A DNA stretch of 39,166 bases, taken from the NCBI GenBank assembly GCA_964632315.1, contig CAZWEM010000046.1, positions 1-39,166 on the forward strand, given 5' to 3'. How positions within the stretch are numbered: position 1 is the stretch's first letter; the number at the start of each line of letters is the position of its first letter. This document shows, piece by piece, positions 1 to 39,166 of this stretch. Below the pieces are notes generated by a model. That model was not told where the DNA came from and did no database searches. It worked only from the letters and a program-made list of their open reading frames with translations. Both the position numbers and the translations under genes were made by a program. The stretch comes from an uncultured archaeon. Its GTDB lineage: Archaea > Asgardarchaeota > Lokiarchaeia > Sigyniarchaeales > SOKP01.

Positions 1-897
1 GTGTTGAAACAGTTGAAAGAATGTCATGTAATTTTAAAAGGACCGACACTTACACCGCGCAAAGGAGATGGATGGCCCAATATTGAGAGTGCAAACGTTA
101 CAATGAGAAGGGAGCTAGATTTGTTTGCTAATGTCCGACCAGTAAAAGTACCGGAGCTAGGAATCGATTGGATGTTCTACAGGGAAAATACTGAAGGTGC
201 TTACGTTCTTGGATCGCAGGGAATTGATGTATCGGATGATTTAGCTATAGACTTCAAGGTAATCACCACCCAAGGGGCGGATAGAATCATTCGTTTAGCT
301 TTTGATTACGCAAAAAAGAACGATATTAATCGTGTATCTGTTGTAACCAAAGCGAACGTGGTCAAACGAACAGATGGCAAGTTCCTTTCAATGGCAGAGA
401 CGATAGCAAAAGAATACCCTGAAGTAGAATGGGATGATTGGTACATAGATATCATGACAGCCAAATTAGTAGATCCAGCCCGTCAAAAAGATTTTAAAGT
501 GATTGTTGCTCCAAACCTTTATGGAGATATTGTAACCGATGAAGCTGCTCAGATTCAAGGGGGAGTTGGAACTGCGGGTAGTGCCAACATTGGAAAGCGA
601 TATTCCATGTTTGAAGCAATCCATGGCACGGCACCTCGAATGGTAGAGACTGGGAGAGTTAAATATGCCGATCCGTCAAGCATCATAAAAGCTGCAGCCC
701 TACTAATTAATCACATAGGTTTTGTTAAAAAAGCGAAAAAGTTAGAAATGGCCCTCGATATTTGTTCGCAATTTGAGAGCAAATTAAAAATGACAGGACG
801 AGATACTGGAGCCACTGGGGATGATTATGCGAAATATATTATGGATACCATTCAAGATCCGAACCTTGAAGAAAAATGGAAAAGTTATCAGAAATAA
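1..897 (+). CDS. Isocitrate/isopropylmalate dehydrogenase family protein, probably 5'-truncated by the window edge
   Basis: Motifs LKGPTLTP, SANVTMRRELDLFANVRP, RENTEG, KANVVK, PNLYGDIVTDEAA, GSANIG, FEAIHGTAP. The N-terminal GDGIG strand is absent, consistent with truncation. Confidence 0.92.
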   Translation: MLKQLKECHVILKGPTLTPRKGDGWPNIESANVTMRRELDLFANVRPVKVPELGIDWMFYRENTEGAYVLGSQGIDVSDDLAIDFKVITTQGADRIIRLAFDYAKKNDINRVSVVTKANVVKRTDGKFLSMAETIAKEYPEVEWDDWYIDIMTAKLVDPARQKDFKVIVAPNLYGDIVTDEAAQIQGGVGTAGSANIGKRYSMFEAIHGTAPRMVETGRVKYADPSSIIKAAALLINHIGFVKKAKKLEMALDICSQFESKLKMTGRDTGATGDDYAKYIMDTIQDPNLEEKWKSYQK

Positions 898-917
898 CCT
901 TGAAATTCTTTAATTTA

Positions 918-945
918 ATTTTTTTATAGTTTTTTTCTTTTCTTT
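918..945 (+). terminator. T-rich archaeal-type terminator after the dehydrogenase
   Basis: Oligo-T tracts just downstream of the TAA at 895-897. Confidence 0.5.
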
Positions 946-1012
946 GTATTTCGAAAGCTTAATTATATGTTTAGATTTGGATAAAATAATCCTTAAATTC
1001 TGTTTATTCAAA

Positions 1013-1840
1013 TCAATCCATACGTGATAAGATTCCATGGATAAAGAACATCAAATTATTACCCACAAACCTGCCATGATTAAAATCATCCGCGTCAAAA
1101 CATTCTATATTCCAACCCATTTTGTTAAAGAAAGAGGATATTTCTTCTTTATTCAACCCCCACTTAAAATGACGAAAAAAAGGACCAAAATCTACCTCAG
1201 CACAAACTGGGTCACACACATCTACAAATATTTACCCTCTTTTTGTGCTCAAACTTGAAATTTGTTTAATCAGCAGCTTGAAGCTCTTATTCTCCATATA
1301 ATAAGCTAATCCTTCCAAGATCCAAAAAGAGGGAACATCCGATGAGAATCCAGACTCTATAAGTTGAGAAGACCAAATTGAATTAGAAAGATCTGTTGAA
1401 ACTCGTACTAATTGGCATAAAGGACGTTCATTCTCTAATATTTCTTCTTTATAATGAATAATTACAGGATAATCAATCTCATATACTATATGATTACCAA
1501 GTTCAAGTTGGTTAATCCTATATGCACGAGCATCTAAGCATGCCCCTACTATTACCACTTGGGAATTATTTTGTTTTTCACACCAAGGAATTAGAAGGTG
1601 GTTATCAATATAATAAGTTCGAATTAAGGGATAATTATTAATCATAAAACTTTCATCAGTTTTAAAATATGAAGTTAAATCCCCCGCTAAACGCTCAGCA
1701 AAAGGATCAGAAAATAAAGGAGTATCATTTTTGTTCTCTTGCGCTCGATAATACGCCATAAGACGAGCAGTAAACGTAATTTCCTCTTCTTTTAGATTAC
1801 TATAATCCATAATTATCAAGGGATTAATTTTTAATTTCAA
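1013..1840 (-). pseudogene. SAM-dependent methyltransferase (LCM/Rv0731c-like) interrupted by one in-frame TAA at 1232-1234
   Basis: Motifs TARLMAYYRA, LFSDPFAERLAG, QVVIVGACLDARAYR, VYEID, WILEGLAYYM. The minus strand reads AGA GGG TAA ATA TTT GTA GAT GTG TGT (RG*IFVDVC), running in frame into ORF 1013..1219. The true start may be the internal ATG (MDYSNLK). Confidence 0.8.
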
Positions 1841-1852
1841 TTTTATTTATGT

Positions 1853-2992
1853 TCATTGAATGCATGAATATTTTGTTTTAGATTCGCTTTTTTTCTTGAA
1901 AATATACAAAAGTAGTAAGGATCCTATGAACACATTACAACAAATGAATATTGGATTAATAGGGATTGCATTAGAATTTGTTTCCGCAGTAATAATCCGT
2001 ACTCCTCCCTCTTGAGTACCTAAATAGGCTTTATCATCTTCTACAGCGACTCTAATAGTTTTCCATTGATGCTCGTATGAACCAATCTTGAACGGATTTT
2101 CTGGATTAGTACAATTTATAATTTTAAGACCATAATCGTCATCCGCTAAAAACGCTATTTCATTATCAACAAGTGTTACATCATTTATAGATCCCCCATC
2201 GAAATAAGCGCCTAAAACGGAAACATTAGAGGGATCGGAAAAGTCCAATATTTTCAATCCATTTTCATAATCATTCAGATAAACGAAATCATGATAATGA
2301 GCCTTAGGAGCTCCACCAGCGTATCCTAAACCTGTATTTACAGTGCTTACGAAAGCAATATGTTTTGGATCACTAACATCTAATAACTTTAAATCAATAA
2401 CATTAGGAGGGGCATTATTATTAGGAGTGTATATCCCGACAAACGCATAATTGTTTAAGATGTAAACAGGACCTACTTGACCGATGCTATCAGTCCAGCT
2501 ACCTAGCATGGTTGGATTAGTTGCATTAGATACATCAACGATTTGCAAACCCTTTTCCTCAGCGCCAACAAATAATAAATCGCCTTTCAGTTGAATATAC
2601 CTAGAAGAAGTATAATTTTTATAGACCGAAAGCAAGTCTAAATGAGTGGGATCGGTAAAATTAAATATGTTTACTCCGTTCGAAGCAGTTACATAAATTA
2701 ATTTTCTTTCAAGATCAAGTTCAATATCGTGCACAAAAGAGAGCGGAAAAAAATCTTGTTCAATACAATTCCAGGGCTTCGATACGTCATAGACTGCCAG
2801 ACCTCGATCCATTTCCACGAGAAAAGCTAAATCATTATCGGTAAAGCGCATGCTAATTATATTAGTTCCAGATGCTATTGAACCAATCTCAGTATATGAA
2901 GAAGAATAAATGAACCCCAAAATAGATATGCTGTTAAAGATTAATGAATTAAATACCAGTAAGGTAATAATAATAGCAATTTTCTTTTTCAT
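1853..2992 (-). CDS. LVIVD-repeat beta-propeller surface protein with N-terminal signal/TM and C-terminal TM anchor
   Basis: Repeats GLAVYDVSKP, GLQIVDVSNATNP, LKLLDVSDP, GLKILDFSDPSN, GLKIINCTNPENP; hydrophobic N-terminus; IP-hydrophobic-KKK C-terminus. Confidence 0.88.
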   Translation of the reverse strand: MKKKIAIIITLLVFNSLIFNSISILGFIYSSSYTEIGSIASGTNIISMRFTDNDLAFLVEMDRGLAVYDVSKPWNCIEQDFFPLSFVHDIELDLERKLIYVTASNGVNIFNFTDPTHLDLLSVYKNYTSSRYIQLKGDLLFVGAEEKGLQIVDVSNATNPTMLGSWTDSIGQVGPVYILNNYAFVGIYTPNNNAPPNVIDLKLLDVSDPKHIAFVSTVNTGLGYAGGAPKAHYHDFVYLNDYENGLKILDFSDPSNVSVLGAYFDGGSINDVTLVDNEIAFLADDDYGLKIINCTNPENPFKIGSYEHQWKTIRVAVEDDKAYLGTQEGGVRIITAETNSNAIPINPIFICCNVFIGSLLLLYIFKKKSESKTKYSCIQ

Positions 2993-3089
2993 GACTAACC
3001 CCTCGTTATAAAAATAAACTATTCAAAGAGTAATATAAAACTAACTATTCAACCTAAAAAATAGTTTCAGAGTTAGAATTCTCAATTTT

Positions 3090-4385
3090 CTATTCTGTTT
3101 TATCATTTCTTCTTTTCGTTAGTCTGTCATGTATCCTTTCTATTGAAATCTCGGGAGGGCTCATTGTTAGTAGCTTTTGAGCGATTTTTGGATATTCTGC
3201 AATAAATATGAATTCTTCTTTGACTAATGGACGCTGTTTATGAACATTAGCATATCTTACGAGCTCGAGGATTTGTCTTGCTTCTTCCTCGTCTTTAAAA
3301 TTAATATCAAAATGGTTATAGTTATGAATGAAGGCTGATATTCCGGAATATTCTCCCGTTGTTATTTTTCTTCCCGTTTCTATCATTATCGTTTTACCTC
3401 TTCCTAATTCGTTATAATCATACAACTCATAATTTTTACGATCCTTAAGGGCTCCATCAGCGTGTATTCCAGATTCATGAGCAAACGCATTATCGCCAAC
3501 ACCAGGTTGATTAATTGGAATGGGAACTCCAAAAGCGTGTGAGGCATATGTTGCAACTTTCCAGGCTTTCGATAGATCAATTTGAGGATCAAGGCATCCT
3601 AATTCCTCGATTTCTGCCCCATGCTTTAATGCTAGGACAGTCGAAACTAAATCTGCGTTACCAGCTCGTTCACCCATTCCGTTAACAGTTGTATTGATAA
3701 ATGCATCTTGACCTTCTTCAAGCACTCCTTTGGCACCCATAATTGAGTTAGCAACTGCCATTCCTAGGTCGTTATGGCAGTGCAATTCGATAGGTAAATC
3801 AACTGCTCTCGTAAGATTTTTCAATCGGAAATGGATTCGAAAAGGTGTTTCATAGCCTAAAGTATCACAATATCGAATTCGATGAGCACCTGCTTTTTTA
3901 GCCGCTAATGAAAATTTGATTAAATCTTCCATTGGAGTTCGACTGGAATCTTCTGCATTTACACCAATCGTTTTCATGCCCAAATCTCTTGCTCTTTGAA
4001 CAGCATTTACCACATTCTGAATAATATCTTGACCATCATATTTCCCTTGAAATTTCCCTTGTATCATTTGGGGTGAAGTTGAGATTGATAAGTTCACGTG
4101 TTCTAATTGGGTTAATTCTAACGCTTTTTCCACATCCGATTCAATTGCACGCATCCACCCTGAAAGAATAATTGGTTTAAGGACCCCCATTCTAGCTAAC
4201 TCTAAATTTGCATTGATATAATTAGTTTCGTGGAGTGATGTAGGAAATCCTATTTCAGATTGATATATACCCATTCTATTTAATAAGATATTTAAAACGG
4301 TCTTTTCTAATTTTGCTAAACCTAAACGACTTGTTTGAACTCCATCTCTATTTGTTACGTCCAGTAGAAATATTTTATTATCCAT
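3090..4385 (-). CDS. Homocitrate synthase-like DRE-TIM enzyme, likely Re-citrate synthase
   Basis: DVTNRDGVQ, AEDSSR, YCDTLG, HCHNDLGMAVAN, GMGERAGNA, FAHESGIHADG; no LeuA regulatory domain. Confidence 0.85.
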   Translation of the reverse strand: MDNKIFLLDVTNRDGVQTSRLGLAKLEKTVLNILLNRMGIYQSEIGFPTSLHETNYINANLELARMGVLKPIILSGWMRAIESDVEKALELTQLEHVNLSISTSPQMIQGKFQGKYDGQDIIQNVVNAVQRARDLGMKTIGVNAEDSSRTPMEDLIKFSLAAKKAGAHRIRYCDTLGYETPFRIHFRLKNLTRAVDLPIELHCHNDLGMAVANSIMGAKGVLEEGQDAFINTTVNGMGERAGNADLVSTVLALKHGAEIEELGCLDPQIDLSKAWKVATYASHAFGVPIPINQPGVGDNAFAHESGIHADGALKDRKNYELYDYNELGRGKTIMIETGRKITTGEYSGISAFIHNYNHFDINFKDEEEARQILELVRYANVHKQRPLVKEEFIFIAEYPKIAQKLLTMSPPEISIERIHDRLTKRRNDKTE

Positions 4386-4694
4386 TCTCCAAAAATCAAC
4401 GAATTTAAAATTTATATACTATGATTTACAGATACTTAAAATATTTAATGAAATAGAAAAAAGATTGAATATTTTTTATGATTTCTTTGTAAAACTTGAA
4501 ATTGTATAGAAAAAAGGAAAAAAAGAGATTAAATTTAAAGATTTGTTTATATTAAAGTTCTGCTAAATTGTGCTGTAATGGGTGGATGTATACTAATGCT
4601 AGATCATTTTAGATAGATCCCATTAAGATTGAAGAAAGAATTCATACAGACACTTGGGAGAACGCCAATCCCTAATAATAATTTGAACATTTAG

Positions 4695-4722
4695 GAATGA
4701 AAGATTTCTCCAGTTTTCATTC
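4695..4722 (-). terminator. Hairpin just downstream of the MFS stop codon
   Basis: GAATGAAA (4695-4702) and TTTCATTC (4715-4722) form a perfect 8 bp inverted repeat. Confidence 0.4.
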
Positions 4723-4727
4723 AAGCT

Positions 4728-5921
4728 CTAAACTTTTTTTTCTTTCTCTTCAGGAGGTTTTATTTTTCGAAATGCGAAGTAGACCGCGACATCATAAAAA
4801 ATCTTAATGCTTCCCCCAAACACAAAGGGTAAGACAAAATTACCAATCTCGATTAAAGACGTAGCTAACGGGGGGCTGATCGAAGACGAAATCGTTCGAA
4901 CTGTGTTCGTGATAGCAGCGGTTGATGCTCTGTCTTCTGTCTTAATGATTGCATTCACATATGATTGCCTAGTTGGAACATCCATCTGGGAGATGGATTG
5001 TCTTAAAAATAGAAATATTACTGCAAATAACAATGTAGGAGCAAAAGGTACCAAAATTAAAAATACATTGGAAGGAATGTGCGTGATGACCATTGTTTTT
5101 AATAACCCGATTCGTTTCGCTAAAATGGGAGCAATAAAAATAGATACGGCAGTGATGATATCAGCAATGAAGAAAATGAGGGACAAGGAGATTAACTGCA
5201 CGTTAAATCTCAAAAAGAACCATGTTGTGAGTAATGTCTTGACAATAAAACCGCCTCCGTAGGCATCAATTGCAAATAAAGAAGATAACTTAAGAACGGT
5301 TTTTCGAGATTGAGGATGGAGGATAAATTTGTCAGATCTATTAAATATCTCATCGATGTTAGTGAAACTCAAGTAAATTACTAGTTGAATCAAACCGATG
5401 ATAGCATAAACATAAAATGCAAAACTCAAGGTGAGGGTTAGATTGGGTAAGTAATCGGGAAGTCCGCTGAATAATGATCCGAGTGACATGGATGCATAAC
5501 CAACAAAGTTGTAAATACTAAATGTGTGAGTTCTTTTCTCGTCATCTATTGTTGCTGAAATTATTGATTGCTCGATGCTTTGAAAAGGACCTGTTTCCGT
5601 CCCGTTGGCGCTTAATAATCCGATCAAAGCAGCAATTATGATCATGATAAAGTTCAAGTTCCATAAAAATAGCATTGCTGATATGATCATTAATGCTGAA
5701 AGAAAAACTAGAATAAAGCGCTGGCCTAACCGCTTGATGAATAAAGTTAAAAGAATATTAAAAGGAATATTTGATAAAATCATTAAGGATACAACGATCC
5801 CCACGATTGCTACATCATATCCTTGACCTAGTAAATAGAGGGGTAAGATGATACTCATTAAGGAACTTCCAAAAACACGAAGGAACTTAACTATCATTAT
5901 TTTCTGCAGAAGTAGATGCAT
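4728..5921 (-). CDS. MFS transporter
   Basis: About 12 hydrophobic segments; loops KRLGQR and LAKRIGLLKTMV; THIPSN and SQMDVPTRQSY motifs. Confidence 0.9.
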   Translation of the reverse strand: MHLLLQKIMIVKFLRVFGSSLMSIILPLYLLGQGYDVAIVGIVVSLMILSNIPFNILLTLFIKRLGQRFILVFLSALMIISAMLFLWNLNFIMIIIAALIGLLSANGTETGPFQSIEQSIISATIDDEKRTHTFSIYNFVGYASMSLGSLFSGLPDYLPNLTLTLSFAFYVYAIIGLIQLVIYLSFTNIDEIFNRSDKFILHPQSRKTVLKLSSLFAIDAYGGGFIVKTLLTTWFFLRFNVQLISLSLIFFIADIITAVSIFIAPILAKRIGLLKTMVITHIPSNVFLILVPFAPTLLFAVIFLFLRQSISQMDVPTRQSYVNAIIKTEDRASTAAITNTVRTISSSISPPLATSLIEIGNFVLPFVFGGSIKIFYDVAVYFAFRKIKPPEEKEKKV

Positions 5922-6190
5922 TCAACGGTCATCTCAATTGAGCAATTTTTGATACAATCAATTATTTGTTAATGTTAACATAGTAAATTACACTTCTCAC
6001 ATTAAATTATTGATTATAAAAAAATTATTAGTTCACATTATTTTATAATTTTCATGTTCTAAATATTGGATAATAAGATCATTAATAGGAAAGATTAAAA
6101 TTAGGAATTCAAGTTTTAATAATTGTGAAGATATTTTTTAAGTAAAAACAACGAAATTAATATTTAACATAAAATGCGGATGGAAATATC

Positions 6191-6523
6191 ATGACGTATG
6201 ATCCCGAAACTAAGAAAAAAATTGAAGAAATAGAAAAAAAATATGATGAAAAGGAAGCTAAAATTCAAGAAGAAATCTCAAGAGAATTTGATGTAGTTCT
6301 CGATGAGATTCATGAAAAATACGAAAAAGATTATCGAGATATGGGAGAAGTTAAGAGCGAACAAAGGAATTTAAAGGAAAGGATCTCTCAATTGAAAGAT
6401 ATTTTAAAAATATTTAAAAAAGAAATTTCAATTTTGACCAAGAATAAAAAGAAACTGTTAAAACAGAAACTAAAAGAATTAGAGAAAGAAAAAGAAGCAG
6501 AACTCGATAAGTTTAATGGATAG
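6191..6523 (+). CDS. Hypothetical Lys/Glu-rich coiled-coil protein
   Basis: 110 aa, ATG start, heptad-like charged helix pattern, coding-like composition. Confidence 0.7.
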   Translation: MTYDPETKKKIEEIEKKYDEKEAKIQEEISREFDVVLDEIHEKYEKDYRDMGEVKSEQRNLKERISQLKDILKIFKKEISILTKNKKKLLKQKLKELEKEKEAELDKFNG

Positions 6524-6639
6524 GACTTAATAACTACACAAAAAATAAAATTATTCTAACTAGATTATCTTAAATATCCTCTTAATCTTCAATCTTATTT
6601 TATTAGAACGTAATAAAGTTAAATCCTCCTTCAATCTTA

Positions 6640-6736
6640 CAAGCTTGAATTTAATAGTGGGTCATCATTCCCTAGAAAGAATTGATAAGCTTAATAATCT
6701 GTTCCAAATTATTAGTTAAAGATTTAAAGGTCATTT
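6640..6736 (+). repeat. Degenerate direct-repeat copy A of the arcE upstream region (copy B at 9278-9383)
   Basis: Manual alignment: 11 mismatches over the first 77 nt, then a ~10 nt indel, then a shared TAAAGATTTAA..GTCATT. Confidence 0.85.
6658..6672. promoter_or_regulatory. TGGG-N8-CCC box inside repeat copy A
   Basis: TGGGTCATCATTCCC. Confidence 0.5.
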
Positions 6737-7370
6737 ATAAGAAAAGAAAAAATTAGTATTGCGAATCTATACAATTAGATATCATTCCTAGTTCCTCAAA
6801 TGCGTAAGGATCTTTTAATAGATGATAAGCAAGTGAAGTTGAAGATTTTGAAGCTTCTTTTTGAAAATTTTTTCTTTTTTTGTTCAAGTCTCTCTCATAA
6901 TAATATAATTTGATCTACAGAATCCTGAAAATCCTTTCTTTTAGATATTATTCCAGATTATTAATCTAAGTAAAAAGTAGAGAAAGTATTAAAAGATGGG
7001 GATTTAAGGAGGCTAATCTTAAAAGAATTTCAACATTTAAATCTTAATTAAAAAAAAAATTTATCTCTGCTAATTTATTATGAATTAGAACAATTTAACG
7101 TTAAATATAAATATCATCATTACTTATCTTACTACAGATGCGAAAAAAAATTTCAGATATGTGAAATTTTTAAGTTTAAGATTTACTTCTTGATTTTTTT
7201 CTTTTATCATCCTTAATTGTTTCGACAATGAAAATAGACAAATACCATATACCTTATTGAGAGTAAATCTTTAAATTTAATGATAATATAAGATTTAATT
7301 TATTCGTGTTTCAATGAAAATTAATAAGACAGTGTATAGTAAATTTAAATAGAATAATAAAAAGAGAAGC

Positions 7371-7574
7371 ATGATAATTATAGAGAAAGATTTAAAAAAA
7401 TTTGTTGATTATAATAAAAAGAATGGACTTTTATATGACAACTTGTATATAAACGACATTAAATTTGTTATCAAAACAGCCTTCCAAGATTCAAGGAAAG
7501 AAGGGTCAATAAACAATATTAGAATTGCCAAATTTAATTTAACGGATACAATATATCTTGCTAATTATGATTAA
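7371..7574 (+). CDS. Small hypothetical ORF, possibly a gene fragment
   Basis: 67 aa with a purine-rich leader. A coding-like stretch (KNNLDKYNSLFNKSRDLDNIYDDTKPHIFNI*) continues in another frame to ~7695. Confidence 0.4.
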   Translation: MIIIEKDLKKFVDYNKKNGLLYDNLYINDIKFVIKTAFQDSRKEGSINNIRIAKFNLTDTIYLANYD

Positions 7575-7713
7575 AGAAGCTTGATTGAATAATTAAATCT
7601 AAAAATAATTTAGATAAGTATAATTCTTTGTTTAATAAAAGTAGGGATCTTGATAATATTTATGATGACACCAAACCACATATTTTTAATATTTAAAAAG
7701 AGGTATAAGATGA

Positions 7714-8616
7714 ATGAAAATACAAACAGAAAATTATTGTAATGTTTTGAGAAAATATCCTTTCTCATTATTTGAAATGGATGGATCATTGGAAATATGG
7801 CAGAAAATATATTCTCCTTACATAGATTCAATCGAAAGTAAAATTAATATCTCAAAAAATAATTCAATTAAGATATTTAGAAATCATAATTTTGCATTTG
7901 ATAATGAACTTCAGCAACGAATTGCTGATTTAATTATAAATGAAGTTGAGGATCAGAATTCTATTTCGAAAAGTTCAGGAAATTATTTTGAAAAACTAGA
8001 TGAAAAAATTAGAATTGAGGATCAATATTCTGAAGAAGTAGAAAAAAAAAACAGTAATCTAAAAATCACATTCGTTTTTACAAATAAGAAAATGCAACCA
8101 TTAAGATTAATTCAGATGCTTAAATTAACTGGTGAAGTAGAGAAGTTTACTCAATTACTGCATAAAAACGAGCTTAAACAACATTCTAAGATAGTCCCGC
8201 AAATTATCTTTATATCCCTATTTGGTTTCGAAGCCTCAGTAAGAGACTATCTAAGAGATAACCTTTATGGAAAATTAAATAGAAATATTTCAATTTTAGT
8301 TGTCCCACCTATCGATAATAAATTATGGAATAACTACTTTATAAAAGATCCAATGGAAGATAATGAAAAGCATAATTCGGGAATTAGTTTCGAAAGGTTT
8401 AATAATTTGAGAAAGAATGGAGCAGTAAATCAATTGCAAGTAAAAAGAATGGAGACTTACTATAAGGATTTAAAAGATACTAAACAGATCATAGAAGATA
8501 ATTTTCAAGAGTTAAATACTTGGGCAGATGTCTTGAGCATTAATGATTCTCCCACACTATTGAATTTAGAAAAATCAAGGAATAAAATTAAGGATGAACT
8601 AAAAATAAAAAATTAA
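7714..8616 (+). CDS. Hypothetical protein, possible divergent restriction-endonuclease-like fold
   Basis: 300 aa open frame in very AT-rich DNA with GAGGT upstream; segments RIADLII and IIFISLFGF. Confidence 0.7.
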   Translation: MKIQTENYCNVLRKYPFSLFEMDGSLEIWQKIYSPYIDSIESKINISKNNSIKIFRNHNFAFDNELQQRIADLIINEVEDQNSISKSSGNYFEKLDEKIRIEDQYSEEVEKKNSNLKITFVFTNKKMQPLRLIQMLKLTGEVEKFTQLLHKNELKQHSKIVPQIIFISLFGFEASVRDYLRDNLYGKLNRNISILVVPPIDNKLWNNYFIKDPMEDNEKHNSGISFERFNNLRKNGAVNQLQVKRMETYYKDLKDTKQIIEDNFQELNTWADVLSINDSPTLLNLEKSRNKIKDELKIKN

Positions 8617-8841
8617 AACAAGGGGAATGAAACTATTTAATTAGATTTTGTAATTCTTTAATCTCAGAAATTTCATTTATACTTAACTCTAACTCTTCTA
8701 TTGAATCTAAATTAGTATTGAGGTTGTCAATAACTGATATTTTATTATTTCTGAGGAATCTATTTATAATAGCCTCTTAGTCGAGTGAACATAAATTATT
8801 TTGTTGCCCATTTGGCAAGTTTCATGTAACATCGAATTGTC

Positions 8842-9186
8842 TTAGCCTGGTCTTGTAATGGCGTAAAAGTCATAATTGAATTCTTTAACTATTTCGTAAT
8901 GCTGCGAGAATTCGTCGTGTCTTGAAAGCACTTTTTGAGCTTTTGGAGGGACAACAGATTGCTCGTACTCCTCTCCTGCAAATTCTTTTACAGCACTCAA
9001 GTTATCAAATATCATCATGGTGATAAATTCAACTTCATCTTTCAACGAGCGCTTTAAAAGACTCATTTTCCGATACCCCTTTATGTGTCTATTTTTAATG
9101 TATGGAAATATTTCATTTAGAAGTAAATTTTCGTAGGTATCAGCGTTCTCATGCGTGGTCCAGCCATGCCAGATTCTTGCTATCAT
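8842..9186 (-). CDS. Antibiotic biosynthesis monooxygenase-like (dimeric alpha+beta barrel) protein
   Basis: MIARIWHGWT..ADTYE, EVEFIT, AVKEFAGEEYEQSVVPP, HYE. Start placed at the ATG of MIAR. Confidence 0.8.
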   Translation of the reverse strand: MIARIWHGWTTHENADTYENLLLNEIFPYIKNRHIKGYRKMSLLKRSLKDEVEFITMMIFDNLSAVKEFAGEEYEQSVVPPKAQKVLSRHDEFSQHYEIVKEFNYDFYAITRPG

Positions 9187-9277
9187 GCTTAAAACCAATT
9201 CAATAATTAAATTTTTATGAGACTAAATTTAAAATTTATAATTAAAAATATTATATCTCATTTTTCTTTTAATTTAC

Positions 9278-9383
9278 CAAGCTTAAGTTTAATAGTGGGT
9301 TATCATTCCCGTGAGAGAATTGATAATCTTAATAATTAGTCCCAAATTAATAGTGTTGATCAATTAAAGATTTAAGAGTCATT
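9278..9383 (+). repeat. Direct-repeat copy B, the promoter region of the arcE-like gene
   Basis: Aligns to 6640-6736 and ends just before the ATG at 9388. Confidence 0.85.
9296..9310. promoter_or_regulatory. TGGG-N8-CCC putative operator upstream of arcE-AOR
   Basis: TGGGTTATCATTCCC, ~78 nt before the start codon. Confidence 0.6.
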
Positions 9384-9387
9384 ATTT

Positions 9388-10725
9388 ATGAAGAAAAAAG
9401 TAATAATCATAGGGGCCCTTGGATACGATTTCCATTTATTTTTTCAAGTGTTCAAGGATAATGAGGAATATGAGGTTATCGCCTTTACTATAGCAGGAGA
9501 GCAAAATGTCGGTACTACTGATGAAGCTGAGAGAAAGTTTCCAGCAGAACTGGCTGGTAAGTTATATCCTGATGGCATTCCTATGGTATCTGAAGAAAGA
9601 TTAGAGGAAATGATAAAGAAATATGACGTAGATGAGGTCGTGTTTGCCTATAGTGATGTATCTCATGAAGAGGTAATGCATAAAGGCTCTAGAGCCCTTG
9701 CAGCAGGAGCTAATTATCGCTTGATCTCTGGTAGGTTTACTCAGATAAAAGCAAACAAACCCGTTGTTGCCGTATGTGCCGTAAGAACTGGTTGTGGTAA
9801 GAGTCAGGTTTCAAGAGCAGTATATCGTTATTTGAAGGGAAAAGGATATAAGGTAGTGGCAATCCGCGAGCCAATGCCCTATGGAGACTTGGTCCAGCAA
9901 AACGTGATGAGATTTGAGACTTATGACGATTTAGATAAGTATGATTGTACTATAGAAGAACGGGAAGAGTATGAGCCCTACATTCAGCAGGGATTGGTCA
10001 TCTATTCTGGTGTCGACTATGAAAAGATTGTAAGAGAAGCAGAAAAGGAAGCGGATGTCATTATTTTTGACGGTGGAAACAACGAAATTTCGTTCTATGT
10101 TCCTGATCTACTCTTTATTGTAGTGGATCCCTTACGACCTGGCCATGAAATGAAGTATCATCCCGGAGAAGTGAATGCTAGGTACGCAGATGTGTTTGTG
10201 ATCAACAAGATGAATAGCGCGAAAGAAGAAGATGTAAAAATTGTGGAGAAAAACCTTGATGAATTAAATCCAAACGCGATTAGATTATATACTAACTCTA
10301 TTGTAATTGCGGAAGATCCTACAAAGCTAAAAGGAAAGAGGGTTGTTGTGGTCGAGGACGGCCCAACTTTAACTCATGGAGGAATGGCAATTGGAGCCGC
10401 TTATGTTGCAGCTAAAAATGCGGGTGCTAAAATAGTGGATCCCAGAAAATTTCTTGTTGGTTCGATGAAAGAAGTATTTGAGGAATTTCCACAAATTACA
10501 GAAATTGTTCCGGCAATGGGATACACTGATAAACAAATCGAAGATCTAGAAAATACATTAAAAAATGTAAAATGTGACATTATTCTTAACGGAAGCCCTA
10601 TAGATCTTTCAAAGTTAGTAAACGTAAATAAACCTATTATTAAGGTAACTTATGATATTGAAGCATTAGGTACCCCTTCAATCGAGAGCGTACTCGATGA
10701 GTTCGTTTCAAAATTCATGAAATAA
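9388..10725 (+). CDS. arcE: cDPG-synthetase-like P-loop NTPase; probable arginine synthetase (ArcE)
   Basis: VIIIGALGYDFH, FPAELAGKLYPDGIP, P-loop AVRTGCGKS, PMPYGDL, CTIEEREEYEP, DGGNNE, VEDGPTLTHGGM, PAMGY; clustered with OTC and carbamate kinase. Confidence 0.8.
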   Translation: MKKKVIIIGALGYDFHLFFQVFKDNEEYEVIAFTIAGEQNVGTTDEAERKFPAELAGKLYPDGIPMVSEERLEEMIKKYDVDEVVFAYSDVSHEEVMHKGSRALAAGANYRLISGRFTQIKANKPVVAVCAVRTGCGKSQVSRAVYRYLKGKGYKVVAIREPMPYGDLVQQNVMRFETYDDLDKYDCTIEEREEYEPYIQQGLVIYSGVDYEKIVREAEKEADVIIFDGGNNEISFYVPDLLFIVVDPLRPGHEMKYHPGEVNARYADVFVINKMNSAKEEDVKIVEKNLDELNPNAIRLYTNSIVIAEDPTKLKGKRVVVVEDGPTLTHGGMAIGAAYVAAKNAGAKIVDPRKFLVGSMKEVFEEFPQITEIVPAMGYTDKQIEDLENTLKNVKCDIILNGSPIDLSKLVNVNKPIIKVTYDIEALGTPSIESVLDEFVSKFMK

Positions 10726-10798
10726 TAATAAAAGTAAATCTATATTTTTTTAGTTTAAAATTCTTTAATGTGTATTGGTTATTAGTTAGTGATCCTAA

Positions 10799-12985
10799 AT
10801 GATAGTAGAAAAAAAGGAATATGAAATCCGAGAAGTGCAGAAGGGATATAGTAATAGGACACTATACATCGATATTACTTCTAATAAAATTGAAATAAAA
10901 CCTGTTTCTAACGAAATGAAACAAAAATTTATTGGTGGAAAGGGTTTTGATTTATGGCTCATGTGGCATGCACTCCCTAAGGATCGCGTCGTTAAATGGG
11001 ATGATCCCATAAATGAGATCTGCATTTCTTCTGGTCCGTTAGGTGGGAGTATCTTTTATCCTGGCTCTGGAAAGTCTATAGTCACCACTATTTCCCCCTT
11101 AACTGGTATTGTTATTGATAGTAATGTGGGAGGATATTTTGGACCATATCTTAAATTTTCAGGATTTGATGCGCTTGAAATTCAAGGTAAATCAGATAAA
11201 GAAAAAATAATTTACATAGATGGGATAGAGGGTTTTGTTGAAATAGAAGAAATAGGAGATTGGGATAATCTATCAATATATTCACATGAACTTACCCAAT
11301 ATCTTACCGAAAAATACGCTAAAGATGACTCGGAAAAAAGTCAGATATCAGTAGTAAGCACGGGTCCAGCAGCAAGACATACAAATTGGGGGATGTTAAA
11401 TTTCTCTTGGTATGTGAGAGGTCGACAATGGGCTTCGGTCAAACAAGCTGGGAGAGGAGGAATTGGCACTGTTTTTGCAGATAAAAAAATTAGAGCAATT
11501 GTCTGCCGAACTCCAAAAGTGAAGTTAAATTCGAATAACGCCGCGGATTTGGAGACTGCTAAAAAACTTGGACAAACACACAGTCAAGAAATTATAAAGA
11601 ACGATCCCATCCAAAATGAAATGAGAAGAGTAGGAACTGGCCACTTACCAGATATCATGAATGTCACTGATTTGCTTCCAACAGAAAATTTTCGATTTGG
11701 GGCGCATAAAAAAATACGAGGAAAAGATATTCCATATAGCAGGGAGATAATGAGAGATATATATTCTGGGAGAGAAGGAGCAGATGGGTGCTGGATAGGA
11801 TGTACTGTGAGTTGTTCTCATTATTCTGAAAATCATGAAGTACTTACTGGTCCATTCAAGGGACAAAAAGTAATTGTGGATGGCCCAGAGTATGAAACTA
11901 TAGCAGGTTGTGGTTCTAATTGGGGCGTGTGGCATCCTAAATGGGTCTTAGAAGCAAACTTCTACTGTGATACGTATGGGCTTGACACAATATCGGTAGG
12001 AACCGGGATTGCATTCGTCATGGAATGTTTCGAAACGGGAATCTTAAATAAAGAAATTACGGGAGGTTTGGAATTAAATTTTGGTAACGCTTCCGCAGCT
12101 CTTGAACTAATACACCAAATGGCTCGGGGAGAAGGTTTTGGGATGACAGTTGGAAAGGGAATTAAAAAAATGAAAACATTATTCATTGAGAAATATGGAG
12201 CAGATCCTCAATTTCTTCAAGATATTGGGATGGAACATAAGGGATTAGAATTCTCTGAATATATGACAAAGGAATCGCTTGCCCAGCAAGGAGGATATGG
12301 ATTTACAAATAAGGGCCCTCAGCATGACGAAGCTTGGCTGATATTTGAGGATATGGTCCGAAACACGATTCCAAGCTTCGAAGATAAGGCAAATGCCCTT
12401 ACATTCTTCCCTTATTGGCGCACATGGTTTGGATTATGCGGGTTGTGTAAGCTCCCGTGGAATGATATTGTCCCCCCAGATAACAGCGAATACCCAATAA
12501 AAGACCCGGATACTGGAGCTTTGGTGAGAGCTACGATTCCCAAACACGTCGAATGGTATGCAAAGTATTATTCCGCAGTTACAGGTATTGAATCAGCACC
12601 TAATGATTTGATAACTATGTCAGAACGAGTTTATACCTTTCAAAGAATCTTTAACATACGGCAAGGTAAAGGACTTCGTGAAAATGATTCACATTTACCA
12701 TATCGAGCAATGGGACCAGTCACACCGCTTGAATATGAGAGTAGAGCTGAACGATATGACGAGCAATTAATGGAACTTGGAATTAGCATTGAGGGAAAAA
12801 ATACCACTGAAAAAATAAAAGTTTTAAGATCATATAGAGAAAATCAATATGTTAAGCTTCAAGATGCCGTATATAAAAAAAGAGGTTGGACAAAAAGTGG
12901 TTGCCCAACCATTAAATTAGTAAGGGAATTAGGAATTGATTATCCCGATGTAATTGCATATATCAAACCTCATCAAGACATTTAA
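10799..12985 (+). CDS. Aldehyde:ferredoxin oxidoreductase (W/Mo-pterin AOR family)
   Basis: FIGGKG, SPLTG..DSNVGG, QAGRGGIG, CWIGCTVSC, GPEYET, CDTYGLDTIS, GLCGLCKLPW, YKKRGW. Confidence 0.93.
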   Translation: MIVEKKEYEIREVQKGYSNRTLYIDITSNKIEIKPVSNEMKQKFIGGKGFDLWLMWHALPKDRVVKWDDPINEICISSGPLGGSIFYPGSGKSIVTTISPLTGIVIDSNVGGYFGPYLKFSGFDALEIQGKSDKEKIIYIDGIEGFVEIEEIGDWDNLSIYSHELTQYLTEKYAKDDSEKSQISVVSTGPAARHTNWGMLNFSWYVRGRQWASVKQAGRGGIGTVFADKKIRAIVCRTPKVKLNSNNAADLETAKKLGQTHSQEIIKNDPIQNEMRRVGTGHLPDIMNVTDLLPTENFRFGAHKKIRGKDIPYSREIMRDIYSGREGADGCWIGCTVSCSHYSENHEVLTGPFKGQKVIVDGPEYETIAGCGSNWGVWHPKWVLEANFYCDTYGLDTISVGTGIAFVMECFETGILNKEITGGLELNFGNASAALELIHQMARGEGFGMTVGKGIKKMKTLFIEKYGADPQFLQDIGMEHKGLEFSEYMTKESLAQQGGYGFTNKGPQHDEAWLIFEDMVRNTIPSFEDKANALTFFPYWRTWFGLCGLCKLPWNDIVPPDNSEYPIKDPDTGALVRATIPKHVEWYAKYYSAVTGIESAPNDLITMSERVYTFQRIFNIRQGKGLRENDSHLPYRAMGPVTPLEYESRAERYDEQLMELGISIEGKNTTEKIKVLRSYRENQYVKLQDAVYKKRGWTKSGCPTIKLVRELGIDYPDVIAYIKPHQDI

Positions 12986-12987
12986 GT

Positions 12988-13016
12988 CTTATTCTTATCT
13001 TTTTTCCTTGCTTTTA
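12988..13016 (+). terminator. T-rich terminator after AOR
   Basis: CTTTTTTCCTTGCTTTT tract after the stop codon. Confidence 0.45.
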
Positions 13017-13077
13017 CTAATGATCTTGTGTTAAAGATTCTCTCCAATTCCCTATTTCAATGCATTTAATTAAAACA

Positions 13078-13092
13078 TGGGAATCTATTCCC
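13078..13092. promoter_or_regulatory. TGGG-N8-CCC putative operator upstream of the PDH-like/OTC/CK genes
   Basis: TGGGAATCTATTCCC (palindrome GGGAAT-CT-ATTCCC); TATA-like TTATATA at ~13140. Confidence 0.65.
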
Positions 13093-13180
13093 CTACTAAC
13101 ATCAAAATTAAAGCTTTTTTAAAATAAATTATAATTAAGTTATATACTAATAATTGCAATTATTTTAATCGAGATCATTT

Positions 13181-15262
13181 ATGGATTTCATAACAACTCA
13201 TCCCATTTTAGATATTCCTGATCGGAAACGAGTTCAGTTCACCTTTAATGGAGATGCTTACGAAGCATTTGAGGGAATGGTCATATCTTCAGCTTTATTT
13301 TTGAACGGAATCAAAATTTTTGGACATCATCCCAAAGATCAAAGCCCTCAAGGGATATTTTGCGCGAATGGTCAATGTTCGCAATGTAATGTTATTGTGA
13401 ATGGATTTCCTACGAAGGGGTGTATGACACCACTCAAGAACGGCATGGTCATTGAGAGTTGTAAAGGCATACCAGAATTACCACCTGTTGATGACCTTGT
13501 AGAAGTTGGCGATGTTAAGTCAATTGAGACAGAAGTTTTAATAGTTGGAGGTGGTCCTGCTGGGCTTTCAGCAGCGAGAGTATTTGGAATGGAGGGGATA
13601 GATGTCATCTTAATCGATGATAAGTTAAAATTGGGCGGAAAATTAATACTTCAGACCCATAAATTCTTTGGTTCACAAGAAGACGTTTATGCCGGAAAAA
13701 GGGGGATCGATATTGCAAAAATTTTAGCGCAGGAAGTACAATCCTATGAATCCGTTAAAGTATTTCTAAATAACTCGGCATTGGCAATATTTAGCGATAA
13801 GAAAGTAGGAATCCTAAAGAATGCAGAAGAATATCTTTTAATAAAGCCTAAGTATCTTTTGATTGCTACTGGAGCACGAGAGAAAATGTTAGTTTTCTCC
13901 GGAAATACTTTACCCGGAATTTATGGGGCAGGAGCATTTCAAACGTTAGTTAATCGAGATTTAGTGAAAGCAGCTGAAAAAGTTTTCATTGTAGGAGGAG
14001 GTAATGTAGGGTTGATCGCAGGGTATCATGCTATTCAAGCAGGAATCGGAGTTGTGGGGCTTATTGAAGCATTACCCGTGTGTGGAGGATATAAAGTGCA
14101 CGAAGATAAACTCAGACGTCTAGGAGTCCCAATTTATACAAACCACACGATAATTTCCGCTAATGGAAAAGAAAGGGTTGAATCGATCACAATAGGGAAA
14201 ATTGACGAATTTGGTGAAATTGTTGAAAATACTGAAAAAACATTTCCGTGTGATACGATTTTAATCGCTGTTGGATTAAATCCCGTGGATGAATTTTATG
14301 ACAAAGCGATCCAATTTGGAATGAACGTACGAATAGCAGGAGATGCACAAGAGATTGCAGAAGCTTCCGCTGCAATTTTTACTGGAAGAATTGAAGCTTT
14401 AAAAATGTTGGAAGATATGGGAAAGGTCATCGAAGAGGATCTTTCAAGCTTAGAGGATTTTGCTGATTTAATGAAAAAGAAGCCCCCAATGCCATCTAAA
14501 TCAAATTTTCCAGAAAAAGAAGAAGGAATTTTTCCCTTATTCCATTGCAACCAAGAAATTCCCTGTAATCCTTGTACTTCTGTTTGTCCCCAAGAACAAA
14601 TCAAAACTGAAGAGGATCTCATTACTAATTTGCCTTATTTCAAGGATGAAAAAGAGTGTATCGGATGTGGAAAGTGCGTTGCAGTATGCCCTGGGCTTGC
14701 AGTCACGCTGGTTGATTATAGGAAAGATAAAGATTATCCTTCAGTCACCTTTCCTTTAGAGCTCTCAGAATCAAGATTACAAAAGGGAATCTCTATTTTT
14801 GTTGTTAGTAATGATTCCGTGCTTGGAGAATTTGAAATTTCTCGCGTTCGTGTCTTGAAAGAATTTCCAAAGACCCAATTAATAACAATTAAGCTACCTA
14901 AAACTATAGTCAAAAAAGCTGTTGGTTTAAAATTACATCAGAATGTTTATGATCAAGAAATTGATACTTATCAAAAAGATTTCACTCCAAACGATACTAT
15001 TGTCTGTCGTTGTGAACGAGTCACAGTGGGAGAAATTCGCAAATGGATTCGTTATGGAGTAAGAGATTTCAATGAGTTAAAAGCATTAACCAAAGTTGGA
15101 ATGGGATCTTGTGGAGGAAAAACTTGTACTCCATTAATAAATAGAATTTTTCGAGAAGAAGGAATTGATGATTTTAAGATTGTTCAAGGAACTAAAAGAC
15201 CATTATTCATGGAAGTTCCCATGGGATACTTTGCAAGCGTAAGTAGAAAAGGAAGTGAATGA
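13181..15262 (+). CDS. Proline dehydrogenase/sarcosine oxidase alpha-like fusion: 2Fe-2S + FAD/nucleotide-binding + 2x[4Fe-4S] + BFD-like 2Fe-2S
   Basis: GIFCANGQCSQC, IVGGGPAGL, ATGARE, VGGGNVGL, CNQEIPCNPCTSVCP, CIGCGKCVAVCP, VCRCERVT, GMGSCGGKTC, RP. Confidence 0.88.
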   Translation: MDFITTHPILDIPDRKRVQFTFNGDAYEAFEGMVISSALFLNGIKIFGHHPKDQSPQGIFCANGQCSQCNVIVNGFPTKGCMTPLKNGMVIESCKGIPELPPVDDLVEVGDVKSIETEVLIVGGGPAGLSAARVFGMEGIDVILIDDKLKLGGKLILQTHKFFGSQEDVYAGKRGIDIAKILAQEVQSYESVKVFLNNSALAIFSDKKVGILKNAEEYLLIKPKYLLIATGAREKMLVFSGNTLPGIYGAGAFQTLVNRDLVKAAEKVFIVGGGNVGLIAGYHAIQAGIGVVGLIEALPVCGGYKVHEDKLRRLGVPIYTNHTIISANGKERVESITIGKIDEFGEIVENTEKTFPCDTILIAVGLNPVDEFYDKAIQFGMNVRIAGDAQEIAEASAAIFTGRIEALKMLEDMGKVIEEDLSSLEDFADLMKKKPPMPSKSNFPEKEEGIFPLFHCNQEIPCNPCTSVCPQEQIKTEEDLITNLPYFKDEKECIGCGKCVAVCPGLAVTLVDYRKDKDYPSVTFPLELSESRLQKGISIFVVSNDSVLGEFEISRVRVLKEFPKTQLITIKLPKTIVKKAVGLKLHQNVYDQEIDTYQKDFTPNDTIVCRCERVTVGEIRKWIRYGVRDFNELKALTKVGMGSCGGKTCTPLINRIFREEGIDDFKIVQGTKRPLFMEVPMGYFASVSRKGSE

Positions 15263-16433
15263 TCGATTGACAGAATACGATGCTATCATAATTGGAGCCG
15301 GAAGCATTGGCATCCCTTCAGCATTAGCCATCGCAAGAGAGGGGTTAAAAGTGTTAGTCCTCGATAAATTACCATCTCCTGCTCAAGCAGATAATAAACA
15401 TGCCATTGGAGGTGTCAGAGCAACTCATACTGAAAGAAGTAAAATCTGGCTATGCCAGAGATCAATCGAAATATTTTCAACATGGGAGGAAGAATATGGT
15501 GATGATATATGGTGGGAACAAGGTGGATATTGCTTTGTCTCCTATACTGGTGAACATGAACGAATGCTGAAACAAAACGTAAAACTGCAGAAATCTTATG
15601 GATTAAATATCGATTACGTAGATAAAGAAAAGATAAAGGTACTCATTCCAGGAATAAATGAAAATGGCCTTCTAGGAGGGACTTATAGCCCCGAAGATGG
15701 AAATTGTTCTCCCCTACTCTCTCTTCATGCTTTTTATAGGCAAGCACGAGATTATGGTGCTGAATACCGTTTTAGTGAAGAAGTTAAAAAAATAATTGTT
15801 GATAATGGCAAAATAAGTGGAATTAAGACCACAGAAGGAGAATACCACAGCTCAATTGTTATTAATGCTGCGGGGGGGAATGCAAAAGAAATCGGAAAGA
15901 TGGTTAATGTTGATTTACAAGTTAACCCCGAATCGCATGAAGCAGGAATAACTGAGCCTGTGAAAAAGTTTTTCAATCCAATGGTGGTGGATATACGTCC
16001 CGCTCAAGATCCTAAATTTGGAAATTCTAAAAATTATTATTTCTATCAAAATAAAGAAGGGAAGATCATTTTTTGTGTTTCTCCCGATCCTTGTATTAAA
16101 GGAATGGATCGGAGAGAAACCAGTTCTTTCTTGCCACAAATAGCAAAACGAATGATCAATCTGCTTCCAAGGTTAAAAAATATAAAGGTGAGGAGGACTT
16201 GGAGAGGATTATACCCGATGACTCCAGATGGTAACCCTATTCTATGTAAATCAAAAGAATTGGAGGGTTTATTTCTAGCAGTGGGAATGTGTGGTCAAGG
16301 ATTCATGCTTGGTCCGGCAGTGGGAGAATTAATGGGTCGTCTTGTAACTGAAAAATTAACAATTCGAGATAAAGAAATTTTAGAAGACCTCTCTTATTAT
16401 AGAGACTTTAATCGAGAAGAAGTATTGAAGTAA
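15255..16433 (+). CDS. FAD-dependent DAO-family oxidoreductase (proline dehydrogenase/sarcosine oxidase beta-like)
   Basis: IIGAGSIG, VINAAG, RTWRGLYPMTPDGNPIL, GMCGQGFMLGP; overlaps the alpha-subunit stop (translational coupling). Confidence 0.9.
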   Translation: MNDRLTEYDAIIIGAGSIGIPSALAIAREGLKVLVLDKLPSPAQADNKHAIGGVRATHTERSKIWLCQRSIEIFSTWEEEYGDDIWWEQGGYCFVSYTGEHERMLKQNVKLQKSYGLNIDYVDKEKIKVLIPGINENGLLGGTYSPEDGNCSPLLSLHAFYRQARDYGAEYRFSEEVKKIIVDNGKISGIKTTEGEYHSSIVINAAGGNAKEIGKMVNVDLQVNPESHEAGITEPVKKFFNPMVVDIRPAQDPKFGNSKNYYFYQNKEGKIIFCVSPDPCIKGMDRRETSSFLPQIAKRMINLLPRLKNIKVRRTWRGLYPMTPDGNPILCKSKELEGLFLAVGMCGQGFMLGPAVGELMGRLVTEKLTIRDKEILEDLSYYRDFNREEVLK

Positions 16434-16489
16434 AATTTAAGGGATCGTTCATTATTTACTAACTAAATATTCAAAAAAATTGATTAATA

Positions 16490-17422
16490 ATGGTTAGACA
16501 TTTACTTAAGGTATCAGATCTTTCAAGATCAGAATGTGAACTCATAATAAACAAAGCAATTGATATTAAAAAAAATCCAAATAAATATTATAATTCCTTA
16601 GAGCACGAAACTCTTCTTATGCTTTTTGAAAAACCTTCTTTACGAACAAGAATTTCCTTTGAAACTGGAATGAATCAACTAGGAGGGCATGCAATATTTT
16701 ATTCAATTAAGGATTCACCTTTAGGAAAAAAAGAAAATATATCTGATACTTCCATAGTTGCTTCGAGGTTTGTAAATATCATTGCAGCTCGTGTCTTCAA
16801 AAGGCAAGACATTTGGGATCTCGCTAAATATGCTAGTGTCCCTGTGATCAACATGTTAGATGATTTCGCACATCCCTGTCAAATATTAGGAGATTTTCTT
16901 ACAATAAAAGAGAAGAAGGGTAAACTTGATGGATTTAAACTTGCTTACTACGGAGATGCTCATAATAATGTAACATACGACTTGATGAGAATGGCGGCTA
17001 TATTTGAGTTAGAAATGGATGTTGCTTGTCCAATGGGTTCGGAATACATGCCTGAAGATATTGTACTTGAAGAAGTAAAAAATCTTTCTAACAATTCTGG
17101 AGCAAAAGTAAGAATCATTCATAATGCTGAAGAAGCTGCACACTCTGCTAATGTTATATATACAGATAGTTGGATGTCATACGGTATTCCAAAAGATAAA
17201 GAAGAAGAACGGGTAAAGGCTTTTAATCCTTATCAAGTTACTAATGAAATATTGGATTTAGCAAATTCAGATGTAATATTCATGAATTGTTTACCCGCTA
17301 TGCGTGGATATGAACAAACAGCTGAAGTTATTGATGGACCACATTCAGTAGTTTTCGATCAAGCCGAAAATCGGTTACACATTCAAAAGGCAATTATGCT
17401 CTTTCTCAGAGGGAAATTCTAA
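16490..17422 (+). CDS. argF: Ornithine carbamoyltransferase
   Basis: FEKPSLRTR, HPCQ, YTDSWMS, FMNCLPA, FDQAENRLH. Confidence 0.96.
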   Translation: MVRHLLKVSDLSRSECELIINKAIDIKKNPNKYYNSLEHETLLMLFEKPSLRTRISFETGMNQLGGHAIFYSIKDSPLGKKENISDTSIVASRFVNIIAARVFKRQDIWDLAKYASVPVINMLDDFAHPCQILGDFLTIKEKKGKLDGFKLAYYGDAHNNVTYDLMRMAAIFELEMDVACPMGSEYMPEDIVLEEVKNLSNNSGAKVRIIHNAEEAAHSANVIYTDSWMSYGIPKDKEEERVKAFNPYQVTNEILDLANSDVIFMNCLPAMRGYEQTAEVIDGPHSVVFDQAENRLHIQKAIMLFLRGKF

Positions 17423-17508
17423 TAGCAATAACGCAAAATTTATAATTTTACCTATAATATTATTATTTTTCAAATTAACAATTTTAGAGTTGATATATAA
17501 TAGAAACA

Positions 17509-18414
17509 TTGATCATTGCGCTTGGCGGAAATGCCCTAATAAAGTTTGGAGAAGAAGGAACCACCGAAGAACAGTTTAAGAATTTAAGAGTTCCAATGTC
17601 ACAAATAGCTGAGCTTTCAAGAGAATATAATATTGTAATCACTCATGGAAACGGCCCCCAGGTTGGAATGCTTCTCATGCAACAAGAAGCAACTCAAGAG
17701 GTCTCAAAGAGACCACTACAAGTGTTAGTAGCAGAGACACAAGGACAAATTGGGTACATGATCGAATCGACGTTAGATGAAGAATTGATGAAGATCGGTC
17801 AAGATGAGCAAAAACTTTTTCTTACTGTTCTCACGTATGTTAAGGTTGACCCAGAAGATCCGGCTTTTCATAATCCTACAAAACCAATTGGACCTGCTTA
17901 TCCCCAACCAAAACCGGGCTATGTAAAGACTAACAAGGGATGGCGTCGAGTAGTCCCCTCTCCTAAACCTAAGAAAATCTACCAATGGAGAGAGATCAAG
18001 AGATTAATGGAATTAGGGAGTTGGATTGTCATTGCTTGCGGAGGAGGGGGAATTCCAGTAATCAAAGAGGGAAAAAGGTTATCTGGAGTTGAAGCAGTGA
18101 TTGATAAAGATTTAGCAAGTTCCAAGTTAGGAGAGCAAATCGGAGCCGATATTTTATTAATTGCTACCGATGTAGAAAAAGTTGCCCTTAATTATGGCAC
18201 ATCTGAACAAAAATTTCTTGATAACATTTCAATTAAAGAGGCATTAAAATACTTGGAAGAGAACCAATTTCCAGCTGGAAGTATGGGTCCAAAGGTTCAA
18301 GCTGTTGTAAATTTTCTCCAAACTGGTGGTAAAAGAGCGATTATTACTTCTATTGATAAGATCAAAGAAGCCTTAAAAGGAGAAGCAGGAACCCACTTCT
18401 ATATTGAAAAGTAG
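17509..18414 (+). CDS. arcC: Carbamate kinase (start uncertain: TTG 17509 or ATA 17500)
   Basis: IALGGNAL, THGNGPQVG, PTKPIGP, WRRVVPSP, GGGGIPV, EAVIDKD, GSMGPK. Confidence 0.96.
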   Translation: MIIALGGNALIKFGEEGTTEEQFKNLRVPMSQIAELSREYNIVITHGNGPQVGMLLMQQEATQEVSKRPLQVLVAETQGQIGYMIESTLDEELMKIGQDEQKLFLTVLTYVKVDPEDPAFHNPTKPIGPAYPQPKPGYVKTNKGWRRVVPSPKPKKIYQWREIKRLMELGSWIVIACGGGGIPVIKEGKRLSGVEAVIDKDLASSKLGEQIGADILLIATDVEKVALNYGTSEQKFLDNISIKEALKYLEENQFPAGSMGPKVQAVVNFLQTGGKRAIITSIDKIKEALKGEAGTHFYIEK

Positions 18415-18477
18415 TCTATTTTAAAGAAATTAAGCCATAAAAAATGATTATTTTATGCCTAAAAGATAATCATATAA

Positions 18478-19737
18478 TTATTTAATTAGGACGTTTTCTA
18501 TTATACCTAATGCCCAGTCTATTTGTTCCTTCGTTATCACAAGAGGAGGGGCAAATCTAATAATCGTGGAATGAGTATCTTTAGCTAAAATACCATTATC
18601 CTTTAATTCTTCCACGATAGGTCTAGCATTTACTTTAAATTCTAGAGCAATCAATAAACCTTTCCCTCTAACTTCTTTTACAGGAATTTTTGGACCTTTA
18701 GCAACGATTTTTTTTAAGCCTTCCAAAAAATAGGTCCCATTTTCTTTTGCTCTCTGCGCTAGATGATCCTCAATGTGAACTTCAAGTGATTTAGTTCCCA
18801 CTGCGGCTGCAATTGGATTGCCTCCAAATGTTGAACCGTGTGTCCCAGGTTTAATAACATCTGGTCCAATAATATCTTTATTAGCTACTACAGCTGAAAC
18901 TGGATACACTCCTCCACCTAATGCTTTTCCTAATAACAACATATCCGGTTTAACATTTTCGTGATCGCAGGCAAATAATTCACCCGTCCTTCCAAACCCC
19001 GTTTGAATTTCATCAGCTATCATTAAGACATTATATTTTGAGCATATTTCTCTAACTTTTTTGATGTATCCTTCAGGAGGAATATTTATCCCAGCTTCTC
19101 CTTGTATCGGTTCGAAGATGAATCCAGCTACTCTTTCAGGTCCTATTTCAAGGATAATATTCTCTAAAATCTCTGCCATTCCATAGGGAATTATCGTGAA
19201 ACCTGGAGTGTACGGTCCAAAGTTACCATAATACCGTACAGCAGATATATCAGTACTTATTCCTACAATAGTGATGGATCTTCCATGGAAATTATTTCGA
19301 CATACTATAATTTGAGCGTCGTTCTTAGGAATTTTCTTCTTAATATATCCCCACGCTCGAGCAACTTTCAATCCAGTTTCAACAGCTTCAGTACCAGTGT
19401 TCATGGGGAGAGCCATTATCCCTGAATTATTTGGATCATTTAAGTGAGGTCCAACAACTTCACACAATTTCTTTATAAATGGCCCCATTACATCATTATG
19501 AAACGCTCTAGAGGTGAGAGTTACTTTATCTGCTTGTTCTTTTAAGGCTTTAATAATATCTGGATGTCTATGTCCCGTATTTTGACTTGAATAGGCTGAT
19601 AAACAATCTAGATATTTATTTCCTTCCGGATCCCATACCCATACTCCTTCAGCTTTACTAATAACGACGGGAATGGGGTGGTAATTGTGAGCACAATATT
19701 CAAGGTCCATATCAATATAATCTTTTGTTCCTGGCAA
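18478..19737 (-). CDS. rocD: Ornithine--oxo-acid aminotransferase (class III PLP)
   Basis: AHNYHP, YLDCLSAYS, LTSRAF, PMNTGTEAVET, EPIQGEAG, DEIQTGFGRTG, LGKALGGG, HGSTFGGNP. Confidence 0.93.
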   Translation of the reverse strand: MPGTKDYIDMDLEYCAHNYHPIPVVISKAEGVWVWDPEGNKYLDCLSAYSSQNTGHRHPDIIKALKEQADKVTLTSRAFHNDVMGPFIKKLCEVVGPHLNDPNNSGIMALPMNTGTEAVETGLKVARAWGYIKKKIPKNDAQIIVCRNNFHGRSITIVGISTDISAVRYYGNFGPYTPGFTIIPYGMAEILENIILEIGPERVAGFIFEPIQGEAGINIPPEGYIKKVREICSKYNVLMIADEIQTGFGRTGELFACDHENVKPDMLLLGKALGGGVYPVSAVVANKDIIGPDVIKPGTHGSTFGGNPIAAAVGTKSLEVHIEDHLAQRAKENGTYFLEGLKKIVAKGPKIPVKEVRGKGLLIALEFKVNARPIVEELKDNGILAKDTHSTIIRFAPPLVITKEQIDWALGIIENVLIK

Positions 19738-19945
19738 ATTATATCACATTTTTTGATTAAAACACTAATTTTCTAATAGTGTAAATGGTAGATTCCGTTA
19801 AAAGTTTAAGCGTTTATGAGGGAAATATTTGGGAACTCATCATGAATCGGTAAGAGCTCTTAAAAGATGGAATATGGATCTACTTGGTATATTTATAAAT
19901 CATAGAACCCAAGTATCACATATTAAGAGTTATCAATTAAACACT

Positions 19946-21268
19946 ATGCCTATTAAAATATCAAACAAGCTGATCTTCAACATTGTCATCGCAAACCTTT
20001 TTTGGAGTTTTATACCGATAGTTGTAAAAGGATTATTTGCTGATATTTCTATTCTTACTGTTATTTTTCTCAGATTTCTTACTGGAGGGATTGTATTATT
20101 TTTGATTGCCATTCTTTTAATCATCATCAACAATCGCCTTAATATTGACAAAAAAATATCACTTAAACAACTATTTGTAAATTTAAGGCATAAAAATCGA
20201 AGATTTTATGATGTGAGAACTTATCAATATTATTTTCTCATTGGATTTTTCGGTATTATCCTACACATTATTTTTTATTTTTTAAGTCTTAAAACGACAT
20301 CTATTCCTTTCACAATGATAGGATCGCTTCTAACAATAATTTTTATAGCTTTTTACGAAAAGGGGGTCAATTTTGAAAGGTTTGATGTGTTTAGAATATT
20401 ATTTATTACAATAATATCGTTTGCAATCATTATTATCATGTTTGTTTCATTTATGGGAGGTCAAATATCTGGAAACCCTATCCAAGTGCAAGGCTTTATC
20501 TATATCCTCTTATATTCAATAACAGGTTCATTTTTATATATCAGCATTGATAGAGATTCATTTTCAAAGAATGAATTGAGAGACATTAACATAAACAAAT
20601 ATTACAAAATTCCTCGTTCTTTACTTAAAATGGCAATCTCATTTGTCTCTGGAGTCTTGTTTCTCCTTCCAGTTTTATTGATCATTAATATCTTGCCTGT
20701 AGAGATGGATATTACTCAAGAAACACGTGCTTTCTTTTCTGATTTATCATCAATTTTTTCGATACTACAAAGATGGGAAATTATCTATCTTATAGTATTT
20801 GCTACGATTATACCGTATTTATTAATCTTCTTGGCAAACGTTAGTTGGAAATCTAAGAGTTTAACTTATAGCCAATGGAGTAGCATCATTGGGATCATTG
20901 ATCCAATGAATACATTAATTTTTTCCGTGATTTTGGTTGGTACTTATTTCCCCTCTCAGGATTTGTTAGTTGTAATAATATTCCTAGGAATTGCTATCAT
21001 TTTACGATATGCCCATGAAGTAAGGAACATTGTTCAAGCGGTTGTATTCTTGAAAATAAAGAAAGCAAGTTTGAAGACGCTCCCTATAAGAATTTTAAAG
21101 TTTTATGGCGTAAGAAAAATAGATACCTTAATTGGACGATATGATCTAATGCTAACGGTAAAAGTAAATTCCTTTAAAGATTTTCACTATTTGATTAATA
21201 AAAATTTAAAACCTATGAACGAAATTGAAATTATAGAACCACAATTTATCAATAATATTGAGATTTAA
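19946..21268 (+). CDS. DMT/EamA-type transporter with C-terminal Lrp/AsnC ligand-binding (RAM) domain
   Basis: About 10 TM helices with EamA hallmarks (LFWS, IFLRF, YFLSLK, IDP); C-terminal QAVVFLKIK..GVRKIDTLIGRYDLMLTVKV. Start placed at ATG 19946 (MPIK) rather than TTG 19829. Confidence 0.8.
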   Translation: MPIKISNKLIFNIVIANLFWSFIPIVVKGLFADISILTVIFLRFLTGGIVLFLIAILLIIINNRLNIDKKISLKQLFVNLRHKNRRFYDVRTYQYYFLIGFFGIILHIIFYFLSLKTTSIPFTMIGSLLTIIFIAFYEKGVNFERFDVFRILFITIISFAIIIIMFVSFMGGQISGNPIQVQGFIYILLYSITGSFLYISIDRDSFSKNELRDININKYYKIPRSLLKMAISFVSGVLFLLPVLLIINILPVEMDITQETRAFFSDLSSIFSILQRWEIIYLIVFATIIPYLLIFLANVSWKSKSLTYSQWSSIIGIIDPMNTLIFSVILVGTYFPSQDLLVVIIFLGIAIILRYAHEVRNIVQAVVFLKIKKASLKTLPIRILKFYGVRKIDTLIGRYDLMLTVKVNSFKDFHYLINKNLKPMNEIEIIEPQFINNIEI

Positions 21269-21283
21269 TAATAGAGGGCGAAA

Positions 21284-21523
21284 ATGAGAGCCATAATTTT
21301 ATGTAAACTAGGTATTAATGTGATCAAGAAAGTAATTGAGGAACTCAAATCAATACCCCAAGTCAAGAAGGTAATGTCCTTGACGGGCGATTATGATGTA
21401 CTCGTTGAGGTAGAAGTCGAAAACTCTGAAGAGTTATTTGAAATTTTCTCTGAAAAAATAGACATGATTGAAGGCATAATAGCATCTAACACCCATGTAA
21501 TTATGAAAGCGTGGGAGAAGTAA
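21284..21523 (+). CDS. Stand-alone Lrp/AsnC ligand-binding (RAM) domain protein, no HTH
   Basis: MRAIILCK..ELKSIPQVKKVMSLTGDYDVLVEV..IEGIIASNTHVIM, 79 aa. Confidence 0.92.
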   Translation: MRAIILCKLGINVIKKVIEELKSIPQVKKVMSLTGDYDVLVEVEVENSEELFEIFSEKIDMIEGIIASNTHVIMKAWEK

Positions 21524-21532
21524 GAAGAGGAA

Positions 21533-22081
21533 TTACCTGTTTATTTTTGAGAGAACACCTGTTAAGAGGTTGGAAAAGGCTTTTTCTACGTTATCACCCG
21601 ATTTGGCGCTTGTTTCGATGAAATCTCTAGCCTTAATTTTTTCAGCTACCGTTTTACCTTCTTTAGTTGTTATCCCTCTTGAGCCTTCTAAATCACTTTT
21701 ATTTCCAATTAATAAGAATGATGCATTTTCTTTACCGTATGTAATAAGATCCGGATACCATTTAGACTCCACACTTTCCAAGGTGGAAGGTCTTGTTAAA
21801 TCGTAAACAAAAAGCGCTCCAGAACATCCTTGAAAAAACATCCTGCGAGAAAGCTCATAACGTTCTTGACCTGCTATGTCCCAAATAATTAATTTCACTT
21901 TTAGGTTCTTTTCTTTTACTTCAATATCCTTAATCAGAATGTTAACCCCTAATGAAGCGTTGTATTGCTCATTAAACTTATGATGAATGTATTGATCAAT
22001 GAGCGAAGTTTTTCCTGTAGCTGGGTCTCCTAAAAGGGCTATTTTATACATTAAATCGGTTTTCTCGGGTTCAGACATCAC
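21533..22081 (-). CDS. Rab-like small GTPase (Ras superfamily, Asgard type)
   Basis: G1 GDPATGKTS, G3 WDIAGQE, G4 GNKSD, G5 ETSAK; RabF-like KLIIW; no C-terminal Cys motif. Confidence 0.95.
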   Translation of the reverse strand: MMSEPEKTDLMYKIALLGDPATGKTSLIDQYIHHKFNEQYNASLGVNILIKDIEVKEKNLKVKLIIWDIAGQERYELSRRMFFQGCSGALFVYDLTRPSTLESVESKWYPDLITYGKENASFLLIGNKSDLEGSRGITTKEGKTVAEKIKARDFIETSAKSGDNVEKAFSNLLTGVLSKINR

Positions 22082-22160
22082 ATTTTACCTAATTTCCAAT
22101 ATAAATTATTTTAGTATTCATTCAAATTATAATTTTATGATTGTGATTTCTTTTTCATAT

Positions 22161-23753
22161 TCAATATCCAATAGCTTGTCCATCTTTTCGAGGATCTGAA
22201 GCAGCTAAGTAACCTTCATCTAATTTATAGATTATTTGACCTCCTCCAAAATTGAAATATAGATCTTCCTTAATAGAATGACCCTTTCTAGTTAATTTAT
22301 TGATGCTATTCTTATTAAATTCACTTTCAACTTTAGCGTTCAACCCATTTATCACCCTCCAGCGAGGTGCATCTAACGCAGTTTGGGGATTTTGACCATA
22401 TTCAAAAATACGAATCATCATTTGAGCATGTCCTTGAGGCTGCATCTCTCCTCCCATCACGCCAAAGCTCATAATAGGCTTTCCTTTTTGAGTCACAAAT
22501 CCAGGAATTATGGTGTGAAATGGTCGCTTATTGGGTCCAACTTGATTAGGGTGACCTTCAATCAAGTTAAATCCATTTCCCCTATTTTGAAGGCTAATTC
22601 CAGTTCCGGGAATAACTATTCCAGATCCAAAGCCCATATAATTGGATTGAATGTATGAAACCATCATTCCGTCCTCATCAGCAGCAGTTAAATATACTGT
22701 ATCACCTTCTTTTGGGATCCCGTGTTTAAAGATTTCAGCGCGAGTTAAGTCTATTTCTAAAGCCCTGTGTTTCAAATAATCATCATCTAGTAAGTGCACA
22801 GGATCAAATTCCAAGGTTGAGGGATCGGAGATATATCGATATGCATCAGAAAATGCGAGTTTCATTGCTTCTAGTTGAATGTGAATCGCTTCAGGAGAAT
22901 CTGGGTCGAACTCACTAATATCAAAATTCTTCAAGATCCCCAACATGATTAATGCAGTTATACCTTGTCCATTTGGAGGAATCTCATGTAAAGTTACTCC
23001 TTTATAATCCATAGAAAGAGATTTTTCCCAACTGACTTTGTGATTTTCAAGATCTTGGAGTGTCATAACTCCCCCTGTATTTTCAGAATGAGATACAATC
23101 TTTTTTGCTAATTCTCCACTATAAAAGGCTTCACCTTTTGTTTGAGCAATCTTTCTTAGGGTTTCTGCTTGAGGAAGACACTTAAATAACTGACCAGGCG
23201 AGGGTGGTTTTCCATTGATCATGAATGTTTCATAAAATTCGGGATATAATCGTTTTTTATACATTTTAGCGAGATAACCCCATATCTCGGCTGTTACTGG
23301 AGAAACAATGAATCCTTTCTCAGCATACCTTATTGCTGGCTTAAATAATTCTTCAAATGATAATTGTCCATACTTATTTGATAATTCCACCCATGCGGAT
23401 ACTGCGCCTGGAATGGTAGTAGCATCCCAACCAAACATTGGCATTGATTTTCTGCGTGAAAAATACTCTGGAGTCCATGCAGCGGGAGATCTTCCAGAAG
23501 CATTCAAACCTTTAAGTGATTTTCCGTCCCAAATTAAAGCGAACGCATCACTACCAATTCCATTATTTACCGGTTCAACCACGGTTAGGGTGATAGCGGT
23601 CGCAATCGCAGCATCTACAGCATTACCTCCATTTAATAACATTTTTATACCAGCTTGACACGCAAGAGGTTGCGAAGTTGCGATAACATTTTCAGCTAGA
23701 ATAGGCATTCTACGAGAAGGATATTTAAAGTTCCATCCAAACTTTCCGAACAT
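22161..23753 (-). CDS. ggt: Gamma-glutamyltransferase family protein (cytoplasmic)
   Basis: ATSQPLA, GGNAVDAAIA, GLNASGRSP, catalytic GD/TVYL, RPFHTIIP, GVMGGEMQPQGH, SDPRKDG; no signal peptide. Confidence 0.94.
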   Translation of the reverse strand: MFGKFGWNFKYPSRRMPILAENVIATSQPLACQAGIKMLLNGGNAVDAAIATAITLTVVEPVNNGIGSDAFALIWDGKSLKGLNASGRSPAAWTPEYFSRRKSMPMFGWDATTIPGAVSAWVELSNKYGQLSFEELFKPAIRYAEKGFIVSPVTAEIWGYLAKMYKKRLYPEFYETFMINGKPPSPGQLFKCLPQAETLRKIAQTKGEAFYSGELAKKIVSHSENTGGVMTLQDLENHKVSWEKSLSMDYKGVTLHEIPPNGQGITALIMLGILKNFDISEFDPDSPEAIHIQLEAMKLAFSDAYRYISDPSTLEFDPVHLLDDDYLKHRALEIDLTRAEIFKHGIPKEGDTVYLTAADEDGMMVSYIQSNYMGFGSGIVIPGTGISLQNRGNGFNLIEGHPNQVGPNKRPFHTIIPGFVTQKGKPIMSFGVMGGEMQPQGHAQMMIRIFEYGQNPQTALDAPRWRVINGLNAKVESEFNKNSINKLTRKGHSIKEDLYFNFGGGQIIYKLDEGYLAASDPRKDGQAIGY

Positions 23754-23856
23754 CTTGATTATCTTATATGCATACTTATTGATATTATTTGAGTTTTCCT
23801 CATAAATTAAAAATATAGTTGAATATGACTTCCTTTATATTCAATTTAAAAATAAA

Positions 23857-24171
23857 TTGAAAACAAGCACTAACAATTTTACTTTAACGGGGTCCTTAGT
23901 TGACGGAGATAATACATATGAATATATAGGGAAAATCGAATTTAATTCTGATAAGGTTTTACAACATGTTCACGATGAGAGGGGACAAAAAAATTTAGGT
24001 GCTATAGTACGTATCGAACGTTATATTTGGGATTTAACCTATACAGCAGGCACGGGTTCATTACCAAATGGAACCAGTGGAGCAATTCCAGGATATCCTG
24101 CCTTGCTAATAATTTCGATATTGATAATCGATATGATGATTATAATCTGGAAGAAAAAGTTAATCAAGTGA
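23857..24171 (+). pseudogene. Probable C-terminal fragment of a surface protein with a Loki-CTERM-like sorting signal
   Basis: Gly/Ser/Thr linker then AIPGYPALLIISILIIDMMIIIWKKK; TTG start, no signal peptide, Asp within the TM segment. Confidence 0.55.
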
Positions 24172-24952
24172 ATTTCCTATTTTCTAATTCATTAATAAAA
24201 AAGCTTGCTACAATTTCAGCATAAGTTCCAGGTCCAAAACCAGCATCATATCCTAATTCCTTTGCCAATTCATTCGTAATTCTCGGTCCACCACAAATTA
24301 AGATTATTTTTTCTCTAATTCCTTCTGCTTCAAGTAAATCTACTAAATTAGTGAGATTTTTAACGTGGATATCTTTTTGAGTTACTGTTTGTGAAACTAA
24401 AAGAACATCTGCATCCAAACCGATTGCTTTTTTAACGAATTCCTCATTGCTGACTTGACTTCCCAAGTTATATATTTCAATCATTTCATATCTTTCAAGT
24501 CCATAATGACCGGCAAATCCCTTCATATTCATAATTGCATCAATGCCGACAGTATGAGCGTCAGTACCTGTGGTAGCTCCTAACACTACTAATTTTCTTC
24601 CAAAATGTTCTTTAATAAACTGATTAATCTCATCCATACTCATTGGTTTCACACCTAAAGATTCAACTTTAATTACTGTAAGATCAATAGTATGAATTAA
24701 TTCTCCATAGATGATGAAAAAAGTAAATTCTTTGTCAAGAGATTGATGATGTACCACCGAGGGATCTTGAATCCCCATTTTTTTAGCTAGAGCTATTGCT
24801 GCATAAAGAGCTTTTTCTCCATCTTCGATTGGAAGGGTGAAACTGATTTGAACTTCCCCATCATTCAATGTATCTCCATATGGTTTAATTCTCGTTGGAT
24901 CTATTTCCTTATCGTACTCTTTTTTATTAATAGAATAAAGGCCTCCACCCAT
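24164..24952 (-). CDS. kamE: Lysine 5,6-aminomutase beta subunit (B12-binding)
   Basis: KPYGDTLNDG, DAHTVG (DxHxxG), IMNMKG (PLP lysine), GHYGLERY, SQTVTQ, GYDAGFGPG. Confidence 0.96.
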   Translation of the reverse strand: MGGGLYSINKKEYDKEIDPTRIKPYGDTLNDGEVQISFTLPIEDGEKALYAAIALAKKMGIQDPSVVHHQSLDKEFTFFIIYGELIHTIDLTVIKVESLGVKPMSMDEINQFIKEHFGRKLVVLGATTGTDAHTVGIDAIMNMKGFAGHYGLERYEMIEIYNLGSQVSNEEFVKKAIGLDADVLLVSQTVTQKDIHVKNLTNLVDLLEAEGIREKIILICGGPRITNELAKELGYDAGFGPGTYAEIVASFFINELENRKFT

Positions 24953-26539
24953 TTATTTATCTCCTCCTAAACTTTCAATATTCAAATCCCGTGACATTGT
25001 TTCTAGAAATGGATTCAAGTAATCCTTATCTTTGATAATGACCCCCTCTAAACCTTTACCGCCATCAATTGGTCTCTTTATCCCTGCAAATATCCCTTTT
25101 TCAATTGTTTTGAAAAGTCCCTCTCTCTCTATGTTTTTTAAAAGATCAGTTGCTTGTTTTAACACTTCCTCTGCCCTTCGTTGAAGTATACCATTTTCTT
25201 TAAATTGAATCTCATTTCCCAAATCCTTCATATTGTTAAAGATATATCGAGCATTTTCAATGGATAGTGCCCTATCTGACATAAAAGGAGTATGAATTGC
25301 CTCTGTTAACATTCCAAGAAGGTGAATTCTTTGATTTGTAAGGATTGTGACCATATTAAAAAGGGCGTCTTGAACATGACCTTTAAAGATATTACCCGTC
25401 ATAAATTTGGTAGGTGGCATGTACTTTAATGGTGCTTTTGGAAAGATCTCGCGAGCCATTTGAGCTTGAGCCAATTCATATAAAAAACCATTTTCTAATT
25501 CAGGGTTCATTTCAAAGGCATGTCCCAAACCCATTTGTTCTTCAGATAATCCAGCTAATTTAGCAAATTGCTCATTGATGAATTGAGATGCTAACACTGT
25601 ATCAGCGGCTTCGTAGGCATCATCAGTAGTTAAATAGTTATCTTCTCCCGTGTTGATAATTACTCCCGCATAGGCGTTGATCATTCTGGAGAAATGTTGA
25701 TCAATTATCGTTCTTTGCATGTTTATATCTCTGAACAAAATTCCGTATAAGGCATCATTAAGCATCATATCCAATCGTTCCAAAGCGCCCATAGCAGCAA
25801 TTTCGGGCATACATAATCCTGAACAATAATTTGTCAAGCGGATGTACCTTCCTTGTTCTTCACTAACTTCATCTAAAGCAGTCCTCATGAGTCGAAAATT
25901 TTCTTGTGTCGCAAAAGTACCACCAAATCCTTCAGTGGTACTACCATATGGAACATAATCCAATAAGCTCTGTCCCGTAGATCTTATCACAGCAATTACA
26001 TCAGCACCTTGTCTTGCAGCTGCCTTAGCTTGGACGATATCCTCAAAGATATTCCCCGTTGCTACTATTAAATATATCAACGGTTCATTTTTTTCTCCAT
26101 ACTTTTTGATTAAATCCTCCCTAGTTTGCTTGTTTCGTTTAATGATCTCCAGATTTTTACTAATAATTGAGAGCAATGCTTTTTTGATTTCAGGTAATTC
26201 CTCCCAAGAAAGTTCTGCTAGATTTAATTGACCTTGGTAAACTCTTTCAGCAATATCTTGAGGGGACAAATTTGTATGTAAAATTGCATTACCTAAATAT
26301 AGTGCAACTCCCTTGTTTATTTGACCCTTTTTAATTACATGATCTACAACGACATTGGGCAATGGTACTCCAAATTCGTCCGTACCGTTAATGCCTAATA
26401 ATCTACATATAGTTCTCTCTATAGAGGTTGTAGTATGTTGGTCTATGAATTTCTGAATATCAATAACTATTTTTTTGGCAATTTTCCTAGCATCATCTAC
26501 CAATTTAAAGTTCAAATTCAACTTATTTTTTACTCCCAT
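24953..26539 (-). CDS. kamD: Lysine 5,6-aminomutase alpha subunit
   Basis: VATGNIFED, AVIRSTGQSLLDYVPYG, NYCSGLCMPE, NTGEDNYLT, KYMPPTK, GMLTEAIHTP; abuts kamE. Confidence 0.96.
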   Translation of the reverse strand: MGVKNKLNLNFKLVDDARKIAKKIVIDIQKFIDQHTTTSIERTICRLLGINGTDEFGVPLPNVVVDHVIKKGQINKGVALYLGNAILHTNLSPQDIAERVYQGQLNLAELSWEELPEIKKALLSIISKNLEIIKRNKQTREDLIKKYGEKNEPLIYLIVATGNIFEDIVQAKAAARQGADVIAVIRSTGQSLLDYVPYGSTTEGFGGTFATQENFRLMRTALDEVSEEQGRYIRLTNYCSGLCMPEIAAMGALERLDMMLNDALYGILFRDINMQRTIIDQHFSRMINAYAGVIINTGEDNYLTTDDAYEAADTVLASQFINEQFAKLAGLSEEQMGLGHAFEMNPELENGFLYELAQAQMAREIFPKAPLKYMPPTKFMTGNIFKGHVQDALFNMVTILTNQRIHLLGMLTEAIHTPFMSDRALSIENARYIFNNMKDLGNEIQFKENGILQRRAEEVLKQATDLLKNIEREGLFKTIEKGIFAGIKRPIDGGKGLEGVIIKDKDYLNPFLETMSRDLNIESLGGDK

Positions 26540-26611
26540 AGTCTTAAGACCTTAAACAGAAAATTAGTTTTCTTAGAATTATGTGCTTTAATAATTCAAG
26601 CAAATTATATT

Positions 26612-27664
26612 TTAGTATTTACTTGGTCCAAGATCGTAAATTGGAATAGAAATTCCTTTTTCTAATTCGCTTAAGAATTTAGACTTGTTAAATTGATATC
26701 CTAAGGGTGAAGTAGGATTAATTGTAAGAATAAGGACTCGAATCTGATTCAAAACCCGTATTGTCCCTCCTTTTTTCAAATATTGTTCAAAAACACGTTT
26801 ATTCAGAAATAGTTTAGTAGCATCTGGAACAAGAATCTTAATGTTTTTATAATAATCAGTCTTTTTCATGAATTCTTCTAGGAATTTGTCTGTAATGGCT
26901 CCATTTATCACTAAATATCGTGATGAGGGGCTAATTTCTTGTAATATTTCTTCAACGGAACCTAATGCAGTAGGCAAGGGTAATGTTCTTGTTGAATTAT
27001 TTTCATCAATGATTCCAATTTTTGTATTTAAAATAAGTGTATTGGCTAATTTCACGATTAGAGGGTTTTGCTCTTTTTCTACCCCCAATAAATTAATTGT
27101 ATGATGGGTAAGATTTATGACTTCATTCATTTTTTTTGAGACTGAAGCGCCAGTAGATAATATTGTTGCATGAGATATTAAAGGAGATGCATAAGAACGT
27201 CGATCAAAAGCACCATCAATAAGCACTATATCACATCCTAAATGAAGTAAATAATTGCATACTTGTTTCAATTCGGAATTAATTGAAGGTCCAGCTAATT
27301 CGACTAACCCACTACCTAAAGTTCGAACAATCTGAATCTCACCCATAGGTGTGTTGATTCCTGTCTTTTTTACTACTTTCGATTTTACTTCGCTATTTTC
27401 TAAGCTTTGCTGAGCTGTTGCTAAGTAAGTTCCCTCTTCAATCTTTATGCGTGGTTTTGGCATGTTGGTAATAGCGTCATATTTTTCTCCATCTCTTCCA
27501 ATTGAAGTAAGCCCTAGTTTATACTCTCCTTTTAGAACTTGGATGATGTGATTTAAAGTTGTTGTTTTGCTCACATTTTTTGCAAGACCGATAATTGAAA
27601 TGATCTTATATTGTTTTACAACAGTTTTAATTAAATCGGTGAATTCCATAACGAAATTACTCAT
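26612..27664 (-). CDS. kamB: KamB-like lysine 5,6-aminomutase accessory/reactivase subunit
   Basis: ISIIGLAKNVSKTTTLN (P-loop-like), GLTSIGRDGE, PKPRI, LAGP, LIDGAFDR, ILSTGA; directly upstream of kamD. Confidence 0.75.
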   Translation of the reverse strand: MSNFVMEFTDLIKTVVKQYKIISIIGLAKNVSKTTTLNHIIQVLKGEYKLGLTSIGRDGEKYDAITNMPKPRIKIEEGTYLATAQQSLENSEVKSKVVKKTGINTPMGEIQIVRTLGSGLVELAGPSINSELKQVCNYLLHLGCDIVLIDGAFDRRSYASPLISHATILSTGASVSKKMNEVINLTHHTINLLGVEKEQNPLIVKLANTLILNTKIGIIDENNSTRTLPLPTALGSVEEILQEISPSSRYLVINGAITDKFLEEFMKKTDYYKNIKILVPDATKLFLNKRVFEQYLKKGGTIRVLNQIRVLILTINPTSPLGYQFNKSKFLSELEKGISIPIYDLGPSKY

Positions 27665-27778
27665 AAAACGATTTTAATTAAGATATATTAAAAATTCTTC
27701 CAATAATAATTTTGATTGCATAATATTATATATTCTAATGAGAAATCTATACTAATTAATATTTAATTAGGAAAAATA

Positions 27779-29848
27779 ATGAAAAGAAACAATTTAAAAA
27801 TCATTAAAGCGGTCTTAGCAATATTTATTTTACTGATAATTCCAACGATTATTGCTATCATTCCTAGGTCTTCTGAAATGCGGAGGAGATGGGTGAATGA
27901 CTTACCGGATTCATACCATCTAAGCGACATCATTAATGCTACGATGGGCTATGAAGAACGGAAAAACGTTTACTTAGAAGATAGTAATAAAAGCAATGGA
28001 TTTTATGCTCAATCTACTAGGATTTACTTAAATGGTTCGGTGAATGAAGTTCCTTTTTCAGAAGCTTTGAATAAAATTAATAATAGAGAAGATACAGCAG
28101 ACTTTAGAATGGCAAGCTTATTGCGAATGATGTACCTTGATAATATAACTGGTGTTTTAGATCCCACCTTTAAATTGGAATTAAAAAATGCGATTCTCAA
28201 TTTTAAATACTGGTTCACGGAACCAGGACCATCTGATATGATAATGTGGACAGAAAACCACATGATCTTGTTTCGATCTTGTGAATTACTTGCTGGACAG
28301 CTATATCCAGATGAAATATTTCCAAATTCTGGAATGAATGGCACACAACATGTTCAACATGCATTACCAAAAATTAATCAATGGATTGAATGGAGATCGC
28401 GTTTTGGATTTTCAGAATGGCACTCTGATGTCTATTATGAAGAAGATTTAGCAGCTTTACTAAATATAGTTGAATTCGCTCAAGATAATGCCACTGCTAC
28501 TAAAGCTGCAATGTTAGTTGACCTATTCGCATTTGATTTTGCTAATCATTATTTTAATGGAACATATGCTACAACGAATGGTAGAACGTATGATGACAAG
28601 AAAGTTGGAACTAGTCTTATCAATCTTCCCTCTCGAGCCTCTTTTGCTGAAACTGCTTGGATACTTCTCGGTTTAGGATATCATGATCCAAATGCGGGTA
28701 ATAGCATGGCAGCAGTAGCACTTTCAACGAGTAATAAATATACACCCCCACCAATTTTAGAAGCAATAGCAAATGCAACCTTAGATTATCATGAAAGTAA
28801 AGATAGAAATAGTATTAATATAGCAGATGGTCCTGATTATGGATTTGGATATGAATCTGAGAATGATATGATGTTTTGGTGGCCCATGTCAGCAGTTTTT
28901 AGCAGCGAAACGATTGAACCTTCTCTCAATCTTACAGAATATTATAATCTGGGATATAACACGGTATTCAATGATGAAATGCTAGTTGATTTGCTAAAAG
29001 TTGCTGCAGATCTTTATGGTATGAGCTTGCCAGAAGTATGTGCTTTTATTAAAGAAGCAACACAGGGTGCCGTTCTTGAGGAAACAAATACATATACATA
29101 TCGCACCCCCTATTATCAGCTTTCAGGCGCCCAAGATCATCAGAAAGGTATGGCAGGATATCAAGAATATATATGGCAAGCTTCTTTAGATGAATATGCT
29201 TACATTTTTACGAATTCGTACGGTGGATTTCGTTTTGAGGATTATGTTGGAGGCTTTAAACCCCGTGCGACTCTATATAAGAATTTAGGAGTGATAGAAT
29301 ATGATCGCTTGTCTCAGCCCTTGTTAATGGAAATAGTATATCTAATATTAGGATTTGACCCCTACATACAAACTTATTTCCCCCGTTGGGCATTTGATGA
29401 AGTAATCCAGCAAGATAAATGGATTTTTGGCAGGAGATTGAATAGTTACGTCGGATTATATTCAGATGAACCAATAACTTGGGAGAGTAATTATGAACTT
29501 AGAACATTTGGAAGAAAGAACGCGTACATTGTAGAATTAGGCAGTATCGAAGATTATGGGACGTTTGATAACTTTACTACCTCATTGTCAGAAACAAGAG
29601 TTGATGTTCGCCATTTGGCTGTTGGGTATGACATCCAATATCTATCTCCTACAAGAGGTTTGGTAAAAGTTGCATGGAACGGTCCAATGACTGTGGCTGG
29701 GGAAGAAGTAGATTTAGGACCATATCCTAAATTTGAAAATGAATTCTGCATTCAAGCATTTAATACGCTTAGGACCACTATAGAGCATGGAAACATGAAG
29801 CTAGTATTAGATTTTGAAAATGCAACGAGAGCATATACAGAATTATAA
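27779..29848 (+). CDS. Membrane-anchored/secreted hypothetical protein, possibly heparinase II/III-like lyase architecture
   Basis: N-terminal TM; WTENHMILF, ELLAGQLYPD, GFSEWHSDVYYEED, QEYIWQASL; helical N-half and beta-rich C-half; many N-x-S/T sequons. Confidence 0.7.
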   Translation: MKRNNLKIIKAVLAIFILLIIPTIIAIIPRSSEMRRRWVNDLPDSYHLSDIINATMGYEERKNVYLEDSNKSNGFYAQSTRIYLNGSVNEVPFSEALNKINNREDTADFRMASLLRMMYLDNITGVLDPTFKLELKNAILNFKYWFTEPGPSDMIMWTENHMILFRSCELLAGQLYPDEIFPNSGMNGTQHVQHALPKINQWIEWRSRFGFSEWHSDVYYEEDLAALLNIVEFAQDNATATKAAMLVDLFAFDFANHYFNGTYATTNGRTYDDKKVGTSLINLPSRASFAETAWILLGLGYHDPNAGNSMAAVALSTSNKYTPPPILEAIANATLDYHESKDRNSINIADGPDYGFGYESENDMMFWWPMSAVFSSETIEPSLNLTEYYNLGYNTVFNDEMLVDLLKVAADLYGMSLPEVCAFIKEATQGAVLEETNTYTYRTPYYQLSGAQDHQKGMAGYQEYIWQASLDEYAYIFTNSYGGFRFEDYVGGFKPRATLYKNLGVIEYDRLSQPLLMEIVYLILGFDPYIQTYFPRWAFDEVIQQDKWIFGRRLNSYVGLYSDEPITWESNYELRTFGRKNAYIVELGSIEDYGTFDNFTTSLSETRVDVRHLAVGYDIQYLSPTRGLVKVAWNGPMTVAGEEVDLGPYPKFENEFCIQAFNTLRTTIEHGNMKLVLDFENATRAYTEL

Positions 29849-29850
29849 TT

Positions 29851-30726
29851 GTGGTGATGAAAATTAAAAGAAAAGATTATGTGTATGGAATGAAACCTTA
29901 TGGCTGGATAAAAGGAAGTGTGTTAACCTTTTTAGGTTTATTATTAACTCGTTGGGGTATTGGAAACGGGAGAGTGACCTTTAACATATATTTCGGTTTA
30001 CCGATTTACTTTCTTATTGCGAGTTCTACACTGCTAGTTTCACTGGTTCTTAAGATAGAAAACGGGGAAAGATTTCAGCAAGCAATAAAAAAATTAAATG
30101 TATCTATCATTATCTTGTTTTCTTTAGGATTTGGGACTTCAATTTACTATACAATATTGTATAATTTAGGATTGCTGAATTTATTTATTTTAGCAATAAT
30201 CGGTGCGGTATTGATTCTATCGGCTTTTTTCGGCAGAGATTGGAGTTATAAATCATATTTAGCGAATATCCTGATTAGTTTAGCAATTTCATTAGGTTTG
30301 ATATATGGAGCTGCTCTCAATACAATGATGATACCACTTTCAGTATTTCTCTTCTTCGGTATTATCTTTCTCTTACAATTTTCAAAAGATTTAATCAATG
30401 AAAGCAAGAATGAAGAAAAATATAAAAATGCTGGTGCAGATTCCTTAGCACTTACATTAGGGGCAAAAAAGACTCAAATAATATCTTTCACATCAGATTT
30501 AATCATTATATTATTTATGATTCTTCCAATCATATTAAACTCTGCTCTAATACATAGTCTACTACTTTATATCGTGTCGATGATCATAACGGTGATTATA
30601 ATTGGATTAGCTACTGCTCTAACCTTTTTGATGAAAGCAGAGAAAACTTACTATCGATTAGTTAAGAACTTGTTAAAACTAGGTATGTTTTTTGTATTTA
30701 CGTCGATATTCTTAGCTAGCTTTTAA
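29851..30726 (+). CDS. Divergent UbiA-family prenyltransferase-like membrane protein
   Basis: Multi-TM; KSYLANILIS, IYGAA, SKDLINESKNEEKYKNAGADSLALTLG aligning to the UbiA second motif; C-terminal LLKLGM as in DGGGP synthases. Confidence 0.7.
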   Translation: MVMKIKRKDYVYGMKPYGWIKGSVLTFLGLLLTRWGIGNGRVTFNIYFGLPIYFLIASSTLLVSLVLKIENGERFQQAIKKLNVSIIILFSLGFGTSIYYTILYNLGLLNLFILAIIGAVLILSAFFGRDWSYKSYLANILISLAISLGLIYGAALNTMMIPLSVFLFFGIIFLLQFSKDLINESKNEEKYKNAGADSLALTLGAKKTQIISFTSDLIIILFMILPIILNSALIHSLLLYIVSMIITVIIIGLATALTFLMKAEKTYYRLVKNLLKLGMFFVFTSIFLASF

Positions 30727-30737
30727 AGATCCTTTTA

Positions 30738-31976
30738 TTATTTACTTAATTTTCTTTTTCTTATATTTCGCTCTAGATCTTCGGGTTCTATTGTCATCTT
30801 TTCTCCACTTAATAATGCAGATACTCCAATTTGCTTTTCACAATCTTCGCAATGACAACTTGGTGAGTAATCAGTAGGTTCTTGATAAGTAGTAATTACA
30901 CCTTCAAAATTTCTCAGTACTACTCGACTATTTCCTTGAGATATGGTATAATCAGGCATAACTGGTATTTTTCCCCCTCCACCAGGTGCATCTACTACGA
31001 AGGTTGGCACGCAAAGCCCAGAAGTATGTCCCCGTAGGCCCTCAATGATTTCAATTCCTTGAGCAACGCTCGTACGAAAATGTCCAAGGCCAATTGACAA
31101 ATCACACTGATATATATAATAGGGGCGTACCCGGATTTTTACTAACTCATGAACCAGTTTTCTCATGACATGAATACAATCATTCACACCACGGAGTAAT
31201 ACCGATTGATTACCCAAAGGAATACCAACATCAGCTAACATTGCACAAGCGCGTGTTGATTCTTTAGTAATTTCGTTTGGATGATTAAAGTGCGTGTTAA
31301 ACCATATAGGATGATATTTTTTGAGCATTTCACACAATTCTGGAGTAATTCTCTGGGGCATTACAACGGGTGATCTAGAACCAAGCCGTACGATTTCCAC
31401 GTGAGGTATTTCTTTTAACTTAATTAAAATCTGTTCGAGTATATTGTCTGAAATTAGCATGGCATCTCCCCCAGATAAGAGAACATCCCTAATTTGAGAA
31501 TTCTCTCGAATATAAGCTAGCGCATTATCTATTTGAGATTGTGGTGGTGCCTTATCATGATGTCCAGCAAATCGTCTTCTTGTACAATGTCTACAATACA
31601 TCGAGCAATTTTCTGTGACTAAAAATAATACTCTATCAGGATAACGATGAGTTAATCCAGGAACAGGGGAATCTACATCTTCATGCAAGGGATCTTTTAG
31701 ATCTCCAGGATATTTTTTTAATTCATGAACAGTTGGGACAGCTTGCTTCCTAATAGGGTCATATGGGTCATGAGGATCAATCAAGCTTAGATAATATGGC
31801 GTGATTGCCATTCTAAGTGTTTCTAGGATTTTAGGATCGTCTTCTTCTTTCGTTAATGGGAGGTATTGTTTAAGTTCTTCAAGAGTGGTGATTCTATTCT
31901 TAAATTGCCATTTCCAGTTAGTCCATGCATCATCAGGAACATCTCCAAATATTTCCATTCGTCTATTTACTCTCAT
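30738..31976 (-). CDS. kamA: Lysine 2,3-aminomutase (radical SAM, PLP)
   Basis: WTNWKWQ, DPLHED, LTHRYPDR, CSMYCRHCTRRR, LLSGGD, PYYIYQCD, DAPGGGGK, C-terminal Zn site CHCEDC. Confidence 0.97.
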   Translation of the reverse strand: MRVNRRMEIFGDVPDDAWTNWKWQFKNRITTLEELKQYLPLTKEEDDPKILETLRMAITPYYLSLIDPHDPYDPIRKQAVPTVHELKKYPGDLKDPLHEDVDSPVPGLTHRYPDRVLFLVTENCSMYCRHCTRRRFAGHHDKAPPQSQIDNALAYIRENSQIRDVLLSGGDAMLISDNILEQILIKLKEIPHVEIVRLGSRSPVVMPQRITPELCEMLKKYHPIWFNTHFNHPNEITKESTRACAMLADVGIPLGNQSVLLRGVNDCIHVMRKLVHELVKIRVRPYYIYQCDLSIGLGHFRTSVAQGIEIIEGLRGHTSGLCVPTFVVDAPGGGGKIPVMPDYTISQGNSRVVLRNFEGVITTYQEPTDYSPSCHCEDCEKQIGVSALLSGEKMTIEPEDLERNIRKRKLSK

Positions 31977-32035
31977 GGTTCAAGTTTAATTTGTCATTTA
32001 TTTTAAATAAGGATTCTCATTTGTTGAGAACACCG

Positions 32036-32051
32036 TGGGAGAATTTCCCCA
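32036..32051. promoter_or_regulatory. TGGG-N8-CCC putative operator upstream of kamA, in the divergent kamA/MFS intergenic region
   Basis: TGGGAGAATTTCCCCA, ~60 nt upstream of the kamA ATG. Confidence 0.6.
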
Positions 32052-32157
32052 TTTATTTTAAAGTGCAATCATTTTACCTTTTTCCTAACTAAAGTTTTAT
32101 AATTACTAAAAGCAAATTTTGAATAGTCAATTACAAATTACATGAAGTTTACGAAAT

Positions 32158-33546
32158 ATGAATGAAACAAGAGAAAAAACACATGGTTTTTTGGAAATAA
32201 ATTCTTATAGTATTTCACAAGGTCTGATTAACTTCAATGTGGGAGCGTTTGGTGCGTACGTCTTCTTTTTTTATGAAACATAAATCCAACTGAATGTAAT
32301 ATTACTCGGGATCTTATTTGTAACATACAGTATATGGGATGCCATAAATGAACCACTTCTTGGTAATATAACTGACAGGCCCTTTAAATTCACTAAAAAA
32401 TGGGGCCGCAGGCTCCCTTGGGTCATTGCAGGTGTCTTTCCTTGGGCAATATTGTACATATTCATCTTTACCCCTCCAAATGTTAATTCTTCATCTATGG
32501 GAATCATCATTTTCATTTATATATTAATAGTACTTGTCGCTTTTGATGGTTTCTATACATTATGGAGTGTAAATAGCGAAGCACTTTTTCCTTTTAAATT
32601 CAGGGATATGAGAGAACGTAGGAAAGTATCTGGAATGAAGGGTTTGTGGGGTGTCATTGGTTTAGTTCTTGGTTTAGTCGTTCCCCCACTAATAGTAGAA
32701 TACGGACAAATAGAGACATACGTAATGCAAGCAATTCTTCTTGCGATAATAACAATTATAGCCGGAGTTCTAATGCTTCCTGGACATCGAGAGGATAAAA
32801 TAATGGTGCAAGACTACTTAAATTCTGCACCACGAAAAACTGGTCTTACATTTTTCAAGGACTTTTTCCAAGCAATTAAAAAGAAAAATTTCATGCTATG
32901 GGGTTTCTTGCATTTTATGTATACATTATTGACGGGATTGTTAATTGTTTCATTAAACTATTTTATTAAGTATAATCTTAGAGGTGAAGCTGAGGATTTA
33001 ATATTGGGCATGTCAGGCTATCTTATAGTCAGTATAATATCCATTCCTTTATGGATAAGGGTGGCGAATAAATTAAACAATAATAAGCTCATGGTATCTA
33101 TAGGTGCATTTTCAATGGCTATTGCAACCGGTTTACTATTTTTCGCAACTTCAATAATCACATTGCTAGTTCTCGGTTGTTTCGTTGGTTTGACAGGAGC
33201 CATCTTTTTCGTAATGCAAGATACAATCAACGGTGATGTATTAGATGAGATGGCTATTTTAGATGGAGAACGACTAGAAGCTACTTATTTAGGAATCAAA
33301 TTCTTTATAGGTCGTTTAGCAAACGTTATCCAGTTCTTAGTACTGATTATTGTTCACATACTTACTAATTTTATGCCCGATATAGATAATCAAGCATTTT
33401 CAGCACTGATTGGAATTCGTTTACATTTATCAGTCATACCAGCAATCGCTTTATTGATAGGCAGCTTGGTGTTTTACAAATGGTATGATATTACCCCTCA
33501 GAAATCAGAAGGAATACAACAAAAAATTAGAGAATTAGGTTTTTAA
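32158..33546 (+). pseudogene. GPH/MelB-type MFS transporter interrupted by one in-frame TAA at 32281-32283
   Basis: ATG 32158 reads MNETREK..YVFFFYET*IQLNV..YSIWDAINEPLLGNITDRPFKFTKKWGRRLPW, in frame with ORF 32452..33546; GPH motifs WDAINEP and GRRLPW. Confidence 0.85.
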
Positions 33547-33556
33547 TTAAATTTCA

Positions 33557-33576
33557 CTTATTTTTTTTATTTTTTA
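33557..33576 (+). terminator. T-tract terminator after the MFS gene
   Basis: TTTTTTTTATTTTTT downstream of the stop codon. Confidence 0.5.
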
Positions 33577-33628
33577 TAAATCTGAATTCTCATAAAATTA
33601 AATTTCAAGGAGAGTAACACCATATTTT

Positions 33629-34666
33629 TTAAAGATATTTCATTTCAAAGATATTTCTTAACTTTTTGGAGTCTCGCAACAAATCTAAAGTTATTTGAGT
33701 ATGGTTTTTAGTATAACCATTTCCGATGATCATCGTGACATCTTTTCCCACCCCCTCAGCCCCCAGAGCTGCTTTTGTAAAGCTGGTAGCCATAGAAAAG
33801 AAATATACGATACCACCATTACGAGTGGGTAAAATTGAGGATAATTCTGTATTAGGAATGCTTAGACAATTAATTGTTATATCCACCTCGTTTCCATTTA
33901 GTGTCTCATGAATCTTATCCAAAACATCGATTGGATCCAACACATCCGCGATTATAGTCTTATCACAAAAATTAGTACTCTCAAGAAAATCTTTGCGTTT
34001 CTCATTTCTTGCTTGTCCAATTACGAGTCCTTCAGAACCAATCATTTCTTTTGCCTTACAACAACACATCAATCCAGACTTTCCCGTTGCTCCCAATATT
34101 AAAATATTATCTCCAGGTTTAACTAATTTTTGTACTTGAGCAGGTGCTCCCGCTACATCAAGAGCTGCTAAAGCAAGAGTTTCCTCCAGATCTGAAGGAA
34201 TTTTAGCATAGATACCGCTCTCGAAAAGGATTGCTTTCCCGTCAATTTCAACTCGTTCAATATCAGGATTAATTTTCTTAATCATATTGATTTTAAGTGG
34301 TGTTAATGATAATGATACGAGTGTGGCTACTTTATCACCTACTTTTAAATCAGTTGAATCGATTAATTTATTCCCAATTTGTTGAACCGTCCCAATTAGC
34401 ATACCACCTGATCCTGTTACTGGGTTTTGCATTTTTCCCCTTTCTTTAACGATTTTCATTATCATAAACTTTACAACTTCAATATTACCTTGAGCTTCTC
34501 CTAATAATTGAGTAAAACTTGCAGAATCGATGTTTAAGTAATCAACATCAATTAAAATCTCATTATCGTAGATTTCCATATCATTCGAAATCTTTAATGC
34601 TGGTTGAGGTAAAGAACCTTTAGGTTCAATAACTCTATGAGTTCCATACGGGTTACCTTTTTTCAT
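33629..34666 (-). CDS. kdd: L-erythro-3,5-diaminohexanoate dehydrogenase
   Basis: YGTHRVIEPKGSLPQPA, LNIDSASFTQ, RGKMQNPVTGSGGML, LDVAGAPAQ, FFSMATSFTKAALGAEG, IGNGY. Confidence 0.93.
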   Translation of the reverse strand: MKKGNPYGTHRVIEPKGSLPQPALKISNDMEIYDNEILIDVDYLNIDSASFTQLLGEAQGNIEVVKFMIMKIVKERGKMQNPVTGSGGMLIGTVQQIGNKLIDSTDLKVGDKVATLVSLSLTPLKINMIKKINPDIERVEIDGKAILFESGIYAKIPSDLEETLALAALDVAGAPAQVQKLVKPGDNILILGATGKSGLMCCCKAKEMIGSEGLVIGQARNEKRKDFLESTNFCDKTIIADVLDPIDVLDKIHETLNGNEVDITINCLSIPNTELSSILPTRNGGIVYFFSMATSFTKAALGAEGVGKDVTMIIGNGYTKNHTQITLDLLRDSKKLRNIFEMKYL

Positions 34667-34912
34667 TCCTAAATCTCCATCATGCTTAAGGATTGATAAT
34701 TACAATATTATTTAGAATAAGAATCTTTTCTACTACATCGAAAATTCTCAAAAGTGGAAAATTAATCGTAAATATAATAAAAGTTCGAACAGAAACAAGG
34801 ATTGTATTAAATAATGCATATGCAATCATTATTGATAATTAGCTAATAAGATTTATAAGCTCGACTAATCTTTTATAGTATTAACGATAAAAATCTAACA
34901 GAATTTTAATTT

Positions 34913-36622
34913 ATGAAATCCAAACAAAAGTTAGTGTTAATATTAATTTCTATTATTATCTGCTTTTTACTTCCTACGAATTTTATTAAACCTCAGAATA
35001 AAAATGTTGAACCTGATATCCATCCCTCTGTCAACGGAATTTATGGTGCTACACTTCAATATAAAGGATATTTTTTCCATAGTTTTACCTTAGATCAAAG
35101 ATTTGGAATTGATTGGTATTTTAAAAGCCATAATCCAGATATAGGTGTAAAGGTATTAGTAATGACCAAATCTAACTATCTCAAGTTTATTTTAAATAGC
35201 TCAAATTTTGATCATTATCTTGTTTCGGATGGGACATACACTTTAGATAAAGGTCATTTTGGCGTTCCCTATGAGGGAGATTGGTATTTAGTCTTTTTAA
35301 ATGATGATCCAGATATGGAATCAACTGAATTCGATAGAACAATAGGTATTTCGGCCAACCCAAATTTATTTTTCATCTTCCCGATAATATTGATTCTAAG
35401 CATCTTTATTGGAATAGGAATTATCTCTTTGATATATAAAACTAGACGCCGAAAAGTTCCAGATGGGATTTTTTTCTTTTTATGTACTATGACTGTTTTA
35501 ACCTTATTTTACTTTATGTATGGTCCAACATTAATAAATGCAATTTATTATGAGGGAATAAAGTATCCAAAAAATGAGACTTTGGGTATATGGATTAATT
35601 CAGAGGATGATTATGAAAAATATGGAATCCCCGGTTCTGGGACAGCAGAAGATCCATACATTATTGAAAATATGACTATTTTAACTTCTTCAAGTTCTGC
35701 AATAGATATAGAATACAGTTCCGATTATGTTGTTATTCGCAATAACATCTTAAGTAGCAGCTATAGAGCGATTAGCATATATAGTTTAAACAGTTCTTAT
35801 ATCAAAATAGTGAATAACACTTGTATTGGAAGTAGATCGATTCCAAATGGTTATTGCATAGATTTATTCACGCGTAAAAAGTGTTTAGGCACTCGAATTA
35901 TAAGTGATAATACAATTATTAACTATAGAGAGGGTATATATATAACTAATAGTCCAAATTCGATAATTCAAAACAATATTTTAAATAACGTGCAAATTGG
36001 AATAGAAATTTCTCATTCTGAGAAAACCGCGATTTTAAATAATAAAATTAGTTTTAAAGACAGTGATTTTTATGATGTATATGATGCAATACGAGTTACT
36101 TCAGCCAATTGTCGTATTGAAAATAATTCTCTTATTGGTTCCGGATTATATCTCTCAAATTCTGTTTTGACGAATGTAATTGTTGAAGATAATAAGGTTA
36201 ATGGAAAAAAATTAGCTTTTTTTAAAAATATGAATAATATTAATCTCACAGATTCAGATATTTACGGACAGATCTTTCTTGTAAATTGTAATAACATTAC
36301 ACTAAGAAACCAAAATTTAAGTAATGTTAACTATGCACTTAATTTATTTAATTGTAATAATAGTAGAATAAGTAACATGGGTCTAAATAACAATTTAAAT
36401 CGCGCATTTCAAATGTTTTATTGCACAAATGTTAATGTAACTAATTGTGTGTTGAAAAATAATTTAGAGGGAGCCTATGTATATGAATCTGATCTGATTG
36501 ATTTTTACCACAATTTATTTTATTACAACAATTATGGAATTTCTATTTATTTTTCAAATTGTAGCTATACTTCAAACTTTTTTATTAATAACACGGTTAA
36601 ATGGAGGGTTTTTACGAGTTAA
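34913..36622 (+). CDS. Membrane protein with NosD-like right-handed beta-helix repeats
   Basis: Signal/TM, small beta domain, two internal TMs, PGSGTAEDPYIIEN, Asn-rich PbH1 repeats, NKVNGKKL..GQIFLVNC. Confidence 0.85.
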   Translation: MKSKQKLVLILISIIICFLLPTNFIKPQNKNVEPDIHPSVNGIYGATLQYKGYFFHSFTLDQRFGIDWYFKSHNPDIGVKVLVMTKSNYLKFILNSSNFDHYLVSDGTYTLDKGHFGVPYEGDWYLVFLNDDPDMESTEFDRTIGISANPNLFFIFPIILILSIFIGIGIISLIYKTRRRKVPDGIFFFLCTMTVLTLFYFMYGPTLINAIYYEGIKYPKNETLGIWINSEDDYEKYGIPGSGTAEDPYIIENMTILTSSSSAIDIEYSSDYVVIRNNILSSSYRAISIYSLNSSYIKIVNNTCIGSRSIPNGYCIDLFTRKKCLGTRIISDNTIINYREGIYITNSPNSIIQNNILNNVQIGIEISHSEKTAILNNKISFKDSDFYDVYDAIRVTSANCRIENNSLIGSGLYLSNSVLTNVIVEDNKVNGKKLAFFKNMNNINLTDSDIYGQIFLVNCNNITLRNQNLSNVNYALNLFNCNNSRISNMGLNNNLNRAFQMFYCTNVNVTNCVLKNNLEGAYVYESDLIDFYHNLFYYNNYGISIYFSNCSYTSNFFINNTVKWRVFTS

Positions 36623-36630
36623 ACATCATT

Positions 36631-38169
36631 ATGAAATATAAAAAATCTTTTAATAACTTTAAGAAATCAGGATTGGTTCTTTTATTATTTTTTATTTTTT
36701 TATTGACTTTTTATAATTATAATTTTATTCTCAATAATCATCAGAATTGTTCGAATCCAGAATATCCCAAAACTTCTAATAATGTAGCTTATGAATGGGA
36801 TCAGATCTGGAGTATTTCGGAAAACACATATCCAAATGACGTTGTTTTGGATAATCAGGGGAATATATATATCACTGGATATAGCACGAATTATTATCTT
36901 ACAGGATATGACTACTTTCTAATGAGCATTGAAAGTAGAGGAAATCTCAATTGGAGCTGTATTTGGGGTACTAAAGATTCTGATTTTGGATATGATTTAG
37001 AACTATTTAATTCTTTTTTTTATGTTTTAGGTAGATCGAATTATAGTTATGAGATAACAAAATTAAATAGAGAAGCTATTGTTGGAGATACAATATCTTT
37101 AAATGAACGAGTAAGTTCCCTCAGTCAAAGTATGAAAATGGATCAATATGGAAACTTTTATATCGTCGGGAGCAATTTTAGCCAAGATTATGATTTATAT
37201 ATTGCAAAATTAAATCTAACAGGAGGAACCGATTGGGAACTAATTTGGGACTCAGGAAAAGAGGATTGGGGAGATTCATTAACTCTAGATATTGATAATA
37301 ACGTATATGCTGTAGGAAGATCCTACAATTCGGATTATTCGATATCATCCTTGACATTATTAAAATGTGACAACGTAGGGAATCTAATGTGGAGTAGCAA
37401 GAAAAATTTTAATGATTATTTTGGAATTAATCAAATTATCGTTGATCAATTGGGAAATATATATATAGTTGGCTCTCAACGTTATACGTCTAATGAAGAT
37501 TATAATATTTTTTTACTTAAATATAGTAATTTAGGTGTACTTCAATGGAATTTTATTTGGGGAGGAAATAAAAATGAGCATGGTGATGATCTTGTGATTG
37601 ATAATGCTGGAAATATATACGTACTTGGAGATACATATAGTTATGGTCATGGCGAATGTGATATTTGCCTTTTAAAGTTAAATCCAGACGGTGATTTATT
37701 ATGGACATATTTTTGGGGTGGCTCTGATTATGATTATGGAAAAGCAATTTCAATCGACTCTCATGAAAATATTTATGTTGTAGGTTATACTCGTAGTTTT
37801 GGAACTGCTTATTATAATTTATGTTTAATTAAATTCGGAGTCGATTCAGATGACGATGGATTGACTGATAATGATGAGGAAAAGATATACCTCACCGATA
37901 AATATAATCCAGATACAGATAAAGATGGAATAAACGATGGAGATGAAATTAATAGGTATGGCACGAATCCTCTTAATAAAGACACTGATAGTGATTTATT
38001 TTCTGATTATGCTGAAATCTTTATTTTTTCGACCGATCCGAGTAATTCTTTTAATAATCCCATCTTTTTTGCTTCAATCTATTCACTAGTTGGTATTACA
38101 GGGATTCTGATTGGTTTGTATATTTATATTAGCATAAAAGAAAGAAGAGAAAAAGAAAAAGGAAGTTAA
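36631..38169 (+). CDS. SBBP beta-propeller surface protein with Ca-binding DxDxDG repeats and C-terminal TM
   Basis: Repeats DNQGNIYITG, DQYGNFYIVG, DQLGNIYIVG, DNAGNIYVLG, DSHENIYVVG; DSDDDGLTD, DTDKDGIND, DTDSDLFSD. Start placed at MKYKK; ATG 36601 is the alternative. Confidence 0.88.
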   Translation: MKYKKSFNNFKKSGLVLLLFFIFLLTFYNYNFILNNHQNCSNPEYPKTSNNVAYEWDQIWSISENTYPNDVVLDNQGNIYITGYSTNYYLTGYDYFLMSIESRGNLNWSCIWGTKDSDFGYDLELFNSFFYVLGRSNYSYEITKLNREAIVGDTISLNERVSSLSQSMKMDQYGNFYIVGSNFSQDYDLYIAKLNLTGGTDWELIWDSGKEDWGDSLTLDIDNNVYAVGRSYNSDYSISSLTLLKCDNVGNLMWSSKKNFNDYFGINQIIVDQLGNIYIVGSQRYTSNEDYNIFLLKYSNLGVLQWNFIWGGNKNEHGDDLVIDNAGNIYVLGDTYSYGHGECDICLLKLNPDGDLLWTYFWGGSDYDYGKAISIDSHENIYVVGYTRSFGTAYYNLCLIKFGVDSDDDGLTDNDEEKIYLTDKYNPDTDKDGINDGDEINRYGTNPLNKDTDSDLFSDYAEIFIFSTDPSNSFNNPIFFASIYSLVGITGILIGLYIYISIKERREKEKGS

Positions 38170-39166
38170 GCTTTATATCTGGCATTACCATCCATTATTT
38201 CTCTATTTAGAATCATGTCATTTGCCTGCATTCCTGCTAACAATGTGGCAAATACACTATGTATGAACTTTGGTTGATAAAGTCCTTTTATGGGAGTTTT
38301 CATTTTTAATCTTGTCCTCCCAAAATTATCTGGATACGGAGCCATATCATAAATAGCTCCAGAGGGGGAACCAGAATACCGTGCATAGGTTGCTGGGGTT
38401 GAAATATCAACCACCTTAACATGCTTTCTGAGGTCGGGTATGAGATATTTTTCAGTTAGGTCTATGAAGAAGTCGGCCCATTTTTGTTTTTTCTCATTAT
38501 AACGCTGAGGATCTTTTTCCCTTAGTTCTACCCAATCATCGATACCCATCGGCACAATTCTCAAAATAATATTTTGTTTCCCGCCTGTCGTTAATGAGGG
38601 ACAGATAACTCCAAGTCGAAATTCTTTATCTGTATAGCCGATCTTTCCTTGTTCCATATCATCAAATAGCCGATCGAAGATATCTCCTCCTGACGTGATC
38701 ACGCTATAGCCACAATCTAAACCTAATGCTTCCAGATCAATCTCATCATCAAGTCCAATACTGACATTCATTGATGATGTAGACATTCTCACGCTTTCAA
38801 CTTTTTCTGCATACTTTTTATCCAGATCATGTATCAAATCTAAACCAACCATTTCTTTCATGGCAACTAGAGGGTCGATGGTGGTTATTACATAATCCGA
38901 ATATAATTCTCTACCATCTTCTAACTTGACACCTTTAACCTCCTCGTCTTTAACTAATATCTTGTTTACTTTAGTATTAAGCATCAATTCTCCCCCTAAA
39001 GAAAGATATTTCTCTTCAAATTTCTTTGGGAACTCGATGAATCCACCTTTTGGACGAAATGCACCATCAAGCAACGAGTTCATTGCAGATATCGGTACAG
39101 GTGCCGAAACTCTATTAGCGGGTAATCCACTGAACTCCGCAAATACGGTGAAAATTTCAATAACAT
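38166..39166 (-). CDS. Phytoene desaturase/CrtI-like FAD oxidoreductase, 5' end beyond the window
   Basis: RPKGG, GGELMLNTKVNKI, DISTPATYARYSGSPSGAIY, TPIKGLY; the frame stays open to the window edge (VIEIFTVFAEFSGLP..). Confidence 0.88.
   Translation of the reverse strand, partial: VIEIFTVFAEFSGLPANRVSAPVPISAMNSLLDGAFRPKGGFIEFPKKFEEKYLSLGGELMLNTKVNKILVKDEEVKGVKLEDGRELYSDYVITTIDPLVAMKEMVGLDLIHDLDKKYAEKVESVRMSTSSMNVSIGLDDEIDLEALGLDCGYSVITSGGDIFDRLFDDMEQGKIGYTDKEFRLGVICPSLTTGGKQNIILRIVPMGIDDWVELREKDPQRYNEKKQKWADFFIDLTEKYLIPDLRKHVKVVDISTPATYARYSGSPSGAIYDMAPYPDNFGRTRLKMKTPIKGLYQPKFIHSVFATLLAGMQANDMILNREIMDGNARYKA

Follow-up and report, generated by a model that had tools for sequence, protein, structure and literature searches.

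The window analysed here, a 39,166-nucleotide stretch (contig CAZWEM010000046.1 of assembly GCA_964632315.1) from an uncultured archaeon of the Asgardarchaeota (Lokiarchaeia; Sigyniarchaeales; SOKP01), contains between positions 9388 and 19737 a cluster of six genes on the forward strand, facing a seventh on the reverse strand that encodes an ornithine aminotransferase (OAT). The coordinates and strands of all seven genes were verified. The gene set is the one that the original prediction had read from the DNA letters, the identities it proposed hold by domain, curated-model and PDB sequence matches, and the Asgard host it suspected agrees with the names of the homologues and with the Ras/Arf GTPases. 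The features of the region are as follows.

9236..9399, + strand: region upstream of arcE, with a second copy ~2.6 kb upstream (6598-6751)
9388..10725, + strand: ArcE-like P-loop protein of 445 aa, assigned by full-length matches to the arginine synthetase family, in which it belongs to a divergent subclade ("type A")
10799..12985, + strand: tungsten-type aldehyde oxidoreductase of the AOR/WOR family, 728 aa (AFOR_N and AFOR_C), candidate glutamate-5-semialdehyde oxidoreductase
13181..15262, + strand: fused Fe-S flavoprotein of 693 aa, proline dehydrogenase (PDH) alpha / SoxA-like, with Pfam domains Fer2_4 [2Fe-2S], FAD/NAD Pyr_redox_2, two [4Fe-4S] and BFD [2Fe-2S]
15255..16433, + strand: FAD dehydrogenase of the DAO family, 392 aa (DAO, 199 bits), L-proline dehydrogenase beta-like
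16490..17422, + strand: ornithine carbamoyltransferase (OTC), 310 aa (TIGR00658)
17509..18414, + strand: carbamate kinase (CK), 301 aa (TIGR00746)
18478..19737, - strand: ornithine--oxo-acid aminotransferase (OAT), 419 aa (TIGR01885)
19829..21268, + strand: EamA/DMT-like membrane protein of 479 aa (EamA, 36 bits), possible substrate or product transporter

The PDH beta gene starts 8 bases inside the PDH alpha gene, and the arcE upstream region and its copy form direct repeats (D1 and D2) of 73-75% identity. An EamA homologue (52-68% identity) also follows OAT in six sister loci (L124, L125, L126, L131, L135 and L136). Lysine-fermentation genes lie on the flanks of the cluster, which fits a catabolic island.

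Three of the enzymes could be assigned from scores above curated NCBIfam equivalog cut-offs: OTC with 355 bits on TIGR00658 (cut-off 281), carbamate kinase with 372 bits on TIGR00746 (cut-off 358) and OAT with 517 bits on TIGR01885 (cut-off 378). The OTC gene is the sole copy in the genome (the other tblastn match is 28% identical and ATCase-like), and tblastn across the genome found no carbamate kinase paralog. A reading of the OTC gene as a putrescine carbamoyltransferase (PTC) of an agmatine pathway was rejected, the PTC model giving 273 bits at a cut-off of 500.

The ArcE-like protein has no Pfam or NCBIfam match; it is a full-length member of the family described as 'predicted GTPase / cDPG-synthase-like', aligns over its whole length with ArcE-family representatives (E 1e-100 to 1e-147), and carries Walker A (RTGCGKS), Walker B-like (DGGNNE) and NK motifs. 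A Foldseek search with its AF2 model (pLDDT 92.6) returned as best match the cDPG synthetase (cDPGS) of M. fervidus (8ORK/8ORU, E 1e-17), with which it shares a two-domain P-loop architecture, together with LpxK (4EHY, E 1e-8). The identity to cDPGS is only 16%, however, the sequence match to cDPGS 9SXB (E 3e-4) covers 120 residues, and the genomic context is different; we therefore rejected a true cDPG synthetase and kept the protein apart from that family, as its arcE-like reading had supposed. The name 'cDPG synthase' given by NCBI to Asgard proteins is an over-annotation. The same likeness, to LpxK 4EHY (the authors' template) and weakly to cDPGS, holds for the arginine synthetase TK2200 of T. 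kodakarensis as far as its published description goes, and the TK2200 family has likewise been annotated 'predicted GTPase' (PMC11032458).

In a midpoint-rooted tree of 95 ArcE-family sequences, the type A clade is nested among the other members with 100% SH-aLRT; its stem branch is long, and its members are strongly conserved, at 80-95% identity to one another. Compared with 36 canonical family members, eight of them from other Asgard families, type A carries R13Y (R13Y/M across the clade), H161E, W227F and D233E at positions where the canonical residues are otherwise near-invariant (R13 100%, H161 92%, W227 92% and D233 100%), as well as an insertion of 9-10 residues at 37-47; the family-invariant residues that it has not kept are the Arg of GRDFH, the His of RHPMPYG, and the Trp and Asp of WDGGNND. 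The protein belongs, by sequence, to a divergent subclade inside the ArcE family. The full-length matches lend indirect support to the predicted membership of the TK2200 family. Given the changes at conserved residues and the insertion, the specificity of the protein may differ from that of canonical members, and because the subclade has diverged at family-invariant positions it is the gene context that points to a putative arginine/citrulline activity. The nearest relative found of this subclade lies on a eukaryote-like contig. Among the matches listed, which span many phyla, canonical ArcE genes have a carbamate kinase gene within 6 kb or less at 14, and an OTC gene at 8, of 80 loci.

The AOR scores 159 and 309 bits on AFOR_N and AFOR_C and matches by phmmer the P. 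furiosus enzymes AOR (1AOR, 166 bits) and FOR (1B25, 155 bits), the best stretch comprising residues 16-526 of 728. Cys331/335/339, Y365-E366, Y488 and H509 align with both structures and are invariant among 21 orthologs; the GRGG motif is conserved too, and the cofactor and catalytic residues are retained. Equivalents of the second-shell residues Glu313/His448/Tyr427 (residue list from PMC12096430) are present and the YdhV/BCR-type metal-ligand Cys signature is absent. The protein resembles P. furiosus AOR and FOR (1B25/1B4N) in its domains, [4Fe-4S] cysteines and second-shell Glu/His/Tyr, and shares an H-x-EAW motif with FOR, whose supposed substrate is a C5 semialdehyde (PMC12096430). It differs from them in length (728 versus 605-619 aa), in its modest scores of 155-166 bits, and in forming a separate subfamily, so far found in Asgard archaea. 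Eleven further contigs of the genome hold AOR-family matches, at ~25% identity to the cluster AOR. Apparent in-frame stops in AOR matches arose because the aligner ran past the genuine ends of proteins that are 2 aa shorter, and the reading frames are intact (726-727 aa) in the sister loci checked (e.g., L130, L132 and L136). In sister loci, arcE and AOR flank a flavodoxin gene.

Orthologs of the AOR occur in 96 of 201 Asgard genomes, and 41 of these 96 are without both OAT and PDH; orthologs (55-71% identity) unaccompanied by OAT or PDH are present in family f7 and genera g3, g6 and g8. Family f7 has AOR in 34 of 43 genomes versus OAT and PDH in 0/43 each, and in family f14 OAT is found in six of seven genomes and AOR in none (0/7). 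The neighbours of AOR differ by family (MoeA, a ThiS/MoaD-like protein, DUF362-Fer4, or a 928-aa flavoprotein), and no neighbours of AOR or of canonical ArcE common to several Asgard families were found. With so many orthologs in genomes that have neither OAT nor PDH, a dedicated role in glutamate-semialdehyde oxidation is plausible at most. The gene was probably recruited into the cluster, which is younger and less widespread than the AOR subfamily.

For the beta subunit of the flavoprotein pair, the best PDB match is the L-proline dehydrogenase beta of P. horikoshii (1Y56_B, 192 bits), followed by the beta subunit of a heterotetrameric sarcosine oxidase (81 bits), and the alpha subunit matches SoxA (2GAG_A, 87 bits) and PH1363 (1Y56_A, 72 bits, residues 15-273 only). 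The pair is like P. horikoshii PDH1 (1Y56, PH1363/PH1364) in its DAO-type beta and its adjacent, translationally coupled alpha with FAD/NAD folds; unlike in PDH1, the alpha subunit has 693 aa with an N-terminal [2Fe-2S] domain, an insert with two [4Fe-4S] clusters and a BFD [2Fe-2S] domain, as though the additional subunits known from the alpha-beta-gamma-delta type had been fused into it, and its gene adjoins AOR. Full-length alpha orthologs are confined to families f1, f2, f5, f18, f22 and f27, and beta adjoins alpha in every sister genome locus. A complex prediction for AOR with alpha residues 440-693 scored 0.00 and is evidence neither way. From the nearest solved relative, PDH alpha/beta is predicted to oxidise L-proline; for AOR and PDH alike, the predicted substrates derive from ~25-40% homology and gene order.

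The gene order of the cluster recurs in at least 15 other genomes of its own Asgard family and order, which argues that the arrangement is not due to chance. The complete series arcE-AOR-PDHa-PDHb-OTC-CK with convergent OAT is present at 13 loci, which represent four genera in family f1 and a single genus in f2, and in all 13 OAT stands beside CK at the end of the cluster, separated by zero to three small ORFs. AOR keeps its place between arcE and OTC in at least four genera, with gaps of 73-195 bases. Four further loci, cut short or rearranged (L001, L003, L005 and L137), keep arcE-AOR-PDHa-PDHb; at L138, arcE-OTC-CK-OAT are contiguous without AOR and PDH genes, with arcE directly beside OTC and with OAT downstream of CK in the same orientation. 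Within genus g1, genomes have either the entire set or none of it. In other Asgard families the cluster is dispersed or incomplete, and arcE, AOR, PDH and OAT are scattered in closed f5 genomes and in f22. The joint conservation on which the original prediction depended is hence found in the cluster's own family and order and not in the other Asgard families, and the AOR-PDH-ArcE linkage is lineage-specific.

We searched the whole genome (4.45 Mb, 99.5% complete) for the genes that the cluster leaves out. No PF02274 match to arginine deiminase (ADI) was found in the window or the genome, so the reported absence of arcA from the window extends to the genome. Searches of the genome found no family member of ArgG, ArgJ or ProC, and nothing above cut-off for ArgH, ArgC/LysY, ProA or a P5C dehydrogenase (P5CDH)-type aldehyde dehydrogenase (ALDH). 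The sole generic ALDH, which scores 236 bits against the model for lactaldehyde dehydrogenase (cut-off 650), could still oxidise glutamate semialdehyde. The genome encodes a CPS large subunit and an OCD-family gene, and its sole ArcE is the one in the cluster. The canonical genes for arginine and proline biosynthesis are missing as well, and flux may run in either direction.

Taken together, we lean towards a lineage-specific catabolic operon that would link an arginine synthetase pathway to an ornithine/proline-to-glutamate route, with AOR as the semialdehyde oxidoreductase. The ArcE-like protein would convert arginine, ADP and Pi to citrulline, ATP and NH3; OTC and carbamate kinase, by their family assignments, would then phosphorolyse citrulline to ornithine and carbamoyl phosphate and yield a second ATP. 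OAT, likewise by its family, would transaminate ornithine to glutamate-5-semialdehyde/P5C, and PDH alpha/beta, if it acts like its nearest solved relative, would deliver the same P5C from proline. Gene order suggests that AOR would oxidise the semialdehyde to glutamate and pass low-potential electrons to ferredoxin or flavodoxin, in place of an NAD-dependent P5C dehydrogenase; the genome searches revealed no gene dedicated to the latter. For the complete arginine/proline-to-glutamate route foreseen from the sequence, the family assignments, the missing arcA and the synteny in its own lineage speak in favour; the divergence of ArcE and the frequent occurrence of AOR without OAT or PDH speak against.

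The upper part of this scheme is like that of T. kodakarensis (ArcE TK2200, OTC TK0871 and CK TK2158; PMC11032458, PMC13260591): an ArcE-family P-loop protein accompanies OTC and carbamate kinase in a genome that has neither ADI nor ArgG/ArgH, and 2 ATP per arginine would be expected. The Asgard genes are gathered in one operon, whereas the T. kodakarensis locus numbers are far apart, the ArcE is divergent in the residues and insertion described above, and OAT, AOR and the PDH-like genes are part of the cluster. ArcE homologues in Lokiarchaeota, and arcE beside arcB/arcC, have already been published (PMC11032458); our literature search found no paper describing the link to AOR and PDH. The lower part follows the bacterial RocD/RocA and PutA in its proposed intermediates and its overall course from ornithine/proline via P5C to glutamate, but a ferredoxin-linked tungsten-type enzyme would replace the NAD-dependent P5C dehydrogenase, and nothing evident ties the route to a membrane or to quinones.

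As to AOR, we consider it rather unlikely, though worth keeping in view, that this enzyme is a general aldehyde:ferredoxin oxidoreductase, or one for an aldehyde unrelated to ornithine or proline, that simply ended up in the operon of this lineage, with the PDH-like pair oxidising another secondary amine (sarcosine-, opine- or D-amino-acid-like). Such a reading would account for the many AOR orthologs in f7, g3, g6 and g8 with family-specific neighbours and for the dispersed genes of f5 and f22, and the alpha/beta domain architecture is common to sarcosine oxidases, opine oxidases and HCN synthase. It sits less well with the constant place of AOR between arcE and OTC at short distances, with the single subfamily that entered the cluster although 11 further contigs matched the AOR family, and with the missing dedicated P5CDH. 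As to the first step, the type A protein might act on another guanidino or ureido compound, or show altered nucleotide or regulatory behaviour, rather than convert arginine to citrulline. Four near-invariant positions changed together with the insertion, and the long stem followed by tight conservation, speak for such a shift; position 233 comes just after the Walker B loop, while the N-terminal domain holds position 13 and the insertion, elements that border the substrate site in cDPGS (PMC10690619). Yet the clade lies inside ArcE and not at its base, and of the four substitutions D233E is a conservative one. The neighbours of the type A gene are a bona fide OTC (not a PTC), CK and OAT, with OTC immediately adjacent at L138, and no other ArcE or ADI was found that could supply OTC with citrulline; we regard this alternative as improbable.

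The missing biosynthetic genes raise another prospect, that the cluster runs mainly anabolically, or in both directions, as an acetyl-free route to arginine and proline without ProA or ArgC. AOR would use reduced ferredoxin to turn glutamate into the semialdehyde, from which OAT would form ornithine, and PDH alpha/beta would reduce P5C to proline; OTC, with carbamoyl phosphate from CPS or CK, would yield citrulline, and the ArcE-like protein would make arginine at the expense of ATP. AORs can reduce acids, but reducing a free carboxylate, near -580 mV, is energetically expensive, and Asgard relatives are described as amino-acid fermenters. The absence of ArgG, ArgJ, ProA and ProC, with ArgH and ArgC/LysY not above cut-off, the CPS large subunit, and the placement of the genome's only OTC and only ArcE in the cluster are consistent with synthesis, and ArcE is reversible, with a biosynthetic role suggested where ArgG/ArgH are missing; T. 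kodakarensis, however, also without ArgG/ArgH, runs the pathway catabolically (PMC11032458). Carbamate kinase and OAT in the operon and the lysine-fermentation neighbours point to catabolism, and the OCD-family gene could convert ornithine straight to proline, so that we regard the anabolic direction, too, as improbable. More speculative still, and in our estimate the least probable of the readings considered here, is a PutA-like arrangement in which AOR and the Fe-S-rich PDH alpha/beta form one ATP-independent, reversible proline/ornithine-to-glutamate module for strict anaerobes. High-potential electrons from proline (~-120 mV) and very low-potential ones from the semialdehyde (~-580 mV) would merge on the alpha-subunit Fe-S chain and be confurcated onto NAD(P)+ or ferredoxin/flavodoxin, so that proline could be oxidised even where there is no respiratory chain; reversed, with OAT, OTC and the ArcE-like protein, the module would be an unprecedented acetyl-free route to arginine and proline in a genome without ArgC/G/H/J and ProA/C.

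Should the catabolic operon that we favour operate as proposed, an AOR that oxidises glutamate semialdehyde would give the tungsten AOR family a physiological role that is new to it; in this family, several members such as WOR4 and YdhV are still without a known reaction (PMC12096430). The divergent ArcE subclade could serve as a natural experiment on which residues determine the specificity of arginine synthetase, an enzyme discovered only recently. For amino-acid-fermenting Asgard archaea, the pathway, if true, would provide 2 ATP and reduced ferredoxin per arginine. From this ferredoxin, H2 or formate could be made for syntrophic partners, and the route would then bear directly on syntrophy models of eukaryogenesis.

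The seven genes that the original prediction had placed between positions 9388 and 19737 were borne out, coordinates included, by ORF listing and family scans.

Genes of the cluster in the window
9388-10725, plus strand: P-loop protein (ArcE-like), 445 aa; no match in Pfam or NCBIfam
10799-12985, plus strand: AOR family, 728 aa; AFOR_N and AFOR_C
13181-15262, plus strand: Fe-S flavoprotein (PDH alpha-like), 693 aa; Fer2_4, Pyr_redox_2, two [4Fe-4S], BFD
15255-16433, plus strand: DAO family (PDH beta-like), 392 aa; 8-base overlap with the preceding gene
16490-17422, plus strand: OTC, 310 aa; TIGR00658, 355 bits (cut-off 281)
17509-18414, plus strand: carbamate kinase (CK), 301 aa; TIGR00746, 372 bits (cut-off 358)
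18478-19737, minus strand: ornithine aminotransferase (OAT), 419 aa; TIGR01885, 517 bits (cut-off 378)

Intergenic gaps among the co-oriented genes measure 56-195 bases. Among solved structures, the DAO protein comes closest to the catalytic beta subunit of the Pyrococcus horikoshii L-proline dehydrogenase (1Y56_B, 192 bits), followed by sarcosine oxidase beta (81 bits). The 693-aa flavoprotein is similar to SoxA and PH1363 over its first 270-400 residues. The putrescine carbamoyltransferase model scored the OTC gene at 273 against a cut-off of 500, and an agmatine pathway was therefore ruled out. The source organism is an Asgard archaeon, as indicated by close homologues named Promethearchaeota, Lokiarchaeota and related groups and by Ras/Arf GTPases close by; a Ras-family small GTPase of 182 aa, typical of Asgard genomes, lies at 21533-22081 on the minus strand (Ras, 155 bits).

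Arginine synthetase (ArcE, TK2200 of Thermococcus kodakarensis) was first described in 2024, by authors who already noted homologues in Lokiarchaeota; its family is annotated as ‘putative GTPase’, is weakly similar to cyclic 2,3-diphosphoglycerate synthetase (cDPGS), has LpxK (4EHY) as the structure that its AlphaFold model resembles and is, in certain genomes, encoded beside arcB/arcC (PMC11032458). The window protein conforms to this description throughout: it matches family representatives over its full length (E 1e-100 to 1e-147), its homologues are named ‘predicted GTPase’ or ‘cDPG synthase’, solved cDPGS reaches an E value of only 3e-4, and its structural model (pLDDT 92.6) retrieves first the cDPGS folds 8ORK/8ORU (16% identity), with LpxK 4EHY next.

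Within this family, the window protein can be assigned by sequence to a distinct, divergent clade, type A, which in a midpoint-rooted 104-sequence tree is nested among the other, canonical members on a long stem (SH-aLRT 100%). Alignment of the window protein with 36 canonical sequences, eight of them from other Asgard families, revealed an insertion at 37-47 in type A together with the substitutions R13 to Y/M and D233 to E, at positions conserved in 100% of the canonical sequences, and H161 to E and W227 to F, each conserved in 92%. The changed positions fall in elements comparable to those of cDPGS, so type A enzymes may differ in specificity. Against such a change, the clade shares its operon with genuine OTC, CK and OAT, a type A arcE directly adjoins OTC in one genome (locus L138), and the window’s genome holds no other ArcE and, in a genome-wide search, no arginine deiminase. 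The activity of this divergent ArcE-like enzyme is a weak link of the pathway reading, in which it figures as a hypothesis. The sister of type A and its closest non-Asgard relative, protein P0122 (L121:2084-3454 and L122:1993-3363), likewise carries Y13, E161, F227 and E233. A tetraspanin gene adjacent to it on two Logan contigs suggests a eukaryotic host, and either kinship of Asgard archaea with eukaryotes or a transfer of the gene could account for the relationship.

Across 201 sampled Asgard genomes, orthologs were matched in 164 for the ArcE family, 96 for the window’s AOR subfamily and 66 for OAT. PDH alpha was found in 56 (45 full-length or contig-truncated orthologs of at least 54% identity and 11 relatives of ~495 aa at 42-46%), and PDH beta-like genes in 60, 46 of them at 48% identity or more. 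The expectation that the gene set is conserved together held in part: the order arcE-AOR-PDHa-PDHb-OTC-CK with convergent OAT recurs at 13 loci, which belong to four genera of the window’s own family (f1) and to one genus of its sister family (f2), whereas the genes of closed f5 genomes, and those of f22, are separated by hundreds of kilobases or distributed over different contigs. Four further loci retain arcE-AOR-PDHa-PDHb, ending early or rearranged; sister clusters carry occasional unrelated insertions (TPR, PIN, LRR, ThiC, methyltransferase, flavodoxin), and genomes of genus g1 have either the whole set or none of it. Canonical ArcE of other Asgard families usually has neither OTC nor CK nearby. 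Among the matches listed for canonical ArcE across many bacterial and archaeal phyla, CK lies within 6 kb at 14 of 80 loci, OTC at 8 and AOR at none. The arrangement is thus real and non-random. Two variants were also observed, one with arcE-OTC-CK-OAT contiguous and the AOR and PDH genes missing from it (L138, G094:C177), the other with AOR-PDH-OTC-CK-OAT, where arcE was not found (L136, G195:C42).

The substrate of the AOR, hypothesized from homology and gene order, is a further weak link. Its gene occupies a fixed position, with arcE on one side, the PDH genes on the other, OTC-CK downstream and OAT facing, which counts for glutamate semialdehyde, as do the [4Fe-4S] cysteines and second-shell Glu/His/Tyr of aldehyde-oxidising AORs that the protein keeps (residue list in PMC12096430), and an H-x-EAW motif in common with Pyrococcus furiosus FOR, an enzyme for which a C5 semialdehyde has been suggested as substrate (PMC12096430). 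The genome points the same way: neither ProA nor a P5C-dehydrogenase-type ALDH was found, the sole ALDH being generic. Yet 34 of 43 genomes of family f7, in which neither OAT nor a PDH beta-like gene was found even at E 1e-40, carry a single copy of the same subfamily (55-71% identity); the subfamily stands alone in the f1 genera g3, g6 and g8, is absent from f14, which has OAT, and changes neighbours family by family. The subfamily is therefore older than the cluster and has some role outside it. Recruitment to semialdehyde oxidation in the window’s lineage is plausible, and we regard it as an even call.

In family f7, a 928-aa Pyr_redox_2/Fer4_20 (GltD/DPD-like) flavoprotein (L101:15289-18078, L106:5550-8336) is encoded close to the AOR ortholog and may serve there as its redox partner. 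Sister loci carry a 187-189-aa gene between arcE and AOR (L005:4783-5346, L131:4936-5499, L132:6860-7423, L133:15292-15861), which Pfam identifies as a flavodoxin in L005 and L133 and which is assigned by size and position only in L131 and L132; this candidate electron acceptor is missing from the window. A ~540-aa Amidohydro_3 protein follows PDH beta at L005:11097-12023 and L136:7357-8979, and a related amidohydrolase adjoins a haloarchaeal ArcE relative (P0125, L120:6489-7916). Upstream of arcE, a divergent 118-aa ORF (8842-9198, minus strand; no Pfam match), kept in L003, L130 and L137 at 70-77% identity, may encode a regulator. The arcE upstream region itself (9236-9399) is duplicated ~2.6 kb upstream at 6598-6751 (73-75% identity), with an AT-rich block of orphan ORFs between the copies (GC 0.23 in the 6001-8000 bin).

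At family cut-offs, the genome has no ArgG, ArgH, ArgJ, ArgC/LysY, ProA or ProC; a CPS large subunit and an OCD-family gene are present. Two readings present themselves: an auxotrophic organism with a catabolic operon, which matches the use of the pathway in T. kodakarensis, or an operon that serves biosynthesis by an unconventional route. Catabolism is favoured by CK and OAT and by lysine-fermentation genes that flank the cluster. The latter lie downstream on the minus strand (22161-31976, with KamE/KamD at 24164-26539 and KamA at 30738-31976), in a stretch that also holds a gamma-glutamyltranspeptidase (22161-23753, minus strand); the sister loci L130, L131 and L136 likewise have KamDE after the cluster, and the region can therefore be described as an amino-acid catabolism island.

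Our literature search found no report that connects an AOR with proline dehydrogenase or with the catabolism of ornithine, and none on this cluster in Asgard archaea. ArcE in Lokiarchaeota and arcE beside arcB/arcC were already known (PMC11032458). The cluster represents a variant form of the arginine synthetase pathway and does not amount to a separate kind of system; its interpretation as a pathway provides a coherent and testable hypothesis.

Follow-up and report, generated by a model that had tools for sequence, protein, structure and literature searches.

Which aldehyde is oxidised by the AOR-family enzyme whose gene lies among arginine and proline genes in an uncultured Lokiarchaeial genome? 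A reading made from the DNA alone (here, the sequence-only reading) had proposed that it acts on glutamate-5-semialdehyde (GSA) produced by an ornithine aminotransferase (OAT) and a proline dehydrogenase (PDH). A full-text search, covering many but not all journals, recovered no earlier proposal of an AOR or other ferredoxin oxidoreductase acting on GSA or P5C, Asgard archaea and Lokiarchaeota included, and most AOR/WOR clades are without an assigned physiological substrate (PMC12096430).

Gene content of the arginine/proline cluster

The window, by which we mean the whole 39,166-nucleotide stretch of DNA analysed, contains a cluster with the order ArcE-AOR-PDHalpha-PDHbeta-OTC-CK-(OAT), the features of which are listed in Table 1.

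Table 1. Features of the arginine/proline cluster and of its AOR-family gene.
Feature	Coordinates	Strand	Details
ArcE-like gene, putative arginine synthetase	9388..10725	+	445 aa; 73 nt upstream of the AOR start codon; putative reaction arginine + ADP + Pi -> citrulline + ATP + NH3
AOR-family gene	10799..12985	+	728 aa; long-clade tungstopterin/[4Fe-4S] oxidoreductase by sequence; candidate GSA:ferredoxin oxidoreductase
CWIGCTVSC, [4Fe-4S] cluster-binding motif (Cys331/335/339)	11789..11815	+	aa 331-339; CX3CX3C spacing
GLCKLPWND, with fourth cluster ligand Cys550	12440..12466	+	aa 548-556
PDHalpha, fused alpha-type subunit of proline-dehydrogenase-like flavoenzyme	13181..15262	+	693 aa
PDHbeta, DAO-type catalytic subunit of proline-dehydrogenase-like enzyme	15255..16433	+	392 aa; DAO E 1.6e-58
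Ornithine carbamoyltransferase (OTC)	16490..17422	+	TIGR00658, 355 bits (cut-off 281)
Carbamate kinase (CK)	17509..18414	+	TIGR00746, 372 bits (cut-off 358)
Ornithine--oxo-acid (delta) aminotransferase (OAT, rocD type)	18478..19737	-	TIGR01885, 517 bits (cut-off 378)

The position of the AOR gene, closely following arcE and within the arginine cluster, was correctly described by the sequence-only reading, with the proviso that the arcE identity of the upstream gene is one that we infer. Its product matches nothing in Pfam or NCBIfam and, in the PDB, only cyclic 2,3-diphosphoglycerate synthetase, weakly; homologues carry the annotation 'predicted GTPase' or 'cDPG synthase'. ArcE homologues, including those of Lokiarchaeota, are described with such annotations in the arcE paper (PMC11032458), and because the homologue names and the weak cDPG match agree with that account we assign the gene as a putative arcE. 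ArcE-like genes are present in 67 of the 121 genomes of the class.

PDHalpha contains Fer2_4, Pyr_redox_2, two [4Fe-4S] Fer4 and BFD [2Fe-2S] domains (Pfam), and its PDB matches are sarcosine oxidase alpha and P. horikoshii PH1363. The best PDB match of PDHbeta is the beta subunit of P. horikoshii PDH1 (1y56_B, 192 bits), against 81 bits for true sarcosine oxidase beta, a score that none of the sarcosine, glycine and dimethylglycine oxidases exceeds. With a PDH1-type beta subunit and an alpha subunit carrying FAD/NAD-binding and Fe-S domains, the pair at 13181-16433 is predicted to be an archaeal dye-linked L-proline dehydrogenase. Opine oxidase was considered for this pair but is the less likely identity, as the plasmid homologues, Agrobacterium and Rhizobium records among them, share no more than 30% identity, a weaker likeness than that to PDH1 beta of P. 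horikoshii. The product of OAT is GSA. The intergenic regions of the cluster, compared for a shared operator, have no exact 10-mer in common other than AT-rich runs; they do contain two imperfect palindromes with a common ATTCCC half-site, too weak to support an operator claim.

Features of the AOR protein and its clade

The 728-residue AOR protein has both domains of the AOR/WOR family, AFOR_N (PF02730; 159 bits, E 1.4e-46) and AFOR_C (PF01314; 309 bits, E 5.7e-92; both Pfam), together with the three-domain AOR fold, and a sequence search of the PDB finds it closest to P. furiosus AOR (166 bits), followed by FOR (155 bits). It scores far below the NCBIfam cut-offs for AOR sensu stricto (NF007354; 94 bits, cut-off 868) and GAPOR (NF040818; 53 bits, cut-off 1300). 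In the AOR tree it falls in a monophyletic and distinct 'long AOR' clade (100% SH-aLRT), apart from all ten of the paralogues from its own genome that were included, so that the family tree called for by the sequence-only reading does resolve a separate group. There is no PF00171 domain in the protein (Pfam) and by sequence it is not a member of the ALDH superfamily to which P5C/GSA dehydrogenases belong; any likeness to these enzymes lies in the proposed function only.

Both motifs singled out by the sequence-only reading, CWIGCTVSC and GLCKLPWND, are present, and the four cluster cysteines that they supply (C331, C335, C339 and C550) do not vary among 15 orthologues from archaea and bacteria. 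The CX3CX3C spacing is found in the whole core clade, in most members of the outer clade, and in a few other AORs; most other AORs, including nine of the ten own-genome paralogues aligned, have CX2CX3C. The second-shell residues of aldehyde-oxidising AORs (Thr243, Glu313, Tyr427 and His448 in AOR-Pf numbering; PMC12096430) correspond to T280, E366, Y488 and H509 in a HMMER alignment to 1AOR, and all four are invariant in the same 15 orthologues. Of the two pterin-binding motifs (family pattern DxxGxD/C), the first is kept (DTYGLDT, residues 391-397); the second retains GLC(550)K, but a fast MAFFT alignment places Gly, Ser or Asn throughout the clade where other AORs have an Asp five residues upstream. 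An AlphaFold2 model built from 15 sequences has a mean pLDDT of 69.9, falling below 50 at residues 450-524 around the active site, and serves for fold comparison only; Foldseek aligns it to FOR, AOR, BamB and WOR5 at TM scores of 0.70-0.84 by target, the top match being FOR (1b25, 0.84). As judged from its conserved residues, the protein is a catalytically competent member of the long AOR clade.

Genomic linkage and other routes for P5C

The steadiest neighbour of the AOR gene is the Pyrococcus-type proline dehydrogenase pair, and not arcE. Linkage was scored in 37 loci from cluster-carrying genera, the 29 closest and eight others. Among the 29 closest, PDHalpha is within 1.5 kb of the AOR gene in 25 and within 4 kb in three more, with the last cut by a contig end, and the two are linked, likewise within 4 kb, in all eight of the 20-kb loci from genera g2, g4, g10, g11 and g14; ArcE is directly upstream of AOR in just 15 of the 29. 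Across the 121 class genomes AOR co-occurs strongly with PDH, OAT and ArcE, so that the association with arcE and rocD anticipated by the sequence-only reading is borne out, with the difference that the PDH pair is the steady partner. The AOR is present in 59 of 64 PDHalpha-bearing genomes (in the other five PDH is on short or cut contigs), and has been lost together with PDH and OAT in complete g1/g2 genomes (e.g. G021, G025, G073, G001 and G009).

This linkage extends to bacteria. Among 301 genomes of a bacterial phylum, 14 contain a close AOR orthologue, including seven of the eight that bear PDHalpha (Fisher 6e-10, counting related genomes that are not independent). In six of these eight PDH-bearing genomes the AOR and PDH genes are no more than 8 kb apart, either in the order PDHa-PDHb-AOR or divergently transcribed, and ArcE is absent from these bacterial AOR-PDH clusters. 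A metagenomic locus encodes a 51%-identical clade member after a split five-subunit PDH-like set and a gene of the AcnX family, reported as cis-3-hydroxy-L-proline dehydratase. We also note that a formate-tetrahydrofolate ligase (FTHFS) gene lies immediately after the AOR in bacterial locus L020, and another comes after PDHbeta in locus L107; because the PDHalpha genes of these loci are the most similar pair (78% identity), they count as one lineage.

Orthologues are also found without PDH. The sequence-only reading had named a lack of linkage between close homologues and arginine or proline genes as evidence against its proposal, and such a lack is seen in part, in 17 of the 80 orthologue-bearing Lokiarchaeial genomes. 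In these 17, several of which are 97-100% complete, no PDHalpha, OAT or ArcE was found, and the orthologue (62-72% identical) lies among housekeeping genes; five of them (97-100% complete) were searched for PDHbeta-like genes at E 1e-15 and none was detected. PDHalpha is similarly missing from seven of the 14 bacterial genomes with close orthologues, and PDH presence changes at least nine times on the AOR tree. The sampled genera without PDH reflect few loss events, since g3, g6 and g8 group in a single derived subclade of the tree, with g19 on a branch of its own. Many distant clade members are in unrelated contexts, including ILVD_EDD with an FAD oxidase, polyferredoxin (overlapping the AOR start in several members), ThiS/ThiF and KamA-like genes, and in 14 bacterial loci of distant members (36-43% identity) there is no recurrent informative neighbour except a KamA-like gene in two.

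No PF00171 aldehyde dehydrogenase (ALDH) is encoded anywhere in the window (Pfam), in agreement with the sequence-only reading's statement that it lacks an NAD-dependent P5C dehydrogenase, and the genome-wide search for rocA and putA that it recommended found neither. The genome, which is 99.5% complete, also contains no ProC, PutA-type Pro_dh or ArgG; it does have at least four glutamate dehydrogenase (GDH) genes and 16 AOR paralogues. Its one PF00171 ALDH, on contig C15, scores 164 bits against the 660-bit cut-off of TIGR01237. We rejected it as a dedicated GSA dehydrogenase, as it is below every NCBIfam cut-off (the best being lactaldehyde dehydrogenase) and its distribution is unlike that of PDH or OAT. 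Canonical P5C dehydrogenases above cut-off occur in none (TIGR01237) or two (TIGR01236) of the 121 class genomes, and 76 of the 121 encode PDH or OAT. This generic ALDH is present in 79 of the 121, including genomes without the cluster, and is missing from complete cluster-bearing genomes (e.g. G031, G053 and G067). Three cluster-bearing genomes (G039, G094 and the bacterial G270) do encode a bona fide P5C dehydrogenase as well. Because ProC, PutA and ArgG are missing, P5C dehydrogenase is rare and ALDH does not track PDH or OAT, P5C/GSA is made without another evident sink.

Candidate substrates and relationships to known systems

Because the AOR gene lies in an arginine/proline cluster and is adjacent to PDH in both archaea and unrelated bacteria, its product probably converts glutamate semialdehyde to glutamate, and in cluster-bearing lineages it most likely closes the catabolism of arginine, ornithine and proline. 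We regard it as an evenly balanced proposition that GSA is the physiological substrate of the 10799-12985 enzyme: the original proposal that it oxidises GSA from OAT and PDH is strengthened by the PDH linkage and the lack of another evident sink, and weakened by the PDH-less orthologues and the three genomes with a P5C dehydrogenase. The substrate, electron acceptor, metal and direction of reaction that we infer are as follows. Arginine would be converted to ornithine via ArcE, OTC and CK with a gain of ATP, ornithine would give GSA through OAT, in equilibrium with P5C, and proline would enter the same P5C/GSA pool through the PDH alpha/beta flavoenzyme. Open-chain GSA would then be oxidised to glutamate at the W-bis-pterin site of the AOR, two electrons would leave via the [4Fe-4S] cluster to ferredoxin, possibly to the Fe-S domains of PDHalpha, and glutamate would pass to the several GDHs of the genome.

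The AOR could instead be broad-spectrum or otherwise specialised, its real substrate being another aldehyde of amino-acid fermentation and its adjacency to PDH reflecting shared regulation or electron carriers. We consider this unlikely. In its favour, the orthologue is kept in 17 Lokiarchaeial and seven bacterial genomes that lack PDH (the 17 also lacking OAT), gene contexts elsewhere in the clade are unrelated, and most AOR clades that have been characterised are broad-spectrum (PMC12096430); the three cluster-bearing genomes with a true P5C dehydrogenase and the 16 AOR paralogues of the genome also count against GSA oxidation. However, the AOR-PDH linkage outlasts changes of gene order in two domains, which neither chance nor co-regulation easily explains, and the co-loss of AOR with PDH and OAT in complete g1/g2 genomes would be left unexplained. 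It is improbable that the AOR is reversed in vivo, with reduced ferredoxin driving glutamate to GSA without ATP, toward proline, ornithine, citrulline and arginine, PDH acting as a P5C reductase and OAT, OTC and ArcE working in the synthetic direction. The acid/aldehyde couple has a very low potential, about -580 mV, which argues against such a flow, as does the dispensability of the whole cluster in complete sister genomes, as would be fitting for a catabolic accessory trait; the presence of carbamate kinase and of several GDHs is also in keeping with catabolism. The genome nevertheless lacks ProC and ArgG and, with a single ALDH, has no clear ProA, and AORs do reduce acids under strong reductant (PMC12096430). 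ArcE itself works in both directions, in vitro as well as in vivo, although its authors favour the catabolic direction in comparable organisms (PMC11032458).

The remaining alternative concerns the flavoenzyme, which might act on another secondary amine and release the aldehyde that the AOR oxidises; we give this little credence, the candidates being sarcosine or another N-methyl amino acid (yielding formaldehyde), pipecolate (yielding aminoadipate semialdehyde) and hydroxyproline. In its favour are the likeness of PDHalpha to sarcosine oxidase alpha (though without the folate domain of the latter), the FTHFS genes after AOR in L020 and after PDHbeta in L107, and the hydroxyproline-related AcnX-family gene flanking the split PDH-like system. 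Against it, PDHbeta is far nearer to L-proline dehydrogenase than to sarcosine oxidase (192 versus 81 bits), the two FTHFS loci represent a single lineage, and in Lokiarchaeia the GSA-forming OAT is part of the cluster.

If GSA oxidation is correct, it would fill the missing P5C to glutamate step of Lokiarchaeia, carry the recently reported arginine synthetase pathway on to glutamate, and give anaerobes ferredoxin-level reducing power (for syntrophic H2/formate production) where aerobes couple to NAD+. The long AOR clade now has a specific, bench-testable hypothesis based on gene linkage conserved in two domains, and experiments may prove easier in bacteria that carry the PDHab-AOR cassette than in Asgard archaea. 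We speculate, with considerable doubt, that AOR and PDH alpha/beta jointly act as an anaerobic, tungsten-dependent equivalent of PutA, taking proline to glutamate in two steps in Asgard archaea and sulfate-reducer-type bacteria. The two might then associate in a physical complex with electrons merging on the Fe-S/FAD modules of PDHalpha, very low-potential GSA electrons and high-potential proline electrons might be confurcated to NAD(P)+, and the module, run in reverse, could lead from glutamate to proline and ornithine without ATP.

Among known systems, the multisubunit bacterial AORs (Aromatoleum AorABC, 8C0Z; electron-bifurcating WOR1, 9MQX) combine a catalytic subunit with polyferredoxin and FAD subunits; PDHalpha next to the 728-residue AOR similarly supplies Fer4 and FAD domains, but the window cluster has no AorA- or AorC-like gene. 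P. furiosus AOR (1AOR) shares with our protein the two Pfam domains, the fold (TM 0.83 by target), the four cluster Cys, the first pterin motif (DxxGLDT) and the second-shell Thr/Glu/Tyr/His. It differs in having CX2CX3C rather than CX3CX3C, apparently in the second pterin Asp (Gly, Ser or Asn here in the MAFFT alignment) and in clade; the two are about 23% identical (Foldseek alignment), the 728-residue protein being some 120 residues longer through many loop insertions. P. furiosus FOR (1B25/1B4N) is the best structural match, although it is only about 25% identical and differs in clade and length, and its gene is not known to be associated with those for proline dehydrogenase or arginine metabolism. 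The Km of FOR is lowest with glutaric dialdehyde, glutarate is bound in its crystals, and it is thought to use a C5 acid semialdehyde or dialdehyde (PMC12096430); because of this presumed C5 substrate and the bound glutarate, FOR is functionally the closest analogue of a GSA oxidase. The NAD-dependent P5C dehydrogenases (RocA and the C-terminal domain of PutA) are unrelated in fold, cofactor and acceptor, using a Cys-thiohemiacetal and NAD+ where the AOR would use W-pterin and Fe-S to reduce ferredoxin, but they carry out the same proposed net reaction at the same place after PDH and OAT, and PutA couples both steps of proline oxidation.

An AOR-family gene in an arginine cluster

The sequence-only reading had placed an AOR-family gene 73 nt downstream of an ArcE-like gene in an arginine cluster, and open reading frame and domain calls confirm the gene, the gap and the setting (see table); both motifs that it named, CWIGCTVSC and GLCKLPWND, are found in the protein. 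The contig, C46, belongs to a 4.45-Mb genome (completeness 99.5%), the GC content of the window is low (about 0.23–0.38 in 2-kb windows), and the close homologues come from Promethearchaeota/Lokiarchaeota MAGs. The spacer between AOR and PDHalpha is 195 nt, compared to about 20–45 nt in most relatives. Imperfect palindromes upstream of arcE and of PDHalpha share an ATTCCC half-site and may be a regulator site.

Features of the window
Feature	Position	Strand	Remarks
Imperfect palindrome	9300-9326		upstream of arcE
ArcE-like gene	9388-10725	+	ends 73 nt upstream of AOR
AOR-family protein, 728 aa	10799-12985	+	AFOR_N and AFOR_C domains
Imperfect palindrome	13079-13092		upstream of PDHalpha
Fused Fer2_4/Pyr_redox_2/Fer4/BFD protein (PDHalpha)	13181-15262	+	domain search
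DAO-type protein (PDHbeta)	15255-16433	+	domain search
Ornithine carbamoyltransferase (OTC), carbamate kinase (CK)			beside PDH genes; score over curated cut-offs
rocD-type ornithine aminotransferase (OAT)			convergent to cluster; score over curated cut-off
Ras-family small GTPase	21533-22081	-	PF00071, 154 bits; Asgard hallmark
GGT gene	22161-23753	-
D-lysine 5,6-aminomutase alpha and beta, lysine 2,3-aminomutase	24164-31976		lysine fermentation; plus-strand genes interrupt

The arginine and lysine clusters flank the GTPase gene, and a KamA-like gene also adjoins distant members of the AOR clade at two bacterial loci (L110, L112). Genes for gamma-glutamyl enzymes recur near clade members, with a second GGT gene at L079:16117-17724 and, a short way upstream at L021:8744-9241, one resembling gamma-glutamyl cyclotransferase.

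Linkage of a long AOR clade to a putative proline dehydrogenase

An exhaustive HMMER search with the window AOR shows a step in similarity, from full-length relatives of ~700–860 aa at 36–60% identity to ordinary AORs of ~600–650 aa at no more than 35%. The family tree proposed earlier, built by maximum likelihood from 80 sequences, shows the long proteins as monophyletic (100% SH-aLRT); the clade is real, well conserved and distinct. The window's own genome has a very large set of paralogues (16 AFOR_C matches, loci L002–L017), and all 10 included in the tree fall outside the clade.

Among 121 genomes of the class the AOR orthologue is present in 80, as a single copy, with PDHalpha in 64, OAT in 73 and ArcE in 67. 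PDHalpha lies less than 1.5 kb downstream of AOR in 25 of the 29 best loci and less than 4 kb in three more, the last being cut by a contig end, and three more genera share the complete order IsoDH-ArcE-AOR-PDHa-PDHb-OTC-CK-OAT. AOR is present in 59 of the 64 genomes with PDHalpha, the other five having PDH on short or cut contigs, and AOR, PDH and OAT are jointly missing from complete genomes of genera g1 and g2 (e.g. G021, G025, G073, G001, G009). Co-occurrence of AOR with PDH, OAT and ArcE is strong, but arcE directly precedes AOR in only 15 of the 29 best loci; the conserved partner is PDH, not arcE.

The expected linkage to arginine and proline genes does not hold throughout Lokiarchaeia: 17 genomes of seven other genera, several of them 97–100% complete, keep a 62–72%-identical AOR among housekeeping genes, and neither PDHalpha nor OAT nor ArcE was found in them; five were searched for a PDHbeta-like gene, and none was found. 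These genomes show that AOR can be retained without a known GSA source. On the tree, three PDH-less genera (g3, g6, g8) group in a single derived subclade that sits within PDH-linked lineages, and a fourth (g19) branches separately, so few events lie behind the sampled cases.

Outside Asgard archaea, a deltaproteobacterial MAG has the order GntR-PDHa-PDHb-AOR (identities 54%, 54% and 59%). Among 301 genomes of its phylum a close AOR orthologue (identity at least 55%) occurs in 14, PDHalpha in eight and both in seven, related genomes not being independent; the two lie less than 8 kb apart in six of the seven. Their arrangement varies: they run in one direction or diverge, with an amino-acid ABC transporter between them in places, and in one bacterial genome a MazE/PIN toxin-antitoxin pair has come in between PDHbeta and AOR (L104:8067-8749). 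A 51%-identical metagenomic member is preceded by unfused Fer2_4, Pyr_redox_2, Fer4, BFD and DAO genes and an AcnX-family gene, and followed by an aminotransferase gene. Other members lack a PDH link, with neighbours including ILVD_EDD with FAD oxidase, polyferredoxin, ThiS/ThiF and GGACT, and no informative neighbours were found at 14 loci of the 36–43% identity tier. On the AOR tree, PDH presence switches nine or more times. The strongest sign that AOR and PDH are functionally coupled is that their linkage persists through rearrangements in two domains.

Four AOR and PDHalpha genes of MAGs labelled Undinarchaeota (L021, L024, L093) or Thermoplasmatota (L025, L092) were compared, and three of them fall in with bacterial ones. 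The AORs under the Undinarchaeota label are nested within the bacterial clade, while the PDHalpha under the Thermoplasmatota label shares 72% identity with one from a deltaproteobacterium. The 'Undinarchaeota' genome is oddly large (3.6 Mb), and this bacterial affinity suggests horizontal transfer or mis-binning.

Candidate substrates

For PDHbeta, the beta subunit of P. horikoshii L-proline dehydrogenase (1y56_B) scores 192 bits, while sarcosine, glycine and dimethylglycine oxidases reach no more than 81. PDH and OAT would both yield P5C/GSA, and AOR, the one unassigned enzyme of the cluster and a putative aldehyde oxidiser, would take the one unassigned step, an aldehyde oxidation. Genome searches, as the sequence-only reading had proposed for putA, found no PutA-type Pro_dh, ProC or ArgG in the 99.5%-complete genome, which encodes several glutamate dehydrogenases. 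Canonical P5C dehydrogenase models exceed their cut-offs in only two of the 121 class genomes. The genome's lone ALDH is of a generic type; we rejected it as the dedicated GSA dehydrogenase, as it is common in cluster-less genomes and absent from complete cluster-bearing ones.

Full-text literature searches turned up no earlier suggestion that an AOR acts on GSA/P5C. The 2024 paper that describes ArcE (TK2200) notes Lokiarchaeota homologues and mentions no aldehyde oxidoreductase (PMC11032458). Oxidation of GSA, as first suggested, accords with the PDH linkage and with no other P5C sink being evident, while the PDH-less carriers speak against it. A true P5C dehydrogenase coexists with the cluster in G039, G094 and the bacterial G270, so AOR does not strictly replace it. 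That GSA is the physiological substrate in cluster-bearing lineages is a reasonable and testable hypothesis, to which we give even chances.

AOR could instead be a broad-spectrum aldehyde oxidiser, or its reaction could go the other way and serve biosynthesis, in line with the missing ProC and ArgG and with the lack of a clear ProA in searches of the genome. There are also hints of formaldehyde or one-carbon chemistry linked to the bacterial cluster, with a formate-tetrahydrofolate ligase gene directly following AOR in L020 (12631-14547) and PDHbeta in L107 (5558-7321), whose genome yielded no AOR orthologue; however, the two PDHalpha proteins are 78% identical, so this neighbourhood represents one lineage only.

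Comparison with characterised AORs

By sequence, the closest relatives of known structure are P. furiosus AOR (166 bits) and formaldehyde:ferredoxin oxidoreductase, FOR (155 bits), the latter thought to use a C5 semialdehyde or dialdehyde (PMC12096430). A medium-quality structure model (pLDDT 69.9, pTM 0.81) matches both with TM scores of 0.83–0.84 by target, at 23–25% identity. Four second-shell residues conserved across aldehyde-oxidising clades, Thr243, Glu313, Tyr427 and His448 (2025 review, PMC12096430), correspond to T280, E366, Y488 and H509 in a HMMER alignment to 1AOR; these and cysteines 331, 335, 339 and 550 are invariant across 15 archaeal and bacterial orthologues. The long clade differs from most other AORs in its CX3CX3C cysteine spacing, in a second pterin motif that lacks its Asp in our alignment, and in ~120 additional residues scattered over loops. 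In several of its lineages an AorA-like polyferredoxin gene (130–155 aa) lies directly upstream of the AOR start or overlaps it (L060:8441-8833, L079:7543-8004, L025:9435-9881, L088:6582-6986), whereas the window cluster has none, and the Fer4 domain of PDHalpha might stand in for it.

Follow-up and report, generated by a model that had tools for sequence, protein, structure and literature searches.

A DMT/EamA-fold membrane protein with a fused RAM domain and a stand-alone RAM partner in Asgard archaea: a candidate transporter with built-in amino-acid sensor

In this study we analyzed a two-gene module of an Asgard archaeon (Lokiarchaeia; Sigyniarchaeales; SOKP01) which, judged by sequence, joins known parts in an uncharacterized combination. 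It is located on contig CAZWEM010000046.1 of assembly GCA_964632315.1, whose entire 39,166 nt are referred to as the window. Gene A (19946-21268, plus strand) encodes a 440-aa membrane protein of the DMT/EamA fold with a C-terminal RAM domain, as indicated by Pfam, AF2, Foldseek and 207 homologues. Gene B (21284-21523, plus strand) encodes a 79-aa stand-alone RAM protein. We propose that the products of both genes would form a secondary transporter into which an amino-acid sensor is built, the carrier being under allosteric control of a composite sensor made of the RAM domain of A and of B. To this reading we assign about an even chance. The architecture suggests an uncharacterized type of switch by which cellular amino-acid levels act on a transporter.

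Both open reading frames were found as first described. The frame of A is open from 19829, and the ATG at 19946 agrees with the N-termini of the homologues. The 15-nt spacer between the stop of A and gene B (21269-21283, plus strand) contains a GAGGG at 21274-21278, located 5 nt before the ATG of B, which is consistent with co-transcription of the two genes; the gaps between A and B in other genomes are likewise short. Upstream, A is divergent from rocD (18478-19737, minus strand), which encodes an ornithine-oxo-acid transaminase (TIGR01885, 517 bits, cut-off 378). According to the ORF map and the sequence, the intergenic region at 19738-19945 is presumed to hold the promoters.

The membrane protein and its fused RAM domain

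The membrane domain of A comprises residues 1-362 (19946-21031, plus strand) and is predicted to contain ten TM helices in an N-in/C-in orientation, based on the AF2 helices, the charge count and Foldseek. Residues 10-165 match EamA PF00892 in Pfam with 36.3 bits (cut-off 28.2), a match also found at E<0.01 in 62 of the 78 family members, while the second EamA repeat was undetected by sequence. The AF2 model, which was built from a 78-sequence alignment, has ten long TM helices with a pLDDT of 89.3 and a pTM of 0.87; it replaced an earlier run on a 16-sequence alignment (pLDDT 62, below 50 in the RAM part). In Foldseek the plastid TPT (5y78), SLC35B1 (9i20) and the bacterial LicB (7paf) and YddG (5i20) were matched with a probability of 1.0 and a TM-score by target of 0.64-0.69, and 5oge and 6ukj were hit with a probability of 1.0 as well. 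A sequence search of solved structures with the full-length profile of A returned RAM proteins only and no DMT carrier. Therefore, the DMT assignment is based on the first Pfam repeat together with the fold. A search of NCBIfam gave no family for A. Taken from sequence and model, A is a 10-TM DMT-fold membrane protein with a predicted role as carrier.

A shares the ten-helix fold, built of two halves with five helices each, with these DMT/EamA carriers at an identity of 11-16% and differs from them by three long extra loops and the C-terminal RAM domain. The matched DMT chains are 255-350 residues long, and in Foldseek none of them extends over the RAM part of A. We know of no DMT carrier of solved structure that bears a regulatory domain in the cytoplasm. 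Lys and Arg residues number 25 in the predicted inner segments of A versus 4 in the outer loops, which places the RAM domain in the cytoplasm. One of the three loops that are absent from ordinary DMT proteins is the charged insertion remarked on in the initial annotation; it spans residues 201-228 between TM6 and TM7 (20546-20629, plus strand), is predicted to be cytoplasmic and is near-invariant in the close family. R224 and K228 of this loop are at least 90% conserved among the 78 members. The long TM2-TM3 loop (residues 62-93; 20129-20224, plus strand), which like the former was delimited by alignment, topology and AF2 and is assigned to the cytoplasm, carries a conserved HKNRRF motif whose N84 is conserved throughout the family. 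The same holds for E144, R224, K228, W301, W311, R354, Y355, E358, G397 and D400. Overall, the conserved residues concentrate on the cytoplasmic face and in the RAM domain, more than in the outer loops. Moreover, R43, T287, P290 and P320 are conserved polar or proline residues within the TM helices.

The C-terminal part (residues 363-440; 21032-21265, plus strand) had been proposed to be a RAM domain. In Pfam, residues 371-433 reach 18.9 bits against AsnC_trans_reg PF01037 and thus stay below the cut-off of 25, with 71 of the 78 family members matching at E<0.01. Despite this score the RAM fold is borne out, since the family profile, the AF2 model and Foldseek agree. The C-terminal profile of the A family matched the solved RAM proteins DM1 and FL11 with an E-value of 7e-15 and the profile of B with an hhalign probability of 98.9%. 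DSSP assigned a beta-alpha-beta-beta-alpha-beta order to residues 363-434 of the model, which was superposed by Foldseek on DM1 (2e1a) with a TM-score of 0.92 and an rmsd of 1.0 Å over 73 residues; across 2e1a and 2cvi the rmsd was 1.0-1.2 Å. On profile and model evidence, then, the sub-threshold match is genuine. In the AF2 model the helix 337-361 (TM10) continues straight into the strand 363-371, with a flexible linker being absent.

Column counts in the fused domain addressed the residues of the ligand-backbone motif. In the G-x-x-D motif the glycine (G397) is present in 78/78 and the aspartate (D400) in 73/78 sequences. At the Ser/Thr-x-Thr positions, which lie on strand 4, A has Ile 430 and Pro 432; across the family these positions are mostly hydrophobic, with Ser or Thr in 4/78 and 2/78 members, respectively. 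As the Asp is kept and the Ser/Thr-x-Thr is lost, half of the motif is retained in the fused RAM domain.

The stand-alone RAM protein and the modelled complex

B matches PF01037 with 56.4 bits. With Pfam at E<0.1, neither A nor B showed an HTH family, while one is present in full-length Lrp genes at other sites of the genome. This agrees with the earlier description of B as a 79-aa RAM protein without HTH. In the PDB, the profile of B matched FL11 at 2.9e-15, DM1 at 1.2e-12 and also STS042; against stand-alone RAM proteins the E-values ranged from 1e-12 to 1e-9. B has the same size and fold as DM1 of Pyrococcus horikoshii (2e1a, 2cvi), STS042 (2zbc) and TTHA0845 (2djw). A and B further share the effector domain of the Lrp/AsnC (FFRP) regulators FL11, Grp (ST1022), LysM and AsnC. 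Since both are devoid of an HTH, neither belongs to the transcription factors of the family.

B keeps the residues of both motif halves, namely G35, D38, S68 and T70. In the column counts D38 was present in 16/17 sequences, Ser or Thr at position 68 in 15/17 and Thr or Ser at position 70 in 17/17, and the Ser/Thr-x-Thr is retained even in members with about 20-28% identity. D38, S68 and T70 of B correspond in an ungapped alignment to D102, T132 and T134 of Grp, which bind glutamine across subunits (PMC2504300). In NCBIfam B gave sub-threshold matches only, to the RAM parts of LysM, LrpA and AsnC; these are too weak, and therefore we name no ligand for B. We also considered a recent duplication of the fused RAM domain as the origin of B. 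Between the two profiles the identity is only 16%, and both match generic RAM proteins about equally, so that duplication is not claimed.

The initial annotation had suggested that the fused and the free RAM domain interact. This idea gained backing from a complex model of A and B, which scored 0.70 versus 0.00 for the best of three controls; among solved complexes 58 of 80 attain this mark, among mismatched pairs 2 of 110. At least 98% of the contacts agreed between runs, and the partner pLDDT was at least 89. In the modelled interface, which is like that of solved RAM dimers, strand 2 of one chain faces strand 4 of the other. The model thus supports a canonical RAM beta-sheet heterodimer of the fused domain and B, in terms that apply equally to A-A or B-B homodimers. 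Because RAM dimers have already been solved, the pass may merely reflect likeness to known structures.

A purely structural role of the RAM pair has to be considered at this point. The pair would assemble or stabilize the carrier by dimerizing or capping it, ligand binding would be lost, and B would be needed solely to cover the beta-sheet that is left unpaired in a lone RAM domain. The loss of the Ser/Thr-x-Thr half in the fused domain is in line with this, as is the generic dimer seen in the complex model, and a lack of amino-acid binding has been predicted for some RAM proteins (PMC2995911). However, the Asp that contacts the ligand is kept in 73/78 fused and 16/17 free domains, and the Ser/Thr-x-Thr is preserved in B even at about 20-28% identity; this would be difficult to account for if no ligand were bound. 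We therefore consider a purely structural role unlikely.

Proposed control of the carrier and related systems

In RAM proteins the pockets sit between subunits and ligands alter the oligomeric state (PMC2995911). For DM1 it was described that amino acids are bound between dimers and that hetero-octamers with FL11 form in vitro (PMC2995911). According to the allosteric reading, the fused RAM domain and B would pair via the canonical beta-sheet dimer, and the pocket would obtain its Asp half from the fused domain and its Ser/Thr-x-Thr half from B. As the fused domain has the Asp half only and B would supply the Ser/Thr-x-Thr, complete pockets would arise only in the mixed assembly. Occupancy by cytoplasmic amino acids may then shift the RAM assembly, and via its rigid connection to TM10 and the conserved loops on the cytoplasmic side this shift could open or block the carrier. 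Uptake would thereby be subject to feedback or trans-inhibition, or a valve for efflux or exchange would be activated. Speaking against this reading, some archaeal RAM proteins answer to other metabolites or are predicted to be non-binders of amino acids (PMC2995911).

Similar connections between sensor and transporter have been described. In Pseudomonas aeruginosa, PA2577 and PA2576 are divergent genes for a Lrp/AsnC regulator and an EamA transporter, and the HTH regulator represses the transporter gene (PMC8707732). Both this system and A/B tie a RAM-type sensor to an EamA-type transporter. There the tie is transcriptional, whereas the sensor domain of A lies within the transporter polypeptide itself, which implies post-translational control. 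In this respect the arrangement recalls transporters that are governed by small ferredoxin-like sensors or fused regulatory domains, such as AmtB-GlnK, SbtA-SbtB and the C-terminal domain of MetNI. Their logic appears alike, as an adjacent or fused sensor of the beta-alpha-beta type docks on the cytoplasmic face depending on a metabolite. However, the families involved (PII, ABC) are unrelated to A and B, which combine one fused and one free copy of the sensor. The analogy thus indicates a possible working mode of A/B and not family membership. Should this mechanism prove true, A would be, to our knowledge, the first carrier of the DMT superfamily to have an allosteric sensor built in, and would add a new case of post-translational control of amino-acid transport. 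The physiological role of stand-alone RAM proteins has been called unclear in a review on archaeal Lrp proteins (PMC2995911). Here a stand-alone RAM would gain a concrete role, if the reading is true, by completing the pockets of a RAM domain with half a motif. B differs from the DM1-type proteins in its fixed genomic partner, which is a membrane protein instead of a regulator that binds DNA.

Sequestration of regulators at the membrane, as in AmtB-GlnK and PtsG-Mlc, offers a further comparison. By this model A would mainly sense, as transceptor or membrane anchor, and its RAM domain would hold or release B or full-length Lrp-type regulators depending on the ligand and so relay amino-acid availability to transcription. 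Genes for several full-length Lrp-type proteins occur in the genome, and the cytoplasmic face of A is conserved above the outer loops. Hetero-oligomers in which a free RAM protein joins a full-length Lrp regulator also exist in vitro (PMC2995911), which favors such a relay. On the other hand, A has a complete DMT carrier fold with R43, T287, P290 and P320 conserved inside the helices, and the rigid attachment of the RAM domain in the AF2 model suits allostery on the carrier. Tethering of a DNA-binding regulator had been put forward in the initial annotation and is not indicated by the sequence, because A and B are both HTH-less. Besides, a link to a TGGG-N8-CCC box had been suggested. The window contains five matches to this box versus 1.45 expected, at 6658, 9296, 13078 and 32036/32037; all are away from the promoter region of A (19738-19945), and none is near A or B. 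The box was thus rejected as a link to the module; as a proposed operator, it is missing from the promoter of A. We judge the relay to transcription improbable. A more specific version, in which the A RAM domain and B form a ligand-dependent ring that swaps subunits with Lrp-type regulators of full length, and amino-acid flux at the membrane thereby sets transcription directly, seems slightly less probable still; if true, stand-alone RAM proteins would be shuttling signal subunits. We therefore favor allosteric control of the carrier, and A and B are small enough for direct biochemistry.

Genomic neighborhood, distribution and pairing

As noted in the initial annotation, the module is flanked by genes of amino-acid metabolism, which Pfam and TIGR matches confirmed. 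Beyond the divergent rocD lie the genes for ornithine carbamoyltransferase (OTC) and carbamate kinase (arcC) at 16490-18414 on the plus strand (Pfam OTCace; TIGR00746, 372 bits, cut-off 358). Downstream of the A-B pair follow KamE and KamD of lysine 5,6-aminomutase and the reactivase KamB at 24164-27664 on the minus strand (Pfam OAM_dimer plus B12-binding, Lys-AminoMut_A and LAM_C; NF052386 for KamB), and KamA at 30738-31976. It may be speculated from these flanking pathways that the cargo or effector in this clade is a basic amino acid, i.e. ornithine, arginine or lysine. In the closer family members the module is situated between ATP-yielding arginine/ornithine catabolism and lysine fermentation, and this position makes it a candidate for controlling how Asgard archaea of the Lokiarchaeia type feed on amino acids. 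Of 37 species-representative loci, 24 have rocD at a distance of no more than 3 kb from A. The rocD/arcC and lysine-fermentation neighborhood is confined to the closer members; it is gone in members with 39-47% identity and in the distant subfamilies.

The EamA-RAM fusions form a small and distinct family with 92 representatives among 1.84 billion proteins. Nearly all named members are Asgard archaea, to which one Spirochaetota MAG is added, and two look-alike ESM Atlas clusters carry a Thermoplasmatota label. An alignment of 31 distant members was devoid of any segment with sufficient conservation for a search. Profile searches with distant subgroups gave no match in genome contigs for a six-member subgroup and the core Asgard family only for a five-member subgroup. 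As these searches added nothing, the Thermoplasmatota label derives solely from the taxa of the ESM Atlas clusters. A literature search, with subscription journals outside its scope, returned no description of a DMT/EamA-RAM fusion, which is in agreement with the first impression that the architecture is uncharacterized.

The two genes were syntenic in every locus that could be checked. Among loci of sufficient length, B adjoins A in 22/22; among species-representative loci that extend more than 94 nt downstream, it does so in 36/36. The pair is kept with differing other neighbors in the Spirochaetota MAG, on one contig where B precedes A, and in Harpocratesius, in which A is accompanied by two free RAM proteins. 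This conservation bears on the possibility that A and B function independently, the RAM domain of A homodimerizing and thereby dimerizing the carrier, and B being a cytosolic sensor in its own right that has only its transcription in common with A. RAM domains readily homodimerize, and the complex model made no comparison of hetero- and homodimers. Nevertheless, the adjacency survives in all checked loci and across domains of life while all other neighbors change, B is the only HTH-less RAM ORF of its kind in the genome, and the complementary motif loss fits shared pockets. Independent functions are accordingly regarded as quite improbable, the least likely of the readings discussed here. The adjacency of A and B extends to members with about 20-28% identity, again among other neighbors, and distant members that are devoid of the Arg/Lys neighborhood still keep B.

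Architecture of the two-gene module

The ORF map places gene A at 19946-21268 and gene B at 21284-21523, both on the plus strand, with B starting 15 nt past the stop of A and a GAGGG motif 5 nt before its ATG. The frame of A is open from 19829, 117 nt (19829-19945) before the ATG at 19946, which agrees with the N-termini of 15 aligned homologues. The public gene call begins at 19874 and gives 464 aa; judged by the alignment, this start is probably too early. Pfam recognized the RAM domain (AsnC_trans_reg, PF01037) in B with 56.4 bits and no HTH, and the initial description of B as an HTH-less protein of 79 aa was therefore confirmed.

The C-terminus of A is a RAM domain, as had been proposed. 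In A itself Pfam detected EamA at residues 10-165 (36.3 bits, cut-off 28.2) and AsnC_trans_reg at residues 371-433 with a sub-threshold 18.9 bits (cut-off 25). Among 78 full-length family members PF01037 was matched by 71 and EamA by 62. Moreover, a profile built from 32 C-termini of the family found the solved stand-alone RAM protein DM1 (2cvi, 2e1a) at E 7e-15 and FL11 at E 2e-12, and hhalign aligned it to the free-partner profile with a probability of 98.9% (E 1.4e-17).

A first AF2 model of A, built on 16 sequences, had a low pLDDT of 62 and was superseded by one from 78 sequences (pLDDT 89.3, pTM 0.87). The latter comprises ten long helices, and helix 337-361 passes straight into strand 363-371 of the RAM domain, after which come helix 379-384, strands 389-394 and 401-407, helix 410-421 and strand 427-434. 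A Foldseek search of the PDB returned the DMT carriers TPT (5y78), SLC35B1 (9i20), LicB (7paf), YddG (5i20), Vrg4 (5oge) and PfCRT (6ukj), each with a probability of 1.0 and TM values by target of 0.53-0.69, as well as the RAM proteins 2e1a (TM 0.92, rmsd 1.0 Å) and 2cvi (0.86, 1.2 Å). With ten helices, 25 Lys and Arg residues fall in predicted inner segments versus 4 in outer loops, which places the RAM domain in the cytoplasm. Ordinary DMT proteins have a membrane part about 60 residues shorter, and the extra length of A sits in loops 62-93, which carries an HKNRRF motif, 201-228 and 250-278. The second is the inserted charged loop noticed initially; it is nearly invariant among close homologues (R203, D204, S207, E210, N215, Y220, P223, R224). 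Over the 78 members 22 positions are at least 90% conserved; 13 of these belong either to the RAM domain or to the cytoplasmic face (N84, E144, R224, K228, W301, L306, W311, S313, R354, Y355, E358, G397, D400).

Pairing, family range and genomic context

The initial annotation had made synteny elsewhere a touchstone of the pair, and it was found. Loci of four other genomes show A followed by a RAM gene of 79-81 aa. In a scripted scan B adjoined A on the same strand in 22/22 loci with enough downstream DNA, and B follows in 36 of the 37 species-representative loci where A is complete, the remaining one having just 94 nt downstream; these counts come from kin genomes and are not independent, so the cross-domain cases weigh most. 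A Spirochaetota MAG (JAFLEE010000006.1, locus 7001-8897) encodes a 541-aa family member and, downstream of it, a free RAM gene of its own (86 aa). A metagenomic contig has its RAM gene (83 aa) directly upstream of the A homologue, and in Candidatus Harpocratesius repetitus (locus 8444-8967) the fusion gene precedes a tandem of two free RAM genes, of 80 and 94 aa, which overlap by 4 nt. In all three of these distant members the pair persists among otherwise unrelated genes. The pair is the invariant of the locus, and the metabolic context is clade-specific. A rival reading is that A and B work independently of each other.

This context was described initially as a position between arginine and lysine clusters, which holds in the window but is not general. 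Ornithine carbamoyltransferase (16490-17422), carbamate kinase (17509-18414, TIGR00746), rocD (ornithine-oxo-acid transaminase, 18478-19737, minus strand, TIGR01885), gamma-glutamyltranspeptidase (22161-23753) and KamE, KamD, KamB and KamA were confirmed, and a Ras/Rab-like small GTPase gene (21533-22081, minus strand, Pfam Ras 154.6 bits) converges on B. Within the 37 loci rocD lies at most 3 kb from A in 24, and downstream of the pair KamE (9 loci) and the small GTPase (10 loci) alternate. Members of 39-47% identity have lost this setting and adjoin genes for a heterodisulfide-reductase-like protein, a U32 peptidase, an MscS channel or a sugar epimerase.

A word-based search yielded 207 homologues of A, and every named one carries an Asgard label (Promethearchaeota/Lokiarchaeota, Hermod-, Hod- and Thorarchaeota). 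When 1.84 billion representatives were searched exhaustively with a profile, just 92 proteins reached E<=1e-3. Some 40 of them are full-length (417-541 aa), mostly with the C-terminal domain retained; the family is therefore small and stands clearly apart from ordinary EamA proteins. By BLASTP 34 representatives all find one another over the full length and form about six subgroups. The Spirochaetota member is 41% identical to the metagenomic protein P0127, in a subgroup that also includes the Lokiarchaeal Harpocratesius protein, which suggests that both genes were transferred together between domains. The ESM Atlas added two look-alike clusters to which it gives the label Thermoplasmatota (feature score 0.96), and one of the two is also alike in shape (TM 0.69/0.72 across residues 6-440). 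Gene A is single-copy in the window's genome. Among 300 genomes sampled over the phylum it was found in 47/68 genomes of the family to which the window belongs, 4/7 in a second family and 3/3 in another; the remaining 27 families searched yielded no copy.

A proposed composite ligand pocket and its possible role

In the RAM pocket of Grp from Sulfolobus tokodaii, D102 hydrogen-bonds the ligand backbone nitrogen; T132 also takes part, as does T134, which a symmetry-related subunit contributes (PMC2504300). Grp and the B profile align at a constant offset (profile positions 13-77 onto chain residues 75-139), so that D38, S68 and T70 of B fall on D102, T132 and T134. The B family has Asp in 16/17, Ser/Thr in 15/17 and Thr/Ser in 17/17 members at these positions. 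The fused RAM domain keeps Gly397 (78/78) and Asp400 (73/78), but at its two positions in strand 4 Ile, Val, Leu or Tyr predominate. Different dimers contribute the strands and loops that build a RAM pocket (PMC2995911), and in a mixed assembly complete pockets could form only where B supplies strand 4. Such complementary motif loss would give a reason for an obligate free partner; a purely structural role of the RAM pair is a rival to this sensory reading.

Association of the fused and free RAM domains, raised in the initial annotation, is supported by a predicted complex of the A piece and B, which scored 0.70 against 0.00 for the best of three controls; the comparison was of the A-B pair with these controls, and since RAM dimers have already been solved the pass may reflect likeness to them. 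Of 80 solved complexes, 58 reached this mark, and of 110 mismatched pairs, 2 did. Three runs agreed in at least 98% of contacts with a partner pLDDT of at least 89. The modelled chains meet as in the canonical RAM dimer, with residues 37-47 and 79-88 of the A piece facing residues 69-79 and 27-37 of B.

Most likely, A is a DMT carrier with a cytoplasmic gate controlled by a composite amino-acid sensor of its RAM domain and B. The sensor would act on the gate by direct allostery, which fits because there is no linker between TM10 and the RAM domain and the cytoplasmic loops are conserved. From the neighbourhood, ornithine, arginine or lysine are reasonable guesses for the cargo of the close clade. 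Most of the characterised amino-acid carriers of EamA type in prokaryotes are exporters; the catabolic setting of this clade argues for uptake or exchange.

In a rival transceptor model A would swap RAM subunits with Lrp regulators. A possible link of the module to a TGGG-N8-CCC box had been raised initially, and it is not supported: the five matches in the window (1.45 expected; at least five in 3 of 100 shuffles), at 6658, 9296, 13078 and 32036/32037, lie ahead of arginine-cluster genes and near kamA, with none in 19738-19945 upstream of A and none near A or B.

Related fusions

The EamA and RAM parts are each known; their union and the fixed free partner are uncharacterised. The literature searched held no paper on a DMT-RAM fusion, NCBIfam has no model for A, and public annotations of the family, assigned automatically, read either 'EamA family transporter' or 'Lrp/AsnC ligand binding domain-containing protein'. 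The nearest described tie of the two families is transcriptional, with PA2577 repressing the EamA gene PA2576 (PMC8707732).

Two other Lrp-type fusions were seen outside the window. A 418-aa ORF (contig C16, 341-1597, minus strand) unites three domains, one of TBP type (Pfam TBP, residues 175-247, 59 bits), an HTH of Lrp type and a RAM domain at residues 339-407 (40 bits); from its domain matches, this joining of a TATA-binding-protein-like domain to an Lrp regulator looks unusual. On contig C7 (250-1122, plus strand) a 290-aa ORF has a response-regulator receiver domain ahead of a full Lrp/AsnC regulator with both HTH_AsnC and RAM.
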